Below are positions 1 through 64,000 of a stretch of DNA of 64,000 nucleotides, piece by piece. Numbering within the stretch: position 1 is the stretch's first letter; the number at the start of each line of letters is the position of its first letter. This stretch comes from Candidatus Collierbacteria bacterium RIFOXYD2_FULL_45_13 (GTDB taxonomy: Bacteria; Patescibacteriota; Microgenomatia; UBA1400; MFAQ01). The notes under the pieces are model-generated. The model did no database searches and was not told where the DNA came from. It worked only from the letters and a program-made list of their open reading frames with translations. The stretch covers positions 801,444 through 865,443 of the forward strand of contig MFAS01000001.1 of NCBI GenBank assembly GCA_001774685.1. The letters run 5' to 3'. The translations under genes were made by a program, and so were the position numbers.

Positions 1-377
1 ATCTTATAGCCGGTTCTTTTCTGAAAGAAATCCACTGTCGACAGCTCTTCCGGCTTGACCATCACCATACTCAGAGTTCCTGCTTGTTTGTCCAGATCGA
101 AGGGAATCACTTGATAGCTTTTAGCCAAGTCCACCGACACTAAAGATAGCAACTCCGGACTAATAGAAACCTTATTCTCCGAAAAATAGGGGATATTGAG
201 AACTTTCGCTCTAGCTTGAGACAAATCTTCTTCGCCAACGATCCTTCTTTCCATCAGCAAGTCAGCCAACTTTTTTCCCATCGTCAAGGCCTCAACCCTC
301 AGGCTCTCGGCCTTATCTGCCGCCAACTTGCCGGAAGATATCAAAAAATCCAGCAGAGCCTTCTCTTGATAATCCAT
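1..377 (-). CDS. Type IV pilus / type II secretion assembly ATPase (PilB/GspE family), 5' part only; the gene continues beyond the window start
   Basis: Reverse-strand translation from the ATG at 377 gives MDYQEKALLDFLISSGKLAADKAESLRVEALTMGKKLADLLMERRIVGEEDLSQARAKVLNIPYFSENKVSISPELLSLVSVDLAKSYQVIPFDLDKQAGTLSMVMVKPEELSTVDF... This is a typical GSPII_E N-terminal domain, and the reading frame stays open to position 1. Confidence 0.55.
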   Translation of the reverse strand, partial: MDYQEKALLDFLISSGKLAADKAESLRVEALTMGKKLADLLMERRIVGEEDLSQARAKVLNIPYFSENKVSISPELLSLVSVDLAKSYQVIPFDLDKQAGTLSMVMVKPEELSTVDFFQKRTGYK

Positions 378-403
378 ACCTTAAATATAACAAAAAAGGT
401 TCG

Positions 404-1045
404 TCAATGCGCACTTTTAATGATTCGCCACGAACTGATGAGAAAGTTGTCCATTATCAACTTTTTATTTATATTTGTTTGTTTCAACTCGGCCAGACTG
501 CTAATGGCTAAGTCCAAGATCAACAACCTTTTGGGGGTTATTTCATTCAGGAAACTGGCCTGAAGCTTTCTTATAACTTCTTCCATAACCGGAATGGCTC
601 TTTCTTTCTCCAACTTGTCAACAAAGGCAATGCAGGCGGACGGTCCACTACTCCAACATTTTCTTATCTCATCCCAACTTTCATCCACCGGAGACGAATC
701 TTGGTTTAGATAAATTACAACTCCTCTGGATAAAATGGTTGGTAATAACAAGTTTTCGTTTTCCACCGCCAACACCAAATTCATTTGGTCACCCAACTCT
801 TCCATTGGTTTAAGAAGTACCGCTTGACACTCAGGACTCATCTCCTCCGCATCCCAAATAATTATCGAGTATTTGGGTGAGGAGGTCATGATGTTTATTC
901 CTGAAGATAGCCACGATCTAAGATCGTCCAGTTTCGCCGTCGTACCCTCATAACTCATCACCATACTTTCGACAAGTGACAATTTGGTTAGTAGTTTCTT
1001 TCTTTCGTCAAAGAAACCCACTGCTATTTTTGGTAACATATACAT
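404..1045 (-). CDS. DNA polymerase III delta'-like subunit (HolB-like), lacking a recognisable P-loop N-terminus
   Basis: The 213-aa protein contains YSIIIWDAEEMSPECQAVLLKPMEELGDQMNLVLAVENENLLLPTILSRGVVIYL. This matches the delta' sensor region (LLKTLEEP ... TIxSRC), but no GxxGxGKT Walker A motif is present. Confidence 0.5.
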   Translation of the reverse strand: MYMLPKIAVGFFDERKKLLTKLSLVESMVMSYEGTTAKLDDLRSWLSSGINIMTSSPKYSIIIWDAEEMSPECQAVLLKPMEELGDQMNLVLAVENENLLLPTILSRGVVIYLNQDSSPVDESWDEIRKCWSSGPSACIAFVDKLEKERAIPVMEEVIRKLQASFLNEITPKRLLILDLAISSLAELKQTNINKKLIMDNFLISSWRIIKSAH

Positions 1046-1116
1046 ATTCTAAAGCATGAGTTAAAATGAACCCGCGCGTGCTCCACGAAATGTACAAAGT
1101 AGAATCTTATATATAA

Positions 1117-3111
<1,995 letters not shown>

Positions 3112-3114
3112 CCT

Positions 3115-4050
3115 ATGAAAACCTACGTTTTTGGACACATCAAACCGGACTTGGACTCCGCCGTCGCCGCCCTTTCCTTTGCGGAATACAGAAAACAAAT
3201 GGGGGATGTAGACGTTATTCCCGCCATGAGTGGAGTAGCCAACCCCGAAACGGCATTTGTCTTTAATAAATTCCAGCAATCTCTGCCACAACAAATTACC
3301 TCGGCGGAGATTCTTCCCGATGACCATATCGTTTTAGTTGATCACAACGAAACCGACCAAAGAATCGAAAACCTTAATCAGGAGCAGATTATTGCGATTT
3401 ACGATCACCACACTGTTTACCTCAATCTCACCCATCCAATTGAGATCATTGTTCTGCCTTTGGGTTCCTCAAATACGATAGCTTGGAAATTATTCAAACA
3501 AAATAACTTAGTTATTCCTCAAAACATTGCTGCCCTAATGCTCTGTGCCATTTTGTCTGACACGGTCGGCCTTAAGTCGTCCACCACTACCGAAACAGAT
3601 AAATTAGCCGTCGCAGATTTGTCGGCTGTATCAAACATTTCAGATATAAACAGTCTAACTCTCGACATTTTTAAAGCCAAATCCAATGTCTCCGCTCTTT
3701 CGGATGAACAAGTAGTTTTAAATGATTACAAAATTTTTGACTTCGGCAAAAAAGTCCTCATCGGTCAGCTGGAAACCGTGGAGCAGGATGTACTACTGAG
3801 TAACAGAAAACAGGGACTTATTCAAGCTCTTCAATTAATTAAAGACCGTGAAGGGGTTGACTTTCTAATCCTGGCTGTTACGGATATTCTAAAAGTTAAT
3901 ACCAAGTTATTAGTCAGTGGAGCGGGAGAGATAGACTTGATTCAAAAAGCCTTCGATGGTACCGTTCAAGAAAATATTCTTGACATCGGTCCCAAAATGT
4001 CCCGCAAAAAAGATATTGCTCCCGCGATCGAAAAAGCCTTAATACAATAA
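3115..4050 (+). CDS. ppaC: Manganese-dependent inorganic pyrophosphatase (family II, DHH-DHHA2)
   Basis: The N-terminus reads MKTYVFGHIKPDLDSAVAA (DHH motif I). Further motifs are VLVDHNE, DHH, ILSDTVGLKSSTTTETD and the C-terminal GPKMSRKKDIAP, which resembles the DHHA2 SRKKQ motif of PpaC. The length of 311 aa also fits. Confidence 0.75.
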   Translation: MKTYVFGHIKPDLDSAVAALSFAEYRKQMGDVDVIPAMSGVANPETAFVFNKFQQSLPQQITSAEILPDDHIVLVDHNETDQRIENLNQEQIIAIYDHHTVYLNLTHPIEIIVLPLGSSNTIAWKLFKQNNLVIPQNIAALMLCAILSDTVGLKSSTTTETDKLAVADLSAVSNISDINSLTLDIFKAKSNVSALSDEQVVLNDYKIFDFGKKVLIGQLETVEQDVLLSNRKQGLIQALQLIKDREGVDFLILAVTDILKVNTKLLVSGAGEIDLIQKAFDGTVQENILDIGPKMSRKKDIAPAIEKALIQ

Positions 4051-4060
4051 ATAAACAACC

Positions 4061-6688
4061 ATGGACGAAAATCAAAACCTAGACCCGGAACAAGAAATCA
4101 CAGCCTCAGTTTCCGTACCGAATGAACAGACACAATGGGGTCTCATCAGAATCACTCCCATTATTGAAGAAATGGAGCGGTCCTATTTGGACTACGCTAT
4201 GTCAGTTATCGTGGCTCGCGCTCTACCAGACGTCCGAGATGGTCTAAAGCCAGTTCACCGTCGTATTCTTTTCGCCATGAAAGAGATGGGGCTCACTCAC
4301 AAAAGCGCTTACAAGAAGTCAGCACGTATCGTGGGAGAAGTTCTGGGAAAATATCATCCTCACGGTGATCAGGCTGTTTATCAGACCATGGTCCGCCTGG
4401 CTCAAACTTTTTCCATGCGTTATCCACTCATTGACGGTCAAGGAAACTTTGGCTCTATTGACGGTGACTCCGCCGCCGCCATGCGTTACACCGAAGCACG
4501 CTTAAGCAAAATTGCGGGTGAAGCTCTTGAAGATATCGACAAGAGAACTGTAGATTTAATCGACAATTTCGATGGTTCTCAGCAAGAGCCCACGGTTTTA
4601 CCGGCCAAGTTGCCCAACCTTCTGCTCATGGGTTCGGACGGTATTGCGGTTGGTATGGCTACTAAGATTCCTCCACACAATCTACTCGAAGTTGTCGACG
4701 CGATCAAAAACTTGATCGACAAAAGCACCGCTACTGTTACCAAACAATACCCGGATGTAGAACTTGTTTCAGCGCCTTACCGTGACCTCATCGGCAATTT
4801 GGAATCCATTGTGGAGATAGAGGAACTTTGTAAACACATCAAGGGACCGGATTTCCCCACTGCCGGCATTATCTACGATACAAACGAAATCAAGAAACTC
4901 TACGCTACCGGCAAGGCAAGCATTATTGTCAGAGGCGTCGCTGAAATTGTCGAAAAGAAGAGTGGCCGTTTCCAGATTCTGATTACCGAACTCCCATATC
5001 AAGTCAATAAGGCTAAACTCATTACCAATATCGCTGAATTAGTCAAAAAGAAAAGACTGGAAGGCATTGCCGATCTCAGAGATGAATCCGACCGTCAGGG
5101 TATGACTGTCGCTATCGATCTCAAAAAGGACGCCAAACCGAAAAGTGTTCTCAACAACCTTTATAAGTTCACAGAGCTTCAAACCAGTTTCCCAGCCAAC
5201 GTCGTGGCTCTGACTTCAGACGGAACTCCTCATCTCTTGAACCTTAAACAAATTTTGATGGAGTACACTGCCCACCGACAGGGGGTGATCGTCCGTCGTA
5301 GTCAATTTGAGCTCAAAACAGCCCAAGACCGCGCCCATATTTTAGAAGGGCTATTGATTGCTCTCAAAAACATCGATGATGTTATTGAGACCATCAAGAA
5401 AAGTCCTGACAGCGAAACCGCCAAAACCAATCTTATGTCCAAGTTTGGATTATCGGAGATCCAATCCATCGCCATTTTGGACATGCAACTCCGAAAACTG
5501 GCCGCCCTCGAAAGACAAAAAATCGAAGCCGAATATCAGGAACTTAAGAAACAAATTGAGAAACTGGTCTCCATTCTCAAAGATCCCAAGCAAGTTCTTC
5601 AAATTATCAAAGATGAGATCACCAAACTGGCTGTCGACTATCCGGAAAAAAGAAAAACCAAGATCGTCGCCAATGCCCCGGGTACTTTCTCCGAAGAAGA
5701 TCTTATACCGGCCGAGGAAACCATTGTCGCTCTTACAAAATCCGGCTACATCAAGCGCATGCCACTCGCTACCTTCAAAACCCAAAAGAGGGGAGGCAAA
5801 GGAGTTTCCGGCATGACCATCAAAGACACCGACGAGATTCATCTGTTAACCAACGCCAACACCCACGATCGGTTATTGGTGTTCTCCAGTAAAGGCAAGG
5901 TATTCTCGCTTAAAGTTTGGGAACTGCCAGAAGGCAGTCGCATCAGCAAGGGTCAGGCCATTATCAATCTCATCAATATCGATACGGATGAAACCATTCA
6001 GTCGATTTTGCCCCTTACTGCACAAATCAACAAAAACGACTGTCTCTTCTTTACCACCAAAAAAGGTATCGTCAAACGAACCGTCCTCAGTAAGTACGAA
6101 AATATTAAAAGCAACGGACTGATCGCTATCAAGCTGACCGATCAAGATAGTCTTGTCTGGGTGAATAAAACATCCGGTAGCGACCACATTCTTCTGGTCA
6201 GCCGCGACGGCAAATCCATTCGCTTCAAAGAAAGTGACGTTCGCCCAACAGACAGAGATACCATGGGTGTTCGCGGCATCCTGCTCAAGGGTGATGACTA
6301 CATAATCTCCATGGAGTCATTTGCTGAAGCCGAACCAGTATCAACCGATAAAAGAATCAAGCTATTTCGAGATCTTCTGGTAGTCACCGAAAAAGGCATG
6401 GGTAAACGGACTCCGATTCCTGAGTACCCGGTCCAGAATCGATCGGGACAGGGGCTCAAGGTTAGCGAAACTGCCGACAAAACCGGAAAAATCGCCGGGG
6501 CTCTACTCGTCGACCAGGATTCGGAAGTTGTTCTTATCACCACGTCCCAAGGCCAGGCCATCAAACTGCCGGTCAGAAACATCCCGAGACTCGGACGCGC
6601 TACCCAAGGTGTTATTCTCATGCGCTTCGCCAAAGAAGGGGACAGTATCGTTGCTGTCACCGTCGTTTCCGAATCCGAAGAAGAGTAA
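4061..6688 (+). CDS. gyrA: DNA gyrase subunit A
   Basis: The 875-aa protein contains [25 protein letters not shown], the active-site region [11 protein letters not shown] and a C-terminal beta-pinwheel repeat region. Confidence 0.97.
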
Positions 6689-6694
6689 CAGCAG

Positions 6695-7207
6695 ATGAAT
6701 ATCAAAGAGTACGAGTCAACTCTCGGAGAGCCTCTGAGACAAGCCACTATCACCTTTTTGTTGACCGAAAAACAGATTTTATTAGCCCTCAAAAAGAGGG
6801 GATTTGGTCAGGGAAAGTGGAACGGTACCGGGGGCAAACCCAAAGAGGCGGAGGATGTTTTGTCCGCCGCTATCAGAGAAACACAAGAAGAGGTTAACGT
6901 CACTCCGGAGAAATTAGAGTTGGTGGCGATCATCAATTTCTATTTTCCCTTTGTGCCCAAGGATAAAAACTGGAACCAACAAGTCTGTGTTTATCTTTCA
7001 AGGAAGTGGCAGGGTACACCACAAGAAACGGAAGAAATGAAACCCGCCTGGTTTCCCCTTGATAACATTCCCTACTCGGAAATGTGGTGGGATGACGAAA
7101 TTTGGTTGCCTTTGGTGCTATCCGGGAAAAAAATATTGGCAGGATTTATGTTTGACGAAAACGAAAAAATTATCGACCAAGTAGTTGAAGAACGAGAAAA
7201 TTTTTGA
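6695..7207 (+). CDS. NUDIX hydrolase (MutT-like)
   Basis: NUDIX box GGKPKEAEDVLSAAIRETQEEVNV, matching Gx5Ex7REUxEExGU. The gene ends with a TGA stop. Confidence 0.75.
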   Translation: MNIKEYESTLGEPLRQATITFLLTEKQILLALKKRGFGQGKWNGTGGKPKEAEDVLSAAIRETQEEVNVTPEKLELVAIINFYFPFVPKDKNWNQQVCVYLSRKWQGTPQETEEMKPAWFPLDNIPYSEMWWDDEIWLPLVLSGKKILAGFMFDENEKIIDQVVEERENF

Positions 7208-7296
7208 GGGGTTGAGTATACTTGCGAAATCCCGAGTATTTCGAGGGGCAAAGACCAATATAAATTGTAACAGAAAAAAAGATAGGCCTTGTTTTT

Positions 7297-8997
7297 GTGG
7301 ATATCACCATCCATTATTACTTCATGAAATATATTTTTGTTTCCGGTGGAGTGGTTAGTGGTTTAGGGAAGGGGATTACTTCAGCCAGCATTGGTCTCTT
7401 GCTAAAAAATCTCGGCGTTTCGGTTACCAATGTCAAGATCGATATGTATCTCAATGTAGACGCCGGTACCATCCGCCCACAAGAACACGGTGAGGTTTTT
7501 GTCACAGAAGACGGTGTGGAAACAGACCAGGATTTAGGTAATTATGAGCGTTTTACCGGGGAATCCTTACTACGAGATAATTACCTCACTACGGGCCAAA
7601 TATATAAAACGGTCATCGATCGAGAAAGAGCGTTTGGCTATGAGGGAGAAGATGTCGAAGCCGTTCCCCACGTAACTGACGAAATTCTCCGCCGACTGGA
7701 AAGTGCCGGTAAAAACACGCACGCTAAAGTGGTCATTGTCGAACTCGGGGGAACAGTAGGAGAGTATCAAAACGGCATCTTCTTCGAAGCAAGCCGAATT
7801 CTTAAACTCCGTCAACCAAAAGACGTTGTGCAAATTCACGTTACTTATTTACCCTTTCTCAAAAACATAGGTGAGCTCAAAAGCAAACCTGCCCAGCAAT
7901 CCACCCACCTCTTAAACGCCATGGGGATTCAGCCTGACTTCTTGGTGGCCAGAAGTGAAAAAGAAATCGACCAAAAACGAAAGGAAAAATTGGCTATATT
8001 TTGTAACCTACAAGACGCAGACATTATTGGCGCTCCAGACCTTGAAAGTGTTTATGACGTACCTGAATATATGGCTAAACAAAGCTTTGGGGAAAAAATA
8101 GCCAAGAAACTTAAAATAAGAATCAAAAAAGACCATCTATTATCCGCTTGGAAAAAATTCAGCCTTCTTAGTCACCGAACAAAACAGGAGGTCAAAATCG
8201 CCATGGTCGGCAAGTACTTCACCACTGGTGATTACAAACTTTCAGATTCCTATATCTCCGTCATTGAAGCAATTAAGCAAGCTTCCTGGACTCAGGGAGT
8301 CAAGCCGATTCTAGACTGGATCGACAGTGAAGACATGGAAAATAAAATCATTGATTTAGGCATCTATCACGGAATTATTGTCCCTCAAGGATGGGGGGGT
8401 AGGGGTACCGAAGGGAAACTTCTCGCAGTTAGGCAAGCCAGAGAGAAAAGGATTCCATACTTAGGGCTTTGCTTTGGTATGCAAATGGCTGTTATCGAGT
8501 TTGCCCGCAACGTCGCAAATCTCAAAGGAGCAAACTCTACCGAAGCCGATTCGCAAACTGCACACCCAGTCATCCATGTTATGCCTGAACAAGCCGAGTA
8601 TCTGGCCAAAAAACAGTATGGTGGGACCATTCGACTTGGCTCGTGGCCAGCCGTTCTAAAAAATGGATCTACGATCAAAGTCGCTTACAAAAAATATACA
8701 ACGGACAAATCTTCACCGTGGCTCAAAGGAAAAGATTTCCAAAACAAATCTACCATCTACGAAAGGCATCGCCACCGCTACGAGTTTAATAATGAGTATC
8801 GAGAACAGCTGGAAAAAACTGGGCTGATTATTAGCGGGCTTTCTCCCGATGGACAGCTGGTAGAGTCCATTGAGCTTTCCAACCACCCTTTCTTTGTCGG
8901 CACTCAATTCCACCCGGAATACATCGCCCGCCCTCTCACCCCACATCCATTATTTCTCGCCTTCATCTCCGCCTGCAGGCACAAGAAAACCCCATAA
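7297..8997 (+). CDS. pyrG: CTP synthase
   Basis: The 566-aa protein starts KYIFVSGGVVSGLGKGITSASIG. Its glutamine amidotransferase domain contains GLCFGMQ and a HRHRYEFN-type region. Confidence 0.97.
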   Translation: MDITIHYYFMKYIFVSGGVVSGLGKGITSASIGLLLKNLGVSVTNVKIDMYLNVDAGTIRPQEHGEVFVTEDGVETDQDLGNYERFTGESLLRDNYLTTGQIYKTVIDRERAFGYEGEDVEAVPHVTDEILRRLESAGKNTHAKVVIVELGGTVGEYQNGIFFEASRILKLRQPKDVVQIHVTYLPFLKNIGELKSKPAQQSTHLLNAMGIQPDFLVARSEKEIDQKRKEKLAIFCNLQDADIIGAPDLESVYDVPEYMAKQSFGEKIAKKLKIRIKKDHLLSAWKKFSLLSHRTKQEVKIAMVGKYFTTGDYKLSDSYISVIEAIKQASWTQGVKPILDWIDSEDMENKIIDLGIYHGIIVPQGWGGRGTEGKLLAVRQAREKRIPYLGLCFGMQMAVIEFARNVANLKGANSTEADSQTAHPVIHVMPEQAEYLAKKQYGGTIRLGSWPAVLKNGSTIKVAYKKYTTDKSSPWLKGKDFQNKSTIYERHRHRYEFNNEYREQLEKTGLIISGLSPDGQLVESIELSNHPFFVGTQFHPEYIARPLTPHPLFLAFISACRHKKTP

Positions 8998-9043
8998 CAT
9001 TGACAAGACGACCCTGAGGGGATAAAATTCCCCAAAATCTATT

Positions 9044-9310
9044 TTGGAGGTTACCTTGACAAATATTGTATTGTGGATCGTCGTTGCCGGATTTGTCTGG
9101 ATCGAATGGAATCACCGTGCCAAAAAGGATGGCAAGCGAGAAGCCACAAAGGCCATGCTCTTTGCCGGATGTGTCTTTTTGGTTGGAGTTGTCGCCATGC
9201 ACTATGGTGGAGTAGTGGGCTTGTTAATCTTGAGCTCCTTTTTACTCCTCACTCTCATTGGTCTTTTCATCTACCGTAATCGTCAATTCAGAAGCAACAC
9301 TCCTGAATGA
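9044..9310 (+). CDS. Small membrane protein (2-3 predicted transmembrane segments), hypothetical
   Basis: The ORF is hydrophobic (LWIVVAGFVWIEW..., LFAGCVFLVGVVAMHYGGVVGLLILSSFLLLTLIGLFIY), ends in a TGA stop, and is followed by a hairpin at 9355. Confidence 0.4.
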   Translation: MEVTLTNIVLWIVVAGFVWIEWNHRAKKDGKREATKAMLFAGCVFLVGVVAMHYGGVVGLLILSSFLLLTLIGLFIYRNRQFRSNTPE

Positions 9311-9387
9311 TTTCTACCTCGAAATCCACCCATATGGGTGGATTTTTTTGCCCAAAAAAACTCCGGCCCAAAGACCGGAGAGGTGAA

Positions 9388-9666
9388 TTAATCGATCTGC
9401 TCTACCACAACAGCAACCAAGAGCAAAGCCCACAGACAGGCTGCGTTTAGGGTCATATATATAGCGGCGGCTACAGCTAAACTGCATAGACAGGCTACAA
9501 ACCCAGCCGGCAGTTTGTTGTTGCAACCACGAACATTCTGGACCACAACAGCTACTGCAAGCAAGCCCCAAAGCGAACCGGCCGTTTGGGTAAAATAGAG
9601 TGCCACTCCGACAGCGGCCAAACCGCCCAAAACAGCCAAGACGTATCCCAATTCAGACTTAAACAT
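9388..9666 (-). CDS. Small membrane protein, hypothetical (start trimmed to MFKSELGY)
   Basis: Hydrophobic ORF. The internal ATG at 9666 is preceded by GGAGG. A bidirectional hairpin at 9355-9385 sits between this gene and the convergent upstream gene. Confidence 0.4.
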   Translation of the reverse strand: MFKSELGYVLAVLGGLAAVGVALYFTQTAGSLWGLLAVAVVVQNVRGCNNKLPAGFVACLCSLAVAAAIYMTLNAACLWALLLVAVVVEQID

Positions 9667-9736
9667 ATTGCCTCCAGCGGGGAAAAATTGTAAATTACAA
9701 ATCCTATAATACCACAACCGCCCTCATAGTCAAGCC

Positions 9737-10684
9737 CTATTTCAAGAATTTATCATGGATTTGCTTCAGTTGGGGATTGGTCACGTGAGTATAGATTTGG
9801 GTCGTTGCTACGTTTTTGTGACCCAACATTTCTTGCACGCTGCGCAGGTCCGCTCCTTGCTGGAGTAGGGTAGTGGCAAAGCTATGGCGAAGCACGTGTG
9901 GGCTCACCTTAATCGGCAAACCCGCTGATCGCCGATATTTCTCCACAATTCTCTGGATCCCTCTTATCGACAGCCTGGCCTTCTCATTGCCCATAGTTGG
10001 ATCCCAGTCACCGCTTTTGGGAACCCGCACCCACAAAGCTCTAAATGGATCTGTCCGGGCCGATAGATATCGACCCAACCATTGAGTGGCCCTCTCCGAC
10101 AAGAAAACCAGTCTCATTCTTCGACCCTTCCCCAAGATCCCGAACTCTCTCTCCTTCAAATCAATTTTATCAATATCCAGCTTGGCGAGTTCCGAAACAC
10201 GCAACCCTGTACTAAACAGCACTTCCAAAATAGTTCTATCACGCAGACCGCTGATATTTGAAGTATCCGGAGCCACGAGAAGTCTCTCCACCTGCTCCCG
10301 ATCTAGAAATTTTATTTGATGTTCTCCCGGCTTCGGTAGGTCCACTTTTTCCGCCGATAAAGTTTTTACCCCTTTTTTTGCGCAATATTTCAAAAACGCT
10401 CTCAGAGCGATGACGTAATAACTCTGCGTGGTAGGGGAGAGTCTCTTACCCTCTTTTGTCTCATATCTGGCCAAAAACAATCGATATTTACGAACCATCT
10501 CGCTAGTTAGTTTTTCTATATATTCCTGCTCGTAATGCTTCTCGAACCATTTGCGGAACATTCCCAGATAGTGAGAGTAGTTCCGTATCGTGAACTTGGA
10601 GTAGTTTTTCTCTACCTCAATAAAGCTCAGATATCGCTTAATCAAGATTCTAAGCCCTAAATCGTTTACCGGTTTTTTAACCAC
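9737..10684 (-). CDS. Tyrosine site-specific recombinase, XerC/XerD family
   Basis: The C-terminus reads HVLRHSFATTLLQQGADLRSVQEMLGHKNVATTQIYTHV (R..H..R..Y catalytic signature). The N-terminal SYYVIALRAFLKY core-binding domain is present, and the 315-aa length is typical of chromosomal Xer recombinases. Confidence 0.85.
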   Translation of the reverse strand: MVKKPVNDLGLRILIKRYLSFIEVEKNYSKFTIRNYSHYLGMFRKWFEKHYEQEYIEKLTSEMVRKYRLFLARYETKEGKRLSPTTQSYYVIALRAFLKYCAKKGVKTLSAEKVDLPKPGEHQIKFLDREQVERLLVAPDTSNISGLRDRTILEVLFSTGLRVSELAKLDIDKIDLKEREFGILGKGRRMRLVFLSERATQWLGRYLSARTDPFRALWVRVPKSGDWDPTMGNEKARLSIRGIQRIVEKYRRSAGLPIKVSPHVLRHSFATTLLQQGADLRSVQEMLGHKNVATTQIYTHVTNPQLKQIHDKFLK

Positions 10685-10815
10685 AATCCATCATACCAAA
10701 TTATTGTGCGACACCGATTCGGGCAGGGGAATATCCCATAGCCTTGACAGGCCGCAAAACCTAACTATAATATATCAAAGCTCTTTGATTCCATATGCTA
10801 TTTAGGAGGTAGAAC

Positions 10816-11313
10816 ATGAAACTCGAGCACGAACATGGTCAAGGTCTGGTCGAATACGCTTTGATCTTAGTGTTGGTTGGCATTTCCGTCATTGTCATTC
10901 TCCAGTTTCTTGGTCCCGTAGTTTCCGCAGCTCTGGCTGGTGACCAAACAAGCATCATCTGGCTGGTAATCGGTGGTGGTGTAATCACCCTGATTCTTGG
11001 TGCAGCCTACTACGTGCTCGCCAGATTCGAAAAGTTCTCCGATTCGTACCAAGACGAAGGCAAGGAAAAGACAACCGATAAGACCGAAAAAGGACAAGGT
11101 CTGGCAGAATTTGCCCTCATCGTCCTCCTGGCAGCTATTGTCATCATGGCTGTGTCCATGTGGTATGAGCCAATTGTCACCCTCTTGCTATCCCTGCCCG
11201 TCACTTGGGGCACTGTCATAGGAATCATACTGGTTGGTGGTCTAATATTGGTAGGTCTCGGAGTCGCCATTAACCGTCTATGGAATAAAATCGACAAATA
11301 CCCTTACGAATAA
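10816..11313 (+). CDS. Flp/Fap-type prepilin-like protein with an internal tandem duplication (two G-x-x-x-x-E-Y/F units)
   Basis: Unit 1 reads MKLEHEHGQGLVEYALILVLVGISVIVIL. Unit 2 reads DKTEKGQGLAEFALIVLLAAIVIMAV. Each unit is followed by a second hydrophobic helix. The motif G..(L/V)EYALI matches the Flp pilin N-terminus. Upstream lie a TATAAT-like box and a GGAGG ribosome-binding site. Confidence 0.55.
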   Translation: MKLEHEHGQGLVEYALILVLVGISVIVILQFLGPVVSAALAGDQTSIIWLVIGGGVITLILGAAYYVLARFEKFSDSYQDEGKEKTTDKTEKGQGLAEFALIVLLAAIVIMAVSMWYEPIVTLLLSLPVTWGTVIGIILVGGLILVGLGVAINRLWNKIDKYPYE

Positions 11314-11332
11314 TTCCCTCAAATAAACCCTC

Positions 11333-12187
11333 TCACACGAGAGGGTTTTTAATTATTCCATTGTATGGTTGTTCCGGAGTAATCTTCTTTTGCTCTTCCG
11401 TCAGACCGCAAGGAACTCGATCAACAACGACGACTTCTTTAATTTTCGTCGCCACGGTAAGCCTCCACACAATATTCCTGAGCTGCATTCGATAATATTC
11501 ATCTGCATTTCCTTCCTGAACCCAAGAGCCTCCAGTGCCCCAACAGGCAATTACCAGAAGGCTAGTCGCCGACGGAGGAATTAGTTGTACATCTCTCCCT
11601 GTCAAACGTTGTCTGTTAGACAGCTCCAAGGTTCTATCAAAGAAGTCGTTCTTGGGATATGCAAACATCGCCGCCGTCGGTAAATCCGCGCAAATTAAGA
11701 TTGCAGTCTTGGTCCCCGGTAGTAATAGGGATCTCTCATCAGCCACCAGGTCAAAACTGTTATTTTCTTCTATGGATGCTCCTGATCTTTTGTTTGTTAC
11801 ATCCACAATTTTCCCGCCTTTAATTAATAGCGCACTATTTCTTGGCCTGCCAGAATCTACAAATAGGGGAGTGCCAATAACAAATAGGGTCTTGATTCTC
11901 GTGGCCGAAAACTCCAACATTTCATCCAACCGCTCATTGATCAAGTTGCGGTTTGTTACTAAATCAGTAAAGGCATCACCTGCACAAGTAATTAGCTCCG
12001 GTCCGGCCACGATAGGAGTATCGGGTGACACAAAGTCAATCATTCTCCGGAACTCCTCCCAAGTATTTGCCGACACTCCGACAATTTCCGTTCTATCCAT
12101 CAGAGAATACCGGTGAATTCCGATCTCGCGGTAATATGTCTCCTGAAGCGAAAGGGGAGACAATCTCCCCTCCGGATAGATACTCAT
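11333..12187 (-). CDS. Carbon-nitrogen hydrolase (nitrilase/amidase superfamily)-like protein
   Basis: The 284-aa soluble protein contains TAILICADLPTAAMFAYP, which resembles the catalytic-Cys motif G..ICYE..FPE of CN hydrolases. Assignment is tentative. Confidence 0.35.
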   Translation of the reverse strand: MSIYPEGRLSPLSLQETYYREIGIHRYSLMDRTEIVGVSANTWEEFRRMIDFVSPDTPIVAGPELITCAGDAFTDLVTNRNLINERLDEMLEFSATRIKTLFVIGTPLFVDSGRPRNSALLIKGGKIVDVTNKRSGASIEENNSFDLVADERSLLLPGTKTAILICADLPTAAMFAYPKNDFFDRTLELSNRQRLTGRDVQLIPPSATSLLVIACWGTGGSWVQEGNADEYYRMQLRNIVWRLTVATKIKEVVVVDRVPCGLTEEQKKITPEQPYNGIIKNPLV

Positions 12188-12255
12188 CCGGTAAGTATAT
12201 CAAACCACATCACATACCACTACCCAAAAGCTGGTTTGTTGTCTAAAATAGACAC

Positions 12256-12543
12256 ATGTCCGAACTCGATCCAATCATTATCAACATTCCCTGTCCCACC
12301 AAAGAAGAGGGGATTAGGCTTTGTACAGAAATGCTCAAACAGGAGCTCTGTGGTACAACCAAGATCCAAGAAGGTGTTCATCTCATGTACGTCGAGGAAG
12401 GTGTTCAAGGATCAGACATTGTTCTTCTTAGTATAAAAACTACCAAAATAAATCTTGAAAAAATTCACGAATTTATCCTCAAAAATCACAGCTGGGGTAC
12501 ACCCTGCATCGAAGTTCTTCCCATGATGGTAGATATGTGCTAA
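12256..12543 (+). CDS. cutA: Divalent-cation tolerance protein CutA-like
   Basis: The 95-aa protein reads IINIPCPTKEEGIRLCTEMLKQELCGTTKIQEGVHLMYVEEG...LLSIKTTKINLEKIHEFILKNHSWGTPCIEVLPM. This follows the CutA1 pattern (CP..E.A..IA..L...LAAC ... S.Y.W.G.I ... KT ... HPYE.P..I.LPI). Confidence 0.55.
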   Translation: MSELDPIIINIPCPTKEEGIRLCTEMLKQELCGTTKIQEGVHLMYVEEGVQGSDIVLLSIKTTKINLEKIHEFILKNHSWGTPCIEVLPMMVDMC

Positions 12544-12689
12544 CAAATTGATGATGAAATAAAATGTTCATAGATAGTATATTCCCTCTGTCATCATCCA
12601 TATTTAGCATACGTATATCAAATCAAATCTCTAGAATATTTATCCTTTCCCCCCTTCACGTAAGTTTTTTACATTGCTACAATATATAA

Positions 12690-13550
12690 ATGACACCAAT
12701 TGTTTTCGCCATTATCACCGCCATCGGTTGGGCAACAGCCGACATCTTTGGTGGTTTAGTTGCCCGCAAAATAGGCGGATATTCATCGGCGATTTTGTCA
12801 TACATTATTAGCATTCTTCTTACTTCTTTTTACATCCCCTTTGCCTGGCACGAACTAAGTGGCATTACACCCACCACTATCGCTTGGTTATTGATCCTCA
12901 CCCCTATCGGGATTGCCCCACTCATTTCGTTATACGAAGGGTTCAAAGTCGGCAACCCCTCGCTTGTCGGTACCATCGCCAGCGCCTTTGGTGGTTTAGT
13001 TGCCATCCTCTCAGTTGTATTCCTTGGAGAAAAATTAAACGTTGCCCAAGTTATTTCAATTTTTGCCATAATACTAGGTCTCATCGTTTCTTCACTCGAC
13101 CTTAAGAACCTCAATACAAAGCAAATATTATCCGACAAAGGCATTCCTTTCGCCCTTGTATCATTACTTGCCTGGGGGATATATTACACTTTTGTTAAGA
13201 TCCCTCTGCAAAACATCGGCTGGTTCTGGCCAACGTATCTATCATATTGGGGATTTCCTTTAGTTTTAATATTCATGAAAATTAAGGGTATCAAATTAGT
13301 CTTGCCCAAAGAGAAAAAGAACATCGTATTCCTGTTAATCAACGGAGTTCTCCTTACAATCGCGCTCTTCGCCATCAACTACGCCCTGACCCTAGGACAA
13401 AGCTCTGTAGTTTCTCCCATCTCTAGCTCCTATCCGGCGCTCTTCGCCATCATCGCCTATTTTGTTTTTAAAGACAGACTTAATAAGCAACAAATTCTCG
13501 GCATTGCCATCACCCTCGCCGGTGTACTTTCCCTTGCCATTACGTCCTAA
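12690..13550 (+). CDS. EamA/DMT-family transporter
   Basis: The 286-aa protein has about 10 predicted transmembrane segments and two EamA-like halves. A TACAATAT box lies just upstream. Confidence 0.7.
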   Translation: MTPIVFAIITAIGWATADIFGGLVARKIGGYSSAILSYIISILLTSFYIPFAWHELSGITPTTIAWLLILTPIGIAPLISLYEGFKVGNPSLVGTIASAFGGLVAILSVVFLGEKLNVAQVISIFAIILGLIVSSLDLKNLNTKQILSDKGIPFALVSLLAWGIYYTFVKIPLQNIGWFWPTYLSYWGFPLVLIFMKIKGIKLVLPKEKKNIVFLLINGVLLTIALFAINYALTLGQSSVVSPISSSYPALFAIIAYFVFKDRLNKQQILGIAITLAGVLSLAITS

Positions 13551-13617
13551 TCCGAGGCTCATAGTACCCCTGTTATAATTCACAGGTATTCTTAACATTC
13601 TCATTCCGGAGGTTTCT

Positions 13618-14007
13618 ATGCCTGAGTTCCTGCTTCGATACAAATTACCAGAAGACCTTGACACGGCCACAGAAGAAGAAGTGTTTGTCAATCGAATGTG
13701 CGAAATGGCTGATCGTATCCAACAAATCATCAGTTCTAACTTTTTTGGTTGGGATGTTTCTTATGAAGTCAGGGAGTTTGGCCACACCAGAGGCATGCCA
13801 GACCTATATGTTACTGCTTGGGTGACGGATAACTCTGATGCATACGCCACCTTCGCAGAAAAAGCCGTCGCAGAGATCCAGGATTTAATGCGAAGCTATG
13901 CCTGGGGAAATCAGAAAGTTGGCTGTTGGTTCCAGCGCGTCAAGGGTAAGTGGAGTGAGGCTCTTGGACGGCGACCGTTTTTGCCTATTACGAGATATTC
14001 TTACTAG
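13618..14007 (+). CDS. Hypothetical acidic protein
   Basis: The ORF has a GGAGG ribosome-binding site and a TATAAT-like box upstream. A bidirectional terminator follows at 14018-14043. No recognisable motif was found. Confidence 0.4.
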   Translation: MPEFLLRYKLPEDLDTATEEEVFVNRMCEMADRIQQIISSNFFGWDVSYEVREFGHTRGMPDLYVTAWVTDNSDAYATFAEKAVAEIQDLMRSYAWGNQKVGCWFQRVKGKWSEALGRRPFLPITRYSY

Positions 14008-14017
14008 AACCCTCAAC

Positions 14018-14043
14018 AAACCCGCCTCAATGGCGGGTTTTTC
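14018..14043. terminator. Bidirectional rho-independent terminator between convergent genes
   Basis: The sequence AAACCCGCC-TCAATG-GGCGGGTTTTT forms a hairpin with U-tracts on both sides. Confidence 0.5.
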
Positions 14044-14044
14044 A

Positions 14045-15013
14045 TTACACCCTAATCAATTTCTCCAGCCACGGCAAATTTTCGTTTTTCCTTTTCCACC
14101 ACAAATCTTCCCAGATATAGTGGACAGCTAGTTGTTTATACTTCCCGTATTTTTCAAAATACTTTAGCAGGTCTGCCACCGCTACCGGGTTCTCCGGATC
14201 TGCCTCAAAAAAAATTTTGGAATAAATTTTCTGCTCCCATGGAGAAATGTGGTTGAAAAAATCCAGGTGATGAAACACATCAAAGAGCAAATACCAGACC
14301 GTAGCCGGGCCAACTCCATAGAGTCTTAGCAGTTCCGTTCTTTGCGGCTCCAAGTCCTTCTTTCTAAGATAATTTTCATCAATCAGACCCGCAGCAAACT
14401 GGTCATCTAACATCTTAATAGATTTCGCCCTGTATCCGACTTTTAAGTCTCTCAGACTTTCAACGCTCGCGTTTTTCAAGTCACCCGGTGCCCAGAAGCA
14501 AAACAATTCTATCCCCTCAAACGAAAGCTTCTTCCCATACTTTTCGATTAACGCTTTAAACATTTGCATCGACCTTCTTACTGTCGCGTTCTGCAGGACT
14601 ATCCCGATAATTAAATATTCATATAAAGAACTGGGGTGTCCGGGTTTCATCCCCCGCCATTTAGTAATGATAGGGGAGAGGGTCACATCTTTTTCAAAAG
14701 TGGCATAGAAATCGGACAAATCGAGCTGCAGATTGTATCTATACTCAATTTCCTTGGTCAAGGATGTGACAAACTCCTCACTCGGCTCAAAATCGGCATA
14801 GACGATAATTTGCAGTCGGGGATTGTCGACCTTTCCCACGTTCACGAACTTTAGGCCTAGATTCCTTCCTTCATGGTTCCACGTTTGCCACCAGGTACCT
14901 GGTTCCCACAGATTATCACCCGTCGTAAAGTGGTCCGGCTTGTGGAAAGTCGAATCAAAATCAAATGGCGCCAGGGGGGTGACGAATACTTCTCTTACCT
15001 TCTTTAATTCCAT
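14045..15013 (-). CDS. HhH-GPD superfamily DNA glycosylase-like protein (AlkA/Ogg-like)
   Basis: The segment IVLQNATVRRSMQMFKALIEKYG resembles the start of an HhH-GPD domain. The helix-hairpin-helix LRLYGVGPATVWYLLFDVF is followed by Asp, and the 322-aa length fits an AlkA/Ogg1-type two-domain glycosylase. Confidence 0.45.
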   Translation of the reverse strand: MELKKVREVFVTPLAPFDFDSTFHKPDHFTTGDNLWEPGTWWQTWNHEGRNLGLKFVNVGKVDNPRLQIIVYADFEPSEEFVTSLTKEIEYRYNLQLDLSDFYATFEKDVTLSPIITKWRGMKPGHPSSLYEYLIIGIVLQNATVRRSMQMFKALIEKYGKKLSFEGIELFCFWAPGDLKNASVESLRDLKVGYRAKSIKMLDDQFAAGLIDENYLRKKDLEPQRTELLRLYGVGPATVWYLLFDVFHHLDFFNHISPWEQKIYSKIFFEADPENPVAVADLLKYFEKYGKYKQLAVHYIWEDLWWKRKNENLPWLEKLIRV

Positions 15014-15049
15014 AGAGTTACCCTAACATATCCCGAAACAGGAGTCAAT

Positions 15050-15931
15050 CTATACTCTCACCCCTTTCGATTGGTTCTTAAGTTCCAACGCAGCATAAAA
15101 GCTGGAATCCAGCGAGATCCAGTTTTTTAGGTTATTTTTTATGTCTTCTACTAAACAGTCCAAGTCTCTTAACGTATCCAATAAATACAGGCGTTTATCA
15201 GATCTCCCAACTATCAGCCCCATCTCTTCCGTATCGTGATCCATAACATAGTCCGTAAGTAGTTTCTTTCCCTCTGGTGTTAATAGAAAAGTAGTTTTTT
15301 TGTCTACCATATCAGTAAGTGATCTGCCTATTGCCACAGGATCGGAACTATTATCAATCCACACAAACCCCAAACGAAAGGCAAACCCTTCTGCAGAGGC
15401 CATAGATTTGTACGGAAAGAACAACTTTGATGTTTCTGGGACCAATTCATGCAAGTACGAGAGCGACAACAGCCTAAGGGTTTGCCCGTTGCCATCGGAA
15501 TACGGGTGAATTAACATCCCCAGAGTGTTCATTACGGCAATGAATCTGAAAGTTGCAGCTTCAATTTTATCCTCTGGACAACTTCGTAGCTCGTAATAAA
15601 GTTCATCCATCAGTTGAAAATACTGATCGGTGCGTTCAGCCACCATTTCTTTACCGACATATTCAAACTCTACTACTTTGTCTCCAAAACGCACCTGAGA
15701 TTTTTCCCTGTATGCTCGAACCTCATCGGGTGCTTGACCAACAAGTTTTGAATAACCCTTATAAATCTGATTCCTTATCTGAGATACTCTGACTTCAAAA
15801 GCCAGGCCAAAAGTTACTTCGTGCGTTTCCTCCCATTCCCTCTGATTCTTAACTCTATTAATTCTGACTTGGGGCAGATCAAGGCTCTCGGAAGTCAGCT
15901 CTCCTTCGATACTCATACCAAATTCTATCAT
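15050..15931 (-). CDS. Fic/Doc (Fido)-domain protein
   Basis: The Fic motif HPYSDGNGQTLRLL corresponds to HxFx(D/E)GNGRxxR with the first Arg replaced by Gln. The gene lies 37 bp upstream of the glycosylase-like gene on the same strand. Confidence 0.75.
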   Translation of the reverse strand: MIEFGMSIEGELTSESLDLPQVRINRVKNQREWEETHEVTFGLAFEVRVSQIRNQIYKGYSKLVGQAPDEVRAYREKSQVRFGDKVVEFEYVGKEMVAERTDQYFQLMDELYYELRSCPEDKIEAATFRFIAVMNTLGMLIHPYSDGNGQTLRLLSLSYLHELVPETSKLFFPYKSMASAEGFAFRLGFVWIDNSSDPVAIGRSLTDMVDKKTTFLLTPEGKKLLTDYVMDHDTEEMGLIVGRSDKRLYLLDTLRDLDCLVEDIKNNLKNWISLDSSFYAALELKNQSKGVRV

Positions 15932-16030
15932 CTATACTCTAGCAAAGACCGAGCCTGTCTTTTGGATATCCTTTATAGTTGACACAACCCATAACGTGTC
16001 ATATACTCGACGAATATCCTTGTACTTTAA

Positions 16031-16798
16031 ATGGAGGTTATTGTGACGCATAAGTACACCTTTTTGGCCCCGAATATCAAAGTATCCTTGATGTTTGCCG
16101 ACCTGTTCGTGGTCGCATACGATCAACCGGAGATTATGGTCGAGGCCGTAGGTGATGACTATGTTTGTAGTCATCTGATTTCCAAAATTGTCGATCAAAC
16201 TCTCACCGTTTCCTTTCCTGTCCCTCTACTAAACGGTCGGTACACTTCAACCGGGAGTCCACAGCAGATCAACGGCACTCTTTGTGTAGACTTCGAACCA
16301 GTTGATCTTTCGCGCAAGATTCAGGTGGTCATACACATTCCCGGCAACACTAACCTGGATGTCAAAAAACTAATAGGGAACTCGCACATCGGAAACTTTC
16401 AAGGCGACCTCACCCTCCAAGGTTTCATGGGGTTCGAGAACTTCACCGGTGCTGTCGGAAACTGCGAGATCGGCGCTTCATCCAGTTTTAAAGCAAGTGT
16501 TGAAAGGGTTGTCGGAAACTTAATGGTGAATGGATCCAGCAGCGCCAAGGTGCAAATTGGCGAGGTGTCAAGTCCTTCTATCAAACTGGATCTCTCTTCG
16601 CACGCCCACGTTTCAATTTCCGGCGGTATTGCCATCTCGACGAAAGTCTCGGGCTCATCGGGGGCGACGGCCAGTCTTGATATAGCCTCAGAAATTGCAG
16701 ACCTATCGGGCTCCAGTGGAGCAAACATACATCTAAGACACTGCATCAAGCCACCCCGTATCAGTAAAAGCAGTGGTGCCTCAGTCAGTGTCGGTTAA
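16031..16798 (+). CDS. Beta-helix repeat protein, DUF2807/DUF4097-like (putative adhesin head-domain repeats)
   Basis: The protein has periodic G-(N/S)-x-x-(I/V)-x-x short beta-strand repeats (GNSHIGNFQGDLTLQ, GNCEIGASSS, GNLMVNGSSSAKVQIGEV, SGSSGATASLDIAS, SGSSGANIHL, SSGASVSVG). No signal peptide is obvious. Confidence 0.4.
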   Translation: MEVIVTHKYTFLAPNIKVSLMFADLFVVAYDQPEIMVEAVGDDYVCSHLISKIVDQTLTVSFPVPLLNGRYTSTGSPQQINGTLCVDFEPVDLSRKIQVVIHIPGNTNLDVKKLIGNSHIGNFQGDLTLQGFMGFENFTGAVGNCEIGASSSFKASVERVVGNLMVNGSSSAKVQIGEVSSPSIKLDLSSHAHVSISGGIAISTKVSGSSGATASLDIASEIADLSGSSGANIHLRHCIKPPRISKSSGASVSVG

Positions 16799-17821
16799 TA
16801 TTTCTCTTCACCCGTCCTTAGTGGCGGGTTTTTCACATCGTGAAAAAAAACAAGGGACAGACAGGTAGGGGAGAGGGGAAAGAAAAGCAAAATGTCTAAG
16901 ATAACCCATAATGTATAGACCGGCAAAACCTGGTTACCTATCTAAAAAAAATTTAATAAATATGATTATATAAATGGGTGAAGATCTTCTTTATCAATAT
17001 TTTAATAAAAATATCTCGGCTCAAAAATATTCAAAAATTATTAAAGATTTTTAAATAGGAAACATAGATAAAATTGTTTGTAATCATGTCGCAAGATTCC
17101 ATAAAAACCCACCTCTAAGCCTGCAAAAATCGGGCTCGTAGAATGCCCCTAAAACGGCTTCTGGAACTTTTTATGGCTAGTTAATCATTGACCAAATACC
17201 TTGATATATCCACCCAAAGCTAAAATCGAGATAATTGCGGAAAAACTTTCGGGTTTATCTACAATTAGGCACAATCTGAGGCTATTAGGCTCGAATACGA
17301 AAGAATTGGCCACAGACAAAGACCGGAGAACAGATTTACTGCAAGTTTCGGGATTATCTACAAATAATCACGGAACATAATAGATACTACTCCGGTGCCT
17401 GCCTTATCGAGATACGTCGCAAAAGTGTTATTGTGCGACGTATTAGAAATCATTCTTCTCTGTCTCCATGTTTTGGATAAATAGGGAACTATAGAATAGT
17501 GTCCGCATTCTTTCATCCCCTCGTTACACTAACTCCAACTCATCGTCGCCGGCAAATTCTAATAAAATATTATTATTCGCTTCCTCGTCGGTCTTATCTC
17601 GCCCGCCTTACGCGCCGTACCAAACAACCATATCAATCCCTATCACCTGGCAGTTATCCACAAACGGTGCCAATTTTCGTGAAAACTATGGGGTTTCGTG
17701 AAAACTATTATAGGCCCCATAACGTTATGGGTTTATTATAGGTCTCATAGTTATAGGCCCTCTCCCCTTCCAACCCGTCCCCGTATTTTTTTTGAGTTCT
17801 TGAATTTTTGAGTTTTTTTAT

Positions 17822-18673
17822 TTATCCCACCCAAGAAGTTGTTAGGAATCCAATAATAAAAATAATAATAACTGTCACCCCATACTCCAACAGACTCTCC
17901 AGATATACCCGGCTGGACAATCTCTGCTCTAAAATTCCCAACAGAGCATACAGAATCGACGTAAGCATTAAACCACCCATAAATGGCTTTACCGGCCAAA
18001 AAGATAAGGCCATTCCGCAGATTGCAATGACCCAGCTTACTACCAAAGAGTACCGCCCGGCATCATGAAGAATATCTCCCTTAAGGTCCACGCTCCAAAA
18101 ACTGGGGAAAGATAAAATCACTGAAACTATAAAAACCATCGGTGCGACCCACCAGAAAGGCAATTTCAGGCTTAAAGCTACCGTATAGAAAAATAACGAA
18201 GCTACGAGCGTCAGAATAAAGTTTACCGATCTGGCTGCCCGAAAAAGCTGGATGGTTCTAATCGAAGCTACCGAAAAAATATTCTCAATTAGTAGGATTC
18301 CATACATAGCCAAAGCATAGAAGACAAAATACAAGATTCTAAAAAGTCCAGCTAAGAGCATCGATGTTTCCAACTGGAAAGCTCTGCCAAACATACTAGG
18401 AACAGCCGTTGGCAAAAAATTGGCAAACAAGCCACTACCCAAAGTAAACATCACCGGCAATACCATCAACGTGAGCCATTCAATGCCCTTCAAATCGTCA
18501 AACAACACCCACACCGATAATACATAGGAAACCGCCGAAACTACGAGGTATAGTCCAAAACGGTAATCAACAGGCGCCGTGGTCGTTAGCCACAGTGCCA
18601 CCGAAATGATGCCACTGATAAATATAAATCTTGATCTTTTAGACATATTATGCCAAGTTACTCCACACATCAA
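17822..18673 (-). CDS. Polytopic membrane protein, hypothetical
   Basis: The 283-aa protein has about 8 predicted transmembrane segments. No motif was recognised. Confidence 0.45.
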   Translation of the reverse strand: MMCGVTWHNMSKRSRFIFISGIISVALWLTTTAPVDYRFGLYLVVSAVSYVLSVWVLFDDLKGIEWLTLMVLPVMFTLGSGLFANFLPTAVPSMFGRAFQLETSMLLAGLFRILYFVFYALAMYGILLIENIFSVASIRTIQLFRAARSVNFILTLVASLFFYTVALSLKLPFWWVAPMVFIVSVILSFPSFWSVDLKGDILHDAGRYSLVVSWVIAICGMALSFWPVKPFMGGLMLTSILYALLGILEQRLSSRVYLESLLEYGVTVIIIFIIGFLTTSWVG

Positions 18674-19172
18674 CTACGTCGTCTAAATCAGATAGCAAGT
18701 CGGTAAGTTCCGTAAGTTGACGCTTATCAATGTCGGACACCATGACTGTCGGAACAGGAATGATAGACTTCATATACGATACAGATCCCGGTCCGCCCAG
18801 CTTAGCTCCATGCTTATCTAAGATATTCTTAACTTCACCTGCTGTCCTATTCCTATTATCGGTCACAGCCGTGATTAAGATACCTACACCAAACGGTCCG
18901 TATGCCTCATATGTTATTTCTTCAGCAGCGGCTCCCCCACCTACCCCCGAAGCTTTTTCGACCGCTCTTTTGATATTCTCCATTGGCATGTTTACCGACC
19001 GGGCTTCTTCCACGCAGGCTCTGAGATAAGGATTGGCTTCGATGTCACCAGAGCAACCTTTTTTTACGGCTATATGGATCTTTTTAGCTATTTTAGTAAA
19101 CACAGAACTTCTCTTGTTATCCTCAATCGCCTTCTGATGTTTTATGGTTGACCACTTGGAGTGACCGGACAT
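18648..19172 (-). CDS. yebC: YebC/PmpR-family DNA-binding regulator (start trimmed to MSGHSKW)
   Basis: The protein starts MSGHSKWSTIKHQKAIEDNKRSSVFTKIAKKIHIAVKKG, the canonical YebC/TACO1 N-terminus. At about 175 aa it is shorter than typical family members. Confidence 0.8.
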   Translation of the reverse strand: MSGHSKWSTIKHQKAIEDNKRSSVFTKIAKKIHIAVKKGCSGDIEANPYLRACVEEARSVNMPMENIKRAVEKASGVGGGAAAEEITYEAYGPFGVGILITAVTDNRNRTAGEVKNILDKHGAKLGGPGSVSYMKSIIPVPTVMVSDIDKRQLTELTDLLSDLDDVVDVWSNLA

Positions 19173-19246
19173 AGTTTGAATTCTATCAGGAGCCAAGACC
19201 CAAAACAACTTGACAGGCAGTTAAATCATCTATATCATTTCTCAGC

Positions 19247-19951
19247 ATGAACAATGACAACATAAACGATTTACAGCAAGAGTCGATTAAATCCGCCATC
19301 GCCAAAAAATGGAGTGAGGCCATCTCACTTAACGAAAAGATTCTTGAATTAACCCCTGATGATCTACCCACCCTCAATCGTTTAGGAATCGCCTTTTCTA
19401 TGAATGGCGAAAACAAAAAGGCTATTGCGAGTTTTGGCCAGGTTTTGGCCATTGATCCACATAACCAAATTGCCAAAAACAATCTAACCAGACTCAAAGC
19501 AAACAAAAAACAAGGCTTGGCCAATCCATTCTTTCAAACCGTAAGTTTTATTGAAGAACCCGGAAAGTCTAAGGTCGTCCCACTTGTTAGCCAAGGAGAA
19601 CCCAAAGTGTTTTCGACTTTAAATATCGGAGAGCCCGTGGAGCTATCACTTTCCAAACACAAAGTAAAAGTCACCAGAGGAAAAGACTTTATTGGCTACC
19701 TGCCCGACAATCTATCCCACCGCTTGGTTAAACTTATCGGTGCCGGGTACAAATACAAAACCATCATGAAATCCGTCAATGCCAAAAATCCTCAGGTGTT
19801 TATTTTGGAAGCCAAATCATCCAAGCGTTTAAGAGGCATCCCCTCCTTTCCCCTTGATGACAAAGAACACTTACCGTCTCTTTCGGCTGGAGAGTCGAGT
19901 GAGACCCCACCACTGGAAATCTATGATCCGTTACTGGGAGACGAAGCCTGA
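19247..19951 (+). CDS. TPR-repeat protein
   Basis: TPR-like helices are present (AIAKKWSEAISLNEKILELTPDDLPTLNRLGIAFSMNGENKKAIASFGQVLAIDPHNQIAKNNL). Confidence 0.5.
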   Translation: MNNDNINDLQQESIKSAIAKKWSEAISLNEKILELTPDDLPTLNRLGIAFSMNGENKKAIASFGQVLAIDPHNQIAKNNLTRLKANKKQGLANPFFQTVSFIEEPGKSKVVPLVSQGEPKVFSTLNIGEPVELSLSKHKVKVTRGKDFIGYLPDNLSHRLVKLIGAGYKYKTIMKSVNAKNPQVFILEAKSSKRLRGIPSFPLDDKEHLPSLSAGESSETPPLEIYDPLLGDEA

Positions 19952-19958
19952 GAAACCC

Positions 19959-20840
19959 TCATTTTAACCAGATATCTATTCCCTTCTTATTTAGCTCCTT
20001 CACCGAACGGCGCTTTTCACAATTCATCTGTCTCAACAAAAAATTTTCAGTAATCGGATAGTTCCCGTGAGAAACAAAAATACATCCGGAACCCTCAACA
20101 TCTTCACCTGGATCGGTTTTAACCTCCACCACCCTGATACCGGCTGACTCAAGCTGCTTGGAGACCGAAATACCGAGACCGGCAAGACCGGATAAATTAT
20201 TTATCGAGGCGTCTACGTTTTCATTCAAAATAGTCTCTAGTAAAAATTTATTTTTTGTCCACAAAGCAGTCACATTATTAAAAACCAAAAACTCTTTTCC
20301 GTCCGGCTCGGTTATTTTATCCAACACGTTGCCTGGAATTTCCATTTCTAGTATTTTCTTTGAATCAACCGCATCCGACAAATATTTTCTAATTAAAAAT
20401 CTGTCTCTAAAGCTTAAGTCTGTTTTCAAATTAACCTTATGTAGGCTTCCCAAAACCGTTTCAACAGAAGGAGTTCCGTCTACTTTAATCGCTCTTGAAA
20501 TGACCACCCCCATCGATAACCCCAACGATCTCTCAATAATTTCAATCGGTCGTCTTTCGGCAACACCATAATCCCAAAGAGAGACAATCGGATATTGAGC
20601 CAAGGAATTGTAGATCTTGATCTTTAGTTTATCTGGGAAATCAACCCACCCCACAATGTCCTCGTCCGGCCGCAAAACCAACAAGGAACAGCCGGTATCC
20701 CCCACTACTACCAAATTAATTCCGGACTGACTGGATAAAATTCCTTCTTTATAAACTCTAAAACCGATCATAAATACCAGTATCGTTAGAAAGAATAACC
20801 CGATCGACCTAAATGGCCTGCCCTTAATATTCACCTTCAT
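19959..20840 (-). CDS. Membrane-anchored LCP (LytR-CpsA-Psr)-like protein; assignment tentative
   Basis: An N-terminal transmembrane segment is followed by INLVVVGDTG...LLVLRPDEDIVGWVDFPDKL, which resembles the LCP-domain start (NILLIGSDSR...SLLSIPRD). Confidence 0.3.
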   Translation of the reverse strand: MKVNIKGRPFRSIGLFFLTILVFMIGFRVYKEGILSSQSGINLVVVGDTGCSLLVLRPDEDIVGWVDFPDKLKIKIYNSLAQYPIVSLWDYGVAERRPIEIIERSLGLSMGVVISRAIKVDGTPSVETVLGSLHKVNLKTDLSFRDRFLIRKYLSDAVDSKKILEMEIPGNVLDKITEPDGKEFLVFNNVTALWTKNKFLLETILNENVDASINNLSGLAGLGISVSKQLESAGIRVVEVKTDPGEDVEGSGCIFVSHGNYPITENFLLRQMNCEKRRSVKELNKKGIDIWLK

Positions 20841-22506
20841 AGATCTCCTTTAATGTCTCGTTTTGTCGTGAACGGTATTTCTTCAAGGTGTCGGCATCCT
20901 TTCCAAACTTTTTCATAACCAGTCCAAGATGAAGTCCGCTGACAAAATGAGGAAAGATCACATATGAGGCTCCAGCATCGTACAGTAACGTCGCCTGAGC
21001 CACCGTTTCGGCATCGACGATCGTAGGTACAGCAATCCCCCTTTGCTTTATTAGAGTCAGGAGAGATAGTGAATCATCTATATCTTTAACTGTCGAAATA
21101 ATCATTTTAGCCTCAGACATATTGGTAAGCTCCAACACATCAGGATCGGAAGCATCCGCAAAGATAGCCTCTTCTCCCCTACTCTTAAGTTTATTAACAA
21201 TATCCGGATTGAAATCTACCACTAAAACTTTTTCCCCATTCTTTTTTAGAGATGATAATATGCTTCTGCCCGTTCGGTCACCACCCAACAAAACTACATG
21301 CTGCTTCATCGACATTACCGAACCCTTATTTATTCCATTAAACTTGAAAATTCTTGGAAATCTCTCTGATAAAAATTTATAAAGGAAAGACGACCTGTAT
21401 ATTATAATGGTGGACAAAACCATCGAAATCAGGCCGGCTACGGTGACTGCTGTCACCAGATTGCTACCCCAAAAGCCGGAAACCGATCCAAAGGATAAAA
21501 CAATCAAGCTGAATTCCGACAACTGAGTCATATTCACACTTACCGAAAAAGCAACTTTACCGGAAAGACCGCTCCATAGACAGCTTAGTTCCGCCGCAAT
21601 AAATTTAACGGCTAAGGATAAAATCACTAAACCAGAAACTAACACCCAGTCCACCTTTCCGGCACCTATCTCTAGCCCAAGAAGTACAAAAAATAATGTC
21701 AGGAAGATATCACGGAGCGTCTTTACCTTACTCACGATCTGAAAATGCCCCCAGCTGTTAGAAAGAGAAATACCGGCCAGGATTCCACCAATTTCAGGCG
21801 TTAAACCCAGTACCTTGACCGAAAAGAAAACTGACATAAAGAACCAGACCAAACTGATTAGTACCAGATCCTCCGATGATTTAATCAAATATTTTTCGAC
21901 TTGAGAAATTATGTAATGTCCGAAAACATTAATGCTCAAGAACAGAACCGCTATTTTAACAACTAATCCCAATAGTGCGGAAAGGTTGAGCCCAGTACCC
22001 AAACCCGGCATTAAAACCAACACAAAAATGGCCACCAGATCCTGAAGCAAAAGTATACCTAAACTTATTTTTCCACTATAGCTACCCAAATCCTTTTTTT
22101 CAGATAAAGTCTTGACCACAACGATGGTGCTACTAAAGGTTAGAGCGAAAGCAAGTAACAAGGAAGACAACATACCGAGGTGAAGTAACAAACTAGAGAA
22201 TCCCAAAAAGACAAAGCTCAGCAAAACAGTCTGGATTAGAAAAATCTTAATCACGGTTTTTCCCGTATTCTTTATCTCCCTTACATTCATTTCCAAACCG
22301 ACCAAAAACAATAAAAGCGTCACTCCCAAAGATCCTAAATAGCGCAAGGTGTCCACACTCTGAGAGCTAACTAATCCAGACAGTCCAAAAAGGAAGCCTG
22401 CCAACACCTGCCCAACGATGGAAGGCAAACCCATATATCTGAAGACTATTCCTAAAATAACCGCCGCGGTAAATACCGACATCAAGTTAACCAAAAATAC
22501 GTCCAT
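20824..22506 (-). CDS. Monovalent cation:proton antiporter (CPA2/Kef-type) with C-terminal RCK/TrkA-N domain
   Basis: About 12 transmembrane segments precede a Rossmann motif VVLLGGDRTGRSILSSLKKNGEKVLVVDFNPDIVNKL. Confidence 0.8.
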   Translation of the reverse strand: MDVFLVNLMSVFTAAVILGIVFRYMGLPSIVGQVLAGFLFGLSGLVSSQSVDTLRYLGSLGVTLLLFLVGLEMNVREIKNTGKTVIKIFLIQTVLLSFVFLGFSSLLLHLGMLSSLLLAFALTFSSTIVVVKTLSEKKDLGSYSGKISLGILLLQDLVAIFVLVLMPGLGTGLNLSALLGLVVKIAVLFLSINVFGHYIISQVEKYLIKSSEDLVLISLVWFFMSVFFSVKVLGLTPEIGGILAGISLSNSWGHFQIVSKVKTLRDIFLTLFFVLLGLEIGAGKVDWVLVSGLVILSLAVKFIAAELSCLWSGLSGKVAFSVSVNMTQLSEFSLIVLSFGSVSGFWGSNLVTAVTVAGLISMVLSTIIIYRSSFLYKFLSERFPRIFKFNGINKGSVMSMKQHVVLLGGDRTGRSILSSLKKNGEKVLVVDFNPDIVNKLKSRGEEAIFADASDPDVLELTNMSEAKMIISTVKDIDDSLSLLTLIKQRGIAVPTIVDAETVAQATLLYDAGASYVIFPHFVSGLHLGLVMKKFGKDADTLKKYRSRQNETLKEIYEGEY

Positions 22507-22509
22507 AAA

Positions 22510-23382
22510 TCATTCTAACGAAGATAGAAACTTTTCACAATCCATAGGCAAGGGAGCTTCCACCACGACCCTCTTGCCGTTGTACGCTTCAAACCCCAAA
22601 CTTGCTGCATGAAGAAAATGATGAGATAAACATTTTCTGTCTTCTCTTCCGAATTTTCTGTTCAGGTACTTATCGTCTGCAAATATCGGCCAGCCCAAAA
22701 ACGAAAGGTGTACCCTGATCTGATGGGTTCTTCCTGTTTTAAGATCTAATTTCAACAGAGTCAAAGCGTCTTTCCAGTGTTCGTGCCCACGGAAGACATA
22801 GCGCTTGATCACTTTCCAACCCGTAACCGCCCTCTTACCTTCATAATGCACCTGCCATTTTTCCCTGTCGTACAGGCTTCTCTTCAACGGCAAAACTGTT
22901 TCACCCATATCCGGCTCTACTCGCCCGTGAACCAAAGCCAAATAACTCTTGGTTAACTTCCTCTCCTTAAAAAGCTTTAGATAATAATGAAGTGCCTCGG
23001 GACTCTTGGCTATTAGCAAACACCCGCTCGTTTCCTTATCCAGCCGATGGCACACCCCGCTCCTCCCCCAGTACAAAGTACTATCCTTATCTTGAGTTCT
23101 AGAGTTCTGGAGTTCTTGAGTTCTTTCATACCACCCCTGCTCCTCCACCCAGTCTTGAACAGTCTGGCCGGTAATAGAGTCGGCTCTGTTTACCACCAAG
23201 CCCACAGGTTTATTAATCACCAGGCTGTCCTCATCCTCATACAATATCGGAATTTCCATTACCCTAAGTATACCCGCCCGCTCGGGTTGTTGCTCTAGTG
23301 TCTGCGGGTGGATACGAAAGAATATGAGGTTAAATACAATATCACCCCTGTCGAAATCATTACGTCTGAAAGATTGAACCAA
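22510..23382 (-). CDS. rluD: RluA-family pseudouridine synthase (RluD-like)
   Basis: Catalytic motif HRLDKETSGCLLIAKS. An S4-like N-terminus and the typical arrangement overlapping lspA are present. Confidence 0.85.
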   Translation of the reverse strand: MVQSFRRNDFDRGDIVFNLIFFRIHPQTLEQQPERAGILRVMEIPILYEDEDSLVINKPVGLVVNRADSITGQTVQDWVEEQGWYERTQELQNSRTQDKDSTLYWGRSGVCHRLDKETSGCLLIAKSPEALHYYLKLFKERKLTKSYLALVHGRVEPDMGETVLPLKRSLYDREKWQVHYEGKRAVTGWKVIKRYVFRGHEHWKDALTLLKLDLKTGRTHQIRVHLSFLGWPIFADDKYLNRKFGREDRKCLSHHFLHAASLGFEAYNGKRVVVEAPLPMDCEKFLSSLE

Positions 23383-23684
23383 AAAGGCAATCCAGGTAGA
23401 GTCAGATAGTCCCAGACGCCTCCCCAGAGTACACGAGCCAATAGGTTACCCATTCCACCTATGACCAGAAACAACACGCCTAAGTTACGTTTCGGGAGTT
23501 TAAAAACTGTCACCAGAAAAAGAACGTAGAAAACAACAGCGATTATTCGACCCAATCCAGGAACTAAACCAAACGAAACACCCGTGTTGAACTTTCCAAA
23601 CAACACCGTTTTTGACAGTAATTGTAAAAGAAAATCGAGAATTAAAACACCAATTAGAAATGGTGTCATTGTCTGTACGTTCAC
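23295..23684 (-). CDS. lspA: Lipoprotein signal peptidase (signal peptidase II)
   Basis: Motifs NTGVSFGL (NxGxAFG), GGMGNLLARV (GGAxGNxxDR-like), FNLSDVMI (FNxAD). The gene overlaps rluD as in many bacteria. Confidence 0.8.
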   Translation of the reverse strand: MNVQTMTPFLIGVLILDFLLQLLSKTVLFGKFNTGVSFGLVPGLGRIIAVVFYVLFLVTVFKLPKRNLGVLFLVIGGMGNLLARVLWGGVWDYLTLPGLPFWFNLSDVMISTGVILYLTSYSFVSTRRH

Positions 23685-24067
23685 TACTTCTGCTTCTTTT
23701 CCATCTCCCTCTCACAGCTCATGCAATACTCCGCTGTTGGGTTTACCGCCAACCTGTCGGTGTCAATCATTTTTCCACAATTAGCGCATATTCCATACTT
23801 ACCCAATTTGATCCTGGTAAGTGTCTTGCGAATGGCAATAATTGACCTGCTTACTTGGGATCTCATGGCAAACGATCGATCATGCTCAACATTTTCCGCC
23901 ACATCGGAATCGACTGAGTTGTCATCATCCCTATTCCCAACAATATACGGATCTACTTTCTTTAGCTCCCTCTTAGTCTCAATTAGCCTTTTTTTCTCAC
24001 CTTTAAGGTAAGAAATCAACGGACGTAATACCGAGATCGGAAACTTGATTTTTTTATTTTCTTCCAT
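23684..24067 (-). CDS. DksA/TraR-family C4 zinc-finger protein
   Basis: The C-terminus reads CANCGKMIDTDRLAVNPTAEYCMSCE (CxxC...CxxC), preceded by a coiled-coil region. Confidence 0.7.
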   Translation of the reverse strand: MEENKKIKFPISVLRPLISYLKGEKKRLIETKRELKKVDPYIVGNRDDDNSVDSDVAENVEHDRSFAMRSQVSRSIIAIRKTLTRIKLGKYGICANCGKMIDTDRLAVNPTAEYCMSCEREMEKKQK

Positions 24068-24788
24068 GTTTCAAAATTATTTTTATATCTTCAGACGCTG
24101 TCCTGCCAGACCTAATATACACTAAAACCATTCCACCGACAAACAAGAAGGTGCTCCATAAACATACGGTCAGGTCAAAGCCTCTAAACATTAGTCTTTC
24201 TACCAGATAAAGCACACCACCAGCTGATAGAGAAAACCCAGTAATAAGGCCGGACTTTGCGGAAGTCTTGTTACTTTTGTACCAGCTATATGTCCTGTAT
24301 TTAAGCTCGGCGTCCCAACCTACCCCAAAGATTACTAAATAAATCACTCCCAGCACCCCATACTGCCAAGAATAGGTAAGCAATGATAACCCTGCATGAA
24401 AGATCGCCACGCCGGACAAGATGCCTAGAGACACAAAGTCGAACCAATCCATAGCCTTGGCTTTATATCTTCGTACTGTCAAAAATACTCCCAAATAGAC
24501 CCCGGCCATTACTCCCCACCTGTCGATACCCGGATAATTAGAAAATAAAAAAACCCTTGAAAAATGTCCCCAAAAGGTGGGTAAATTCAGGATCACAAAG
24601 GTGAGCCTGCCTACAATAAAAGCCCAAAAAGCCGACATTACTACGCCATCCAAAATGTGAAACTCCTCAAGGTGAGATTCAACCGCTTTTTTGTAAAAGA
24701 CAAAGGATCCCCAGAGAAATGAGAGTGTAGCCAGTAGGCCAAACCCATATATAGCAATATCCCCGATTCTGTAGATGGCATCATTCAT
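24054..24788 (-). CDS. Polytopic membrane protein, possibly prolipoprotein diacylglyceryl transferase (Lgt)-like
   Basis: The 244-aa protein has about 7 transmembrane segments. Its position immediately upstream of dksA-like/lspA and Gly/Arg-containing loop segments support the call, but the canonical Lgt signature cannot be confirmed by eye. Confidence 0.35.
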   Translation of the reverse strand: MNDAIYRIGDIAIYGFGLLATLSFLWGSFVFYKKAVESHLEEFHILDGVVMSAFWAFIVGRLTFVILNLPTFWGHFSRVFLFSNYPGIDRWGVMAGVYLGVFLTVRRYKAKAMDWFDFVSLGILSGVAIFHAGLSLLTYSWQYGVLGVIYLVIFGVGWDAELKYRTYSWYKSNKTSAKSGLITGFSLSAGGVLYLVERLMFRGFDLTVCLWSTFLFVGGMVLVYIRSGRTASEDIKIILKHGRK

Positions 24789-24815
24789 GGTAAATAGAGT
24801 ATACTAAAAAAACAC

Positions 24816-25262
24816 ATGCTTTCGATCGCTCATGGATTAACCGGTGCCCTTATAGCTTCCAAGATACCCAATCCGATTCTTAGCATACCTCTAGTCTTAG
24901 CCTCACATTTCCTCGAAGATCGGGTTCCTCACTGGGACGTAGGTCAAGGGTTATCCAGTCAAAAAAAAAGTAAGCAGACCGCTTTTTTTCAAGAGCTGTT
25001 CTTCGACTTTCCTATCTCGATCCTTATCGTTTATTTGTTTTTTCAAATGGGACGTCCTTTTGATTGGCGACCATGGCTTGGTTGGTTTATCGGGCTGCTT
25101 CCTGACTTTATCGAGTTCCCCTATCTTTTTCTAAACCATCGCGGCTCTATGATCAAAAAGTTTGCTACTTTTCATACTTGGTGTCATCGGTCAACCCCCG
25201 ATCGGTTTTGGGGCATTCTCCCCCAAGTTCTGATTCTGCTACTCGTCCTCCTTCTAAAATAA
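24816..25262 (+). CDS. Membrane protein, hypothetical
   Basis: Hydrophobic ORF of 148 aa. Confidence 0.35.
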   Translation: MLSIAHGLTGALIASKIPNPILSIPLVLASHFLEDRVPHWDVGQGLSSQKKSKQTAFFQELFFDFPISILIVYLFFQMGRPFDWRPWLGWFIGLLPDFIEFPYLFLNHRGSMIKKFATFHTWCHRSTPDRFWGILPQVLILLLVLLLK

Positions 25263-25320
25263 CCAGCTTCGGAAAAAGGGGCTATAATCTGGACATCTTG
25301 CACCTTAAAGGAGAAACGAG

Positions 25321-25659
25321 ATGGATCTTTACCTTGTCTTTAAAAATGATAAGCACCAATTCTTAACCGATCCGGCTCCCGAACAGATGGAAGGCGCAGA
25401 AGTTCTCGCCCGCAGATTGAATCTGTCATTGGGCTGCCTGGAACGCGCAAAATTCTTGTTACTGGAAGTCGCGGCCTTTGACATGTTCAAACGGAGTTTG
25501 GAAAAAATGCTTCCCGATCGGCCAGTCTTCTTTTTCCAAATGGCCAAAGAATTTGACTCTCAGGTACCACCGGCCTTTTTGATCAACTGGCGCGCGATGG
25601 CGGAGTTTGGTCTTCGAGTACTCCAAAATCACTACCAACAGCTACCCACCCTGGCCTAA
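25321..25659 (+). CDS. Hypothetical protein
   Basis: The ORF has a TATAAT box at about 25285. A hairpin plus T-tract follows at 25684-25710. Confidence 0.3.
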   Translation: MDLYLVFKNDKHQFLTDPAPEQMEGAEVLARRLNLSLGCLERAKFLLLEVAAFDMFKRSLEKMLPDRPVFFFQMAKEFDSQVPPAFLINWRAMAEFGLRVLQNHYQQLPTLA

Positions 25660-25705
25660 TCCTGATTTGTTATCATCGCACCCTGCTTATTTGGCGGGGT
25701 TTTTC

Positions 25706-26266
25706 TTAATTCGCCCGTCCGGTATACTCTCCCGTTTCTGTGTTAATCTTTATTGAGTCTCCAGGGTTGATAAAAAGGGGCACCATGACCGTCAAGCCGG
25801 ATGCTGTCTTGGCAGGTTTCAAAACATTACTGACGGTATTTCCTCTGGCACCCGGGTCACTCTCTGTGATTTTCATAATCACCGAAGAAGGAACCTCCAC
25901 GCCTAAAATTTTCTCATCCCAAAATAGCACCCAAGCTTTTTCTCCTTCCACCAAGTAACTGACATCATCCCCCAGTACTTTCAGCGGGATCTCGAACTGG
26001 TCAAAGGATACCGGGTCCATAAAATAGCCTTTCTCGTCATCCTTATACAAGTACTGCAAGTGTTTCTTGTCCAGCAGAATATCCTCCACCATATTACCGG
26101 AGATAAAACCCTTAGTTACAATTGTCCCATTAAAAAGGTTTTTAGCCTTTACTTTGATCGTGGCGTTCCCCCTCCCCATCTTGGTAAAGTCGTATTTCAT
26201 CACCCTGAATGGCTGTCCTTCTTCAGTAAAAGTCACGCCTACTTTAAGCTTGTTTACATCTATCAT
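25706..26266 (-). CDS. efp: Elongation factor P
   Basis: The 186-aa protein starts MIDVNKLKVGVTFTEEGQPFRVMKYDFTKMGRGNATIKVKAKNLFNG, matching the EF-P KOW and OB domains. Confidence 0.9.
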   Translation of the reverse strand: MIDVNKLKVGVTFTEEGQPFRVMKYDFTKMGRGNATIKVKAKNLFNGTIVTKGFISGNMVEDILLDKKHLQYLYKDDEKGYFMDPVSFDQFEIPLKVLGDDVSYLVEGEKAWVLFWDEKILGVEVPSSVIMKITESDPGARGNTVSNVLKPAKTASGLTVMVPLFINPGDSIKINTETGEYTGRAN

Positions 26267-26372
26267 GCCTATATTTTACGCCTCAGAGGCCACTCCAAGC
26301 AACCCCAGATTGACAAAACCAGCCTCGTATGATAATATAGGCCATCTCTGTACAATCTGAAAAGGAGCTAGA

Positions 26373-26558
26373 ATGAACTCTGAAACCCGCGGTAAGCTAG
26401 CAATTGTCGTAGGCGTGATCATGATCATCGCCATCCTCGGCTTTGTCTTCTTCGGTGGTCCGATCGCCTCTCTGGGAGCCGGTCTCTCGCTCGCCATAGG
26501 CGGAATGATCGTCTTCGGCCTGGTGGCTTTCCACGTCGACCCAGACGACCATCACTAA
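26373..26558 (+). CDS. Small hydrophobic protein (61 aa, 2 predicted transmembrane segments)
   Basis: AAAGGAG ribosome-binding site. The protein is Gly/Ile-rich (LAIVVGVIMIIAILGFVFFGG...). A terminator follows at 26575-26600. Confidence 0.4.
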   Translation: MNSETRGKLAIVVGVIMIIAILGFVFFGGPIASLGAGLSLAIGGMIVFGLVAFHVDPDDHH

Positions 26559-26663
26559 ATGCCTCGATCCACACGAACCCGTCAAAAGGCGGGTTCTTTT
26601 AGCTCTCACGTATTTGATACAATATGGGTTATAGCCTCAGTAAGCACGCTAAAAAGGAGACAT

Positions 26664-26819
26664 ATGGTTACCATCGCACTGCTCGTCGTCTTTCTACTTA
26701 TCGCGAGTAAGGGATTCACTTTTGGTTGGGCCCTTTACTTAGTTGGCATGGTTATTCTTGCCACAGTCCTTCTCAGAATTCACCTGTACTTCGCGAACAA
26801 GAATCTTCACTCACAGTGA
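26664..26819 (+). CDS. Small hydrophobic protein (51 aa)
   Basis: AAAAGGAG ribosome-binding site 7 nt upstream. The sequence is MVTIALLVVFLLIASKGFTFGWALYLVGMVILATVLL... A terminator follows at 26826-26852. Confidence 0.4.
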   Translation: MVTIALLVVFLLIASKGFTFGWALYLVGMVILATVLLRIHLYFANKNLHSQ

Positions 26820-26882
26820 TCCAACCGAACCCGCTAATTGGCGGGTTTTTCATTGGTCTGGGTATAGTAAAATATCTCTATT

Positions 26883-26965
26883 GCCGGGATGGCGGAATGG
26901 TATACGCTCAGGTCTCAAAAACCTGTGGTCGCAAGGCCGTGAGGGTTCGATCCCCTCTCCCGGCA
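26883..26965 (+). tRNA. tRNA-Leu (anticodon CAA), class II with long variable arm
   Basis: Acceptor GCCGGGA/TCCCGGC. Anticodon stem CAGGT/ACCTG with loop CTCAAAA (anticodon CAA). A 15-nt variable arm. T-arm GAGGG-TTCGATC-CCCTC. Discriminator A. CCA is not encoded. Confidence 0.8.
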
Positions 26966-26976
26966 CATTGAAAAAT

Positions 26977-27000
26977 GCGCGCCTCGTGTGCGCTTTTTTT
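26977..27000 (+). terminator. Rho-independent terminator after tRNA-Leu
   Basis: GCGCGC-CTCGT-GTGCGC hairpin followed by T7. Confidence 0.5.
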
Positions 27001-27272
27001 AATGTCAAGATGGGGATCGAACACGCCGGAACCAGTTTCGTAACGAACCTGGTGAGGCAGGCCTTGAGGCACCGAAGGTGACCGAAAGCGATCCCCTCTC
27101 CCGGCACTAAACAAATATCCTCCACTCGCGGGGAGATATTTTGTTTTGACAATCAGAGGCTATTCAGTCAAGTAAATTCTCGCAAGACGCTCATGAGGGC
27201 GTCTTTTTCTTGACATATGGAGCCCTATAATCTACAATTCACCGAGTACGCAATTTGAAAAAAGGAGAAACC

Positions 27273-27641
27273 GTGAAGCTTAAAACCTTTTCGCTTGCTG
27301 TTATCGCGCTGATTCTGCTCGCAATGATCTTCCTATATTTCAACCAGCCGGCCGACATTTCACCCCTACCCATGTTCGTTGCTGGTGGCTTCGGTATTGC
27401 CCTCTATGCCTGGCTCTATCTGTTCTCAGTAGCAGATTTTGAATACGTCAAGATTCATTACAAAAAATATCTGATGGTACATCTGATGGAAGATCAGAGT
27501 TTCACCCCAGACCCCAAGCTCAAAATGCCTTCAAAACGCTTTTTTGGACGCTGGACGGTCTACTATGACGCGGCCCAAGAAATCGGTTATTGGCAAGACC
27601 ATCCGCTTTTCGGAGGCAAGTGGTACATCATGTATCACTAA
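27273..27641 (+). CDS. Membrane protein, hypothetical (GTG start preferred over the upstream TTG)
   Basis: AAAAGGAG lies 7 nt upstream of the GTG at 27273. Two predicted transmembrane segments, then a soluble C-terminus. Confidence 0.4.
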   Translation: MKLKTFSLAVIALILLAMIFLYFNQPADISPLPMFVAGGFGIALYAWLYLFSVADFEYVKIHYKKYLMVHLMEDQSFTPDPKLKMPSKRFFGRWTVYYDAAQEIGYWQDHPLFGGKWYIMYH

Positions 27642-27668
27642 TACTCCCAGACCCCGCAAGGGGTCTTT

Positions 27669-28454
27669 TTATTGTTTCACTCCACCAACCACATCCCTGA
27701 CCTTTATAATTTCATTTTTTCTAAACCCAAAGTCCGACCACGTTACAGCACCATCCGGAGCTTGGAAATTTGACTCTGCTAGATCCAGCCACTTCACAAT
27801 TGCATCCCGATACTCTTCCAACAGTCCCATATCTATAAGGGCTCTGCACAAATTGATGTACACACCGGACCTCCAAACAGCCCAAGTCGTAAAATCCCGG
27901 GCCTTTAGCTCTGCTCCTTCAGCGGTTGATTCATAATCGTCATAGAGTTTCTCGGCCGCCGCGACCGCAGCCTTTGTGTCTCCCAATCTCAGATCATCCA
28001 GGATCAGAAAACCACGATATTCAAAAGCAAGAGCCCGATTCTCACCAAACTTTGGGTCGAGAGCTACTTCAGCGATTGCCTTTTTGTAGTAATCAGCCGC
28101 CTCCTGATATTTTTTTTCATAGTCCGCCACCCGACCCAAAAATCTATGTATTCTGGATTCCCATTCCACCATCTTGTTCTTAGCCACATAGTCTCCGGCC
28201 ATTTCCACCGCCCTTTTCATATTTGCCAAAGCTTCCGGTTCGGCCTTTTCCATATACGAATGCTGATGTATCAGAGACTCCTCAAGATATAGCTGAACCA
28301 CCTCATCCGGCATCCCTCTATCCAGAGCGTACTCCCTCAACACCCTGATATCCTCCAAGGCCTCCTCCTGCTTCTGCGTATCTTCCCTCAACCTGGCCGT
28401 CTCCACCTTCAGACTCTCAAAATTCTCTGTTGTTATTTTGTCTTTAGTCAGCAT
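27669..28454 (-). CDS. Hypothetical alpha-helical (TPR-like) protein
   Basis: The 261-aa protein has repeated helix pairs rich in Ala, Tyr and Lys. Confidence 0.4.
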   Translation of the reverse strand: MLTKDKITTENFESLKVETARLREDTQKQEEALEDIRVLREYALDRGMPDEVVQLYLEESLIHQHSYMEKAEPEALANMKRAVEMAGDYVAKNKMVEWESRIHRFLGRVADYEKKYQEAADYYKKAIAEVALDPKFGENRALAFEYRGFLILDDLRLGDTKAAVAAAEKLYDDYESTAEGAELKARDFTTWAVWRSGVYINLCRALIDMGLLEEYRDAIVKWLDLAESNFQAPDGAVTWSDFGFRKNEIIKVRDVVGGVKQ

Positions 28455-28482
28455 ACTGTATATTTTATCACCGGCCTAACTT

Positions 28483-29076
28483 TCACCCCAACCTCTGCTC
28501 CACCTTATCCCAGTTAATTACCTCCCAAAATGCTTTGACATAATCAGCTCGTTTATTCTTGTATTTTAAATAGTACGCATGCTCCCAAACATCGATAGCC
28601 AAAAGTGGCTTAAACCCGTCAACCATCGGATTGTCCTGGTTAGCAGTCGACAATACTTCTAGAACCCCATCTTTATTTTGCACCAGCCATCCCCAACCGC
28701 TTCCAAATCTACCCAAAGCGGTCGCCTCAAAAATCTTCATAAACTCATCTACAGTCTCAAAAGATTTCTCCAGTTCTTTCATGAGCGATTCCCCGATATG
28801 ACCAATGCCCGGTGTCGTCAACTCCTCCCAAAAAAAATCATGATTCCACACACCACCGGCGTTATTTTTCACCACTGGTAATTCGGAAAAAAACAGTTCG
28901 GTTAATGTCTTTACCTGAAGGGGTTCGTTTTCTGCCAAGGCTTTGTTCAAATTGTCAACGTAAGCCTGATGATGCTTATCGTGGTGTATCGTCATTGTCT
29001 CTTTGTCAATCACCGGCTCTAGAGCATCATAAGCATAAGGTAAGGGATCTAACAAGTAAGGATAGGTTTTTATCAT
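28483..29076 (-). CDS. sodA: Superoxide dismutase (Fe/Mn family); start trimmed to MIKTYPY
   Basis: Motifs HHDKHHQAYVDNLN and DVWEHAYYLKYKNKRADYV are metal-ligand signatures. Confidence 0.9.
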   Translation of the reverse strand: MIKTYPYLLDPLPYAYDALEPVIDKETMTIHHDKHHQAYVDNLNKALAENEPLQVKTLTELFFSELPVVKNNAGGVWNHDFFWEELTTPGIGHIGESLMKELEKSFETVDEFMKIFEATALGRFGSGWGWLVQNKDGVLEVLSTANQDNPMVDGFKPLLAIDVWEHAYYLKYKNKRADYVKAFWEVINWDKVEQRLG

Positions 29077-29095
29077 AATTAAATATAGCAGGTGT

Positions 29096-30415
29096 CTACT
29101 TCTGGTGTCCCCGATCCACGCCATAAAACTTAACCCGATCTCCTCTGAACTTCAGATCGATAGACCCAAGTCCCCCGTTTCGGTGTTTAGCGATTGAAAG
29201 TTTCATGTCCTCCAAATTATTATCGTCAGTCCGGTACATAAACATCACCACATCGGCATCTTGCTCAATGCTTCCTGACTCACGCAGATCGGCCAGCTGG
29301 GGAATCTTTTCGGTTCGGCTTTCTATTCCCCGATTTAACTGAGATAAAGCCAGTACGGGAATCTTCAGCTCACGGGCCAAGTTTTTAAGACCCTGAGAGA
29401 TGGCACCCACTTCTTGAACGCGACTTTCGTAGCTTTTGTCCCCAACCACAAGCTGTAAATAATCAACTACCAATAGTTTCAAACCAACCTGAGAGTGTAA
29501 CTTTCTTGCTTTGGTACGGAGCTCCAAAATTGATTGTCCTGGGGTGTCATCAATATATAGAGGACAATCGGCCAAGACTCCCATGGCTTCCGAAAGACGA
29601 GCAAAGTCGTCTTCCTTGAGATTACCCGTTTTTAGTTTCCAGGCATCGATATTGGCCTGGCCCACCAGCATACGGTCGACCATTTCCAGATTACTCATTT
29701 CCAGAGCAAAATAACCGACAGGCATTTTTCTCTCTACTGCGGCGAATTGTGCGATATTGGTTGCTAGAGTTGTTTTTCCTATACCCGGACGAGCCGCCAA
29801 GATAATTAAGTTGCTATCCTGCATGCCGGCAAGCATATTGTCGAGATCCGAAAATCCGGTGGGCACACCTCTCAACCCGTCAGGAGAGTTGTGCAATGAG
29901 TCCAAACGGTCAAAGCTTTCGGCCAAGGCATCCTTAATCGGCACAAAAGACTTTCGCACGTGGCTTTGAGACAAAGCATATATCGATTGCTCGGCTTTAT
30001 CCAGGATCTCCCCAAGAGGTTTCCCTTCATCAAACCCCATCTCCCCCATCTGAGCTCCCGCCGAAATTAATAATCTTTTGATATGACAATCTCTAACAAT
30101 CTGAGCATACTTTTGAACATGAGAGGCTACCGGCACCTCGTTTGACAGCTCAGACAAATACGCTCTACCCCCGACTCTATCCAAAAGCTTGTTCTTTTTC
30201 AGCCAATCTGAAACCGTCAGAACGTCAATAGGGTCTCGGTTTTCATACAAGGTCACCATCGCTTCAAAAATCTTGCCGTTGTTGTCGTTGTAAAACATCT
30301 CCGGTTGCAAAACAACCGCGATATCAACAATGGCGTCCTTATCAATTAAAACCGATCCGAGTATTGATTTTTCTGCTTCATCCGCATGAGGTGGGAGCCT
30401 AAGAATAGAACTCAT
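29096..30415 (-). CDS. dnaB: Replicative DNA helicase DnaB (start trimmed to MSSILRLPPH; AAAGGAG ribosome-binding site)
   Basis: N-terminal ILGSVLID motif, Walker A ARPGIGKTTLATNIA, and RecA-like motifs. No intein is present. Confidence 0.92.
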   Translation of the reverse strand: MSSILRLPPHADEAEKSILGSVLIDKDAIVDIAVVLQPEMFYNDNNGKIFEAMVTLYENRDPIDVLTVSDWLKKNKLLDRVGGRAYLSELSNEVPVASHVQKYAQIVRDCHIKRLLISAGAQMGEMGFDEGKPLGEILDKAEQSIYALSQSHVRKSFVPIKDALAESFDRLDSLHNSPDGLRGVPTGFSDLDNMLAGMQDSNLIILAARPGIGKTTLATNIAQFAAVERKMPVGYFALEMSNLEMVDRMLVGQANIDAWKLKTGNLKEDDFARLSEAMGVLADCPLYIDDTPGQSILELRTKARKLHSQVGLKLLVVDYLQLVVGDKSYESRVQEVGAISQGLKNLARELKIPVLALSQLNRGIESRTEKIPQLADLRESGSIEQDADVVMFMYRTDDNNLEDMKLSIAKHRNGGLGSIDLKFRGDRVKFYGVDRGHQK

Positions 30416-30570
30416 TTCCGGATCTCCTTTCGTAACGAAAGCATGTGTTTTCGAGCGAAAAGCTTGAAGCGCGACGAAGGTGTAATACAAAGGAATTACA
30501 TCTAGAAGCGCTGAGGGCTTTGCAGCCGAAAAGACGTGGTTGCAGCAGAATGGAGATTCGGAAGTGGGTT

Positions 30571-31230
30571 CTAACCATTCATTAATAAAATTTGGGTGTC
30601 GTCGGGCAGACTACCTTCGTCTAATTTAATTTTGTGTACCGATTCTCCTGACACCGGAAATTTGTTTTTTTCCAAAAAACTCTCCAAAGTAGTCAACTCC
30701 TGAGTCTTGGAAGCACTTGTCCTGAAGTGCATCGGAATGGCATATGAAGGCTGGATTTCTTTGATCATCTCCATGGCTTCATTGGCATCCAACGTAAAGG
30801 TCCCACCCACCGGAACCATTAAGGTATCCACCGACCCCACCTTCTCGATCTGAGACTCTGAAAGTTTATGACAGATATCCCCCAGATGAAGAATGTGTAA
30901 ACCATCCATCACAATAAACATAATTAGATTTTTTCCTCGTTCAGTGCCATTGTTTTTATCATGAAATGTTTTCATCGCCGATATCTGCACTCCCGCGATT
31001 TCGTACTCCCCTTCTCTATCTATTACAAATGTCTCTTTTCTGCTTATTGGACCCGTGATTACTTCGACCGCGCTGTGATCATCATGAGAGTGGGAGATGG
31101 TTACCACATCGGCCACGTCCTTCGCCAACGGCATACCCACCATATCACTCTTAAACGGATCGAGGTAAACTACCAGTCCCTCTTTACTTTTTAACTTAAA
31201 ACATGAGTGTCCCAAATAGGTAATTTCCAT
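30571..31230 (-). CDS. MBL-fold metallo-hydrolase (UPF0173-like)
   Basis: Metal-binding motif ISHSHDDHS, 219 aa. Confidence 0.75.
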   Translation of the reverse strand: MEITYLGHSCFKLKSKEGLVVYLDPFKSDMVGMPLAKDVADVVTISHSHDDHSAVEVITGPISRKETFVIDREGEYEIAGVQISAMKTFHDKNNGTERGKNLIMFIVMDGLHILHLGDICHKLSESQIEKVGSVDTLMVPVGGTFTLDANEAMEMIKEIQPSYAIPMHFRTSASKTQELTTLESFLEKNKFPVSGESVHKIKLDEGSLPDDTQILLMNG

Positions 31231-31333
31231 GAAACAATATTACCACAGACAACGTCCAAGTCTTTTATCCCCCAACTGACATCTGAGAACTGAGGCCTGA
31301 TATCTTAATATAAGGGTATATAATCGAGGAGCA

Positions 31334-31756
31334 ATGCGTAAAGAAGTACTATTTGCCATCATTTTTGGAATAATTCTGGGAGGAGTCATTCTTTATGGTA
31401 TGAATTTAGCCAATAAATCTGTCACCAGTCTTAAAGAAGAAATTGTTCAAAACTCCCCAGCCACACCCACACCCACCCCAACCAACAATCTTCTTTTTAT
31501 TGTCAGTCCTCAAAATCATTCGGTTACCTCCGACAAAACCATTACCCTAACCGGTAGAGCTACTCCGGCGGCAAACCTGGCTGTTGTTTCCGAAACGGAC
31601 GACCTGATTCTCAAAGCCAGTCCCGAAGGAACCTTCTCCGCTCAAATTAATTTAATTGGTGGAGAAAACACCATTGCCGTCACCGAATTAAAAAGCGATA
31701 ACACAACTATTACCGAAGCCATTACTATCATTCAAACAATTAACCTCCCCGAATGA
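31334..31756 (+). CDS. Membrane-anchored/secreted hypothetical protein with TPTPTP linker
   Basis: An N-terminal transmembrane helix is followed by a low-complexity PATPTPTPTNN segment and a beta-rich domain. Confidence 0.4.
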   Translation: MRKEVLFAIIFGIILGGVILYGMNLANKSVTSLKEEIVQNSPATPTPTPTNNLLFIVSPQNHSVTSDKTITLTGRATPAANLAVVSETDDLILKASPEGTFSAQINLIGGENTIAVTELKSDNTTITEAITIIQTINLPE

Positions 31757-32487
31757 ATAAAACACTCCCCTACATTACTTCAATTGCTATATTCGTCATT
31801 GCGAGTTTCGTACTCGAACCGTGGCTCGCTGATACCCGCAGGGGTAAATCTCACTCCATCCGCGTCTTAGCCGCCACCACAGTAGCAACTCCTTCAGCCA
31901 CCCCATCGGCCACTCCAACAGTGATCACTATCACTCCATCCCAAACTCAGGATATTCAAGAAAAAATAAAGACGCTCGTCAAAGAAAACCTCAGTGCTAC
32001 CGAGTCTACTCTGAAGGAAAAGATCAATCAGCGAACCTTGGTCGGGTTTGTCGGATTAATACAGTCAATCAACTCCGGCAACATCACAATCAATACCAAA
32101 GACGGCACTATACTGCAAATTACCACAGACGAAAAAAGCGTCTATAACAAAGCTGGAACCGGAATCAAAATCTCTTCTCTGGCCATCTCCGATAAAATTA
32201 TCGTCATTGGCACCCTTTTGAAAGAAGATATCGTTTTAGCTAAAAGAATTGTCGTCGTTCCCGACGAACCCATTCAAATAGTTTCCGGCACTATCGTGAG
32301 CAAGGTTTCTTCCGTAGATATCAAGAAAAAGCTTATTGGATTAACAGTCAACAACCAAGAGGTTCTCTTTGGGCTTACCAAGAAATCGACTATCAAAATT
32401 GAGGAGATCAAAGCTGGTATGACCATTTTCGCCATAACCAAAAAATACGATGGTAAAGACCTTCTCTCCCGCGCCAAGATTCTATAA
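31753..32487 (+). CDS. Membrane-anchored hypothetical protein with ATPSATPSATP linker
   Basis: The ATGA start/stop overlap with the upstream ORF indicates translational coupling. An N-terminal transmembrane segment, a low-complexity linker and a beta-rich C-terminus are present. Confidence 0.4.
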   Translation: MNKTLPYITSIAIFVIASFVLEPWLADTRRGKSHSIRVLAATTVATPSATPSATPTVITITPSQTQDIQEKIKTLVKENLSATESTLKEKINQRTLVGFVGLIQSINSGNITINTKDGTILQITTDEKSVYNKAGTGIKISSLAISDKIIVIGTLLKEDIVLAKRIVVVPDEPIQIVSGTIVSKVSSVDIKKKLIGLTVNNQEVLFGLTKKSTIKIEEIKAGMTIFAITKKYDGKDLLSRAKIL

Positions 32488-32539
32488 TTTCATACTTTGA
32501 GTTTTCGATTTTTTGAGTTTTTTGCTTTATGATTAGAAT

Positions 32540-33415
32540 ATGCCTGCCATATCTTCCCGCCGTGTCAAGGCGTATACTTTTTTACTCATAAACGCCGCAC
32601 TCTGGGGTTTTGGTGCTCCCATAATCAAACACGCCCTTGGTTTCACCACCCCTGCCCTATTTTTGCTCTATCGTTTCATTACCGCTAGTCTAATTTTCCT
32701 ACCTGTCTTTCTAATCCACCGCCATCAAATCAAGCAAAGGATGAATCTCAAGCATCTTCTGATACTAGGGCTTCTGGGTGGACCTCTGACCCTAATTCCT
32801 TTCTATTATGGTATCGATGTCACCTCATCCATCGAGGCTTCACTGCTAGAATCCATCAGCCCCATCTTCACCGTGCTCGGCGGAATTTTAATTCTAAGGG
32901 AGACACTCAGACGTAAAGAAATTATCGGCATTGCTTTTGCCATCTTTGGAACTCTACTTCTCGCCGTCGAGCCACTTCTATCCAGCAGTGGCTTCAGCGC
33001 CTTATCCGTTAAGGGGAATGTTCTAATTATAATTTCCGATCTTATTTGGGCCTACTTCCTTATCTATTCCAAAAAAGACCATGTAGACCCCATCTCTCTT
33101 TCTTTCGTATCCTTTGTCATTTGTATCCCTTTCTTCCTGATTATGGTCGCCCTCGAAGGCTCTTCTTTTTATATACATCCTCAAGCCATTCCGGGAATTA
33201 TTTACATGGCTATTGGTGGTTCTATCATTGCGTTTTGGGCTTATCAGGAAGGCCAAAAACTTATCGAAGCCTCCGAGGCGGCTGTGTTTACTTACCTCAA
33301 ACCGGCTTTTGCCATCCCTCTTGCTCTGATCTGGCTACATGAGCCTTTCTCCTCGGTCACCATGATCGCCACCGCTATTATCATTACCGGTGTCTACCTC
33401 TCCGAAAACCGCTAA
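32540..33415 (+). CDS. EamA/DMT-family transporter
   Basis: The 291-aa protein has 10 predicted transmembrane segments in two EamA halves. Confidence 0.7.
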   Translation: MPAISSRRVKAYTFLLINAALWGFGAPIIKHALGFTTPALFLLYRFITASLIFLPVFLIHRHQIKQRMNLKHLLILGLLGGPLTLIPFYYGIDVTSSIEASLLESISPIFTVLGGILILRETLRRKEIIGIAFAIFGTLLLAVEPLLSSSGFSALSVKGNVLIIISDLIWAYFLIYSKKDHVDPISLSFVSFVICIPFFLIMVALEGSSFYIHPQAIPGIIYMAIGGSIIAFWAYQEGQKLIEASEAAVFTYLKPAFAIPLALIWLHEPFSSVTMIATAIIITGVYLSENR

Positions 33416-33524
33416 GTGGCTTGTTTGATCGTTATTTGTGTAGTTTGATTTTTCGGCATCAATATGCTATTATAGGTTACATCAGACCAATTCCACAGGC
33501 ACCTTAAGAGAGGAGAAAAAATTC

Positions 33525-33905
33525 ATGAACAAAAGATATGGATACATCGACCTTATATGTTGGATAATGTTCTCGTCTATCACTCTTGGAGTCTTTATCG
33601 CTTGCCTCGCCCTGATGCCAATTGGATCGTTTTTAAATGGCCTTGTTACCGGTGTAGCGTTTGTGATCTTCTGGATATCCCTAGCCCGCCCTTGCTTTGC
33701 ATGGCTCAATTTTACCAAGATCAAGAGAAGGGTTGGCTATCCAAAGTCAACAAAAGATCTGTCCTTGATAATGACGCTACTCATTCTATTTGTCTCAATG
33801 GGCTCGATGTACCTGCCTGTCACATTCGTGTCGATCACGGGATTCTCCTGGATCCTTTGGGAAATCTCTCTAGGAGTTACCCTCGCGTTACACCTGGAGC
33901 GATAG
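33525..33905 (+). CDS. Membrane protein, hypothetical
   Basis: AGAGGAG ribosome-binding site and 4 predicted transmembrane segments. Confidence 0.4.
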   Translation: MNKRYGYIDLICWIMFSSITLGVFIACLALMPIGSFLNGLVTGVAFVIFWISLARPCFAWLNFTKIKRRVGYPKSTKDLSLIMTLLILFVSMGSMYLPVTFVSITGFSWILWEISLGVTLALHLER

Positions 33906-33975
33906 ATGGAGGGGCACAACATGTGCCCCTCTTTTTTGTGCTCAAATCAGCTTTCTATGATACAATATCAAAGCT

Positions 33976-34302
33976 ATGAAACAGAATATTCATCCAATTT
34001 ACGAAGAAATGGCCGTTTCCTGCGCCTGCGGAAACTCTTTTAACGTTGGCGGATCTAGAAAAACCCTCCACATTGATGTTTGTGACAAATGCCATCCCTT
34101 CATCACCGGTACTCAAAAATTCATAGATGCTATGGGTAGAGTCGACAAATTTATCGCCAAACGTAAGGCCGCTTCCGGTTATGTGGCCAAAAATAAGAAG
34201 AAGGACGAGATCGACAGAACACCCAAATCCCTCAAAGAAATGCTCGAAGTCAAAAAGAAAGCCGAAGCCAAAGAGGTCGAATCTTCCGTTGCCTCTGTAT
34301 AG
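33976..34302 (+). CDS. rpmE: 50S ribosomal protein L31 with Lys-rich C-terminal extension
   Basis: MKQNIHPIYEEMAVSCACGNSFNVGGSRKTLHIDVCDKCHPFITG carries the L31 zinc-ribbon CxxC...CxxC. A TGATACAAT promoter lies upstream. Confidence 0.85.
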   Translation: MKQNIHPIYEEMAVSCACGNSFNVGGSRKTLHIDVCDKCHPFITGTQKFIDAMGRVDKFIAKRKAASGYVAKNKKKDEIDRTPKSLKEMLEVKKKAEAKEVESSVASV

Positions 34303-34425
34303 ATCCATCTAACTCCCCTACATCGTCATTGCGACCTGCCCGCAAATGCTGAAGTGCTAGCTTCTGCAGGCGGGGGAACTACTCGACGTGGCAATCTCAC
34401 TCCATCAAATATAGAATCAAAGTAA

Positions 34426-35349
34426 ATGGATAATCCTTATATTCAAGCAGAAATTGAGCGGATTGAGACTGAGATTAAAGAGAACGAAGCTCTTGCCACC
34501 GACCCGGAACTCGGTTCTCTTGCCACTACGGAAGTGGCCAGGCTCAAGTCCCAGCTCGAAAATCTCCTCTCCATCCAGGTTACCGAGTCTCAAGTGGAGG
34601 AAATTAGCGAAAACTTCAACGACTCCCCAGCTATTATCGAAATACGCGGTGCCGCCGGAGGGGATGAGTCCAAAATATTCGCCGGGGATCTTATTCGTAT
34701 GTATTCCCGTTTTGCCCAAGATCATGGTTTTAGTATCGAAAATATCGATGAGGGAATAATCCGTGTCAGCCGCCCAAACCGTTCTGTTTGGAATCATGGA
34801 GCTTACGAAACCTTCCAGTACGAATCAGGCGTCCACCGGGTTCAAAGGGTGCCGGAGACAGAAGCCGCAGGTCGAATACACACCAGCACCGCTACGGTGG
34901 CTGTATTACCTGAAGTCAAGCCTAACCAGCTCGAAGTCAAGGATCAGGATCTGGAATGGCAATTTACCCGTGCTGGCGGCCCAGGAGGCCAAAACGTCAA
35001 CAAGGTAAATACCGCCGTCCGGCTGACTCACAAACCCACCGGATTGACCGTCTTCGTGCACGAAGAACGTTACCAAGCCAGAAACAAGGAAATCGCCCTA
35101 AATATGATCCGCTCCAAAATCTGGCAACAAGAGGAAGAAAAACGCCTTAGCACTCAGTCCGACAAGCGCTCCCAAGCTGTAGGTTCCGGCATGCGCGCCG
35201 AAAAGGTCAAAACCTACAACTTCCCCCAAAACCGCCTCACTGATCACCGGCTGAATAAATCCTGGCATAACCTCAAAGAAATCATGGAGGGTCGCCTCGA
35301 AGAAGTCATCGAATTCACCCTCTCTGGCTTCAACTCCCTAGCCAAATAA
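34426..35349 (+). CDS. prfA: Peptide chain release factor 1 (short form)
   Basis: GGQ motif ([11 protein letters not shown]). The decoding-tripeptide region reads [17 protein letters not shown]: it is PxT-type (PET) and lacks SPF, so RF1 rather than RF2. The gene is adjacent to rpmE as in many genomes. Confidence 0.85.
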
Positions 35350-35455
35350 CTCCACCTATTTGTTTTTTACCTCACCTGTGATAATATATAGGACGTAAAC
35401 TTTACGCACGCTGAAATTAACAGAAAGACTCTAAATTTCCCCCACGGAGGCAGTC

Positions 35456-36673
35456 TTGAATACAACTATAAGCAATTCTGGTGCCGTTGAAACTCATTCA
35501 ACGCTTAGTAGCTGGTCGATGGTCGGTGCACTGATATTACTCATCTGCTTTGCATTTATCAGCCATTTCAATTTTTTGACCGAGATTCAAAGTTTTATCA
35601 GCATTTACTCTGGGATCGCCGTATTACAAGCACCCATGACCATTTGGGCATATATCAGTTTGGTAATCAATCTCTCCACGGTCATGTTCGGCTTGGCTAT
35701 CTTATCCGCTCTGTTCACACCGAAAACCAAAAGCTATAATCGAGAATTCCTGTCCAAGATATTTCAAAAGGGTCCGCTTCCGTTTTACTTTCTTATCCTT
35801 GTTGAAGAAATATTTGCAAGGTTTTTGTTTATTACCGTGATTGGTACCTGGATTTTCCACGCCGGTTATCCAACCATGATTATCTTGCTACTCGTCGGAA
35901 ACTGTCTATGGGCTGCCCTGCACTATTATAACTATAAGGACAAAACCGATCGGAAACTCCTTGTGGTCTTACCACAGTTTGTTGGCGGTCTTGTCTTGGG
36001 GTATATCTACCTCAGATATGGCTTTATCGTTGCCCTACTCGTCCACCTGACTTACGACTTCATTGCTCTCATCGCGGACAAAAAGCAGAACAATCTCGCC
36101 CAAAGCATCGTCAATACCATCTATTGGGTGATTGTTTTCCTAATTAGTTGGTGGATTCTTAATGCTAACGGCATTTTACTAGTGCAGATTCTAAGTCAAT
36201 GGTTTGTCATGGAAAACTTTGTCGCCCCCGGCGTAAGTATGTGGTTAATGGCTGCGGTGTTGATCAATTTCAAATCAATCTCAAACATTATCACTCACAT
36301 GCTAGCCCTCGACAGAACTTCACCGGTTGCTGAAAGTGTGAGTAAGTGGACTTTGGGGCTGACGATAGTTCTATACTTACTCGCTGGAGTTGTCACTGCC
36401 GGAATAATTCTGGGCTTCAATTGGTTTCTGGGATTGTTCTCAATTTTCGCAACCAACATAGCCTTGCGGGCGGTAGTTGTCGCCGCACTGATAACCTTAT
36501 TCGTAACGCCAAAATCCGGTTCTGCCATGGCCAACCTCTGGTTTACGGATATCCCGGTAACTTTTGTTGAGGTGTTCATCGCTATAACCTTCGGTTTTTG
36601 GCAGTGCGTCCTGATCTTCGCTATTGCCGGGATCACCTCACACGCAACCGAATTCATTGATTCGCATAATTAG
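35456..36673 (+). CDS. CPBP-family intramembrane protease-like protein (CAAX protease/Abi)
   Basis: The 405-aa polytopic protein carries VEEIFARFLF (EExxxR), LVHLTYDF (FxxxH-like) and a HYYNYK region. Confidence 0.45.
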   Translation: MNTTISNSGAVETHSTLSSWSMVGALILLICFAFISHFNFLTEIQSFISIYSGIAVLQAPMTIWAYISLVINLSTVMFGLAILSALFTPKTKSYNREFLSKIFQKGPLPFYFLILVEEIFARFLFITVIGTWIFHAGYPTMIILLLVGNCLWAALHYYNYKDKTDRKLLVVLPQFVGGLVLGYIYLRYGFIVALLVHLTYDFIALIADKKQNNLAQSIVNTIYWVIVFLISWWILNANGILLVQILSQWFVMENFVAPGVSMWLMAAVLINFKSISNIITHMLALDRTSPVAESVSKWTLGLTIVLYLLAGVVTAGIILGFNWFLGLFSIFATNIALRAVVVAALITLFVTPKSGSAMANLWFTDIPVTFVEVFIAITFGFWQCVLIFAIAGITSHATEFIDSHN

Positions 36674-36799
36674 GTACCTCACCCTCCGCACCACGCGGAG
36701 GGTTTTTTGTAGGTGATGCTCTTGCCTCACCCTAGATCGCTGTTATAATCACCGTTGTTACGCCCTTTTACATCCACTTTATTACAGGAGAAGCGAAAA

Positions 36800-37327
36800 A
36801 TGAATTCTTCGACGTCTTGGGAAGAAAACCTTTTGGGCTGTCTAGGGGCATTATTGTTGCTCGTCGTACTAATTCTCTTTTCCGCATGGATCACTACCAT
36901 AGTCTGGGGGTTCATTGTACCAACCGTGTTTTACTCCGCCGTCACTGCAGATCTGGTTCCGGCCAGCTTGACCCTGGTCCAAGCACTCAAGCTGAGCCTT
37001 CTTTTCTGGGCGCTTGGTATCACCACAGCGTACTCCGCCTCCTCTTTGTCGAAAAGCTCCCTTTTCAGCGGAGACGTGGTTAGCACCATCGCCGCGGTCA
37101 TCATTTATATCATTATCTTTGCCATCGTCTGGGCAATTATGGTCGCCATTTCTGGCTTTTTCGTCTGGCTCATGTGGACCTGGGTTATCACCGACGTCTT
37201 CGCGGGTGCTGTTGCTGCTGGTCTCATCCCAGCCGCTCTCACCTACTGGCACGCTTGCCTGGTGGCAGTCCTGTTTGGTGTCCTCGGCCTGAGCCAACGC
37301 CGGAGCTCCAACTCTTCTTCAAAGTAA
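36800..37327 (+). CDS. Membrane protein, hypothetical (start trimmed to MNSSTSWEEN)
   Basis: An AGGAG ribosome-binding site lies 9 nt upstream of the ATG at 36800. The protein has 5 predicted transmembrane segments. Confidence 0.45.
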   Translation: MNSSTSWEENLLGCLGALLLLVVLILFSAWITTIVWGFIVPTVFYSAVTADLVPASLTLVQALKLSLLFWALGITTAYSASSLSKSSLFSGDVVSTIAAVIIYIIIFAIVWAIMVAISGFFVWLMWTWVITDVFAGAVAAGLIPAALTYWHACLVAVLFGVLGLSQRRSSNSSSK

Positions 37328-37436
37328 GTCTCTCTTTAAACCCGCCAACAAAGGCGGGTTTATTATTTCCAAAGAACTTGACTACGCGCAATTCGTGCTA
37401 AAATCTTGATATCCTATTCAACGGAGGTACTTTCAA

Positions 37437-37745
37437 ATGCCCTTCAACTGGCCCGGACGACGCGACGAAGACTTTACTCACCATGAAGATTTTTCCCATG
37501 AACTGCTAGGTCACAACTCTTCCAAACCAAAACCCATCGAAACCGAACCTACCCCCGAAACCAAGCCGGAAAAGCAACCACAGTTCAGCTGGGTGGCCTT
37601 CGTAGTAATGATCATCTCCATTGGACTCGCCCTTCTGGTCGGTATGATCATCCCCGGCATTCTCGATGAGTATATCGCCATGTTCATCATCACCACCTTG
37701 TATGGGTTCGCCCAGGCCCACGGCTTCAAAGCCCCCAAGAAATAG
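37437..37745 (+). CDS. Hypothetical single-pass membrane protein with acidic/His-rich N-terminus
   Basis: GGAGG ribosome-binding site. The protein reads PETKPEKQPQFSWVAFVVMIISIGLALLVGMIIPGIL. A CCCCGCC-ACCT-GGCGGGG terminator follows. Confidence 0.4.
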   Translation: MPFNWPGRRDEDFTHHEDFSHELLGHNSSKPKPIETEPTPETKPEKQPQFSWVAFVVMIISIGLALLVGMIIPGILDEYIAMFIITTLYGFAQAHGFKAPKK

Positions 37746-37755
37746 CCTATTCTAC

Positions 37756-37779
37756 CCCCCGCCACCTGGCGGGGAATTT
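37756..37779 (+). terminator. Rho-independent terminator (first copy of a conserved 32-nt module)
   Basis: CCCCGCC-ACCT-GGCGGGG followed by AATTTT. The identical sequence recurs at 38737-38760. Confidence 0.5.
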
Positions 37780-37868
37780 TGTGCCTAAATCTTATATTGA
37801 TCTAATTTGATATAATACGTTAGACTTACAGAGTCCATCTTTAACTTCATTTTCACCAGGAGGCCGTT

Positions 37869-38723
37869 TTGGACGCCAAGCTTCGATCCTACTACGTAAA
37901 ACAAGTGCTTCTCTCTTTCTTCTTGATTCTTCCCACCATCCCCTATATCTACGTTTTGTACCAACTCAGCTTGTTTTTCCTTGCATATCATAGTTGGCCC
38001 GCCTCTGTCCTAATTTATCCCCTGTTCTGGATACTCTTCCAGACAGTTCTTGGGACAGTAAAAATAATCCGACAGACGTTTTTGTCGGGATATCAAAAAA
38101 TCAGCCCGGAAAACGATCTCATGTTAGCTGGTATCTACGGCGGAGATGAAACGGCGTACGCCAAACTCACTCGTTTAACCCAGCTTATCACTTCTCAAAT
38201 CAACATCAACCCTCATCTGACCTTCTATGTTTATCCTCGCAGGGGAAAAGGGAAGAACGGCCACCATAACGCAGCCATTTTCAAAAAAGAGGGTGGTTTT
38301 GGCCTCATGATTTCGCAAATAACACTTGAGGAATGCTCCGAGAGAACCATACTCGGTGTTTTGTCTCATGAGATGAGCCATACTATAACCAGAAATTGGT
38401 ACGTAGTCATCGGGATTATCATGGGTGCCCTGATGATTCCGGCAAACACACTCATTCTTTTTATAGCGGTGTCGATTGGTTTTTATAGTTGGTGGTTGTT
38501 TATCCCAGCTTTAATCGTTCTTGGGCTTATCCATATGTTTATCGTGGGTCTACCTGCCAAGATCGATGAAATCTCTGCTGATCTTTTATCTGTCAAATTG
38601 GGGTACGGCTGGGGCCAAATAGACTACCTTGAAAATCTCCCTGCGGAATTTAAAATTCCCGACGGTATTCATAGTCACGTTGATTCACGCGTGTCTCAGC
38701 TTAAGAAAGCCATGTACCCATAG
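37869..38723 (+). CDS. HtpX/M48-like membrane zinc metalloprotease (paralog 1, TTG start)
   Basis: HHNAAIFKKEGGFGLMISQITLEECSERTILGVLSHEMSHT matches the M48 pattern (NAF...G ... LL..L...E..AVLAHExGH). The HExxH motif is flanked by transmembrane helices. An AGGAGG ribosome-binding site precedes the TTG start. Confidence 0.6.
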   Translation: MDAKLRSYYVKQVLLSFFLILPTIPYIYVLYQLSLFFLAYHSWPASVLIYPLFWILFQTVLGTVKIIRQTFLSGYQKISPENDLMLAGIYGGDETAYAKLTRLTQLITSQININPHLTFYVYPRRGKGKNGHHNAAIFKKEGGFGLMISQITLEECSERTILGVLSHEMSHTITRNWYVVIGIIMGALMIPANTLILFIAVSIGFYSWWLFIPALIVLGLIHMFIVGLPAKIDEISADLLSVKLGYGWGQIDYLENLPAEFKIPDGIHSHVDSRVSQLKKAMYP

Positions 38724-38736
38724 AGTTTCCACCCCC

Positions 38737-38760
38737 CCCCGCCACCTGGCGGGGAATTTT
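38737..38760 (+). terminator. Rho-independent terminator (second copy of the conserved module)
   Basis: Identical CCCGCCACCTGGCGGGGAATTTTGTGCCTAAA as at 37757-37788. Confidence 0.5.
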
Positions 38761-38837
38761 GTGCCTAAAACCCATTTGTGTTACAGTTTGATACAATATA
38801 GGACAAGAACTTTTAAATCACGCAGTCGGAGGCTATT

Positions 38838-39647
38838 CTGGACACCAATCTTCGGTCTTATCTATTTTTCCGGAATCTCTACTCCCTATTCTCCATGCTG
38901 GTTTCCATCGTCGTCCTGCTGGGGTTAGCTATTTTCATTTATCAGTTTGTCATGGAAACGTTAGGAGCCAATCTGATCTGGTTTCTGATCTTTGCACCTT
39001 TCTTTATCTTTGGTAAAGATATAGTTTTCGATCTAAAGATATATTTTCGACATACTGAATACGAAATTGAGCCTCTGGCAGAACCTCAACTCAGTCGAGT
39101 TAAAAACTTAATGCAACCACTTTTGAAGAAATGCCACCTACTTCGGCACTCCTTTTTTTACTTTCTGGCCGATGATGGAGACGATACGGGGGTCATTATG
39201 CATCAAGGCTCGGCTTATCTGGCAATCGAAGAGGACATACTAGATAGACCGGATCACGAACTTCAATCTGTCTTAGCCCACGAACTGACCCACGTTGTCT
39301 TCTCGGACGGATTGAGAGCTATCTTTCTGAACACAATTTCTATATTACTTGTCATCTATTCCGTTATGGTTATTCCAATCCTGCTCCTGACCATGTCCCA
39401 AGTCCCTTGGTACATTATCGTATTAGGCCTAGCCATATCACTGCGGTTCCTTACCTCCTGGACAAATAAGATTAGCGAGATCACGGCTGACACAGGCGCC
39501 ACCTTACTGGGATATGGTCCCGGTTTGCAGGATTTTTTCTCCCACACACCCAACGAACAAGACTTTCTTGTTTGGCTATTTGATAACCATGAGTCACGGT
39601 CAAAACGGGTGTCCCGAATATCAAGAATCGTCAAACACCTCAAATAG
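38838..39647 (+). CDS. HtpX/M48-like membrane zinc metalloprotease (paralog 2; probable CTG/ATT-region start upstream of the first ATG at 38895)
   Basis: HExxH motif in LAHELTHVVF. The frame upstream of the first ATG is open and encodes LDTNLRSYLFF, parallel to MDAKLRSYYV of paralog 1. It is preceded by GGAGGCTATT, parallel to paralog 1's GGAGGCCGTT. The 5' UTR is conserved between the two paralogs. Confidence 0.5.
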   Translation: MDTNLRSYLFFRNLYSLFSMLVSIVVLLGLAIFIYQFVMETLGANLIWFLIFAPFFIFGKDIVFDLKIYFRHTEYEIEPLAEPQLSRVKNLMQPLLKKCHLLRHSFFYFLADDGDDTGVIMHQGSAYLAIEEDILDRPDHELQSVLAHELTHVVFSDGLRAIFLNTISILLVIYSVMVIPILLLTMSQVPWYIIVLGLAISLRFLTSWTNKISEITADTGATLLGYGPGLQDFFSHTPNEQDFLVWLFDNHESRSKRVSRISRIVKHLK

Positions 39648-39704
39648 ACACACTTCCCCGCCGCCAGGCGGGGATTTTTTTGACATTGACGCCATTAGGC
39701 CAGA

Positions 39705-40922
39705 TCAAATACCCGCCTTAGTACTTTTGAGAATCTCTTCCTTCAAAACCTCCAGAGCCTTGTCTATCTGGTTGTCTGCCAATGGGTCTTTCTCATTTTG
39801 TATATACTCGATTTTGACATCGGGCTCCAAACCAATCTTGTGAATATTTTTTCCGGATGGTAAAAGCCATTCGGCAATGGTGACGTGAAGAGATGACCCG
39901 TCACTAAAATCTTCCGGCTCCTGTACCGTGCCCTTCCCAAAGCTTTTTTCGCCCACCAATTTTGTTCCCAATCTTTCTCTAAGAGCACCCGCTAATATCT
40001 CCGCCGCACTGGCTGATCCTCCGTTTACCAAGACCACCAAAGGCATTCCGATAAGTTTGCCCTCTCTATCCACGCTGGAAACCTCGGTTCTGTTTCTGTC
40101 CCTTTGTTTAACAATCACTCCATCGGCGATAAACTCACTTCCCAAATCTATCGCCCTTTGCAAATAACCACCCGGGTTATTTCTCAAATCCAAAACCACT
40201 CCCCTTATGTTCTTACTCTTAACCTCTGAAACGATTTTCTCCCATTCCGGAAGAGTTTTCTCACCGAACTTGTTTACCCGTATCAAAGCTACTCTCCCGC
40301 TATCCAGCCACTCCAACTCAGTCGATGGTACGTTAATCACATCTCTAACCAAAGTCACATCTCTCGATTTTTTCTCTGATTCCCTAAAGATGGTTAGCGT
40401 GACCGAAGTTCCTTTCTCACCTCGAATTAGATCAACGGCATCCTCCACTTTCATTCCACTGGTATCTTTTGATATTTTCTTCTTTTCATCGGTTATTTTG
40501 AGGATAAAGTCTCCGGCCTTGATACCCGCCTTGAATGCCGGCGTATCCTTAAGCGGTGTCATCACCGCCAAGGTGTTATCAATAAAGCCTAGCTGTATCC
40601 CTACCCCACCAAACTCACCTTGTAAGTCCTCTTTGCTTCGTGCGTTTTCTACCGGAGGAAAAAAGGAGGTATAAGGGTCACCCAGTGAGGCCGTCATTCC
40701 TTCAGCCGCCCCATACATCAGCTTTTTACTATCGATGTCTTCCGGCTTTAAGTAGTTTTTCTTTAATTGGACCAAAACTTCATTCATGATCCTCGTATCT
40801 ACCGCTTCATTACCCTGATATTGACGTGAAGTTTCATACACACCCAATCTGTATCCCGCAAACCCGATTGCGGCCAATAAAATAACTCCAAGCAAGTACT
40901 GTCTTACGACGATAATTTTCAT
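39705..40922 (-). CDS. ctpA: Carboxy-terminal processing protease (S41, CtpA/Prc-like) with PDZ domain
   Basis: A signal-anchor is followed by a PDZ domain and the S41 catalytic region LVNGGSASAAEILAGAL. Confidence 0.85.
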   Translation of the reverse strand: MKIIVVRQYLLGVILLAAIGFAGYRLGVYETSRQYQGNEAVDTRIMNEVLVQLKKNYLKPEDIDSKKLMYGAAEGMTASLGDPYTSFFPPVENARSKEDLQGEFGGVGIQLGFIDNTLAVMTPLKDTPAFKAGIKAGDFILKITDEKKKISKDTSGMKVEDAVDLIRGEKGTSVTLTIFRESEKKSRDVTLVRDVINVPSTELEWLDSGRVALIRVNKFGEKTLPEWEKIVSEVKSKNIRGVVLDLRNNPGGYLQRAIDLGSEFIADGVIVKQRDRNRTEVSSVDREGKLIGMPLVVLVNGGSASAAEILAGALRERLGTKLVGEKSFGKGTVQEPEDFSDGSSLHVTIAEWLLPSGKNIHKIGLEPDVKIEYIQNEKDPLADNQIDKALEVLKEEILKSTKAGI

Positions 40923-40923
40923 A

Positions 40924-41154
40924 TTACGCCTTGTCGGTAAACGGCAATAAGGCTAGGTGTCTTGCACGTTTAATGGCACGGGCCAATCTCAATTGGTGTT
41001 TTTCACAAACACCGGTTGTCCAGCGGGAAACAATTCTCTTTTTTGGAGAAATACCTACCGCTAGAGACTCTAGATCAAAGTAAACCGGCTCCGCCTTCTT
41101 CACACAAAACGGGCAAGGTTTACTGGATTTTCTAATTTTCTTTTTTTGAATCAT
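40924..41154 (-). CDS. rpsR: 30S ribosomal protein S18
   Basis: CPFCVKKAEPVYFDLESL...RITGVCEKHQLRLARAIKRARHLALLPF, the S18 signature. Confidence 0.9.
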   Translation of the reverse strand: MIQKKKIRKSSKPCPFCVKKAEPVYFDLESLAVGISPKKRIVSRWTTGVCEKHQLRLARAIKRARHLALLPFTDKA

Positions 41155-41200
41155 TTTCTTTATTTTTATATATTTTTGTATTCAATCCGCCTTTGGTGGT

Positions 41201-41674
41201 TTAGAATGGTATTTCGTCCGAAACGTCTTTCGAAGCACCTTTATCGTCAGCTGAGAACACTTCTTCGGCTGGAGATACCTGCTCTGCCTTTGGTTCGACA
41301 GGCGTATAATTCGGTTCGTACCCTTCGGAGATACCTTTAGGAGTGTTCAAAGCAATCATTTCCTCTATTACTACTTCGGTAATCTGGCGATCATTACCGT
41401 CTTGTGTCTTCCACTGTCTGGTCTGCAGTCTTCCTTCCACAAAAGCCTTCTGACCCTTAATCAGTAGTTGACTGCAAATCTCTCCCAATTTACCCCACGC
41501 CACAATACGGTGGAACTCAGCACCCTCTTGCTTTTGACCTGAAGAGTCGGTCCATTCACGATTGGTTGCCAATCCGAAGGTGCAAACTGCTGTACCCTGA
41601 GGGGTATATTTTAGTTCTGGATCTCGGGTAAGATTTCCAATCAACGTAACTCTATTTAGACTTCGTGTGCTCAT
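41201..41674 (-). CDS. ssb: Single-stranded DNA-binding protein
   Basis: OB fold NRVTLIGNLTRDPELKYTPQGTAVCTFGLATN. The acidic C-terminal tip reads DEIPF. Confidence 0.9.
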   Translation of the reverse strand: MSTRSLNRVTLIGNLTRDPELKYTPQGTAVCTFGLATNREWTDSSGQKQEGAEFHRIVAWGKLGEICSQLLIKGQKAFVEGRLQTRQWKTQDGNDRQITEVVIEEMIALNTPKGISEGYEPNYTPVEPKAEQVSPAEEVFSADDKGASKDVSDEIPF

Positions 41675-41683
41675 ATCGCTTTA

Positions 41684-42001
41684 TTAAATCCTAATCAATA
41701 AAAATCTTAACATTTTGTCATCCATCTGCAAATCTTTCTCCAGGAGCTGGGCTGCTTCGGAAGTGCCTTCGATAGTCAGCTTTAGGTAATACCCTCGGCT
41801 CTGCTTTTTAATCTCGTAAGCCATAGTCTTCGTTCCCCATTTATCCACACTAATCACCTTGAGAGCACGCTTCTTGCACTTCTCAGCGATTTGTTTGTCT
41901 GCCCCAAGATCGTTCTCGGAGGAAGGATAGATGACAACGAGCTCGTACTTGTTTACGACGCCCATGGACGGTTTGGTTTCGGTTGTCTTTGTCTTTTTCA
42001 C
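41684..42001 (-). CDS. rpsF: 30S ribosomal protein S6 (start uncertain; Lys-rich N-terminal extension if 42001 is used)
   Basis: KYELVVIYPSSEND...KISVDKWGTKTMAYEIKKQSRGYYLKLTIEG. The conserved rpsF-ssb-rpsR order is present. Confidence 0.8.
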   Translation of the reverse strand: MKKTKTTETKPSMGVVNKYELVVIYPSSENDLGADKQIAEKCKKRALKVISVDKWGTKTMAYEIKKQSRGYYLKLTIEGTSEAAQLLEKDLQMDDKMLRFLLIRI

Positions 42002-42166
42002 AAATTTTTTATAATTATTACTTGTCCGCCTTTGGGCGGAACTTGGCTATTTTACTACAAACAGGTGCCCTCTGCCCGAGCGCCTTCCCCGCACAACAGC
42101 TTGACAATTCACCAAACAACCTATAGAATCACCCAAGTTCAAATCTTGCACCTGAAAAGAGGAAAC

Positions 42167-42544
42167 ATGAAGGCTATTTACTTTCTAAGGAACTCAGCAG
42201 TTGTGTTGTTTGTTGTCCTATCTGTAGTAGCGGCAATCGTTCAGTCAAAACCGATATTTCTCGCTGGCGTAGTGGCCTTAGCGATTAGTGTCATCCTTCT
42301 CAGCTTGACACCGGTTTTGCCCCCATCCACTTTACAAAAGACTATCAACAATATTTCCCTGATCTTGTTCATTATCATGATCGCCGCCATCTTGGTGACG
42401 GGTTTGGGTTCCATCATTCCGATGGCACTGGGCTATACACTCGTAGCCAACAGCATGTACCAAATTGCCTACTTCATCGCCCCATTTGCCATTTTTGCTG
42501 CGGGGAGTGCGATGCTCTCAGTTGACCGAACCAATTCGGACTGA
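42167..42544 (+). CDS. Small polytopic membrane protein, hypothetical
   Basis: An AAGAGGA ribosome-binding site precedes the ATG at 42167. Four predicted transmembrane segments. A terminator follows at 42552-42585. Confidence 0.4.
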   Translation: MKAIYFLRNSAVVLFVVLSVVAAIVQSKPIFLAGVVALAISVILLSLTPVLPPSTLQKTINNISLILFIIMIAAILVTGLGSIIPMALGYTLVANSMYQIAYFIAPFAIFAAGSAMLSVDRTNSD

Positions 42545-42629
42545 CCCACTTCCCCGCTTCGAAAGAGGCGGGGCTTTTTATTGCCACAAAAATGCGCCTC
42601 CATAAGGAAGCGCAGAGATAAGAAAATCG

Positions 42630-42914
42630 TCAGAAGCCGAATATTGCACCACCGGACAAAATCGCCAACAGGAGTACAAAAATGATGTCTCCGCAAACAA
42701 TAATCAAGGCATAGCCCATGATCTTGCTCCATTCCTTGTAGGCCGGGTGGTATTGATTCCAAATATAGACGGCCGAGGCAAACACCACCAGATAACACAG
42801 GGCACCCATCAGCCAGGGCACTATACCTACAAAAACTGCCAGCCAGGTCATGAGCACAAAAACCACCAACTGGACACTTAATGCCACATAAGTCTTCTTG
42901 TTTTCACTTGACAT
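42630..42914 (-). CDS. Small membrane protein, hypothetical (start trimmed to MSSENKK; GGAGG ribosome-binding site)
   Basis: GGAGGATCAC-ATG on the minus strand. Three predicted transmembrane segments. Confidence 0.4.
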   Translation of the reverse strand: MSSENKKTYVALSVQLVVFVLMTWLAVFVGIVPWLMGALCYLVVFASAVYIWNQYHPAYKEWSKIMGYALIIVCGDIIFVLLLAILSGGAIFGF

Positions 42915-42945
42915 GTGATCCTCCAAAACTGGTATTGGGTTGTTA

Positions 42946-43215
42946 CTAAACGGCCAACAGGAATATTCCACCCAGAACCAATCCTGAGCCAAGCATCATT
43001 AGGGAAAGATTCAAGCCTATAAACCCCAAAATACTTGCATCTCCGTCCTGGTCGTACTTTTTCTTGCTTTGATAGAGGGAAGTGGCAATAATCAACATTG
43101 CAGAGACCGCTCCCATCAGAAATGAAGGAAGTCCGGAGATGATCACACCGAAAATTAGAATCAAAATATTCAGTACGAAACAAACCACCGAAGCAATCAC
43201 TATATCTTTGTTCAT
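42946..43215 (-). CDS. Small membrane protein, hypothetical
   Basis: 89-aa protein with 3 predicted transmembrane segments. Confidence 0.4.
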   Translation of the reverse strand: MNKDIVIASVVCFVLNILILIFGVIISGLPSFLMGAVSAMLIIATSLYQSKKKYDQDGDASILGFIGLNLSLMMLGSGLVLGGIFLLAV

Positions 43216-43316
43216 TTACTCTCCTCAGAACCAAATTTTAGGGTACTTAGCAGCCCATTCTTACGTGCTTGGATACTACCACAAATCCACCTCGAAGTCA
43301 AGCTATGGGGTGTTAT

Positions 43317-44357
43317 TTAGGTTCCGATCATGAACTCAACCACATCTCCGTCTCTCATTGGATACTCCTTACCTTCGAACCTGACCTTTCCTTTTTCCGA
43401 AGCCTCTCTCCAACCGCCATGAACCACAAACTCGTCATAGTCACACACCTTAGCCTTAATAAACTTTTTCTCAAAATCGGTATGGATCACGGCGGCAGCT
43501 TGAGGAGCTTTTGTTCCCAACGGAATTGTCCACGCCCGGCTCTCCGTAATTCCGGTAGTTAGGAAGCTAATTAGTCCTAGAGTTTCGTAGGCATTTCTTA
43601 TCAGTTTGTCCAATCCCGACTCCTTAATTCCCAGATCAATCATGTATGCCCGTGCATCCTCTTCGGACAAACTTGAGAGTTCCGACTCCACCTTCGCGCA
43701 TATATATAACTCATCGGAAGCTACAGTTAGTCTTGGATCATCCTCACTAACATTAAAAACCTTGATCTCCTTCTTCATCGTCAACAAAAACAAATCCCTC
43801 GCCAGCTCAATCTCTTCTCCTGCGAGGATACTCCTTGCAGGTTTGCCAGCATTGAGTCCTTCAAAAAGTTTCTCTATCACTCCCCTTTTCTTCTCTTCAC
43901 CTTTGATCTTTAGATCTTTTGAGTTTTTAATTCTTTCTACGGTCTCCAGATCCTTTAAGATTAGTTCGGTTTCGATAACTTCATAATCGGTTTTTGGATC
44001 AACACTACCCTCTTTGACAATTTCTGAATCTTTAAAATCCCTTAAAACCTGCAGGATCACATCTACATCTCGTATATGAGTCAGAAACTTATTGCCCAAA
44101 CCGGCACCGGTAGCCGCCCCAGCCACCAATCCGGCAATATCTACAAACTCCACCGTCGCCGGGACTATTTTGACACTCTTGGATATTTCCGCCAACACCT
44201 TCAGCCTTTCATCTGGAACTTCCACAATACCCACATTTGGCTCAATGGTTGCAAAAGGATAGTTTGCCACCAAAGCCTGTTGACGCTTTAACAGCGCATT
44301 AAAAAGCGTCGACTTCCCCACATTTGGTAACCCCACGATTCCAATCTTTAATCCCAT
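43317..44357 (-). CDS. ychF: Ribosome-binding ATPase YchF (Obg-family GTPase)
   Basis: MGLKIGIVGLPNVGKSTLFNALL (G1 motif), followed by a TGS-like C-terminal domain. Confidence 0.92.
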   Translation of the reverse strand: MGLKIGIVGLPNVGKSTLFNALLKRQQALVANYPFATIEPNVGIVEVPDERLKVLAEISKSVKIVPATVEFVDIAGLVAGAATGAGLGNKFLTHIRDVDVILQVLRDFKDSEIVKEGSVDPKTDYEVIETELILKDLETVERIKNSKDLKIKGEEKKRGVIEKLFEGLNAGKPARSILAGEEIELARDLFLLTMKKEIKVFNVSEDDPRLTVASDELYICAKVESELSSLSEEDARAYMIDLGIKESGLDKLIRNAYETLGLISFLTTGITESRAWTIPLGTKAPQAAAVIHTDFEKKFIKAKVCDYDEFVVHGGWREASEKGKVRFEGKEYPMRDGDVVEFMIGT

Positions 44358-44376
44358 GAACCTATTTTACCCCACC

Positions 44377-44586
44377 TCAATCTCGATCTCGCAACTTATG
44401 TTTGAAACTAAATATCTGGCGCCACGGTTTGTGTCGGTCGACGACAAGCGTCCAACCCAAAATTTGCAACCCAATTAGTGCCACCCACCATCCGGGCAGA
44501 ACCGGAAGAATCATCCCGGCAACCCCAAAAACAATGAGAAATATTCCCAGCATTGTACGGAATGTTGATTTGAGATTCTGTTTCAC
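44377..44586 (-). CDS. Small membrane protein, hypothetical
   Basis: 69-aa protein: ILPVLPGWWVALIGLQILGWTLVV. Confidence 0.35.
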   Translation of the reverse strand: MKQNLKSTFRTMLGIFLIVFGVAGMILPVLPGWWVALIGLQILGWTLVVDRHKPWRQIFSFKHKLRDRD

Positions 44587-44677
44587 TAATATCAGTATAC
44601 TTTAAGCCTTCGTCCTCTTCACTAAAAACAAAATCCCGTCTAATGAGACGGGATCAGATTACTCGATAACGCAATCG

Positions 44678-45193
44678 TTACGTGGGCAACTTTTCTCCAT
44701 ACCAGAGATCGGACAACAACGACTTTTTTTGTTTGTAGGCCTCTACAGCCGCTTTATCCCCAAAACTGTTCAGACAATTCAAGACTTCCTTCTCACTCAT
44801 ACCAAACCCTGAGGCATGTACCACCAATTGTCCCACAATATCAGCCAAGATTAGCTCTTCGGCATATGTTCCGCATAAAACAAAAAGGTGACTTCTTCTG
44901 GAAACATTAAAAAAGCGTAGTTGTTTTGCGTACTTACGGATAAAAGACTTTATTCTCCTTCTCGAGGATTTTATTTGCACGGGTAACTCTTTCCGGTGTC
45001 CATTCATCTTGATTGCTTTCAAGAATGAGGGGTTAACCTGGACAAACATGTCATAACCATCTTCGTCTTCGTCACCATTTTGCACAGTTTCCCGTATTTC
45101 AATAACCCATGGTCTCTTTTTGAATACCCGGCTTACGGTATCACACGACTCCTTGCCTCTCGCATCAGAATCAACATCATCCGGCTGCTTCAA
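44678..45193 (-). CDS. Hypothetical protein, possible MazG-like nucleotide pyrophosphohydrolase fold
   Basis: The C-terminal segment YAEELILADIVGQLVVHASGFGMSEKEVL resembles the MazG EELGDvL...A...g.dpeeaL helix pair. Assignment is weak. Confidence 0.3.
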   Translation of the reverse strand: MKQPDDVDSDARGKESCDTVSRVFKKRPWVIEIRETVQNGDEDEDGYDMFVQVNPSFLKAIKMNGHRKELPVQIKSSRRRIKSFIRKYAKQLRFFNVSRRSHLFVLCGTYAEELILADIVGQLVVHASGFGMSEKEVLNCLNSFGDKAAVEAYKQKKSLLSDLWYGEKLPT

Positions 45194-45251
45194 ACATTAC
45201 ACCTCCATTTTCAAGGATCGTGCTCCAATTTTACTCCTATTTTGGCGGAAA

Positions 45252-46369
45252 CTATTTTTTGGTTGGTCTAAGAACTACATGAGTGAACTCTTTACCATCG
45301 CTGTCCTTCCACTGAACACTGGATGCGTCACATTCTATTTTTTTACCCGACTTTGAAATAACACAAAATTTTCCCCGATATTTTCTCCTCTCATCTCTCT
45401 CCCGCAATAATTTAGGGAAACGTTTGTCCGATTTGTCCACCACCCCCTCTCGACCGATTTTTCTCAGCTCCTCCACAGTCCTTTCCAAAAGACGGCACGC
45501 CTCAGGATTGGCATCGATAATACCTCCATCTGCTGTCACAAATAAGATTGCCTCCAAACTATTTTCAAAAAAAGTCTATGCCTTTGCTCACTTTCAACCA
45601 ATCTCCTGGTCGCCCTTCGTTCTCCAGTGACGTCAGACTGAATCGTGACACAGACATCACCATATTCTGAGTTGAACGATTTCACAGCTGTAGCATCGGT
45701 CAAAATCTGGGTTCCGTCCTTCCTAATGTTTTCCACCAAACCGGTCCATCTACCATTCTTCTCGATTTCCTTAATAATCATTTGGCTCGTTTCTGCCTGT
45801 GTATGACCTAAGGCCGGATTGTTGAGAATGCTAATCTCTCTACCCAGCAACTCGTTTTTGTCGTACCCAAAAATTTCCTCAAATCGCCTATTTGCATAGA
45901 CAATCGAACGGTCCATCTTTGTCACCACCACCCCTTCACCCAAATTTTCCAACAACATACTATGCAATTGTTGTAGATCTTCTGCTTTCTTTTTCTCCGT
46001 CACATCTCTGGTATACCAAATCCTGCCATAAACCAAACAGTCCGCTCCGATCATAGGAAAGGTGTGCAGGTCAAAAGATCGACCGTCTTTTAAATACACC
46101 TCGTCTCGGACCACTTTGTTGCTGGCTTTTGTCAATTTTTTTCCCACCGATAAGAATATTTCCGAGTTGCGAAGCAGCTTAGCCGTGTACTTCATAATTG
46201 CTCCAAAGTTCCTGGTCTTTAACACTCTCTCAGGCAAAAGCCACATTTTCTTTGCAATCTCGTTTATCATCAAGACTTTCCCCTGATTATCAGTCAGCAT
46301 CACACCATCGCCACTTCGACTCATCTCATCACCAAAAGGATCTATATCTGAAACTAGATCGTCTTTCAT
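45252..46369 (-). pseudogene. PAS-domain sensor protein (three PAS units) interrupted by a frameshift at an A7/T7 homopolymer. Annotated by the ORF finder as 45536..46369 and 45252..45557
   Basis: The upstream ORF ends ...ESEQRHRLFLKIVWRQSYL*. The downstream ORF starts (TTG)EAILFVTADGGIIDANPEACRLLE, a PAS N-terminus. Inserting one T into the T7 run (plus-strand A7 at 45567-45573) gives a continuous ...RLFFENSLEAILFVTADGG... reading. Confidence 0.5.
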
Positions 46370-46474
46370 AATAAGTGAATAATTACCACTCCAATTTTAC
46401 TCTATTCCACTCACACGCACCAGACTACACAAAAAACCAGGCCCTTGACTTTCGTCTTGGCCTGGAAAACAGGG

Positions 46475-47083
46475 CTATTTCTTACTTTGATCTTTGAGCC
46501 AAAGCAACGCAAGTACAGTCTTCGCATCGCAAATTATGCCCAGTCTCACCATTTCGAAAGCTTCTTCCACGGGAATGATGTGTTTCTTCGTACACTCCCC
46601 CTCATTCACAAGCCCAGACAAAGCACCATCGTCACCGAGACCGGAAACTGTGGTGTAGTACACCCACATCTTCTCGGAAGTCCCTCCAGGGGAAAGATAG
46701 ACGGAGGATATCAGCTGAAACTGACCAAGCTTCACAGTCAGTGCTGCCTCTTCAAAAATTTCATGCTTCAAGCAAGCAATCGGATCCTCACCTGGGGTCA
46801 AGGTCCCGGCTACCAACTCGAAAATCGTCCCTTTAATGGCCGGCCGGAATTGCTCCACAAGCGCGATCTTATCCACAACGGGATCATGGATCAGAACCGC
46901 TACAGAATAGCCTCGCTCCAAAACCCCCCAATCAAACGGGTAGGTCACCTCTTTGCCGTCAAACCCCTCGTGCCTAATGTGTCGCTTCAGGAACTTAAGA
47001 GGTCCTGCTGACCCCACCAAAATATCAGCCAACTCATAGACTATCAATGTTGTTGGTTTCCTAAGGGCAATCGATTTTTTCAT
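46475..47083 (-). CDS. NUDIX hydrolase, ADP-ribose pyrophosphatase-like
   Basis: The protein has a degenerate NUDIX box (AGTLTPGEDPIACLKHEIFEEAAL) and an ADPRase-like LVEQFRPAI motif. Confidence 0.6.
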   Translation of the reverse strand: MKKSIALRKPTTLIVYELADILVGSAGPLKFLKRHIRHEGFDGKEVTYPFDWGVLERGYSVAVLIHDPVVDKIALVEQFRPAIKGTIFELVAGTLTPGEDPIACLKHEIFEEAALTVKLGQFQLISSVYLSPGGTSEKMWVYYTTVSGLGDDGALSGLVNEGECTKKHIIPVEEAFEMVRLGIICDAKTVLALLWLKDQSKK

Positions 47084-47167
47084 CGTTCCTCCGATAAGTT
47101 TTGAATGTAATTTCAGAGTACTATCCTATATTTTAACAGGAGCGTCATTTTTTTGCTGATCAACCTC

Positions 47168-47195
47168 TTGACATCCTGCTAGATAGTGTTATAAT
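47168..47195 (+). promoter_or_regulatory. Sigma-70-like promoter for nadC-nadA
   Basis: TTGACA at 47168-47173, a 16-bp spacer, then TATAAT at 47190-47195, 6 bp before the ATG region at 47202. Confidence 0.45.
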
Positions 47196-47201
47196 AACAC
47201 T

Positions 47202-48092
47202 ATGATTGAGAAAATGCAAGTACCGGAATACTCCATGGGTCTAAGAAAGCGTATCTACGATGCACTACATCTGGACCAAGGCCCTCTCGGAGATGTCACC
47301 TCCCTTGCTCTCATCGAGAAAGAGCGACTGGCTACGGCAGAGTTTGTTGTAAAAGCAGACGGAGGAATAGTCTCGGGTATTGAAGTAGTCAAAGTCGTCT
47401 TTGAACTAGTCGATCCAAAGATAGAGTTTTCTCCCCTGCTCAAAGACGGAGACTCTGTCAAAAAAGACGATGTCTTTGCCACTGTCACCGGACCGGCTAG
47501 AAGTGTCCTTGCCGGAGAAAGAATCGCCCTCGAGTTTCTTCGCCGTATGAGTGGCATCGCCACCAAAACTCAGCAATTTGTTACAGCGGTTGAGGGTACA
47601 GGAGCCACCATTCTCGATACCCGCAAGGTTCTTCCGGGCTATGGAGAACTAGACAAGCAAGCGGTTAGGAATGGTGGCGGAAGCAATCATCGCACCAACC
47701 TCAGTGAGATGGGTTTAATTAAAAACAACCACATCGATGTCTTGGAAGGAGATATTGCCAAGGCGATTCAATTATTCCGAGCAGCCTACCCAAACGTACC
47801 CCTCGAGGTTGAAGTCCGCAATGAAGCCGAACTGATAACGGCACTGGTCAACACTCCGGATAGAATCTTACTGGACAACATGGATAACGAATATACGGGA
47901 ATGGCTGTTGGAATCAGAGATGAATTTACAAATATACACGGCACCAAGATACCCCTCGAAGCCTCCGGAAATATGACTCTGGATAGAGTTAGAAGTGTCG
48001 CCGAAACCGGTGTCGAGTATATTTCCGTAGGGTCACTCACCCACTCAGTCGAAGCCTTCGACATTTCCTTACATATTAGTTTTAACAAGTGA
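47202..48092 (+). CDS. nadC: Nicotinate-nucleotide pyrophosphorylase (quinolinate phosphoribosyltransferase)
   Basis: LDTRKVLPGYGELDKQAVRNGGGSNHRTNLSEMGLIKNNHI is the NadC signature region. Confidence 0.9.
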   Translation: MIEKMQVPEYSMGLRKRIYDALHLDQGPLGDVTSLALIEKERLATAEFVVKADGGIVSGIEVVKVVFELVDPKIEFSPLLKDGDSVKKDDVFATVTGPARSVLAGERIALEFLRRMSGIATKTQQFVTAVEGTGATILDTRKVLPGYGELDKQAVRNGGGSNHRTNLSEMGLIKNNHIDVLEGDIAKAIQLFRAAYPNVPLEVEVRNEAELITALVNTPDRILLDNMDNEYTGMAVGIRDEFTNIHGTKIPLEASGNMTLDRVRSVAETGVEYISVGSLTHSVEAFDISLHISFNK

Positions 48093-48093
48093 C

Positions 48094-49194
48094 ATGACTA
48101 AATTACTCACTCAGGAAGAAATCTACAACTCACTTAAGACCAAGTATTCTCAGTACTCTCCAGATTTTGAACTTCAAATCAAAGCTGGACAAATGGCCAA
48201 ACTCAACCGTTTGGTCAAAGAAAAAAACGCCGTGATTCTCAAACACAACTATATGAGCTGGGATCTCCAATGCGATGAGGTGTTGGGGATACGAGGAGAC
48301 TCCCTAGAGCTTTCTCGCAAAGCCACAGAAACTGACGCCGACACTATCCTCTTTTTGGGTGTGAAATTCATGGCCGAAACCGCCAAAGTTCTCAACCCCA
48401 AGAAAACCGTGCTTATCCCCTCACTCAAGGCTGGCTGTTCGTTGGCCGCCAGCATTACCGGCGCCGATGTTCGCAAGTTAAAACAAATATTTCCGGGTAT
48501 TCCCGTGGTTGCCTATGTAAACACTGACGCCGATACCAAATCGGAAGTGGACGTCTGCTGTGCTTCCGGTAATGCCGCCAAAGTGGTCAGGTGGGCCATG
48601 AAAGAATGGAAAACCAATAAAGTTATTTTCCTCCCGGATAAGTTCTTGGCCCAAAATGTCGCCAATGAAATGAACGCCGATATATATTTCCCCAACATGA
48701 CTGTCGATCCCAAAGAAGTACAAAAAGATTTCGCACTTCGCGTCAACAACTCCGTACCAAACACACCTATTTTCATCGGCTGGGAAGGAAAATGTGAAGT
48801 TCATGAGAAGTTTACCCCCCATGACGTTGACAACCTTCGCCACGACTTCCCTGGAGTCTATATCATGGCTCACCCGGAGTGTCCTCCGGAGGTAGTTAAA
48901 AAAGTAGATTTTGCCGGGTCCACCGGAGAAATGATCAAAAAAGTCACCTCTCCGGACATACAAGACAAACAAGTGGCCTTCTTTACCGAATGCGCCATGG
49001 TCGAAATACTAGCCGCCCAACACACAAATGTTTTACAGGTCTGCTCAATTCAGAAACGCTGTCCACATATGGCTCAAAACAATCTGGAGACAGTTATCGA
49101 AGCTTTAGAAAAAATGCAGTTTGAAATTACCGTGCCAGAAGATCTTCGGAAAAGTGCCGAGCTCCCTATCCGCCGCATGATCGCCATCAAGTAG
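48094..49194 (+). CDS. nadA: Quinolinate synthase A
   Basis: The 366-aa protein contains VAYVNTDADTKSEVDVCCASGNAAKVV and has Cys ligands for the 4Fe-4S cluster. It lies 1 bp downstream of nadC. Confidence 0.85.
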   Translation: MTKLLTQEEIYNSLKTKYSQYSPDFELQIKAGQMAKLNRLVKEKNAVILKHNYMSWDLQCDEVLGIRGDSLELSRKATETDADTILFLGVKFMAETAKVLNPKKTVLIPSLKAGCSLAASITGADVRKLKQIFPGIPVVAYVNTDADTKSEVDVCCASGNAAKVVRWAMKEWKTNKVIFLPDKFLAQNVANEMNADIYFPNMTVDPKEVQKDFALRVNNSVPNTPIFIGWEGKCEVHEKFTPHDVDNLRHDFPGVYIMAHPECPPEVVKKVDFAGSTGEMIKKVTSPDIQDKQVAFFTECAMVEILAAQHTNVLQVCSIQKRCPHMAQNNLETVIEALEKMQFEITVPEDLRKSAELPIRRMIAIK

Positions 49195-49240
49195 TGGTGA
49201 TAAAATATTGAGGATCAACTTTCAAAGGAGGTACTTTTAT

Positions 49241-49774
49241 ATGACCCAAGATTTGTTAAGGTTTACCTGGAATCATGGTACTTACACCATCCCGGCGGAC
49301 ACCGAAAAACGCAAGATCCTACTCCCCAGCGGCCGGCTTCTGACCTTCAACGGCTTTCTCGAAAGTTTTCCACCTCAGCTCAGGGAACTTCGCGAGTTCA
49401 ACTTCCACATCGAAGTTGGACCAGGATCCAATCTTTCAGTGGTCGCGGATCAGCTGGACGCCGTTCTGGCCAAAGCCGTCACCGTCACCCTGGTGAAGAC
49501 TTGCCCACAAGGCTGTATGAATCAAACCGGAACCTTCTGCTCCAACTGCGGCTCCCGTCTGGAAGTGAAAGAGGTTGTCCTGCCCTTCGTTCCCGACAAA
49601 CCCAAACCGTTCCAAAATCCAGCCAACTCCGTAGACGTCATAGGCAGCGGTCCTTGCCCTAACTGCCACCAGCCCCTGGATCATGGAGCTCACGCCAGCT
49701 CGTGTCCCAATTGTGGACAAAAGCTCAACTGGACCTGTCGCGGCGGAATTAACATGCGCTGTACCCTTTCATAG
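49241..49774 (+). CDS. Hypothetical protein with C-terminal Cys-rich zinc-ribbon repeats
   Basis: An AAAGGAGG ribosome-binding site precedes the ATG at 49241. Motifs CPQGC...CSNCGSRL and CPNCHQPL...CPNCGQKL. A terminator follows at 49802-49830. Confidence 0.4.
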   Translation: MTQDLLRFTWNHGTYTIPADTEKRKILLPSGRLLTFNGFLESFPPQLRELREFNFHIEVGPGSNLSVVADQLDAVLAKAVTVTLVKTCPQGCMNQTGTFCSNCGSRLEVKEVVLPFVPDKPKPFQNPANSVDVIGSGPCPNCHQPLDHGAHASSCPNCGQKLNWTCRGGINMRCTLS

Positions 49775-49839
49775 ACAGTCTGCACTAAATCTTCAACATA
49801 CCACCCCGCCTCACAGCGGGGTTTTCTTTTAATATGGAA

Positions 49840-50595
49840 CTATTTCTTATTGTCTCCAGCAATCATCTTCATCGCTTCTTGAACTGTCGTCATGAACTGA
49901 GCCGGGAAAATAATCGTCGAATTCTTTTCTACCGATATCTCTGCCATCGTCTGCAAAGTTCTCAGTTGCAACGCCACGGGATGAGCCGCAATTACATCGG
50001 CGGCTTCGGCCAATCTTTTCGCTGACTGAAACTCTCCCTCCGCCGCCACGACCTTGGCTCTTCTCTCACGCTCCGCTTCGGCTTCTTTAGCCATCGCTCT
50101 TTGCATGTTATCCGGTAATGCAATATCTTTGATCTCTACCGCCGTTACTTGAGCGCCCCACGGCTCAGTGTGTGTGTCGATCACTTTTTGAATCTGCTTA
50201 TTTATTTCCGTAGTTTGGGACAAAAGCTGGTCAAGGGTAAACTGCCCAACGACATTTCTGACGGTCGTCTGAGAAATCTGATTTACCGCAGAATAGACGT
50301 CATCGATCGCCACTACAGATTTCTGCGGATCAACCAGATGGTAATAGGCCACCGCCGCGATATCGATAGAGACGTTATCTTTCGTAATAATCTTCTGTGA
50401 AGGAATACCCATGGTAATAGTACGGAGCTGGACCTTGCGCATGACCTCCAAAAAAGGAATCAAGATTATGAGGCCGGGACCACGAACACCGGTACACCTG
50501 CCCAAGAAAAAGATCACTCCTCGCTCGTACTCCTGAACGATCTTCAAACTGGCAAATAACACCACCAAAATAGCTACGATTACTGGTATTTCCAT
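49840..50595 (-). CDS. SPFH/band-7 (stomatin/prohibitin-like) membrane protein
   Basis: An N-terminal transmembrane segment is followed by LKIVQEYERGVIFFLGR...VSIDIAAVAYYHLVDPQKSV, and the C-terminus is an AEAERERRAK coiled coil. Confidence 0.85.
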   Translation of the reverse strand: MEIPVIVAILVVLFASLKIVQEYERGVIFFLGRCTGVRGPGLIILIPFLEVMRKVQLRTITMGIPSQKIITKDNVSIDIAAVAYYHLVDPQKSVVAIDDVYSAVNQISQTTVRNVVGQFTLDQLLSQTTEINKQIQKVIDTHTEPWGAQVTAVEIKDIALPDNMQRAMAKEAEAERERRAKVVAAEGEFQSAKRLAEAADVIAAHPVALQLRTLQTMAEISVEKNSTIIFPAQFMTTVQEAMKMIAGDNKK

Positions 50596-50699
50596 AGCTC
50601 AAGTATAGCACCGGAAAATTGACTTTTCCGGCGTTTTGTGGTACTATAGGGCGTTCTCTTACGCACGTTCTTTCACAATCTATCCCCTTTGGAGAAAAC

Positions 50700-51059
50700 A
50701 TGAAACCACTTTCAATCGTCTTTTATGTTGCCATGCTCGGTGTTCTCATTCTCTTCGGAGCTTCCTCTGAGCTTGGTTTAGGCATGCCAACGGTCCCGAA
50801 CACCGTGATTGCCGGCCTGCTCTTTCTCATGAGTTGTCTTTTCATCGGCGACATGCACAAAGGTGAACTTCTGTGGTCAAACCGAACCTCATTCTTTGGT
50901 ATCTGGATGCTGTCGGCTTTCACCATGTCCCTCATCGTCTCGTTGATCCTCATGGTTATGTGGGGCTTTGCAGGGCTCGTCGTCAGCCCCATCTGGGCTA
51001 TCGTGCTCGCCATGCTCATCTTTGACCACGGACTCAGTGTCTACCTAGCCGCCAACTAA
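50700..51059 (+). CDS. Small membrane protein, paralog A (H-K-G-E loop family)
   Basis: GGAG ribosome-binding site. Four predicted transmembrane segments. The segment LLFLMSCLFIGDMHKGE is shared with the next ORF. Confidence 0.45.
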   Translation: MKPLSIVFYVAMLGVLILFGASSELGLGMPTVPNTVIAGLLFLMSCLFIGDMHKGELLWSNRTSFFGIWMLSAFTMSLIVSLILMVMWGFAGLVVSPIWAIVLAMLIFDHGLSVYLAAN

Positions 51060-51074
51060 ACAAGGAGTAACGAC

Positions 51075-51404
51075 ATGAAATCCATTTCTAACTTTTGCTT
51101 CACCGTCACCCTGACACTTGTCATCTGTTCTCTCCTGGCTCCATTGGCCGGCCTGCAGATTACCACTGGCGGAGCCATTCTGAATGGCCTGATGTTTGTG
51201 GCCGCCTGTATCTTCGCCGGCTTCAACCACAAAGGCGAACGACAAACTCTGGTGCTGATCAACCTCTGCATCGCGACCCTTGTCAATTTTGGAAGCATTG
51301 GGTTTCTAATGTTCGGCCCCTGGGTCGTTTCCAACGTGATTCTTGTTATCGCCTGGCAGCTTGGCTCAATCATCTACGCCGAACTATCCTACTCAAGGAG
51401 CTGA
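51075..51404 (+). CDS. Small membrane protein, paralog B
   Basis: AAGGAG ribosome-binding site. LMFVAACIFAGFNHKGE aligns with paralog A. Confidence 0.45.
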   Translation: MKSISNFCFTVTLTLVICSLLAPLAGLQITTGGAILNGLMFVAACIFAGFNHKGERQTLVLINLCIATLVNFGSIGFLMFGPWVVSNVILVIAWQLGSIIYAELSYSRS

Positions 51405-51405
51405 T

Positions 51406-51474
51406 ATGGACTTCATCGGATATCTTCTTCTGTTCTTGATCCTGCTTGTCCTGATCTTAATCGATGTTTCTTGA
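51406..51474 (+). CDS. Candidate 22-aa hydrophobic micropeptide (MDFIGYLLLFLILLVLILIDVS)
   Basis: The ATG is 2 nt after the stop of paralog B, with AAGGAG 6 nt upstream. The ORF is a single predicted transmembrane helix and is followed by a terminator at 51538-51564. Confidence 0.3.
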   Translation: MDFIGYLLLFLILLVLILIDVS

Positions 51475-51537
51475 CGTCGCAACTGACCAGCTCAGAGATA
51501 TCTGCGAGCTTCTCAGAAAGAAATAGCTTATCTCACC

Positions 51538-51564
51538 CACCCCGCCGCAAGGCGGGTCTTTTTT
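51538..51564 (+). terminator. Rho-independent terminator
   Basis: ACCCCGCC-GCAA-GGCGGG followed by TCTTTTTT. Confidence 0.5.
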
Positions 51565-51566
51565 GG

Positions 51567-53012
51567 TTAGATCTTCTCCACCTTTACTCCATCAAAAAAG
51601 TCGGATATCTTGTACCCTTTCGCTTCTATCTCTTTTCTAAGCGCATCGGACTCGGCCCACTGCTTGGTTTTTCTCATCTCTTCTCGTTTATTTACCATCT
51701 CCATTACTTCAGCAGGTATATCAGCCGGAACTTCGTCTCGTTCAGCAAGTTTGAGACCAAAAACTTTGTCAAAATTCTCCACCAGTCTTCTTTTTTCAAA
51801 GGAATTAAGTTTCTCGTCTTTTAACACTGTGCGTGCGACAGCCAAAGCCGCCGACATATTTAAATCGTCCTCGACAGCACTCACAAACTCGTCTCGGAAA
51901 AAAGCTTCTCTGCCGGACAACTCCACCTCAGCCTTATTCCCAAAGATGTTTTTATCCTGCCCTCCCTCCACTCGAAGCGCCAAAAACTCTTTTTTCAATT
52001 TCTTGTACGAGTTGGAAACCCCCTCCATCCCCTCCCAGGAAAAGTTCATCTGTTTACGGTAGTGAGCAGATAGATAGTAATACCGCAGAGCCATAGGTGA
52101 GTATCCTTTTTCTATGATGTCGTGCAAGGTGTAGGCGTTCCCCAAGCTTTTGCCCATTCTACCACCGTCAACTAACAGAAAAGCCCCGTGCATCCAATAC
52201 CTAACAAAGGGTTTCTTGCCTGTTACAGATTCACTTTGAGCTATTTCGTTCGGGTGATGTGTGCTCTTCAGATCCTCACCGCCGACATGAATATCTAGCT
52301 GATCTCCCAAATATTTCATACTCATAGCACTACACTCAATATGCCATCCCGGGAAACCCATTCCCCATGGACTTTCCCATTCCATGTCCCTCTTCGCTCC
52401 TGCCGGTGAAAATTTCCATAGAGCAAAGTCTCTCTGATCTCGCTTCTCAGTATTTATCTCCACCCTAGCTCCAGGTTTAATCTCTTCCAAATTACTTAAC
52501 TTCCCGTAGATATTGCCTTTTTTCTCATATTCTGCCACATCGAAGTAAATACCATCCGCTATCCGATATGCAAAACCGGCTTTCTCTATCCTTTGAACCA
52601 AATCTATTTGCTCTTTGATATGATCTGTCGCTTTTGAAAAGAGTAATGGTTTAACCAAATTCAACTTTCCAAAACTGTCGACAAAATCCTCTCCATAGTA
52701 TTTTGCAATACCCCAAGCCGTTTTTTTCTCCTTTGCTGCGGCTTTTTCCAGTCGATCTTCTCCGGTATCGGCATCTCCCAGATTATCCCCAGTCAAATGT
52801 CCCACATCCGTCATATTCATCACAGAATCAACCTCAAATCCCTCTATACGCAATGCACGCAAAACCAAATCAGATAAGACATAGGTCCTCCAGTTGCCGA
52901 TGGTGGGATAGCTGTACACCGTTGGGCCGCAAGTATACATTTCCACTTTCCCGGGCTGAAGTGGCCGAATTTCTTCAACTTGCTTCGTAAGAGAGTTATA
53001 GATTTTTAGCAT
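51567..53012 (-). CDS. cysS: Cysteine--tRNA ligase (start trimmed to MLKIYNSL)
   Basis: Motifs MYTCGPTVY (HIGH region variant) and KMGKSLGN (KMSKS). Length about 480 aa. Confidence 0.92.
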   Translation of the reverse strand: MLKIYNSLTKQVEEIRPLQPGKVEMYTCGPTVYSYPTIGNWRTYVLSDLVLRALRIEGFEVDSVMNMTDVGHLTGDNLGDADTGEDRLEKAAAKEKKTAWGIAKYYGEDFVDSFGKLNLVKPLLFSKATDHIKEQIDLVQRIEKAGFAYRIADGIYFDVAEYEKKGNIYGKLSNLEEIKPGARVEINTEKRDQRDFALWKFSPAGAKRDMEWESPWGMGFPGWHIECSAMSMKYLGDQLDIHVGGEDLKSTHHPNEIAQSESVTGKKPFVRYWMHGAFLLVDGGRMGKSLGNAYTLHDIIEKGYSPMALRYYYLSAHYRKQMNFSWEGMEGVSNSYKKLKKEFLALRVEGGQDKNIFGNKAEVELSGREAFFRDEFVSAVEDDLNMSAALAVARTVLKDEKLNSFEKRRLVENFDKVFGLKLAERDEVPADIPAEVMEMVNKREEMRKTKQWAESDALRKEIEAKGYKISDFFDGVKVEKI

Positions 53013-53077
53013 CAAGACTGATTTTATCTCACTTTTGCCCCCAAACACAAAAACACCCCCGAAGGGGTGCTCCAACA

Positions 53078-53521
53078 TCAAAAGTCATTCATAAACGCCG
53101 TACGTACCGTTTTCAAGTGTCTTTTGGTCAAAGCTCTGGGATCGTCCATGTCCGCAAAGACGGCATAGAGGTCATATACAAATCGGAAGCCCAACTTTAA
53201 CCCTTCGGCATAGAACTCAGCTGAGCCAGATCGCCGATAGCTCAAGTGAACAAACGAGTCTGCGTCGAAAAATTTATCTGCCGGCATGTAGAGATTGGCC
53301 ATTTCAAGAACCTGAGTTAAATCTCGGCTCCAATCTGCCAAACAATTCATCGCTTGTTCGGACATTTCAGTTAAACCCACCTTTAATCTATCCTCAGCCA
53401 GATTCATCCCTGTCATGATGCCATAGACCAAGGCATTCATATCAGCCGGATGGCACGAATCCGCTCTCATCTGCTCCAAACGAATTTTGGCCCGAACAGT
53501 TAGATCATAAACATCACTCAT
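53078..53521 (-). CDS. Hypothetical protein
   Basis: 147-aa ORF followed on the minus strand by hairpin GGAGCACCCCTTCGGGGGTG and a T-tract. Confidence 0.4.
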   Translation of the reverse strand: MSDVYDLTVRAKIRLEQMRADSCHPADMNALVYGIMTGMNLAEDRLKVGLTEMSEQAMNCLADWSRDLTQVLEMANLYMPADKFFDADSFVHLSYRRSGSAEFYAEGLKLGFRFVYDLYAVFADMDDPRALTKRHLKTVRTAFMNDF

Positions 53522-53593
53522 TTTGCCTCCAACTTTTCAAGGTGTATTGCTTGCCTATGCTACCACACAATCATTTCCAAATCAAGCTATAGG

Positions 53594-54316
53594 CTAGATT
53601 CTGAACGGAACGAATTTGTATCTCTGCTTAGCCTTGAACTTGGCCTCTGAGTACCATTCCTTTCTGGCAAAAAACATCAACAGCCACCAACTAGACCGCA
53701 AAAAACCACCCAATGCCTGGCTCCGGTGGGCAAAGACCGCCCTCCATTTTCTCCTCGCCTCAAAAATTGTCATATTTAGTTCCAACGTAGGCTTATGTAA
53801 ATATTTGGCTGTCCGCTTGTCTACAATTTTTTCTTTCATCCGGCCTTCAAAACTCACCCACAACAAATTCACACCCGTCATTTTTCTCAGAACCCTCAGC
53901 ACGACGAGCGATGCACTGATATGATCCGGATGGCTGGTGACCCCCGATAAATCGTAAGTTACTACCACTCCTGGCTGAGTATCCTTAATAAATGTTGCCA
54001 ATCTCTCCTGCCATTTTTTCGTTCTTCTCAACTTACCATCGTCAAACTTCCACATCACCCAGTCCATCACTGCCAGTCGGCTCATGGCTTCCGCCATCTC
54101 CTGGCGGCGGATTTCGGATACACTTCGCCCTCTCCCATTCACAAAGATTTTTCCTCGATTACCTTCTGTCAAAGTCAGGACCGTGACTTCAAAACCCCAC
54201 GCCATCGCTCGCTGAATAATTCCCCCGGCCATCACCGACTCATCGTCCGGATGCGGAAAAACCACTAGCATTTTTTTGTTGGCTATTTTGTCTAAATATG
54301 GGTCGATTGATTTCAT
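53594..54316 (-). CDS. PIG-L/LmbE-family N-acetylglucosaminyl deacetylase
   Basis: VVFPHPDDESVMAGGII (zinc-binding H-P-D-D-E motif) and a later HxDH-like HPDH motif. Confidence 0.75.
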   Translation of the reverse strand: MKSIDPYLDKIANKKMLVVFPHPDDESVMAGGIIQRAMAWGFEVTVLTLTEGNRGKIFVNGRGRSVSEIRRQEMAEAMSRLAVMDWVMWKFDDGKLRRTKKWQERLATFIKDTQPGVVVTYDLSGVTSHPDHISASLVVLRVLRKMTGVNLLWVSFEGRMKEKIVDKRTAKYLHKPTLELNMTIFEARRKWRAVFAHRSQALGGFLRSSWWLLMFFARKEWYSEAKFKAKQRYKFVPFRI

Positions 54317-54480
54317 TGCAACACAATTATTATTTGTGTTGCGGATCGCCTATGGCGATAGATTCCACCTCAACAATACTCAATTATTCCCTTTACGCAG
54401 GAGTCTCGTCGGATTTTACTGGCTTTCGCTTTCCTTCCGCCTTTATCAGCCCGGCGCACGCCTCCGGACCTAGTTTAGAG

Positions 54481-56151
54481 ATGTATTATATACTCTTAGC
54501 CATGAAGCGCTGGCTCACGATAATTTTTCTCTCTATTCTGTCGCTCCTTTTTATCTATCCCTCAGCCTTTATTTACCCCAAAGACACCCTTCCTGACACC
54601 AACGACACCCGCCTTATTGCCTACATCATCGGCCAAGTCCAAAATAACATTCTAGAGCACAAGCCACTACATTTTGGCACCTTCTTCGCCCCTGACAAGA
54701 ATACCCTAGCCTACTCGGACCTTTTTCTAACATCCGCCATCGTTACTCTGCCGGCTCGCTTCTTCACAGACCACCCAATTGTCATCTTTAATCTAACCCT
54801 AACTCTGAACTTTATCCTTACAATCATTTCTTCGTATCTGCTGTTCAGTTATTTTTTCAAGGATCATTGGATCACTACACTGACAGTCATCCTGTTCAAC
54901 TTTTCTGGGTTTCACCTCTCCTACCTCCCTCATCTACAGATATTTTCCCTCTGGCCGCTATGTCTCTCTGTCTATTTTGCTACCAGATATTTACAGGAAA
55001 ACAGATCGATCTATTTACCATTATTTTTCCTGACCGTTACTGCGCAAATTGCCGAAAGCATCTTCCCCGTTTATCTCATTTTCTTCACCTGTACGATCTT
55101 GGCAATTGGTCATATGTCTAAAAGATACCTAAAAAATGTCACAGGCGTTGCAGAAGTGCTGGTCAAAAAGTTCACTATCTACTCTCTTCTTTTTATCCCC
55201 CTCTGGATCTTCCTGTTACTTCCCTACTATCAACTCCACACTTCTCTCCCCGAAGCCACCCGCCCCATCCGCGATGCTGCCCACTTCTCTCTCGGTCTGG
55301 ACCAAATCTTCACCTTTTATCACAGCGGGACAATCATCCTCATTTTCTTCACATCGCTGTTCATATCAAAAATACTTGGCTCTGCAGGAGAGCTAGTCAA
55401 AAAACAAAACGCTGCAGAAGTGCCAGCAAAAAGCCGCGCGGAGCGGATCCGCACCGGTAATCCGGGGACGGAGGTCGAGCACAGCTTTTTGCGCAGTTCG
55501 AAACGTTTTGTTTTTGATATTTGGTGGATAGTGTTTTTCTTTTCCTTTATTATGTCCCTCGGTCCTGTCCTCAAAATCTTTGGCCAGAACTTGCGCATTT
55601 TTGGTTTCCCCATTCCCCTTCCTTACACCCTTTTCTATTACCTTTTCCCCGGCTTTACGGGCTTCCGTACTCCTAGCCGCTTTATTGTCCTAGCTCTTCT
55701 GTCCGCTGTCGTCATCATAGGGTTCCAGCTTAAACCATTTTTTGGAAAACTTAAAACCAAAACTAAATTGATTCTTATTCTTCTAGTCCTCTCTCTGTTA
55801 TTTGTAGAGGCAGATCTGCCTCTCAAGAGTTATCCGGTGAATATCAATATGCACCCCGTTTATCAGGAGGTCACCAGACTTCCAATCGATGCAGTCATTT
55901 TGGAACTTCCCATCAAACTCTGGAACATGCCGGATCATGAAATCGAGTCGGTTCGCTCACTTTATACTCTGTTTCACAAACACCGTCGCTTTGGTGGTTT
56001 CTCCGGCTTCGCCACCAATCGCTGGATTCAGATGGTTCAAGAAATAAACGCTTACGGATTGACATTGCAAATCGTCGAAGCTCTTAGTTCATTCGGCGTC
56101 ACCCATATCATCCAAAACAACACGCTTTCCGATCTGAAATCTGACATCTGA
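54481..56151 (+). CDS. Large polytopic membrane protein, possibly a GT-C-fold glycosyltransferase (ArnT/PMT/YfhO-like); start set at MYYILLAMKRW
   Basis: The protein has about 12 N-terminal transmembrane segments followed by a C-terminal soluble domain. It is divergently arranged with the LmbE-like deacetylase. No confident family motif was found. Confidence 0.35.
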   Translation: MYYILLAMKRWLTIIFLSILSLLFIYPSAFIYPKDTLPDTNDTRLIAYIIGQVQNNILEHKPLHFGTFFAPDKNTLAYSDLFLTSAIVTLPARFFTDHPIVIFNLTLTLNFILTIISSYLLFSYFFKDHWITTLTVILFNFSGFHLSYLPHLQIFSLWPLCLSVYFATRYLQENRSIYLPLFFLTVTAQIAESIFPVYLIFFTCTILAIGHMSKRYLKNVTGVAEVLVKKFTIYSLLFIPLWIFLLLPYYQLHTSLPEATRPIRDAAHFSLGLDQIFTFYHSGTIILIFFTSLFISKILGSAGELVKKQNAAEVPAKSRAERIRTGNPGTEVEHSFLRSSKRFVFDIWWIVFFFSFIMSLGPVLKIFGQNLRIFGFPIPLPYTLFYYLFPGFTGFRTPSRFIVLALLSAVVIIGFQLKPFFGKLKTKTKLILILLVLSLLFVEADLPLKSYPVNINMHPVYQEVTRLPIDAVILELPIKLWNMPDHEIESVRSLYTLFHKHRRFGGFSGFATNRWIQMVQEINAYGLTLQIVEALSSFGVTHIIQNNTLSDLKSDI

Positions 56152-56185
56152 AACCTGCCCGTCCAGCGGGTGGGTCTGAGATCAT

Positions 56186-56629
56186 TTACTCCTTCTGCTT
56201 CGCTGTTTCCCCATGCGCCCCAGCCCCCACCTTCTTCAAGAGACTCTGTACAAAACTTTCCTTTTTTTGTTTCTCTCCAGCTTCTTTTTGCGCCCTCTCC
56301 TGTTCCTTCTGATTATTTTCCTTCGCAATTTGCGCATCGAGTTGTTGCTTCCTCTGTCGATACTGTTCCAACTCCCCCAAGACCTGGTTATATCTCTGCT
56401 TATCTTTCTGTTTGGCCGCGGCTGCTTCTTGGTCTCTTCTTTGTTGTTCCGGATCTTTCGGCTTGTCAGTTTGAGGCGCTCCCACGCCACTCGGTGCTCC
56501 GGTAAGCTGTTCAATGGTGTCCCCCACAATATCTCCACCAGCTTTAGCGACGGACTGAACCGAACTTTTCCCTAGTTCAAATAAATTGTCGGCCACTTGC
56601 TGGCCAATTCCTCCCAATGGTGCTGGCAT
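56186..56629 (-). CDS. Hypothetical low-complexity K/Q/E-rich coiled-coil protein
   Basis: The ORF contains QQRRDQEAAAAKQKDKQRYNQVLGELEQYRQRKQQLDAQIAKENNQKEQERAQKEAGEKQKKE. Coding status is uncertain. Confidence 0.3.
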   Translation of the reverse strand: MPAPLGGIGQQVADNLFELGKSSVQSVAKAGGDIVGDTIEQLTGAPSGVGAPQTDKPKDPEQQRRDQEAAAAKQKDKQRYNQVLGELEQYRQRKQQLDAQIAKENNQKEQERAQKEAGEKQKKESFVQSLLKKVGAGAHGETAKQKE

Positions 56630-56713
56630 TAATTTATTCTATCTCATGTCTACCCTTGGCGAAACAAAAAAGCCCCTTAGAGAATTAACTCCAGGGGCAT
56701 ACAGAGAACTTAT

Positions 56714-56935
56714 TTATTTCACACCACAATTTTCAAGATACTTGTCAAAGGCTCGACCAATACTATAAGGATCTGGTGTTAATTGGTATAGAACCCCACC
56801 CATCTTACCTGAAATTGGCCGATTCTCATAAACGGCTTTTTTGTACATCCAAGAAAAAAATTGACCAACGCTCTCATTGGGTGACTTGTCATGAATTTCG
56901 TCTTGGGGCATCTCTTCTCCTTTTTTATAGAACAC
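56714..56935 (-). CDS. Hypothetical small protein
   Basis: 73-aa ORF with no motif. Confidence 0.25.
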   Translation of the reverse strand: MFYKKGEEMPQDEIHDKSPNESVGQFFSWMYKKAVYENRPISGKMGGVLYQLTPDPYSIGRAFDKYLENCGVK

Positions 56936-57024
56936 TGTTTAAAGAACTCCTCCCGATGGTTCTATGATATCACTAGTTAAATTTTTACCACAAAATACCC
57001 TGCTAAAAATAGCAGGGAGTCAAA

Positions 57025-57330
57025 CTAATCCAATTGATCATGAGGTGCCCACTTATCCTCTAAACGAGTCAATATTTCTCTAAGCTGTTTTCCCGAGATG
57101 GCTCTGTCTGGATCAAAGCCGACAGGCCTGGCGGTCTGGTCAAACAGAAAGAATGTTACACCACCGGCCGCCAGCCTCTTCAACAATTCGTTGTAGGCAC
57201 TAAAGTCCGGATCTTCCCCATCGGAGAGCATCACAACAGTCTGGACGGTATAGTATTCCGTGGCTTCACATCCACCTTTCAAGAGCTGGTCGTTAGACGC
57301 ACTATCATCCACCGGGAAACTGAATGTCAT
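57025..57330 (-). CDS. Hypothetical small protein
   Basis: 101-aa ORF. The VVMLSDGED segment is reminiscent of a vWA-domain fragment. Weak. Confidence 0.25.
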   Translation of the reverse strand: MTFSFPVDDSASNDQLLKGGCEATEYYTVQTVVMLSDGEDPDFSAYNELLKRLAAGGVTFFLFDQTARPVGFDPDRAISGKQLREILTRLEDKWAPHDQLD

Positions 57331-57379
57331 TTTTCACCTCATTTCAAAGAATACGCTATTTTAGCATAAACTGTGAGTC

Positions 57380-57988
57380 TTACATCTCACCCCTGCCCTC
57401 AAGAGCCCTCGTCAGCGTCTGCCCGTCCGCATACTCGATATCGGCGCCAGTAGGCAAACCGCGCCCAATCCTGGTTACTTTCACCGTCTCTTTCAAACCC
57501 AGCTCCTTAATTCTCTCCATTATATACATCGCCGTCGCCTCCCCTTCCATATTTGGGTTGGTAGCCAAAATCAATTCCTTAATCTCGCCCGTCTTTAATC
57601 GTGCCATTAGCTGAGGGATGCGCAGGTCATTTGGGCCAATGCCCGCCAAAGGGTTTACCGAACCACCTAATACATGATAAACGCCTTTGTAGCCATCGGC
57701 ACGCTCGAAAGCCAATAGGTCTAGTGAAGTCTCCACCACACACACCAAACTCTTATCCCTACTTTCGTCCTCGCAGACAGGACAAAATTCCTCTTCACCG
57801 ACGTTAAAGCATAAGGCGCAAAGCTTAGTGTCCTTCTTTAGATTCTCCAAAGATTGGGCAAATTTGCTCAGCTTCTCCTGCGGAACATTCAGAAGATAAT
57901 AGGCGAGTCTGGCAGCCGACTTCGGCCCAATACCGGGCAACGCCTCAAACGCATCGATAACTTTTTGAACCGGACGGATACTACGCAT
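57380..57988 (-). CDS. recR: Recombination protein RecR
   Basis: HhH ALPGIGPKSAARLA, C4 zinc finger CALCFNVGEEEFCPVC, and a Toprim domain. Confidence 0.92.
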   Translation of the reverse strand: MRSIRPVQKVIDAFEALPGIGPKSAARLAYYLLNVPQEKLSKFAQSLENLKKDTKLCALCFNVGEEEFCPVCEDESRDKSLVCVVETSLDLLAFERADGYKGVYHVLGGSVNPLAGIGPNDLRIPQLMARLKTGEIKELILATNPNMEGEATAMYIMERIKELGLKETVKVTRIGRGLPTGADIEYADGQTLTRALEGRGEM

Positions 57989-57991
57989 TAT

Positions 57992-58285
57992 TTAAACCCC
58001 CTTTGGCAAGTTTCCCAGCACCTTAGAAAGATCTCCCATGGAGTCCTTCATCTCTTCCGCTGCGTACTTCTGAGCCTTGGTAATGGCCTCATTGATCACC
58101 TTAACTGCCGTATTCATGTTCTCACCACCAATATAAAGCTCTTTCAGCTTACCGTCACCAGTCACTACCGCCTTGACTCCACCCTCTTCAATCTCCGTTT
58201 TGTGACCGGCGATTTTCCTCTGAAGCAGAGCCAACTTTGCTAGCGCCGCGCCCTGTGAACCAAACTGTTTTATTCCGTTGAACAT
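57992..58285 (-). CDS. ybaB: Nucleoid-associated protein YbaB/EbfC
   Basis: MFNGIKQFGSQGAALAKLALLQRKIAGHKTEIEEGGVKAVVTGDGKLKELYIG. Confidence 0.85.
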   Translation of the reverse strand: MFNGIKQFGSQGAALAKLALLQRKIAGHKTEIEEGGVKAVVTGDGKLKELYIGGENMNTAVKVINEAITKAQKYAAEEMKDSMGDLSKVLGNLPKGV

Positions 58286-58354
58286 TTCTTTAAAATTAAC
58301 TTGTAACGGTTCAATTCTACCAGAAACCCGCTTCCAGGGTAGATACGCAAGGTT

Positions 58355-60154
58355 TTAAAACGTTTCCCCCATTTTGGTGTGATGGGAACCGGTTCTATCA
58401 ATTTTGTTTCTCCCAAACCCTTGCTGGGCACACCACTTTTTGTAATAATTCCCTATTGCCAGTAAGTCCCTTGCGTTCATGGCATCATAATCGCCTTCAT
58501 CGGACGCGGCTCTCATGACTGCCCACTTAGCTCCAGCACTTACTTTCACCTCACCTCGCTGAAAAGCCGATTTAAGAAGGTCCTTAGATTTGGTGTCCGT
58601 TAGGGCATACCAGACCCCCTTCACAAATGTGACCCCAGAAGGATCAGCGGTAAATGTTCTCAGACAAAGGGCTGCCTTCTTTCCGGTAAATTTTAACAAC
58701 ATGTTTTCGTCGACCAAAATTGCGTTCCCAGCCAGGATATCTTCCAACATCCTTCCCTCAGACGCACTACACAGATACCAGTCCCCTCTTAATGCCACCA
58801 AATGTTGATCTGTGTCCAAATGATATGCTTTGAGTGCTAGTTTTAACTCTCTCGGAAAGTTTTGGATCGGCATCAAAGAGGTAACTACGGCAAGCTCCAG
58901 CGCGAATCGGTCTCTGTTTTCCTCCCTGGCAATTGTTTCAAAAAGTTTCACTACTCTTGGGTCCAAAAGAACCTCTTTGGAACTAATCCGTAATCTACCA
59001 CGGGCTGTAAATAAATACTCAGTGTCCATCTCGTTTGTATCGTCGATGTCAAATATGGTTGCGAGCATTCCGTCTCTTTCTTCATCGTCTACATTTTCCA
59101 AGTAGTCAACCAGAGCATCCCTATCCGGTTTGTCCATTAGCTTGATCGCATCTTCCATTCTGGTACTACCTTGTTCAATTTCTTTTCTTTTATCGGCTTC
59201 TCTTTTATATCTGGCTGCCTCCTTTCTCATTTCCGGTGGCATTTGCTGCTTCATCTGTTCGTAAAATTCAGCATTTTCTGTCAAGCTATCCAGAACCACT
59301 GTCCACAAACTGCCTCTAGGATCCCTCGGATCCTCCAGTTCTTTTTTATGTTTATATATTGTATCCATCAACTCTCCCACCTTCCCACTATTCGCCCCCC
59401 CTTGCCCCACACGCTCATTTACGTCACAGAGTATCGAAACATATTTCCTAGTAAAGGGTGCACTCCACCCAGGGTCAATTTGAAAATCTCTCTTAATAAC
59501 TTCGAGAGCGGTATCAAGTTGAGAATGCTTCCTCAAAACTCTCCAACTTATAACCCTTTCGGTAAGGGATGTCGAACATGACATATCCGAAATCAAATCA
59601 ATCGAGAATCTAGCCAAATCCGGTCCTTTCTCAAAACCATTTTCTATATTAGCGCAAACCTTGCCCGCAAAATCTTGATCACCGGCACGAACCTCGGACA
59701 TCCTTAGCCTCATTGCTTCAAATACGGTTCTTACTGCTAGGTTATCCTGAGGGTTTTCACCATCAAATCTTCCGAGTTTCTCTTCAGACCGGGCAATGGA
59801 GTAAAGCATCGAAATCACATTGTCGGGAATGGCGGCCATTCTTTCAATCGGCGCTTGGGAAATATAAGCACCGAGGATCAAAGCTATCTCAGCCACCGGG
59901 GTATTTTCTTGTAGTGGGCGGACGATATCGGTGGAATAGTTATTAAAATCAACCCCCTTTTCTTTAGCCATTTGCTCACCAAGCTGTAACGCCATAGCGT
60001 ATTCATCGGCTCCACCCGCCATTCCATTTTTGAGTCTTTGTCTGGACAGTTCTACCCTAGCTCTGGCAGCCTCCAATTGAGCCAATTTCCGTTGTTTCTC
60101 CCCCTCTGATTCCAGGTCGATTCCCAATACACGTCTAAAAAAGCTCTCGATCAT
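58355..60154 (-). CDS. Large hypothetical protein (599 aa) of unknown function
   Basis: A long intact ORF with no motif I can recognise. It shares an ATGA start/stop overlap with the upstream 89-aa ORF and sits between dnaX and ybaB. Confidence 0.5.
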   Translation of the reverse strand: MIESFFRRVLGIDLESEGEKQRKLAQLEAARARVELSRQRLKNGMAGGADEYAMALQLGEQMAKEKGVDFNNYSTDIVRPLQENTPVAEIALILGAYISQAPIERMAAIPDNVISMLYSIARSEEKLGRFDGENPQDNLAVRTVFEAMRLRMSEVRAGDQDFAGKVCANIENGFEKGPDLARFSIDLISDMSCSTSLTERVISWRVLRKHSQLDTALEVIKRDFQIDPGWSAPFTRKYVSILCDVNERVGQGGANSGKVGELMDTIYKHKKELEDPRDPRGSLWTVVLDSLTENAEFYEQMKQQMPPEMRKEAARYKREADKRKEIEQGSTRMEDAIKLMDKPDRDALVDYLENVDDEERDGMLATIFDIDDTNEMDTEYLFTARGRLRISSKEVLLDPRVVKLFETIAREENRDRFALELAVVTSLMPIQNFPRELKLALKAYHLDTDQHLVALRGDWYLCSASEGRMLEDILAGNAILVDENMLLKFTGKKAALCLRTFTADPSGVTFVKGVWYALTDTKSKDLLKSAFQRGEVKVSAGAKWAVMRAASDEGDYDAMNARDLLAIGNYYKKWCAQQGFGRNKIDRTGSHHTKMGETF

Positions 60155-60420
60155 GCTGATTTGTATTTACTAATTTCTATTTCTGCCAAAGGTAGATATA
60201 GTTCTTCAAACTTTGATATCATCTCATTTAACCGTCTCTCAAGCAGATCGTTTGAATAGTTGCCGTCAAAACGGCTATCCAAAAACTCTAAGATCTCCCT
60301 CTCCCTCTCGGATGTCAAGTTGTTACTCCCCTTTAGTTCTTCAACAGTATGTCTGACAATCCGGACGACTTCGTCCTTCAATGAATGTGGTTCCATATGG
60401 GGTATTTTACCACTCGTCAA
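60151..60420 (-). CDS. Hypothetical small protein (89 aa)
   Basis: The ORF is translationally coupled on both sides: a 4-nt overlap with dnaX upstream and with the 599-aa ORF downstream. Confidence 0.4.
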   Translation of the reverse strand: MTSGKIPHMEPHSLKDEVVRIVRHTVEELKGSNNLTSEREREILEFLDSRFDGNYSNDLLERRLNEMISKFEELYLPLAEIEISKYKSA

Positions 60421-61970
60421 ATCCCGTTTTTGCTCCCAAAAATCTTCTCTGCTGCCGACATCACCCCACTCCCCGCCGAAACCATCTCATCTTTAGGAGC
60501 GGTCAAGTTCTCATCCTCTTGGATGGCATCAGTCCTCACCACTTTATCTATCAAGACACACTTAAAAGTCATCGGCCCCCAGACTTTGGACATTTGCTCC
60601 TCTATCAACTTTCTCTTTACATCTCTCTCCAGCATATCTTGTTGAAATCTTGAGGTTACGGAAATGGTGAGTGACTTACCTTGGACGTCCACAGGCGAAA
60701 CCAACCGAAGCATCCCGGCGAGCGACCCATTACTCTCTGCCATGGAGCTTAAAAAATCCCCCCATCCGGTTTTGACGCTTTCGATATTCACCAAAACGGC
60801 TTGGTTATTTTGCGCACTTCCGGTGCTCGAATCAGTCTCTTCTCGCCTCTTTATCAAGGTTTCCGAACTTGACCTAACTATCGAATCTTTAGGTAGTAAC
60901 TTTTCCTGGGCAGGCGTCTCCACTTTTGGGCGGGTTATTCCTCCCTTCTCGCCCAAAGCGACCGACAAAAGGGCTATCTCTATCGGCAAGAGAGGAAGAG
61001 GTGAAATCTTGATCCGGTCGGCTGCTGTTATCAAACCATCAATAATTTCTAGATACAGTCCTGCGCTTTCGCCGGATCGTATCTTATTTTCCATTAATGC
61101 TTTTGCTTCTTCTAGTAGCGAGGAAACTAATATTGTTGCTTTTACGCCAGTCTTCTCCATACTCGCGAACGTGTCCGTAATCTCCTCTGTGTTTGCATTA
61201 GACACTGAGACTAACAGCTTCTTCACGGAATGTCTGCCCACCACACCCAACACTTTCGTCAGTGTATCCTCATTAATTTTCTTATCGTACGAAGACAGCT
61301 GCTCCAGTATCTTGTGGCCTTCACGGAAACTGCCGTCAGTTGCCTCGGCAATTTGCCGAAGAACTTCACCTGCGATATTCAATTTTTCCCCTTTCACTGC
61401 CTTAAGGAGAGACTCGACTACTTCATCCACCGTAGCTTTTGTGAAATTTACTCTTGCGCAACGGCTTGAAATGGTTTCTGGAACCTTCTGAGACTCAGTA
61501 GTACACAGGATAAATAAAGCGTGCGTCGGAGGTTCCTCGAGTGTTTTGAGCAGTGCGTTAAAACCGGCCGTGGACACCATATGAACCTCATCAATGATAT
61601 AGATTTTCTTTTGTAATTGGACCGGCGACAGCCTAACTTTCTCCCGGAGATCACGGATATCATCCACCAGTCCGTTACTGGCAGCGTCAATCTCAATTAC
61701 GTCAACACTACTACCTCCACCAATTACCCGACAGGCCTCGCACTCTCCACAAGGCTCGGAAAAATCTTCCGTTTTGTTCTGATTCTTCTCGCAATTAACT
61801 ATCTGAGCCAAAATCCTGGCGGTACTGGTTTTACCAGAACCTCTAGGGCCTACAAACAAGTAAGCGTGGGAGATTTTCCCGGAAGCCAATGTCGAAAGTA
61901 ATACATCGCGAACCGACGCCAAGTCTAATTCGGCAATTTTTTTGGGTCTGTATGTCTGGTAAAAACTCAC
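60417..61970 (-). CDS. dnaX: DNA polymerase III subunit gamma/tau
   Basis: MSFYQTYRPKKIAEL...HAYLFVGPRGSGKTSTARILA (Walker A), a CxxC zinc module, and the sensor motifs. Confidence 0.92.
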   Translation of the reverse strand: MSFYQTYRPKKIAELDLASVRDVLLSTLASGKISHAYLFVGPRGSGKTSTARILAQIVNCEKNQNKTEDFSEPCGECEACRVIGGGSSVDVIEIDAASNGLVDDIRDLREKVRLSPVQLQKKIYIIDEVHMVSTAGFNALLKTLEEPPTHALFILCTTESQKVPETISSRCARVNFTKATVDEVVESLLKAVKGEKLNIAGEVLRQIAEATDGSFREGHKILEQLSSYDKKINEDTLTKVLGVVGRHSVKKLLVSVSNANTEEITDTFASMEKTGVKATILVSSLLEEAKALMENKIRSGESAGLYLEIIDGLITAADRIKISPLPLLPIEIALLSVALGEKGGITRPKVETPAQEKLLPKDSIVRSSSETLIKRREETDSSTGSAQNNQAVLVNIESVKTGWGDFLSSMAESNGSLAGMLRLVSPVDVQGKSLTISVTSRFQQDMLERDVKRKLIEEQMSKVWGPMTFKCVLIDKVVRTDAIQEDENLTAPKDEMVSAGSGVMSAAEKIFGSKNGI

Positions 61971-62120
61971 ACTAACACCTTATGGCTTTTCACAGGCTAT
62001 GTCAACTGGAAAAAACTTGCTCATTCCTCTGTCTTTGACCGCTGTAGCCAGTTTTTCCGAAATTATCATGCCTAAATAACTTTTCACGCTACCAACATAT
62101 AAGTCTACCGAAGAAAAGGC

Positions 62121-62149
62121 ATAAAAAATCCCCCGTTAACAGCGGGGGA
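62121..62149 (-). terminator. Rho-independent terminator for the gene at 62155-62493
   Basis: On the minus strand: TCCCCCG-CTGTTAA-CGGGGGA followed by TTTTTTAT. Confidence 0.5.
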
Positions 62150-62154
62150 AATAT

Positions 62155-62493
62155 CTATGATTCCACAATTACACGAAATATCGTTTTTTCTGCACCCAAA
62201 TCACGCTCAATGACCACCATACCGTCATCGAGATAGGTAATTGTAACTTTCTCTTTGTTCAGATCCCAAGTAATGTTACGGATCGGCTTCAGGGGAATTA
62301 CCAGACGACCATTATCGAAGGTGAAACCTGATAGCAGCTTAACCACCGCAGGAATAGCCTTGGGTTCAGCGCTCAAGCCCTTGCCCCGGAAAAAGGACAC
62401 GACCCTCAGAGGCTTGTCGAAAAGCTCTTCCACCAACTCCGTCGCCACCGCTTCACAGTTATCCATCGTGACAATTATTTTTCTCATAAACAC
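62155..62493 (-). CDS. Hypothetical protein, member 1 of a tandem paralog pair
   Basis: IIVTMDNCEAVATELVEEL...VIPLKPIRNITW aligns with VILVTDDNCISVAREIVARL...TIPISPKRKIQW of the next ORF. Confidence 0.4.
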   Translation of the reverse strand: MFMRKIIVTMDNCEAVATELVEELFDKPLRVVSFFRGKGLSAEPKAIPAVVKLLSGFTFDNGRLVIPLKPIRNITWDLNKEKVTITYLDDGMVVIERDLGAEKTIFRVIVES

Positions 62494-62502
62494 TCCTTCT
62501 TC

Positions 62503-62889
62503 TCACACTATATCAACACTTATTATCATCGAATAGAAAATGGCGTTTAGAAAAGACTTTTCGATCGTGATTCTGCCGTCTTCATGAAAAGTTACAAACA
62601 CTCTCTCGGTAATCATATTCCACTGGATTTTTCGTTTTGGGGAGATCGGAATAGTCAAATTACCCGACTCAAAGTGATATCCAAGCTGGGGATCAAAACC
62701 AGGAATAGGACCATCGTCGTAGAGCCTCAAACCAGAGATCTTTTTAAACTTCGGTCTTGGTTTAATGTTTGTTTCAACACTTTGAATCGAAAAGGTCTTT
62801 TTTTGTAGTCTAGCAACTATCTCTCTTGCCACACTGATACAGTTATCGTCGGTAACCAGGATTACCTCATCCATCTTATTCACCTCCAC
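62503..62889 (-). CDS. Hypothetical protein, member 2 of a tandem paralog pair
   Basis: See the previous feature. The two ORFs are 9 bp apart. Confidence 0.4.
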   Translation of the reverse strand: MEVNKMDEVILVTDDNCISVAREIVARLQKKTFSIQSVETNIKPRPKFKKISGLRLYDDGPIPGFDPQLGYHFESGNLTIPISPKRKIQWNMITERVFVTFHEDGRITIEKSFLNAIFYSMIISVDIV

Positions 62890-62938
62890 AATGTTTTAAG
62901 GAACAGAGAACACCCATATTCTACCAACAATTAACCTG

Positions 62939-63325
62939 TTAGTCGTGATGAATTCCCAATAGATGAAGCAGACCGTGACATGCCAGGAACTCGATCTCTT
63001 CATCCACTAGACGGTTCCACTGCATGGCTTGTCTCTTTGCTTGAGGATAACAGACCACTATATCACCCAAATTCAGGCCGTCAAAATCGGCCGGCATCTC
63101 TTCTCCTTCTTGTAATGGAAAAGACAAAACGTCAGTTACTTCGTCCAGATTAAAATATTTTTGCTCCAACTCTCTTATCTTCCTTTCCCCCACTACACTA
63201 AAAGAAATCATGACCTTACCATCTAACCCCTGTTCCATCAAAACCTTACTCAAAGCGGCCTTGACTCTTTTCCGGTCAAAGCTATACCGGCTATCTGCGC
63301 TAATACTCAAATCCAGTTTTAACAT
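62939..63325 (-). CDS. ybeY: rRNA maturation endoribonuclease YbeY
   Basis: LACHGLLHLLGIHHD is the H-x-x-x-H-x-x-x-x-x-H zinc motif of YbeY. Length 128 aa. Confidence 0.85.
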   Translation of the reverse strand: MLKLDLSISADSRYSFDRKRVKAALSKVLMEQGLDGKVMISFSVVGERKIRELEQKYFNLDEVTDVLSFPLQEGEEMPADFDGLNLGDIVVCYPQAKRQAMQWNRLVDEEIEFLACHGLLHLLGIHHD

Positions 63326-63371
63326 ACTGCTATTCTACTTCATTGCCAGCAAACCACAAAAAACGGCCTCG

Positions 63372-63812
63372 TTAGAGGCCGTCATCGAGAATCAAAAATC
63401 TCTGAATCTCACTCTCCACTCCTTCAACCGGAACCAGCACTGTCTCATAAATCAAGACAAATTGGTGTCCTATTTCCGGAGATGGCCAACTTGGGATCAT
63501 ACATTGTGCTCTGACCGTCAAGGTTGGTTGAGCCAAATTGTAAAAAGTGGCTACATCATAGTAGAAGCCATTTGAATAAAGAGCACTCTCCTCAATCGAC
63601 ATCACGACCCAAATGTTCCCTGGCATGGCCGTCGGGACTAAGGTTGCCGTCATAACCGGCAAGGGAGTGGGGGTAGCAAGCATTACGGGTGTGGAAACCG
63701 CAAACGCCGGCTCTCCGGCCCGATTCTGGTTGCGCCAACTAAAATACAAAACTCCCAGCACGATCAATAAGACAAGAGATCCCACACCAATCCATACCCA
63801 TTTTTTATCCAT
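63372..63812 (-). CDS. Membrane-anchored hypothetical protein (start trimmed to MDKKWVWIG)
   Basis: An N-terminal transmembrane segment and a Pro/Thr-rich linker (ATPTPLPVMTATLVPTAMP). Confidence 0.35.
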   Translation of the reverse strand: MDKKWVWIGVGSLVLLIVLGVLYFSWRNQNRAGEPAFAVSTPVMLATPTPLPVMTATLVPTAMPGNIWVVMSIEESALYSNGFYYDVATFYNLAQPTLTVRAQCMIPSWPSPEIGHQFVLIYETVLVPVEGVESEIQRFLILDDGL

Positions 63813-63871
63813 CTCAACCTCCAAGGAAAATTATCTATAAACGTCCGACAATAGATACATTATAGAGGTAA

Positions 63872-64000
63872 TTATGAGAACTTTTCGCTGACCACTTTCT
63901 GAACCACCGAACCATCGGCTTTACCCCTCAGTTTCCCCATGACGGCTCCCATCAATTTTCCACCCGTTAAACCAGTCTCATTGGAAATCTTACTCACTTC
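63872..64000 (-). CDS. GatB/YqeY-domain protein, 3' end only (the gene begins beyond the window end)
   Basis: Reverse translation gives ...EVSKISNETGLTGGKLMGAVMGKLRGKADGSVVQKVVSEKFS*, the typical YqeY C-terminus. Confidence 0.55.
   Translation of the reverse strand, partial: EVSKISNETGLTGGKLMGAVMGKLRGKADGSVVQKVVSEKFS

What the first reader, a model, noticed from the sequence alone, without database searches (positions are those of the whole stretch)
14045..15931. Fic-domain protein with altered active-site motif co-transcribed with an HhH-GPD glycosylase-like gene
The Fic protein has the core motif HPYSDGNGQTLR. The first conserved Arg of HxFx(D/E)GNGRxxR, which contacts the nucleotide phosphate, is replaced by Gln, so the protein may be an atypical AMPylase or phosphocholinase. 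The next gene, 37 bp downstream on the same strand, encodes a 322-aa protein with an HhH-GPD-like fold (LRLYGVGPATVWYLLFDVF). A Fido enzyme paired with a DNA-glycosylase-fold protein is not a standard toxin-antitoxin arrangement. It could be a two-gene modification/repair or toxin-immunity module. Both lie in a block of accessory-looking genes bounded by a 1-kb non-coding region.
Basis: partly seen in the sequence, partly recalled or inferred. Interest (0 to 1): 0.5.

Follow-up and report, generated by a model that had tools for sequence, protein, structure and literature searches.

The report
Orphan Fic gene beside core glycosylase-like gene
Both genes are real, but they are neighbours by accident: a rare Fic-type enzyme gene with an unusual, conserved active-site change was dropped into a variable slot in front of a glycosylase-like gene found throughout this bacterial group, so they do not form a two-gene system.

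Summary
The sequence observation holds. A 293-aa Fic-fold protein (15050-15931, minus strand) carries the motif HPYSDGNGQTLR. It lies 36 nt upstream of a 322-aa protein with a full Ogg1/AlkA fold (14045-15013, minus strand).

The proposed two-gene module is not supported.
- The glycosylase-like gene is a core gene of Patescibacteria (CPR): more than 2,900 homologues, the best 120 at 66-99% identity.
- The Fic gene is rare. It sits next to the glycosylase-like gene only in near-identical strains.
- In the next relatives (glycosylase-like protein 86% and 83% identical) the same slot holds a RibD_C gene. Homology breaks exactly at the Fic stop codon and resumes in a conserved 36-nt stretch upstream of the glycosylase-like gene that contains a promoter-like element.
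- Thirteen loci of distant Fic relatives contain no glycosylase-like gene, and the eleven compared all-against-all share no neighbour.

Two things are worth noting.
- The Arg-to-Gln change is not decay. It is invariant across a divergent Fic clade whose genome-derived members are almost all Patescibacteria (about 100 clusters; motif H[P/Q]xxDGNGQTx[R/K]). Within the lineage the gene is under purifying selection (dN/dS about 0.15). It has no inhibitory helix and no antitoxin.
- The glycosylase-like family invariably has Ala and Ser where Ogg enzymes have their catalytic Lys and Asp, so it is probably not a canonical glycosylase.

Interest is moderate to low.

The parts
15050..15931 (-). Gene for a 293-aa Fic-fold protein. 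It belongs to a rare, largely Patescibacteria (CPR) Fic clade with an invariant Gln at the first-Arg position of the motif.
15473..15508 (-). Fic signature loop HPYSDGNGQTLR. His142, Asp146, Gly-Asn-Gly and Arg153 are kept; Gln150 replaces the first Arg.
   Evidence: Translation. H142, N148, G149 and Q150 are invariant, and D146, G147 and T151 at least 90% conserved, in 53 family members at 21-39% identity. Motif listing.
15014..15049 (-). 36-nt spacer between the Fic stop codon and the ATG of the glycosylase-like gene. It holds a promoter-like element (TTGACT, 17 nt, TAGGGT, 6 nt, ATG) that is conserved in relatives lacking Fic.
   Evidence: Alignment A5: homology to L007 and L010 begins right after the Fic stop codon. 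blastn breakpoints. Reading it as a promoter is my inference; the consensus scan did not list it.
14045..15013 (-). Core Patescibacteria gene for a 322-aa Ogg1/AlkA-fold protein (N-terminal beta domain plus HhH domain) that lacks the canonical catalytic Lys and Asp.
   Evidence: More than 2,900 homologues, the best 120 at 66-99% identity and nearly all 322 aa. TIGR00588 1e-14. PDB profile hits 4ejy 1e-13 and 3i0w 4e-12. AF2 pLDDT 87. Foldseek E 1e-12 to 1e-10, target-normalised TM 0.64-0.78. dN/dS 0.06-0.13.
14237..14329 (-). HhH hairpin and the loop that replaces 'GPD': LRLYGVGPATVWYLLFDVFHHLDFFNHISPW. Ala237 sits at the Ogg catalytic-Lys position and Ser257 at the catalytic-Asp position.
   Evidence: HMMER alignments to CacOgg and MBOgg1. 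In the AF2 secondary structure Ser257 is the residue just before helix 258-269. A237 and S257 are invariant in 121 sequences. A low-confidence hhalign alternative puts D251 opposite AlkA D238.
15051..16828 (.). Lineage-specific 1.8-kb cassette (Fic gene plus the divergent 255-aa gene) in a variable slot. In the nearest other species a RibD_C gene (with or without a 211-aa gene) occupies it.
   Evidence: blastn breakpoints against L007, L009 and L010. Gene tables. tblastn finds Fic and the 255-aa protein only in L001 and L004-L006.
16031..16798 (+). 255-aa protein of unknown function (Gly/Ser-rich repeats in the C-terminal half), transcribed divergently from Fic. A promoter-like TTGACA-17-TATACT lies at 15979-16007.
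   Evidence: ORF. No Pfam, PADLOC or PDB match. dN/dS 0.10. Promoter-like site. Absent from the 11 other Fic-family loci searched by tblastn.
16829..16921 (.). Conserved non-coding segment that forms the far boundary of the variable slot.
   Evidence: 78-83% identical to L007, L009 and L010 immediately beside their different cargo genes.

Best explanation
These are two unrelated genes placed side by side by a cassette replacement. The 322-aa gene is a core, vertically inherited Patescibacteria gene that keeps its own short upstream control region. In one Collierbacteria-like lineage, the variable slot just upstream of that region holds a 1.8-kb cassette: a 255-aa gene and, divergently, a Fic gene. 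Sister species carry a RibD_C gene there. The Fic protein belongs to a sparse, largely Patescibacteria clade of stand-alone Fic proteins. In this clade the catalytic loop is H[P/Q]xxDGNGQTx[R/K]. The catalytic His, the metal-binding Asp, the Asn, the Gly-x-Gly anion nest and the last Arg/Lys are kept. The first Arg, which salt-bridges the nucleotide beta-phosphate, is always Gln. I infer that it is still a nucleotide-dependent protein-modifying transferase of the AMPylase type. The altered beta-phosphate contact probably changes donor preference or nucleotide orientation. It works without an inhibitory helix or an antitoxin. Its target is unknown, and nothing points to the neighbouring protein. 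The neighbour has the Ogg1/AlkA fold but invariant Ala and Ser at the Ogg catalytic Lys and Asp positions. It is therefore more likely a lesion- or abasic-site-binding protein, or a non-canonical enzyme, than an 8-oxoG or alkylbase glycosylase. Shown here: folds, motif conservation, selection, synteny and breakpoints. Inferred: enzymatic activity, donor, target and promoter.
For: Synteny. Adjacency occurs only in L001 and L004-L006 (Fic 92-94% aa). L007-L009 (Collierbacteria, glycosylase-like protein 86%) and L010-L011 (83%) have RibD_C in the slot. Homology breaks at window 16828 and resumes at 15050, which is the Fic stop codon. The 36-nt upstream region is conserved in all. A Fic-family HMM finds nothing in eight loci around glycosylase-like orthologues (contexts). 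Eleven Fic-family loci have no glycosylase-like gene, no 255-aa gene and no shared neighbour; two further loci lie beside RecA and MreB, and neither gene table lists a protein of glycosylase-like size.

Fic clade. There are 104 representatives. Gln is invariant in a 53-sequence alignment at 21-39% identity. Seven of the nine genome loci are labelled Patescibacteria lineages. dN/dS is 0.14-0.16. The fold is confirmed. There is no conserved (S/T)xxxE(G/N) motif. The abutting 88-aa ORF has dN/dS 1.4 and is therefore not a gene. The first Arg binds the beta-phosphate (PMC3667792). All five motif classes catalogued in 2015 keep Arg at that position (PMC4454073).

Glycosylase-like protein. Lys and Asp are strictly conserved catalytic residues in OGG enzymes (PMC3397491).
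Against: No activity data exist for any member of either family. The Fic AF2 model is only moderate (pLDDT 62, built from 4 sequences), so the geometry around Gln150 is unknown. With a 36-nt gap, the same strand and no good terminator, read-through co-transcription cannot be excluded, so a lineage-specific functional link is not formally ruled out. The promoter reading of the spacer rests on a weak -10 (TAGGGT). The Ser257 = catalytic Asp assignment comes from sequence alignments and predicted secondary structure. One low-probability hhalign alignment to E. coli AlkA instead pairs the nearly invariant Asp251 with AlkA Asp238.
Confidence: 0.7

Rival explanations
1. One reading: Fic and the glycosylase-fold protein form a co-transcribed two-gene module, acting either as toxin-immunity or as a modification/repair pair.
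For: Same strand, a 36-nt gap and no strong terminator. The pair is kept in four contigs of the same lineage.
Against: Those contigs are near-identical strains. The next relatives have RibD_C in the slot. Thousands of glycosylase-like homologues contrast with about 100 Fic clusters. Thirteen Fic loci lack the glycosylase-like gene, and eight glycosylase-like loci lack Fic. The proximal upstream region of the glycosylase-like gene is conserved independently of Fic.
Confidence: 0.04
2. The Fic protein is a catalytically dead pseudoenzyme (a binding or scaffold protein) because it has lost the beta-phosphate Arg.
For: The first Arg is present in all five catalogued motif classes (PMC4454073) and salt-bridges the beta-phosphate (PMC3667792). 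Several family members also vary the His or the third motif position.
Against: His, Asp, Asn, both Gly and the last Arg/Lys are retained, and Gln itself is invariant, across sequences only 21-39% identical. That pattern indicates a constrained active site. Purifying selection is clear.
Confidence: 0.15
3. The Fic gene is the toxin of a toxin-antitoxin or phage-defence system whose partner is the divergent 255-aa gene or an unrecognised small ORF.
For: Fic and the 255-aa gene travel together in one cassette. There are weak PADLOC hits to SoFic and PDC-S04 Fic models, E about 1e-4.
Against: The 255-aa protein is absent from the 11 other Fic-family loci searched by tblastn, and those loci share no neighbour. 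The 88-aa ORF upstream is not under purifying selection (dN/dS 1.4). There is no inhibitory-helix motif. The PADLOC hits cover only the catalytic loop. Neighbours elsewhere are housekeeping genes such as RecA, MreB, IleRS-like and CCA-adding enzyme genes.
Confidence: 0.08

Closest known systems
Canonical Fic AMP-transferases (FICD/HYPE, SoFic, NmFic, VbhT, Bartonella Bep Fic domains)
   Same: Fic fold with a beta-hairpin flap (predicted strands 77-82 and 85-90) followed by core helices. The catalytic loop sits at the N-terminus of a helix. His, Asp, Gly-Asn-Gly and the last Arg are kept.
   Different: The first Arg of HxFx(D/E)GNGRxxR is an invariant Gln. Phe is usually Tyr or variable. There is no (S/T)xxxE(G/N) inhibitory helix and no antitoxin. 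Sequence similarity is limited to about 33 residues around the loop (FICD E 5e-4). The family has its own conserved N-terminal Arg-rich helices (R23, R26, Q30, R48, R53) and an LSYLHE...FFPYK segment.
Fic variants with altered chemistry (Doc kinase HxFx(D/N)(A/G)NKR; AnkX phosphocholine transferase)
   Same: They set a precedent that small changes in the Fic loop go with a different donor or a different donor orientation (PMC4454073; my own knowledge for Doc and AnkX).
   Different: Those variants keep the first Arg and change other positions. The pattern here (GNGQ with the last Arg/Lys kept) is not among the five classes catalogued in PMC4454073. A full-text search for 'GNGQ' together with 'Fic' listed no Fic-related paper among its top 15 results.
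Bacterial Ogg1 enzymes (C. acetobutylicum CacOgg, T. tengcongensis MBOgg1) and AlkA
   Same: Full-length architecture and fold. The HhH hairpin GVGP is identical to that of CacOgg and MBOgg1. Best PDB matches by sequence and by structure.
   Different: Catalytic Lys is Ala237 and catalytic Asp is Ser257, both invariant. The Gly/Pro-rich 'GPD' loop is replaced by the His-rich HH(W/L)DFFNH(V/I)S. Scores are far below the TIGR00588 cutoff (54 vs 398) and below the Pfam HhH-GPD cutoff (21.4 vs 26.2).
S. pombe Mag2, a non-catalytic HhH glycosylase paralogue
   Same: A glycosylase-fold protein without base-excision activity that binds DNA or abasic sites (PMC4433238). It is a plausible functional analogy for a family lacking the catalytic Asp.
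   Different: No detectable specific relationship was tested. Mag2 lacks the Ogg/AlkA N-terminal domain (my own knowledge). The family here is far more strongly conserved, with 62 invariant positions in 121 sequences.

Membership tests
Fic/Fido superfamily (Pfam PF02661) | Fic fold: helical core with a beta-hairpin flap | tested here: met
Fic/Fido superfamily (Pfam PF02661) | Score above the Pfam gathering threshold | tested here: met
   25.7 bits against a cutoff of 24, so marginal. 26 of 53 family members hit PF02661.
Canonical AMPylating Fic (HxFx(D/E)GNGRxxR) | Catalytic His, acidic residue, Gly-Asn-Gly nest and second Arg | tested here: met
   H142, N148 and G149 are invariant. D146 and G147 are at least 90% conserved. 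Position 153 is R or K.
Canonical AMPylating Fic (HxFx(D/E)GNGRxxR) | First Arg (beta-phosphate salt bridge) | tested here: not met
   Gln150 is invariant in the 53-sequence alignment. The role of the first Arg is taken from PMC3667792.
Canonical AMPylating Fic (HxFx(D/E)GNGRxxR) | AMP transfer from ATP to a protein hydroxyl | not testable with these tools
   Needs biochemistry.
Fic classes I-III (alpha-inh regulated; FicTA toxin-antitoxin) | Inhibitory (S/T)xxxE(G/N) helix in cis, or in an adjacent small antitoxin | tested here: not met
   A regex search of Fic, P0001, P0002 and the neighbouring ORFs finds no conserved match. The matches in P0003 do not align with conserved columns. The 88-aa upstream ORF has dN/dS 1.4. 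No neighbour is shared among 11 loci.
Ogg1 8-oxoguanine glycosylase/lyase (TIGR00588) | Ogg1/AlkA architecture with an HhH motif | tested here: met
   Foldseek hits to 4ejy, 3f0z, 2jhn, 1mpg and hOGG1, E 1e-12 to 1e-10, target-normalised TM 0.64-0.78.
Ogg1 8-oxoguanine glycosylase/lyase (TIGR00588) | Catalytic Lys in the HhH (GVGxK) | tested here: not met
   GVGPA: Ala237 aligns with the Lys of MBOgg1 GVGPK and is invariant in 121 sequences.
Ogg1 8-oxoguanine glycosylase/lyase (TIGR00588) | Catalytic Asp at the start of the helix after the GPD loop | tested here: not met
   Ser257 aligns with the Asp of CacOgg PVDTW and MBOgg1 PTDVW. It directly precedes helix 258-269 and is invariant. Caveat: a 17%-probability hhalign alignment pairs D251 with AlkA D238.
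Ogg1 8-oxoguanine glycosylase/lyase (TIGR00588) | Family score cutoff | tested here: not met
   54.4 bits against a cutoff of 397.85.
HhH-GPD (Pfam PF00730) | Score above the gathering threshold | tested here: not met
   21.4 bits against 26.2, and only residues 138-202 match. A few homologues carry a precomputed PF00730 hit.
Conserved two-gene module or operon (Fic plus glycosylase-like gene) | Adjacency conserved across independent lineages | tested here: not met
   Adjacency is found only in near-identical strains. It is absent from 8 other glycosylase-like loci and 13 other Fic-family loci.

The most novel reading that the evidence does not exclude
The largely Patescibacteria 'GNGQ' Fic clade has an active site rebuilt around an invariant Gln, perhaps with an Arg supplied from the conserved N-terminal helices. 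It would use a donor or perform a protein modification different from the known Fic chemistries. Because these stand-alone, unregulated enzymes occur in episymbiotic bacteria, they could act on host-cell proteins. Separately, the universally conserved Ogg/AlkA-fold family lacking Lys and Asp could be a new non-glycosylase function built on this scaffold.
Probability: 0.2. Interest if true: 0.6.

Novelty: new variant of a known kind. Interest (0 to 1): 0.33.

Why it matters
The reported 'Fido plus glycosylase' module would have been a new kind of system, but the evidence shows it is an accident of gene order.

Two smaller points remain. First, there is a coherent Fic clade, found almost only in Patescibacteria, in which the Arg that all catalogued Fic classes use to hold the nucleotide beta-phosphate is always Gln. 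The clade also lacks any of the known inhibitory devices. It is a natural test case for how the Fic loop tunes donor choice. Second, a very strongly conserved core Patescibacteria protein is annotated as '3-methyladenine/8-oxoguanine glycosylase' although it lacks both catalytic residues of that family. Repair capacity inferred for these reduced genomes from such annotations may therefore be overstated.

Tried and rejected
- Inhibitory helix: a regex search for (S/T)xxxE(G/N) in Fic, its homologues and all neighbouring ORFs found nothing conserved.
- Small antitoxin: the 88-aa ORF abutting the Fic ATG was called as a gene on one ENA contig. It has dN/dS 1.4 and overlaps the start of the 255-aa gene and its promoter-like site, so I rejected it.
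- PADLOC, PHROGs and NCBIfam gave only loop-level Fic hits and nothing for the neighbours.
- The afdb50 library was unavailable.
- hhalign of the Fic family against E. coli Fic was colinear but not significant (E 0.11).
- hhalign of the glycosylase-like family against E. coli AlkA was low-confidence and gave an alternative Asp assignment.
- A profile search of the 5.8-billion-protein database was limited by its candidate cap and added only one new member.
- Cluster look-ups returned no names or taxonomy for the ten family members queried.
- Literature searches found no description of a GNGQ Fic motif or of Fic proteins in Patescibacteria.
- The 1-kb non-coding stretch gave no Rfam hit, no tRNA or tmRNA, and non-significant folding z-scores.

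Full report
**Observation**

The two minus-strand ORFs are as described. One is 15050-15931 (293 aa) and the other is 14045-15013 (322 aa). They are separated by 36 nt. HPYSDGNGQTLR is encoded at 15473-15508, and the HhH string lies within 14237-14329. Nearby genes (CutA1, EamA, DUF5656, YebC) and the names attached to homologues place the window in a Collierbacteria-like member of the Patescibacteria (CPR).

**The Fic protein**

Pfam Fic is just above threshold at 25.7 bits against 24, covering residues 77-159. Single-sequence PDB similarity is confined to the catalytic loop of FICD. The word-indexed search found only three relatives among 5.8 billion proteins.

An exhaustive profile search of 1.84 billion representatives found 104 relatives, 83 of them at E<=1e-10. 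These are mostly 300-480 aa and share the N-terminal ~175 residues. In these sequences the loop is H[P/Q]xxDGNGQTx[R/K]. In a 53-member alignment at 21-39% identity to the query:
- H142, N148, G149, Q150 and Y159 are invariant.
- D146, G147, T151 and S158 are at least 90% conserved.
- N-terminal R26 and R48 are invariant, and R23, Q30 and R53 nearly so.

In solved ATP complexes the first motif Arg makes a two-hydrogen-bond salt bridge to the beta-phosphate, and the second Arg binds the gamma-phosphate (PMC3667792). All five motif classes catalogued in 2015 keep Arg at that position (PMC4454073). I found no paper describing a GNGQ loop.

The Gln is therefore a conserved clade character, not decay. 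This is supported by dN/dS of 0.14-0.16 between strain variants.

No (S/T)xxxE(G/N) motif is conserved in cis or in any neighbouring ORF. The 88-aa ORF abutting the Fic start has dN/dS 1.4, so it is not a gene.

Genome hits come from Woesebacteria, Saccharibacteria, Amesbacteria, Dojkabacteria, Moranbacteria, Shapirobacteria and an unclassified Patescibacteria bin. There are two exceptions. One is a 2-kb contig binned as Pseudomonadales. The other is a weak 20-residue match in a Mycoplasmataceae bin.

**The glycosylase-like protein**

It matches TIGR00588 (ogg) at 1e-14 over residues 82-301, but far below the cutoff. Pfam HhH-GPD is below threshold. A 29-sequence family profile hits MBOgg1 (4ejy, 1e-13), CacOgg (about 4e-12), hOGG1 (about 4e-6) and AfAlkA. 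The AF2 model (pLDDT 87, pTM 0.86) matches these and E. coli AlkA over ~300 columns, with target-normalised TM 0.64-0.78. The fold claim is therefore correct.

The active site is not canonical. HMMER aligns GVGPA-TVW with GVGPK-VAD, so Ala237 corresponds to the catalytic Lys. It aligns H(V/I)SPW with PVDTW and PTDVW, so Ser257 corresponds to the catalytic Asp. In the model Ser257 is the last residue before helix 258-269, which is the position of the catalytic Asp in HhH-GPD enzymes. Both residues are invariant in 121 sequences. So is a His-rich set: H28, H248, H255 and H298 are invariant, and H24 and H126 nearly so. OGG enzymes have strictly conserved catalytic Lys and Asp (PMC3397491). One low-probability hhalign alignment to AlkA instead pairs the nearly invariant Asp251 with AlkA Asp238, so I treat the Asp loss as probable, not proven. 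A non-catalytic HhH paralogue, S. pombe Mag2, sets a precedent (PMC4433238).

**Are the two genes a pair?**

The two families differ enormously in abundance. The glycosylase-like protein has more than 2,900 homologues, with the best 120 at 66-99% identity and almost all exactly 322 aa. The Fic clade has about 100 clusters.

Fic directly precedes the glycosylase-like gene only in contigs of the same lineage: L001 and L004-L006, with Fic 92-94% and the glycosylase-like protein 87-89% identical. In the next relatives (L007-L009, Collierbacteria GCA_001000965.1, 86%; L010-L011, 83%) the flanking genes are syntenic, but the slot holds RibD_C, plus a 211-aa gene in L010.

blastn places the breakpoints at window 16828 and 15050. 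The replaced segment is 15051-16828, that is, the 255-aa gene plus Fic.

The alignment of the junction shows homology resuming immediately after the Fic stop codon. It resumes in a 36-nt stretch, TTGACT-17 nt-TAGGGT-6 nt-ATG, that is conserved in all four lineages. I read this stretch as the own proximal promoter of the glycosylase-like gene. That is an inference, and the -10 is weak.

Three more distant orthologue loci have an aminotransferase fragment, an EamA gene or an unknown gene upstream. A Fic-family HMM finds nothing in eight such loci.

Conversely, eleven loci of distant Fic relatives contain no glycosylase-like gene, no 255-aa gene and no neighbour shared between loci. Two more sit beside RecA and directly after MreB, and neither gene table lists a protein of glycosylase-like size. 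The adjacency is therefore a lineage-specific accident of insertion into a variable slot.

**Mechanism**

The Fic protein most likely remains a nucleotide-dependent protein transferase. The Gln would hydrogen-bond rather than salt-bridge the beta-phosphate. This may change donor preference or geometry, and it may be compensated by the conserved N-terminal arginines. It has no known autoinhibition and no partner. Target, donor and cellular role are unknown. The 322-aa protein probably binds damaged or abasic DNA, or uses non-canonical catalytic residues. These statements are inferences.

**Verdict**

What remains is a new motif variant of a known enzyme family, plus a mis-annotated core protein family. 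Both are of moderate interest to specialists.

Noticed in passing
window 16799-17821: A 1023-nt gene-free stretch in an otherwise compact genome. It is conserved with a different Collierbacteria species: 79% over about 660 nt with many indels and no reading-frame preference in tblastx, and 83% over 16829-16921. There is no Rfam match at E<=1 and no tRNA or tmRNA. MFE z-scores are only -1.6 and -0.9. Its function is unexplained.
   Followed up: partly
window 14046-20000 vs L004 5014-10968: Mosaic identity. There are zero mismatches from about 16500 to 20000, then 201 mismatches (about 2-17% per 250 nt) from 14046 to about 16500. Further on, identity to L004 is only about 83%. The breakpoint lies inside the 255-aa gene. 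This points to recent recombination between strains or a chimeric metagenome assembly.
   Followed up: partly
window 14045-15013 and homologues P0004-P0123: The Ogg/AlkA-fold family is annotated in public sources as '3-methyladenine/8-oxoguanine DNA glycosylase'. It has 62 invariant positions in 121 sequences, including a His cluster (H28, H248, H255 and H298 invariant; H24 and H126 nearly so), but Ala and Ser at the catalytic Lys and Asp positions. It deserves its own study.
   Followed up: partly
window 15932-16198 (-): An 88-aa ORF ends exactly at the Fic start codon. Its 3' part was called as a gene on ENA contig L001. It has dN/dS 1.4 against L004 and overlaps the start of the 255-aa gene on the other strand, so it is a spurious call and not an antitoxin.
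   Followed up: yes
window 10000-13600; L004 10974-16574; L007 10959-20969: The region on the other side of the glycosylase-like gene is also variable between relatives. MFS and ABC transporter genes are present or absent. EamA, CutA1 and an Flp/Fap-like pilin gene are rearranged. In relatives a XerC/D-type integrase and a Y1 transposase lie nearby. The glycosylase-like gene is thus a conserved island in a plastic neighbourhood.
   Followed up: no
L003 102-329: In the locus of a 31%-identical Fic relative (P0003), a 75-aa ORF ends 4 nt before the Fic start. It has no (S/T)xxxE(G/N) motif and no counterpart at the other loci, so its significance is unknown.
   Followed up: partly

Follow-up and report, generated by a model that had tools for sequence, protein, structure and literature searches.

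Genes and conserved blocks of the intergenic region

The window (the 64,000-nucleotide stretch of contig MFAS01000001.1 of Candidatus Collierbacteria bacterium RIFOXYD2_FULL_45_13 that was analysed) contains a long gap between two convergent genes, which is bordered by an open reading frame (ORF) of 255 aa on the left and by a DUF5656 gene on the right. Further to the left lies a gene for a tyrosine recombinase. The features of the locus, with positions and strands in the window, are as follows.

9737-10684, minus strand: XerC/D-family tyrosine recombinase gene (xer; 315 aa), ancestrally the next gene after the element
10703-10712, minus strand: left palindrome arm (GTCGCACAAT) in exact copy, 19 nt ahead of the xer start codon; candidate autoregulatory operator
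16031-16798, plus strand: 255-aa ORF left of the gap
16799-17821: gap between the two gene stops, with the 255-aa ORF on its left flank and the DUF5656 gene on its right
16799-17118: left third of the gap, AT-rich and not conserved, forming the edge of the variable DNA that separates xer from the element
16808-16835, plus strand: probable intrinsic terminator of the 255-aa gene (ACCCGTC-cttagt-GGCGGGT, then TTTTT)
16843-16877: inverted copy of the proximal end of the element (…GGGGAGAGGG)
17119-17769: conserved element, the right two-thirds of the gap
17132-17190, minus strand: M11, the longest conserved block (55 nt), core AGAAGCC-GTTTTAGG-GGCATTCT
17244-17264, plus strand: M10, repeat AACTTTCGGGTTTATCTACAA of the TTTCGKG family, containing the DnaA-box-like TTATCTACA
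17343-17363, plus strand: M9, repeat AAGTTTCGGGATTATCTACAA of the TTTCGKG family, containing the DnaA-box-like TTATCTACA
17412-17443, minus strand: M8, 13-6-13 palindrome, candidate Xer (dif-type) core site
17447-17489, minus strand: M7 (GAGAAGAATGATTT) and M6 (GTTCCCTATTT)
17555-17578: AT-rich tract of conserved position (alignment columns about 213-232)
17626-17647, minus strand: M5, GGTGATAGGGATTGATATGGTT, two TGATA repeats one helical turn apart (TGATA-N6-TGATA)
17654-17662, plus strand: M4, perfect DnaA box TTATCCACA (minus-strand reading TGTGGATAA)
17675-17708, plus strand: M3, two iteron-like TTTCGTGAAAACTAT repeats (minus-strand reading GTTTTCACG)
17708, 17737 and 17751, plus strand: M2, starts of three TTATAGG repeats (CCTATAA on the minus strand)
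within 17708-17769, plus strand: M1, CCCTCTCCCCTT (minus-strand reading AAGGGGAGAGGG), proximal end of the element
17822-18673, minus strand: DUF5656 gene right of the gap

No protein-coding gene was recognized in the gap. The longest ORF, of 80 aa (17499-17741), is situated where Saccharibacteria-like contigs have a conserved 77-aa gene, to which it is not homologous, and it is not itself conserved; in 20 relatives the ORFs are in a different frame or absent, and the peptide fragments that are shared are conserved DNA motifs read in different frames. A hidden or frameshifted gene was therefore rejected, and the statement of an earlier note on this DNA that 16799-17821 holds no credible ORF is upheld. 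An identical copy of the 255-aa protein beside the gap is encoded on MFAP01000001.1 (GCA_001774675.1). The window as a whole is rich in replication genes.

The same note had called 16900-17100 very AT-rich, in agreement with a GC content of 24% at 16900-17099, and had listed direct repeats, which correspond to the blocks M2, M3, M9 and M10. The 15-mer TTTCGTGAAAACTAT is indeed present twice (17675-17689 and 17694-17708, spacing 19), as TTATAGG(C/T)C is three times at the starts listed above. The reported pair of 21-mers is real as well, although its copies (M10 and M9) are 99 nt apart rather than about 130, and the second is not near 17376. The opinion that these repeats exceed chance is borne out by the TTTCGKG family, 4 of whose 12 occurrences in the window are in the gap, all four on the plus strand, and by the presence of the motifs in register in 20 other loci. 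Features added here are the DnaA box, the 32-nt palindrome, a 35-nt inverted repeat, and the limitation of conservation to the element.

Related loci of Candidatus Collierbacteria (Microgenomates, candidate phyla radiation or CPR) were retrieved with the DUF5656 protein. In BLASTN comparisons with 24 of them, 17118-17821 proved to be at least as conserved as the adjoining coding sequence, whereas 16799-17117 was variable. The element always follows YebC-DUF5656 (in 20 of 20 related Collierbacteria loci), it is located between convergent genes, and the DNA beyond it varies between genomes. Its length is 593-662 bp in the 21 sequences that comprise the window and these 20 loci. More divergent versions that retain the motifs and their order are found in other Microgenomates (L025-L029), and conservation of the motifs reaches lineages in which the flanking protein is only ~35% identical.

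Within the element, the 21 sequences differ in the sequences of the spacers but agree in their lengths (51, 84-85, 43-46 and 62-67 nt). TTTTCAC is invariant in both copies of M3, TGA…GATA in M5, the AGAA and CCC columns in M6/M7 (with a spacer of 43-46 nt to M8), AATCCCGAA in M9, which is exactly 51 nt from the palindrome in 21 of 21 sequences, and AACCCGAA in M10. M3, M9 and M10 share TTTCGKG on the plus strand; on the minus strand M9 and M10 read ..AAYCCCGAAA. The TTTTCAC pair of M3 is spaced by 19-23 bp in all Microgenomates loci and the TTGATAT pair by 10-11 bp across Microgenomates, where TTGATAT(A/C)G pairs 10 nt apart recur, so that the direct repeats are about one and about two helical turns apart. 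Conserved blocks separated by variable spacers of fixed length are the classic pattern of oriC. Since the blocks are held at fixed distances and in helical phase by spacers that are free in sequence, a nucleoprotein site on DNA appears, by what is established for oriC and attP, to be a better description than a folded RNA. We propose that the conserved part of the gap is a cis-acting, non-coding DNA locus and not a gene.

M11, at the distal end, is near-invariant in the 21 sequences. In two relatives (L008 and L009) the distal ~95 nt of the element, which include M11, are duplicated about 600 bp downstream, and an identity of 27-30 nt in the M11 core is shared with the IMG/VR contigs L030 and L181. 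Thus, M11 behaves as an attachment (att-like) site and would be a hot spot of integration, which would account for the variable, AT-rich character of the DNA on its far side (16799-17118, and the 6.4 kb as far as xer). No second copy of M11 (attR) was found in the window. Matches to the M11 pattern in IMG/VR were mostly chance or coding ones, with only L030 and L181 extending further; L030 has nothing else in common with the loci, and no integrase was found on it.

The left third of the gap has no similarity in the relatives except for a patch (16823-16928) in six loci. The probable terminator of the 255-aa gene was recognized in the sequence itself, as a GC hairpin followed by a T-tract, and is absent from the list produced by a consensus scan of the gap, which gave one terminator-like and one promoter-like site, no excess over shuffled sequence; comparable GC hairpins occur just past the element in relatives L008, L009 and L023. 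Next to it, 16843-16877 forms with 17758-17792 an inverted repeat of 35 nt (74% complementary) that brackets ~950 bp. The distal copy of this repeat recurs as CCCTCTCCCC, 200-480 nt past M11, in 12 Collierbacteria loci.

The palindrome and the recombinase gene

The palindrome (ATACGTCGCACAA-TAACAC-TTTTGCGACGTAT; 32 nt) has the structure of dif-type sites, namely two inverted arms around a central region of 6-8 bp (here 6 bp). A degenerate pattern for its core, searched for in metagenome and IMG/VR contigs, was found in at least 120 of the former and 36 of the latter, one copy in each; there is likewise one copy in the window, and the count of one in each of more than 150 loci applies to contigs, not whole genomes. 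About one third of the metagenome palindromes have the context TPR/YebC/DUF5656/site/xer, and the others are near ftsQ-murG or M23-peptidase-gltX, usually between convergent genes, with the shortest intergenic space that holds a palindrome being ~90 nt. Many of the IMG/VR matches are Saccharibacteria-like genome fragments, and three (L201, L205 and L209) are genuine phages that carry palindrome-like sites. A BLASTN search with a 36-nt query spanning the palindrome gave chance-level matches only, among them an unannotated site on a Helicobacter suis plasmid.

Both arms are altered together in the clade of L018, L021 and L022. Such compensatory changes, and the U·G intermediates seen with them, are compatible with single-stranded DNA or a folded RNA as well. 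At stem positions 4/19 the base combinations are CG (71), CA (49), TA (11) and TG (11); the independence of left and right bases fits two half-sites better than an RNA stem, within the limits of a search pattern that allowed only Y/R there.

The product of xer contains Phage_int_SAM_1 and Phage_integrase domains (Pfam) and matches the NCBIfam models of XerC (247 bits) and XerD (239 bits), but reaches only 118 bits against the XerS model, the cut-off of which is 267. In the window ~6.4 kb of variable genes separate xer from the element. In 24 metagenome loci a XerC/D-family gene is 0.05-5.5 kb downstream of the palindrome (55 nt in L085), and every locus of Microgenomates context that extends far enough has such a gene downstream on the same strand. 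Two-thirds of the metagenome palindromes have no recombinase gene nearby, which is usual for dif, yet gives no support to the connection.

The left arm of the palindrome, GTCGCACAAT, has just two exact copies in the window, one in the palindrome and one upstream of xer. Of 38 loci, 22 have the arm 10-mer on the same strand at a distance of 20-125 nt upstream of xer. Extra copies of the arm on that strand number 32, as against about 2 expected, in 1.05 Mb of loci. In L018, the palindrome arms of which begin GTCGTG, the copy upstream of xer is GTCGTGAAAG, a matching change, and in L024 the copy is placed between TTGACA and TATGAT. The search with the Xer protein returned close Collierbacteria relatives only, and it is these that the arm-at-promoter pattern covers. 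As an isolated arm is conserved and covaries with both arms of the palindrome, a protein appears to read this sequence in duplex DNA. The obvious candidate is Xer itself, acting on its own site and its own promoter; the arm-binding protein could instead be an uncharacterized regulator.

We consider the chances about even that the conserved element is a Xer-type recombination site with accessory DNA. As at dif, difSL and difH, each inverted arm would be occupied by one XerC/D-family monomer, with strand exchange taking place across the 6-bp centre, and through the third arm copy in the xer promoter (10703-10712) Xer would repress its own gene. The surrounding blocks (two TTTCGKG direct-repeat pairs, three CCTATAA, the TGATA pair, the DnaA box, the AT tract and the 55-nt M11) would bind accessory proteins, and their fixed spacing would give rise to a defined nucleoprotein complex in the style of the accessory sequences of cer/psi or the arms of lambda attP, which may enable the site to work away from the replication terminus. 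M11 would be used separately, as an attachment site, by integrating elements. The biological purpose might be dimer resolution, the capture of islands, or another. This proposal is favoured by the xAAAA-N6-TTTTx layout of the palindrome, which is that of difH and difSL, by the presence of a XerC/D-family gene that is syntenic with the site in Microgenomates, and by the palindrome-like sites of genuine phage contigs, as is seen with elements that exploit Xer. The conservation and synteny of the element, the fixed lengths of its spacers, the one palindrome per contig, the arm copies upstream of xer and the att-like M11 also speak for it.

Three objections are the main ones: the position away from the terminus, the unexplained DnaA box, and the ambiguity of the arm changes between a protein site and a folded strand. 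As to the first, bulk GC skew is negative across the window, and GC3 skew on the plus strand is about -0.3 for nearly every gene of either strand over the 64 kb, the exception being a 172-aa ORF (6689-7204) with +0.12. Of the 33 related loci with enough flank, 30 show no change in the sign of GC3 skew across the element, three change from negative to positive, and none from positive to negative. With the window uniform and no terminus-type switch in any of the 33 loci, a dif at the terminus was rejected. To our knowledge all characterized chromosomal dif systems are at the terminus (for XerS we take this from the literature), and we know of no Xer system in which a DnaA box, or an enrichment of DnaA boxes near the site, has a role.

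A more elaborate version of the Xer proposal is speculative and, in our estimation, unlikely. By this account, CPR bacteria would have an Xer site of their own, GTCGCACAAT-N4-CTTTTGCGAC, located off the terminus, which in Microgenomates would be part of a 650-bp nucleoprotein locus to which DnaA and iteron-binding factors are recruited and would serve either position-independent dimer resolution (FtsK-independent and topologically filtered) or replication-coupled capture of genome islands, with CPR phages exploiting the palindrome. IMEX elements are known to exploit dif.

Alternative readings of the element

The interpretation given in the earlier note, which named a non-coding RNA gene, a replication/partition-type iteron array and the decayed end of a mobile element, is as a whole partly supported, and each of the three has a counterpart among the alternatives to a Xer-type site.

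The first alternative, which we regard as unlikely, is a long non-coding RNA gene of about 520-650 nt on the minus strand of the window, unstructured or weakly structured and running in the same direction as YebC and DUF5656, with M11 forming its 3' end and the palindrome a conserved hairpin; as with tRNA and tmRNA genes, elements that integrate at this end would replace it with a copy that they carry. The 600-bp insert that is framed by the duplicated distal ~95 nt in L008 and L009 speaks for this, as does the M11 core in viral contigs, and the constant length of the element and its site between convergent genes are in keeping with such a gene. TATAAT-type boxes (CCTATAAT) and a TGnTATAGT-like box are present upstream. 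The palindrome contributes compensatory changes in its hairpin, with 12 U·G as against 3 A·C pairs on the minus strand in Collierbacteria, but 49 of the 142 hairpins have a C·A mismatch. Structure beyond the palindrome is not evident: the minimum free energy of the whole element has z-scores of -1.3 and -1.6 relative to shuffled sequences, the z-scores of every spacer average about 0 whichever strand is folded, and RNAalifold on the 21 sequences supports covariation in the palindrome only. A structured RNA spanning the element was rejected on these grounds, as were a long-range pairing of M7 with the AT tract, which appears in some single folds and is not kept across the sequences, and a terminator or helix inside M11, which has no covariation. 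Rfam gave no match at the gathering score in the gap (chance-level matches only at E values up to 10) and none at the homologous site in 14 relatives; ARAGORN and Rfam together found one tRNA in the window and nothing in the gap. Also difficult to reconcile with an RNA are spacers that are fixed in length without being structured, the arm that functions as a lone 10-mer at the xer promoter, and the occurrence of the palindrome, outside Microgenomates, alone in a 90-nt intergenic space. The non-coding RNA gene of the earlier note thus gains little from these comparisons.

The DNA-level reading of that note, an iteron array, is the best supported of its three, given the conserved direct repeats, the DnaA box and the fixed spacers, although not in the form of a chromosomal origin. 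The corresponding alternative is a DnaA-dependent control locus of replication, or a silent or auxiliary origin, at which the strong box, weaker boxes, iterons and AT tract would serve to titrate DnaA or to recharge it, or would initiate replication under special conditions, and at which the palindrome would bind an accessory factor; we judge this rather improbable. TGTnnATAA is invariant in the DnaA box, the remaining two positions of which are kept in 20 of the 21 sequences (the variants being TGTAGATAA in L019 and TGTGAATAA in L020). The locus has one perfect and three one-mismatch boxes within 410 bp, including those inside M9 and M10, as well as the AT tract, but of these boxes the perfect one alone is kept by all relatives. 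Collierbacteria have just one strong box, and the DnaA-like part of M9 and M10 is kept in close relatives only, with just CCCGAA remaining beyond them. Across lineages, in Microgenomates as well as in other contexts, the 600 nt around the palindrome have an excess of perfect boxes, which is 26-fold in one comparison (20 in 45 kb compared with 4 in 237 kb) and 7-fold in another (12 in 87 kb compared with 7 in 352 kb), and phage L205 has two perfect boxes abutting the palindrome, beside a primase/helicase gene. The oriC-type pattern of blocks and spacers, the iteron-like pair spaced by about 22 bp and the abundance of replication genes in the window would also fit a site of this kind.

On the other side, the uniform skew is incompatible with an active chromosomal origin, no dnaA, dnaN, rep or par gene is adjacent (the neighbours of the element are DUF5656, YebC and the variable segment), and the arm copy at the xer promoter is left unexplained. 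On the GC skew of the window and the related loci, oriC was rejected. DnaA was not found among the large ORFs of the window that were examined. Nor is an iteron-type plasmid origin indicated: the repeats are two in tandem and two distant, a rep gene is missing next to them, and the gap resembles no plasmid in the collection searched.

The last alternative, a mobile-element remnant, whether a decayed island end or a MITE-like unit with the 35-nt inverted repeat at its borders, is very improbable: the imperfect terminal inverted repeat with its inverted copy in 12 relatives, the variable neighbouring DNA and the att-like M11 speak for it, but the element is present once in the window, at a position that is constant in all relatives and with motifs that are kept in distant lineages, there is no target-site duplication at the locus, and BLASTN of the gap against phage and plasmid collections gave no match. 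The decayed end envisaged in the earlier note is acceptable for the left third (16799-17118), which has the character of the variable, AT-rich edge of an inserted segment, but not for the single-copy, syntenic element, which is no decaying transposon.

Comparison with known recombination and replication sites

Among known systems, the locus is closest to the single module of XerS and difSL in streptococci and lactococci. As there, a single tyrosine recombinase gene is linked to a palindromic site of its own that has a 6-bp centre and AAAA/TTTT-type inner arms and is upstream of the gene. The authors of the XerS/difSL study noted that difSL may overlap or follow the xerS promoter and suggested autoregulation. 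The Collierbacteria locus differs in position, flanks and recombinase subfamily: difSL is at a GC-skew shift and the Collierbacteria site is not, difSL has nothing like the ~600 bp of conserved blocks that flank the palindrome, and the recombinase is XerC/D-like and falls short of the XerS cut-off. In most Microgenomates, moreover, 0.3-5 kb lie between the gene and the full site, and the promoter has a separate copy of the arm, unlike difSL.

XerH and difH of Helicobacter and Campylobacter are likewise a single-recombinase system with a conserved non-palindromic position beside the centre. The layout ..TGAAAA-CTATAA-TTTTCA.. of difH can be compared with ..GCACAA-TATATC-TTTTGC.. here; the arm sequences are unrelated, and difH needs no long conserved flanks.

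In cer, psi and lambda attP, a crossover core is found within a few hundred bp of accessory sites at fixed spacing, which makes recombination independent of position. The palindrome is similarly embedded in flanking blocks at fixed spacing, but these extend to either side of the core, a DnaA box is among them, and the locus is chromosomal and vertically inherited.

A literature search for a CPR dif site, DUF5656, CPR non-coding RNA and the motif yielded nothing relevant. A large part of bacterial diversity belongs to the CPR, and the cis-acting DNA that maintains the tiny chromosomes of these bacteria is almost unstudied. If the palindrome is the Xer site of CPR bacteria, it provides a sequence tag that can be searched for in any CPR genome or phage, and a dif-type site that lies systematically off the terminus would be a first; its fixed-spacing flanks and invariant DnaA box would then hint at a new mode of control of Xer recombination. 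Should the element be a DnaA-control site or an unstructured RNA gene instead, it would still be a new conserved non-coding element of a whole bacterial class.

With oriC and iteron origins the element has in common a DnaA box, direct repeats spaced by ~22 bp, an AT tract and conserved blocks with variable spacers of fixed length; it differs in that GC skew does not switch there, neither dnaA nor rep lies next to it, and strong DnaA boxes are limited to one. The datA and DARS loci of Escherichia coli and the DnaA-box clusters of Bacillus are intergenic sites within the replichore, away from the origin, in which DnaA boxes are combined with sites for DNA-bending proteins; unlike the Collierbacteria element, they have several strong boxes, are not conserved beyond families, and are linked to neither a palindrome nor a recombinase.

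Segments joined to the distal end of the element

About 6.4 kb stands between the conserved non-coding element (17119-17769) and the xer gene, which encodes a XerC/D-family tyrosine recombinase, in the window (10685-16798).

The distance from element to xer is only about 350-430 nt in the related loci L018 and L024. The genes of 10685-16798 encode a Fic-domain protein, an OGG/HhH-GPD-like glycosylase, CutA1, EamA, a 255-aa protein and the products of small ORFs, and the segment resembles an island that has been inserted at M11, the distal att-like block (17132-17190). In the related loci L008 (7495 and 8114) and L009 (7488 and 8077), the distal end of the element occurs twice in direct orientation; the two copies have diverged to about 70% identity across about 95 nt and bracket an insert of 600 bp with one small ORF. 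This insert and its flanking copies are a miniature integrated element or the remnant of one.

The palindrome in other lineages and in phage contigs

In Saccharibacteria-like IMG/VR contigs (L184-L219), which look like fragments of host genomes and not viruses, a conserved gene of 67-78 aa with no assigned function follows murG-ftsQ and begins 60-80 nt from the palindrome, the candidate Xer (dif-type) site. In another lineage (L048, L063, L078), the arm 10-mer occurs a second time downstream from the palindrome, at a distance of exactly 611-613 nt and on the other strand. The IMG/VR contig 3300038566_000454 (L205) is a genuine phage contig with a primase/helicase close by, and two perfect DnaA boxes directly abut its palindrome-like site on the upstream side, at about 40 nt, an arrangement that could be a phage origin or attP. 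Immediately after the palindrome, the phage contigs L201 and L209 have AATACTNAGGCACA in common, and Collierbacteria have TAGGCAC about 20 nt past their own palindrome; these may represent a further shared motif.

Genomic setting of the gap

Replication genes (holB-like delta' subunit, gyrB, gyrA, dnaB, dnaX) are concentrated in the window; dnaA was not found among the window ORFs tested.

404-6688, replication genes
29096-30490, replication genes
60417-61970, replication genes

Over 1-64000, the + strand shows a GC3 skew of unusual strength and uniformity, about -0.3 whichever way the genes point; despite this uniformity, genes converge locally on the gap (+ genes at 1-9 kb, - genes at 17.8-31 kb).

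18648-19208, - strand, short YebC/TACO1 homologue

This homologue has 174-186 aa versus the usual 240 or so, and its linkage to DUF5656, the element and xer is constant across Microgenomates. Since yebC adjoins ruvC in E. coli, a connection with recombination is conceivable.

Right past gene ends, the window repeatedly shows a T-rich motif of 28 nt (AATTTTTGAGTTTTTTTATT-like), possibly a terminator or 3'-end signal specific to the lineage.

17791-17818, T-rich motif
23102-23129, T-rich motif
32496-32523, T-rich motif

The sole Rfam or ARAGORN match in the whole window is a tRNA gene.

26883-26966, tRNA-Leu (CAA)

Follow-up and report, generated by a model that had tools for sequence, protein, structure and literature searches.

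In E. coli the genes dnaX, ybaB and recR are linked, as are dnaX and ebfC in Borrelia (PMC9610160), and the question raised by the locus described here is what two further genes might be doing between dnaX and ybaB. The window, by which we mean the whole 64,000-nucleotide stretch that was analysed, encodes proteins that exactly match Ca. Collierbacteria proteins of GCA_001774675.1, and its DnaX is an exact match to Ca. Collierbacteria KKT40186.1. A first-pass annotation had placed open reading frames of 89 and 599 amino acids in this interval, and both are present on the minus strand, at 60151-60420 and 58355-60154, respectively. The genes of the locus are as follows.

60417-61970, minus strand: dnaX (DNA polymerase III tau/gamma), 517 aa from a GTG start; Pfam DNA_pol3_delta2, E 1e-41, and TIGR02397, E 2e-98.
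60151-60396, minus strand: small partner gene, most probably 81 aa from the ATG at 60396, acidic, pI 5.2; the 89-aa version from the TTG at 60420 is probably a mechanical open reading frame.
60151-60154, minus strand: ATGA stop/start overlap of the small and large genes, read from the sequence.
57992-58285, minus strand: ybaB/ebfC (nucleoid-associated protein), 97 aa; PF02575, E 1e-6; downstream flank of the pair.
57380-57988, minus strand: recR, 202 aa; Toprim_4, RecR_HhH and RecR_C.

The small gene probably starts at ATG 60396, 18 nt from the dnaX stop codon, and not at TTG 60420. The equivalent methionine start is used in all six small-protein homologues, the 81-aa product is annotated in several GenBank records, and in the sister genome (L001) the counterpart of the TTG lies clear of the dnaX stop. 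Two 4-nt ATGA overlaps had originally been described. That between the small and large genes stands, and these two genes are, to judge from it, translationally coupled to each other; the one between dnaX and the 89-aa frame, at 60417-60420, is instead TTGA, a TTG start laid over a TGA stop, and because it needs a TTG that the homologues do not use, the co-translation with dnaX that it was held to imply is unsupported. Homologues of the small protein lie directly 5' of the large gene in L001, L020, L035, L036, L037 and L038, with a spacing that stays tight (-4 to +22 nt). Identity is 49% to the L035 protein (E 5e-23) and 39% to that of L036 (E 1e-18), and it was through L035, L036 and L037 that the homology was finally linked; the first set of small upstream frames compared had no similarity to the 89-aa frame, and BLAST of the latter against the 83-aa frame of L020 gave no match. 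The small protein has no family match in Pfam, NCBIfam, PADLOC or PHROGs, and none in the PDB.

Both reading frames are real genes under purifying selection. Relative to a 90%-identical orthologue, dN/dS is 0.13 for the 599-aa frame and 0.18 for the 89-aa frame, and along the large gene it is uniform, at 0.09-0.18. The pair nonetheless changes at three to four times the rate of DnaX: between lineages its products are 26-40% identical, compared with 62-72% for DnaX and 86-88% for RecR. When 5.8 billion proteins were searched with a word-indexed method, the single large protein retrieved only its own 90% cluster and a 150-sequence profile added none, and it was full HMMER against cluster representatives that exposed a family, numbering 217 representatives at E<=1e-3 (84 of them at E<=1e-10), whose conservation is centred on residues 440-555 of the large protein. 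The orphan-like outcome of the first search, one cluster in 5.8 billion proteins, is what might suggest spurious or decaying frames without function, a reading to which we attach almost no credence; against it stand the dN/dS values of 0.13-0.18, the 217 representatives, a confident AlphaFold2 model and the retention of the gene pair in six lineages, and in our view the selection and conservation data refute it. As far as named sources show, the two-gene module is restricted to Candidatus Collierbacteria and related Microgenomates within the CPR.

The large protein appears to consist of two dissimilar parts.

58835-60154, minus strand: N-terminal ~440 aa, an all-helical, HEAT/ARM-like alpha-solenoid by prediction, acidic (pI 4.9) and fast-evolving.
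58358-58834, minus strand: C-terminal domain (residues 441-599), conserved, basic (pI 8.9), beta-rich with two helices.

Its initial description as acidic, helical and Cys-poor was thus roughly right (pI 5.3 overall, six Cys, an all-helical N-terminal 440 aa), with a beta-rich C-terminal part of ~170 aa whose pI is 8.9. The AlphaFold2 model (pLDDT 92.9 for the full-length protein; 87.4 for the C-terminal domain modelled on its own) predicts tandem helical-hairpin repeats making a solenoid, which places the protein among HEAT/ARM-type repeats. The closest comparators, AP-1 beta1 (4p6z_B), the Stu2 TOG domain (6mzf_E) and the condensin subunit Ycg1 (5oqn_A), are only 4-12% identical to it, there is no Pfam HEAT/ARM match at threshold, the structural matches are of a kind shared by the whole fold class, and none of these HEAT, ARM or TOG proteins has the C-terminal domain. 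For that domain the family libraries, the PDB and BFVD yielded no match, and WYL and SH3-like barrels gave no significant sequence or structural match. The remark that neither protein carries a recognisable motif has therefore held up, with no significant match for either in Pfam, NCBIfam, PADLOC or PHROGs, and we found neither a known domain fusion nor annotated homologues for the pair; neither outcome that the first-pass annotation had named as refuting its reading has come about. The near-invariant residues of the domain are W459, L461, C462, E466, K488, G491, C497, G507, G513, W515, Y516, W544 and R548. A basic domain in which aromatic, Lys and Arg residues are invariant fits a predicted role in nucleic-acid or ligand binding; alternatively, an enzyme's active site could account for the invariance of Cys, Glu, Lys, Tyr and Arg.

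How the pair might be expressed bears on whether it belongs with dnaX, and three predicted signals are relevant.

61968-62005, minus strand: promoter-like TTGACA-N17-TAAGGT directly 5' of the dnaX GTG, predicted from its match to the consensus.
58314-58322, minus strand: extended -10-like element TGGTAGAAT, within the 69 nt preceding ybaB, the putative ybaB-recR promoter.
56998-57017, minus strand: terminator-like hairpin 3' of orf101 (57025-57330), from a consensus scan.

Within the window the pair follows the dnaX stop by 18 nt on the same strand, is joined by its ATGA and precedes ybaB by 69 nt, with no strong terminator until 57017-56998; between dnaX and recR the consensus scan of the minus strand gave only weak 5-6 bp stems and no terminator-like site. 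The hairpin at 56998-57017 is the likely point at which the transcription unit or units end. Another terminator-like hairpin lies at 62129-62149, upstream of the dnaX promoter-like site. The pair does sit between dnaX and ybaB, as first described, but to call this an insertion inside one operon is an overstatement, as ybaB has a conserved -10-like element of its own: TGnTAnAAT is found ~30 nt 5' of the ybaB ATG, at the same distance, in all 11 lineages examined, including L030, which has no pair at this site and in which 49 nt of the ybaB spacer are 94% identical to the window. (YbaB itself is 100% identical in L001 and 99% in L030.) Since the element is kept with or without the pair, the pair would be an appendix that closes the dnaX unit at its 3' end, placed before the ybaB-recR promoter. 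Coupling to dnaX transcription is, judging by gene arrangement, not conserved, as two opposite-strand genes part dnaX from the pair in L035 and a 190-nt gap does so in L004.

Related loci, gathered with a 16-sequence alignment of the C-terminal domain, reveal a site that is persistently occupied. The dnaX-ybaB interval holds the large gene, with or without the small one, in at least 10 diverged lineages: a family member is found there in the window, L001, L004 (with L016-19), L012 (which has two in tandem), L020, L021, L035 and L038, and on the truncated contigs L005, L015 and L037 one lies directly 5' of ybaB-recR. L035 carries an extra member between ybaB and recR (HMM E 1.5e-12), and most of the members at the dnaX site group on one side of a neighbour-joining tree of the C-terminal domain. 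These comparisons show that the module has kept its place behind dnaX and before ybaB-recR even where lineages have diverged so far that DnaX is only ~50% identical, and that it has been duplicated there and moved once to another locus. The site is empty in L030-L034, where dnaX, a 188-nt spacer and ybaB lie in otherwise identical wider synteny, and the module is therefore dispensable and not a core part of the replisome. The original proposal of a lineage-specific addition to a normally contiguous dnaX-ybaB-recR is supported. The small gene is missing beside many family members, including the dnaX-site members of L004 and L021. Elsewhere, the pair occurs together in L036 between prs and a DHH gene, and paralogues of the large gene lie between mreC and mreB, after pdxST, beside SOD and beside AbiE genes, two of them adjoining AbiEii/AbiEi; mltG (with pdxST) and hexokinase are further neighbours. 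Tandem or local duplications and a stop-interrupted copy were seen among L012, L035, L009 and L024, and the dnaX-recR interval of relatives also carries other lineage-specific, uncharacterised frames. In carrying differing frames in relatives, and none in one of them, the interval resembles the accessory-gene hot spots between conserved core genes that are described for defence islands, from which it differs in that the same family is the main cargo of nearly all occupied sites and that integrase, transposase and known defence genes are all absent.

Such a distribution might lead one to regard the large protein as a lineage-specific cytoplasmic scaffold or enzyme unrelated to DNA, serving for example protein assembly or metabolism, its place beside dnaX being a historical accident at a transcriptionally permissive spot. 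Its paralogues are scattered among assorted housekeeping genes (mreBC, pdxST/mltG, SOD, hexokinase, prs), the promoter-like element of ybaB-recR would let the spot tolerate insertions, unrelated frames fill the same interval in relatives, and HEAT-like solenoids are generic protein-binding scaffolds. We consider this rather unlikely, however: the family recurs in the dnaX-recR interval (the tandem of L012, the ybaB/recR copy of L035), which is more than a single accident, and the basic C-terminal domain would suit nucleic-acid binding.

The recent history of the pair is one of exchange. Comparison of synonymous divergence indicates that it was recently exchanged between the window lineage and one sister lineage, dS being 0.19-0.36 in the cassette and 1.5 to saturation in the adjoining ybeY, 110/112-aa gene, dnaX, ybaB and recR. 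The block of high identity shared with L001 (~92% at the nucleotide level) begins within ~25 nt of the dnaX stop, and identity is also elevated over the final 300 nt of dnaX and the initial 120 nt of ybaB. Low dS is found elsewhere too (0.42-0.52 for genes at 53078-54316; 0.67 at 49840-50595), so these genomes are recombination mosaics. The pair is native in GC content (0.451; mean 0.453) and in codon usage, the two properties that the first-pass annotation had wanted compared, and a foreign composition was rejected. Searches of IMG/VR, INPHARED and PLSDB gave no match that would indicate a phage, plasmid or viral origin.

Close relatives in which the one site is either occupied or, as in L030-L034, empty, and a high-identity block that starts ~25 nt past the dnaX stop with raised flank identity resembling co-conversion, bring to mind a homing-type selfish cassette aimed at the dnaX-ybaB spacer and copied into empty sites by double-strand-break repair. 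Passages of PMC11270868 describe homing-endonuclease insertions in rRNA genes of CPR genomes, and we counted these on the same side. The idea is nevertheless improbable. No nuclease domain was detected by sequence or fold (LAGLIDADG, GIY-YIG, HNH, PD-(D/E)xK and others), there are no terminal repeats or target duplication, with only chance-level matches of 12-20 nt, and low dS is seen outside the cassette as well. A 14-nt direct repeat at the cassette ends (58404-58417 and 60427-60440, 86%) was considered as a target duplication and rejected, being one of 16 chance-level pairs. Moreover, the outgroups L035, L037, L020 and L038 already hold diverged copies at the site, and the simplest history is therefore ancestry, loss and ordinary homologous exchange.

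It is harder to choose between a module that assists DNA metabolism and one that serves in genetic conflict. The first-pass annotation had offered a replisome or nucleoid factor and a selfish or defence cassette, and our data sharpen these two alternatives but favour neither decisively. In the latter case (toxin-antitoxin, abortive-infection or anti-phage-like), the solenoid would be a sensor, the C-terminal domain with its Cys, Glu, Lys, Tyr and Arg an effector and the small acidic protein its neutraliser, with dnaX-recR as an integration hot spot. As in type II toxin-antitoxin systems, a small acidic gene lies 5' of, and overlaps by ATGA, a larger partner, and the pair is patchy, duplicated, laterally exchanged and a unit in two contexts, the second locus being that of L036. 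Presence/absence polymorphism among sister lineages, very fast divergence, the tandem or local duplications and stop-interrupted copy (L012, L035, L009, L024), the low dS of the cassette next to that of adjoining genes, the other lineage-specific frames that pile up in the dnaX-recR interval of relatives, the two paralogues beside AbiEii/AbiEi and near-invariant polar residues that suggest catalysis would all accord with conflict. Yet no toxin, antitoxin or defence model was matched when 32 members were compared with PADLOC, PHROG, Pfam and NCBIfam; in PADLOC-DB 2.0 the window proteins are unmatched and the 32 members give only four unrelated single-member matches, at E>0.002. In contrast to type II systems, neither protein belongs to a recognised fold or family of toxins or antitoxins, and the 'toxin' would be a 600-aa solenoid. 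The small protein lacks a DNA-binding antitoxin fold recognisable by sequence, and its gene is missing from many members, L004 and L021 among them; one family fixed at one chromosomal site over deep divergence is at odds with the usual turnover of hot-spot cargo; selection at short range is purifying and not diversifying; and no member is on a phage or plasmid. A conflict role is possible, but we find it doubtful.

Over it we favour, tentatively and well short of conviction, a dispensable DNA- or replisome-linked adaptor, partly because the neighbouring products, tau, YbaB/EbfC and RecR, all handle DNA. The pair would then be an accessory adaptor tied to DNA replication, recombination or the nucleoid, in which the variable solenoid would offer a protein-docking surface and the small acidic protein would act as a stoichiometric partner or regulator of the large one. 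In the window genome the pair would be produced from the dnaX transcript, and its dosage would then track synthesis of the replisome. We counted in favour of the adaptor its persistent position, tight same-strand spacing, basic C-terminal domain and native composition, and the fact that nothing ties it to phages, plasmids or known defence models; counted against it were its absence from a sister lineage, its fast evolution, the paralogues in unrelated contexts, a coupling to dnaX that is not conserved and invariant residues that could be an active site. The idea recalls the chi and psi (HolC/HolD) accessory subunits, as non-universal proteins that dock on tau/gamma and connect it with other DNA-handling proteins; here the genes lie beside dnaX and, in the window genome, are co-oriented and tightly spaced. 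Unlike clamp-loader subunits, the proteins have no Pfam or NCBIfam match to AAA+ clamp-loader or HolC/HolD families, and the module is dispensable among sister lineages. It is also conceivable, if speculative, that the C-terminal domain is a fold not described before, with an active or binding site of its own (Cys462, Glu466, Lys488, Tyr516, Arg548), defining a CPR-restricted family, and that with the small partner it forms either a new replisome- or nucleoid-coupled accessory factor or a new two-component conflict system beside dnaX.

Families of unknown function are common in CPR genomes, according to passages of PMC6744442, and it is thus unsurprising that this one is unannotated; what stands out is its positional persistence together with the absence of any domain match in the family libraries, PDB and BFVD. 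The C-terminal domain, confidently modelled and unmatched in the PDB and BFVD libraries, gives structural and biochemical work something concrete to aim at. The genomes compared come from groundwater at Rifle or Crystal Geyser. The CPR is an uncultivated, episymbiotic group with tiny genomes (~1.09 Mb here), yet a 2-kb pair has been kept by a clamp-loader gene and repeatedly duplicated and exchanged. If the pair is a conflict module, it would represent a defence or toxin family without relatives in current catalogues; should the C-terminal domain bind DNA, or a protein of the replisome or nucleoid, the machinery of replication and recombination would here have gained a component specific to one lineage, which is rare.

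On the minus strand the gene order is dnaX, a small ORF, a 599-aa ORF, ybaB and recR, with these elements:

62149-62129, minus: terminator-like hairpin upstream of dnaX
60417-61970, minus: dnaX, 517 aa, GTG start (TIGR02397, E 2e-98)
60151-60420, minus: small ORF in its mechanical reading, 89 aa, TTG start
58355-60154, minus: large ORF, 599 aa
58322-58314, minus: extended -10-like TGnTAnAAT with a GTTA box, ~30 nt upstream of the ybaB ATG
57992-58285, minus: ybaB (PF02575)
57380-57988, minus: recR
57017-56998, minus: next strong terminator-like site, after orf101

The locus is found on the 1.09-Mb contig MFAP01000001.1 of GCA_001774675.1 (Patescibacteria, Microgenomates group, Candidatus Collieribacteriota), and five of its proteins are residue-for-residue identical to Candidatus Collierbacteria MAG proteins annotated 'hypothetical protein' (KKT40184.1, OGD73411.1 and others). 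The first-pass annotation had described ATGA overlaps at both ends of the small ORF and had taken them to imply co-translation with dnaX. The downstream overlap is indeed there, the small-ORF stop and large-ORF start sharing ATGA at 60151-60154; at the dnaX end the sequence is instead TTGA, with a TTG start over the dnaX stop. Because all six small-protein homologues start at a Met equivalent to ATG 60396, the product is given as 81 aa in several GenBank records, and in L001, a sister genome, the equivalent TTG lies clear of the dnaX stop, the small gene is provisionally taken as 60151-60396, 18 nt from the dnaX stop codon to its ATG, and co-translation with dnaX is rejected on the same grounds. 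Relative to the 90%-identical orthologue in L001 (an ENA contig), dN/dS is 0.13 for the large gene (0.09-0.18 in each segment) and 0.18 for the small gene, and the proposed comparison of composition gave a GC of 0.451 for the pair, against a window mean of 0.453, and native codon usage. Both ORFs are real genes, and it is extremely improbable that they are non-functional.

A promoter-like TTGACA-N17-TAAGGT is predicted ahead of dnaX, and an extended -10-like element precedes ybaB in 11 of the 11 lineages examined (the window, L001, L004, L005, L012, L015, L020, L021, L030, L035 and L037), including one, L030, whose dnaX-ybaB site is empty. It is probable that ybaB-recR has its own promoter regardless of what lies upstream, much as an internal promoter has been reported for ybaB-recR of E. 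coli and for ebfC of Borrelia (PMC9610160). Given the terminator-like sites and the conserved ybaB element, the pair would extend the dnaX unit, upstream of the ybaB promoter; the original idea of an insertion in the dnaX operon thus holds for its position between dnaX and ybaB, but not in the sense of one obligatory operon being split. Nor is the link to dnaX universal, as opposite-strand genes intervene between dnaX and the pair in a more distant relative, L035. Two adjacent small ORFs upstream of dnaX (62155-62493, 112 aa, and 62503-62889, 128 aa, both minus) have no family match and are conserved in relatives; they are distant paralogues, ~35-40% identical over part of their length by way of matches in L001 and L020. 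The 101-aa ORF between recR and the terminator-like hairpin (57025-57330, minus) likewise has no family match, and L035 has a similar-sized ORF at the same position.

That the large protein has no recognisable motif was borne out: neither it nor 32 diverse relatives match any Pfam, NCBIfam, PADLOC or PHROG model, and a word-indexed homology search returned its own cluster only. With full HMMER, 217 of 1.84 billion cluster representatives emerged as relatives at E<=1e-3, and 84 passed E<=1e-10; family members range in length from ~140 aa, where the domain stands almost alone, to 903 aa. Full-length alignment is possible for four of the relatives (41-26% identity); most share only aa 440-555, with the motifs W-x-L-C-x2-[AS]-E-x-[RK]-L, L-V-N-x2-L-L-x-K-F-x-G-K-x-[ST]-A-L-C, G-x2-F-x2-G-N-W-Y-S-P and G-x-W-x2-M-R, and W459, L461, C462, E466, K488, G491, C497, G507, G513, W515, Y516, W544 and R548 are near-invariant among 150 sequences. 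The AlphaFold2 model, with the family alignment as input (pLDDT 92.9, pTM 0.90), has residues 1-440 as an all-helical solenoid and residues 443-550 as a beta-rich region followed by two helices; the pI is 4.9 for the acidic N-terminal part and 8.9 for the basic C-terminal domain (aa 441-599). BFVD gave no match, a profile search found no PDB match, and the generic solenoid class is the sole sequence or fold membership found for the pair. The C-terminal domain matched nothing in the family and structure libraries covered (Pfam, NCBIfam, PADLOC, PHROGs, PDB, BFVD), and the pair, which fits no described family or system, represents a new protein family and domain as far as those libraries go. This novelty is tempered by the richness of CPR genomes in families of unknown function (PMC6744442).

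Among the full-length large-protein relatives, the large gene is immediately preceded by an ORF of 79-83 aa in L035, L036, L037, L020 and L038. The window small protein is 49% identical to its L035 homologue (E 5e-23) and 39% to that of L036 (E 1e-18), through which the L020 protein is tied to the others (E 2.5e-8). Since these homologous ORFs lie so close to the large gene (-4 to +22 nt), the two genes form a conserved pair within one sub-clade; no small partner stands beside other family members, including those at the dnaX site in L004 and L021. In L009 (97-4633) two large family members, one of at least 606 aa and one of 777 aa, are neighbours; an 89-aa ORF lies between them, with no detectable resemblance to the small partner proteins.

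The synteny comparison that had been suggested found the insertion in relatives and its absence in a sister lineage. The window, L001, L004, L012, L020, L021, L035 and L038 carry the family between dnaX and ybaB-recR, with the same arrangement in L016-L019, near-identical to L004; three contigs that are truncated, L005 (labelled Collierbacteria), L015 and L037, have a member directly upstream of ybaB-recR. Identities to the window of 75-100% for YbaB, 78-94% for RecR and 50-80% for DnaX indicate that the carriers are related organisms, and where sources are named the pair has so far been found only in Collierbacteria-type (Microgenomates) contigs. L002, L003 and L004 bear GTDB titles of 'uncultured Pseudomonadales' or 'Gammaproteobacteria'; the L004 label, at least, looks wrong, as its YbaB and RecR are 80-83% identical to those of the window. 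The site is empty in L030-L034, known from independent ENA, JGI and Logan assemblies, where a 188-nt spacer alone separates dnaX from ybaB and the surrounding gene order is shared (HIT, YqeY, YbeY, two small ORFs, dnaX, ybaB, recR, PIG-L, CysS); DnaX, RecR and YbeY of this lineage are 80%, 94.5% and 96% identical to those of the window. Within the spacer (L030 4813-5000) are a pair of segments that resemble each other (ATTGCTT...TCGCAATGACG) and a number of short hairpins, TTCGGTGTACCGAA and CCAGAAAATTCTGG among them.

The family occurs once in the 64-kb window and on none of the viral contigs, phages or plasmids searched. L012 has two tandem members at the dnaX-ybaB site, the second (4819-6555) split by an in-frame stop into 307-aa and 269-aa ORFs, possibly a pseudogene or a sequencing error, and in L035 a second copy, strongly diverged, lies between ybaB and recR (HMM E 1.5e-12). 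Elsewhere, the L036 pair is sited between a PRPP-synthetase gene and an opposite-strand DHH-family gene, and paralogues are found between mreC and mreB on the opposite strand, after pdxS-pdxT, and adjoining superoxide dismutase and ERCC4 nuclease genes. Two more (L006 796-1461; L007 2297-3079) adjoin AbiEii toxin or AbiEi antitoxin-like genes (type IV toxin-antitoxin, abortive infection). Related Collierbacteria have further lineage-specific ORFs, 95-157 aa long and in some cases on the opposite strand, in their dnaX-recR interval (L001 8342-8815; L020 6600-7007; L038 5531-5923 and 5941-6246; L035 4053-4340 and 4352-4660), five of them, from L001, L020 and L035, with no Pfam match; the interval acts as an accessory-gene hot spot.

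Identity to the window (%) of proteins encoded at the locus
Relative: DnaX, small, large, YbaB, RecR
L001: 80, 94, 90, 100, 94
L035: 72, 48, 40, 91, 88
L020: 62, 28, 26, 88, 86

Over the long run the pair changes several times as fast as DnaX. The trend is the opposite between the window and L001, where dS is 0.19 for the small and 0.36 for the large gene as against 1.5 to saturation for ybeY, the 110/112-aa gene, dnaX, ybaB and recR; between about 60441 and 58700 nucleotide identity is ~92%, as against 60-80% over most of the flanks, with higher values across the final 300 nt of dnaX and where ybaB begins. As the window, L001 and L030/L031 are about equidistant, with L035 as outgroup, the simplest history is that the module was ancestral at the site, was lost in the L030 lineage and was recently exchanged by homologous recombination between the window and L001 lineages. 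A homing-type cassette is very unlikely, no nuclease and no repeats having been found. Low dS is shared with genes at 53078-54316 (0.42-0.52) and 49840-50595 (0.67), others lying at 1.2 to saturation; such exchange is common to the cassette and other segments, the genomes being recombination mosaics, which implies frequent homologous exchange between Collierbacteria lineages.

The module has resided long beside dnaX and is dispensable, duplicated and exchanged. Its patchiness, fast change and duplication, together with a gene-pair architecture that moves as a unit, the AbiE neighbours of two paralogues, the other unknown ORFs gathered in the dnaX-recR interval and the invariant polar residues of the C-terminal domain, would suit a conflict module of the toxin-antitoxin or defence type, a reading we regard as rather unlikely. 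It is unlikely, too, that the pair is an unrelated scaffold or enzyme whose place at the dnaX side is accidental. Positional persistence and recurrence within one interval, co-orientation, a basic conserved domain and DNA-handling neighbours lead us to favour, tentatively, a dispensable adaptor that might be tied to replication, recombination or the nucleoid. What is notable is a C-terminal domain without counterpart in the libraries searched, and the position that the pair holds.
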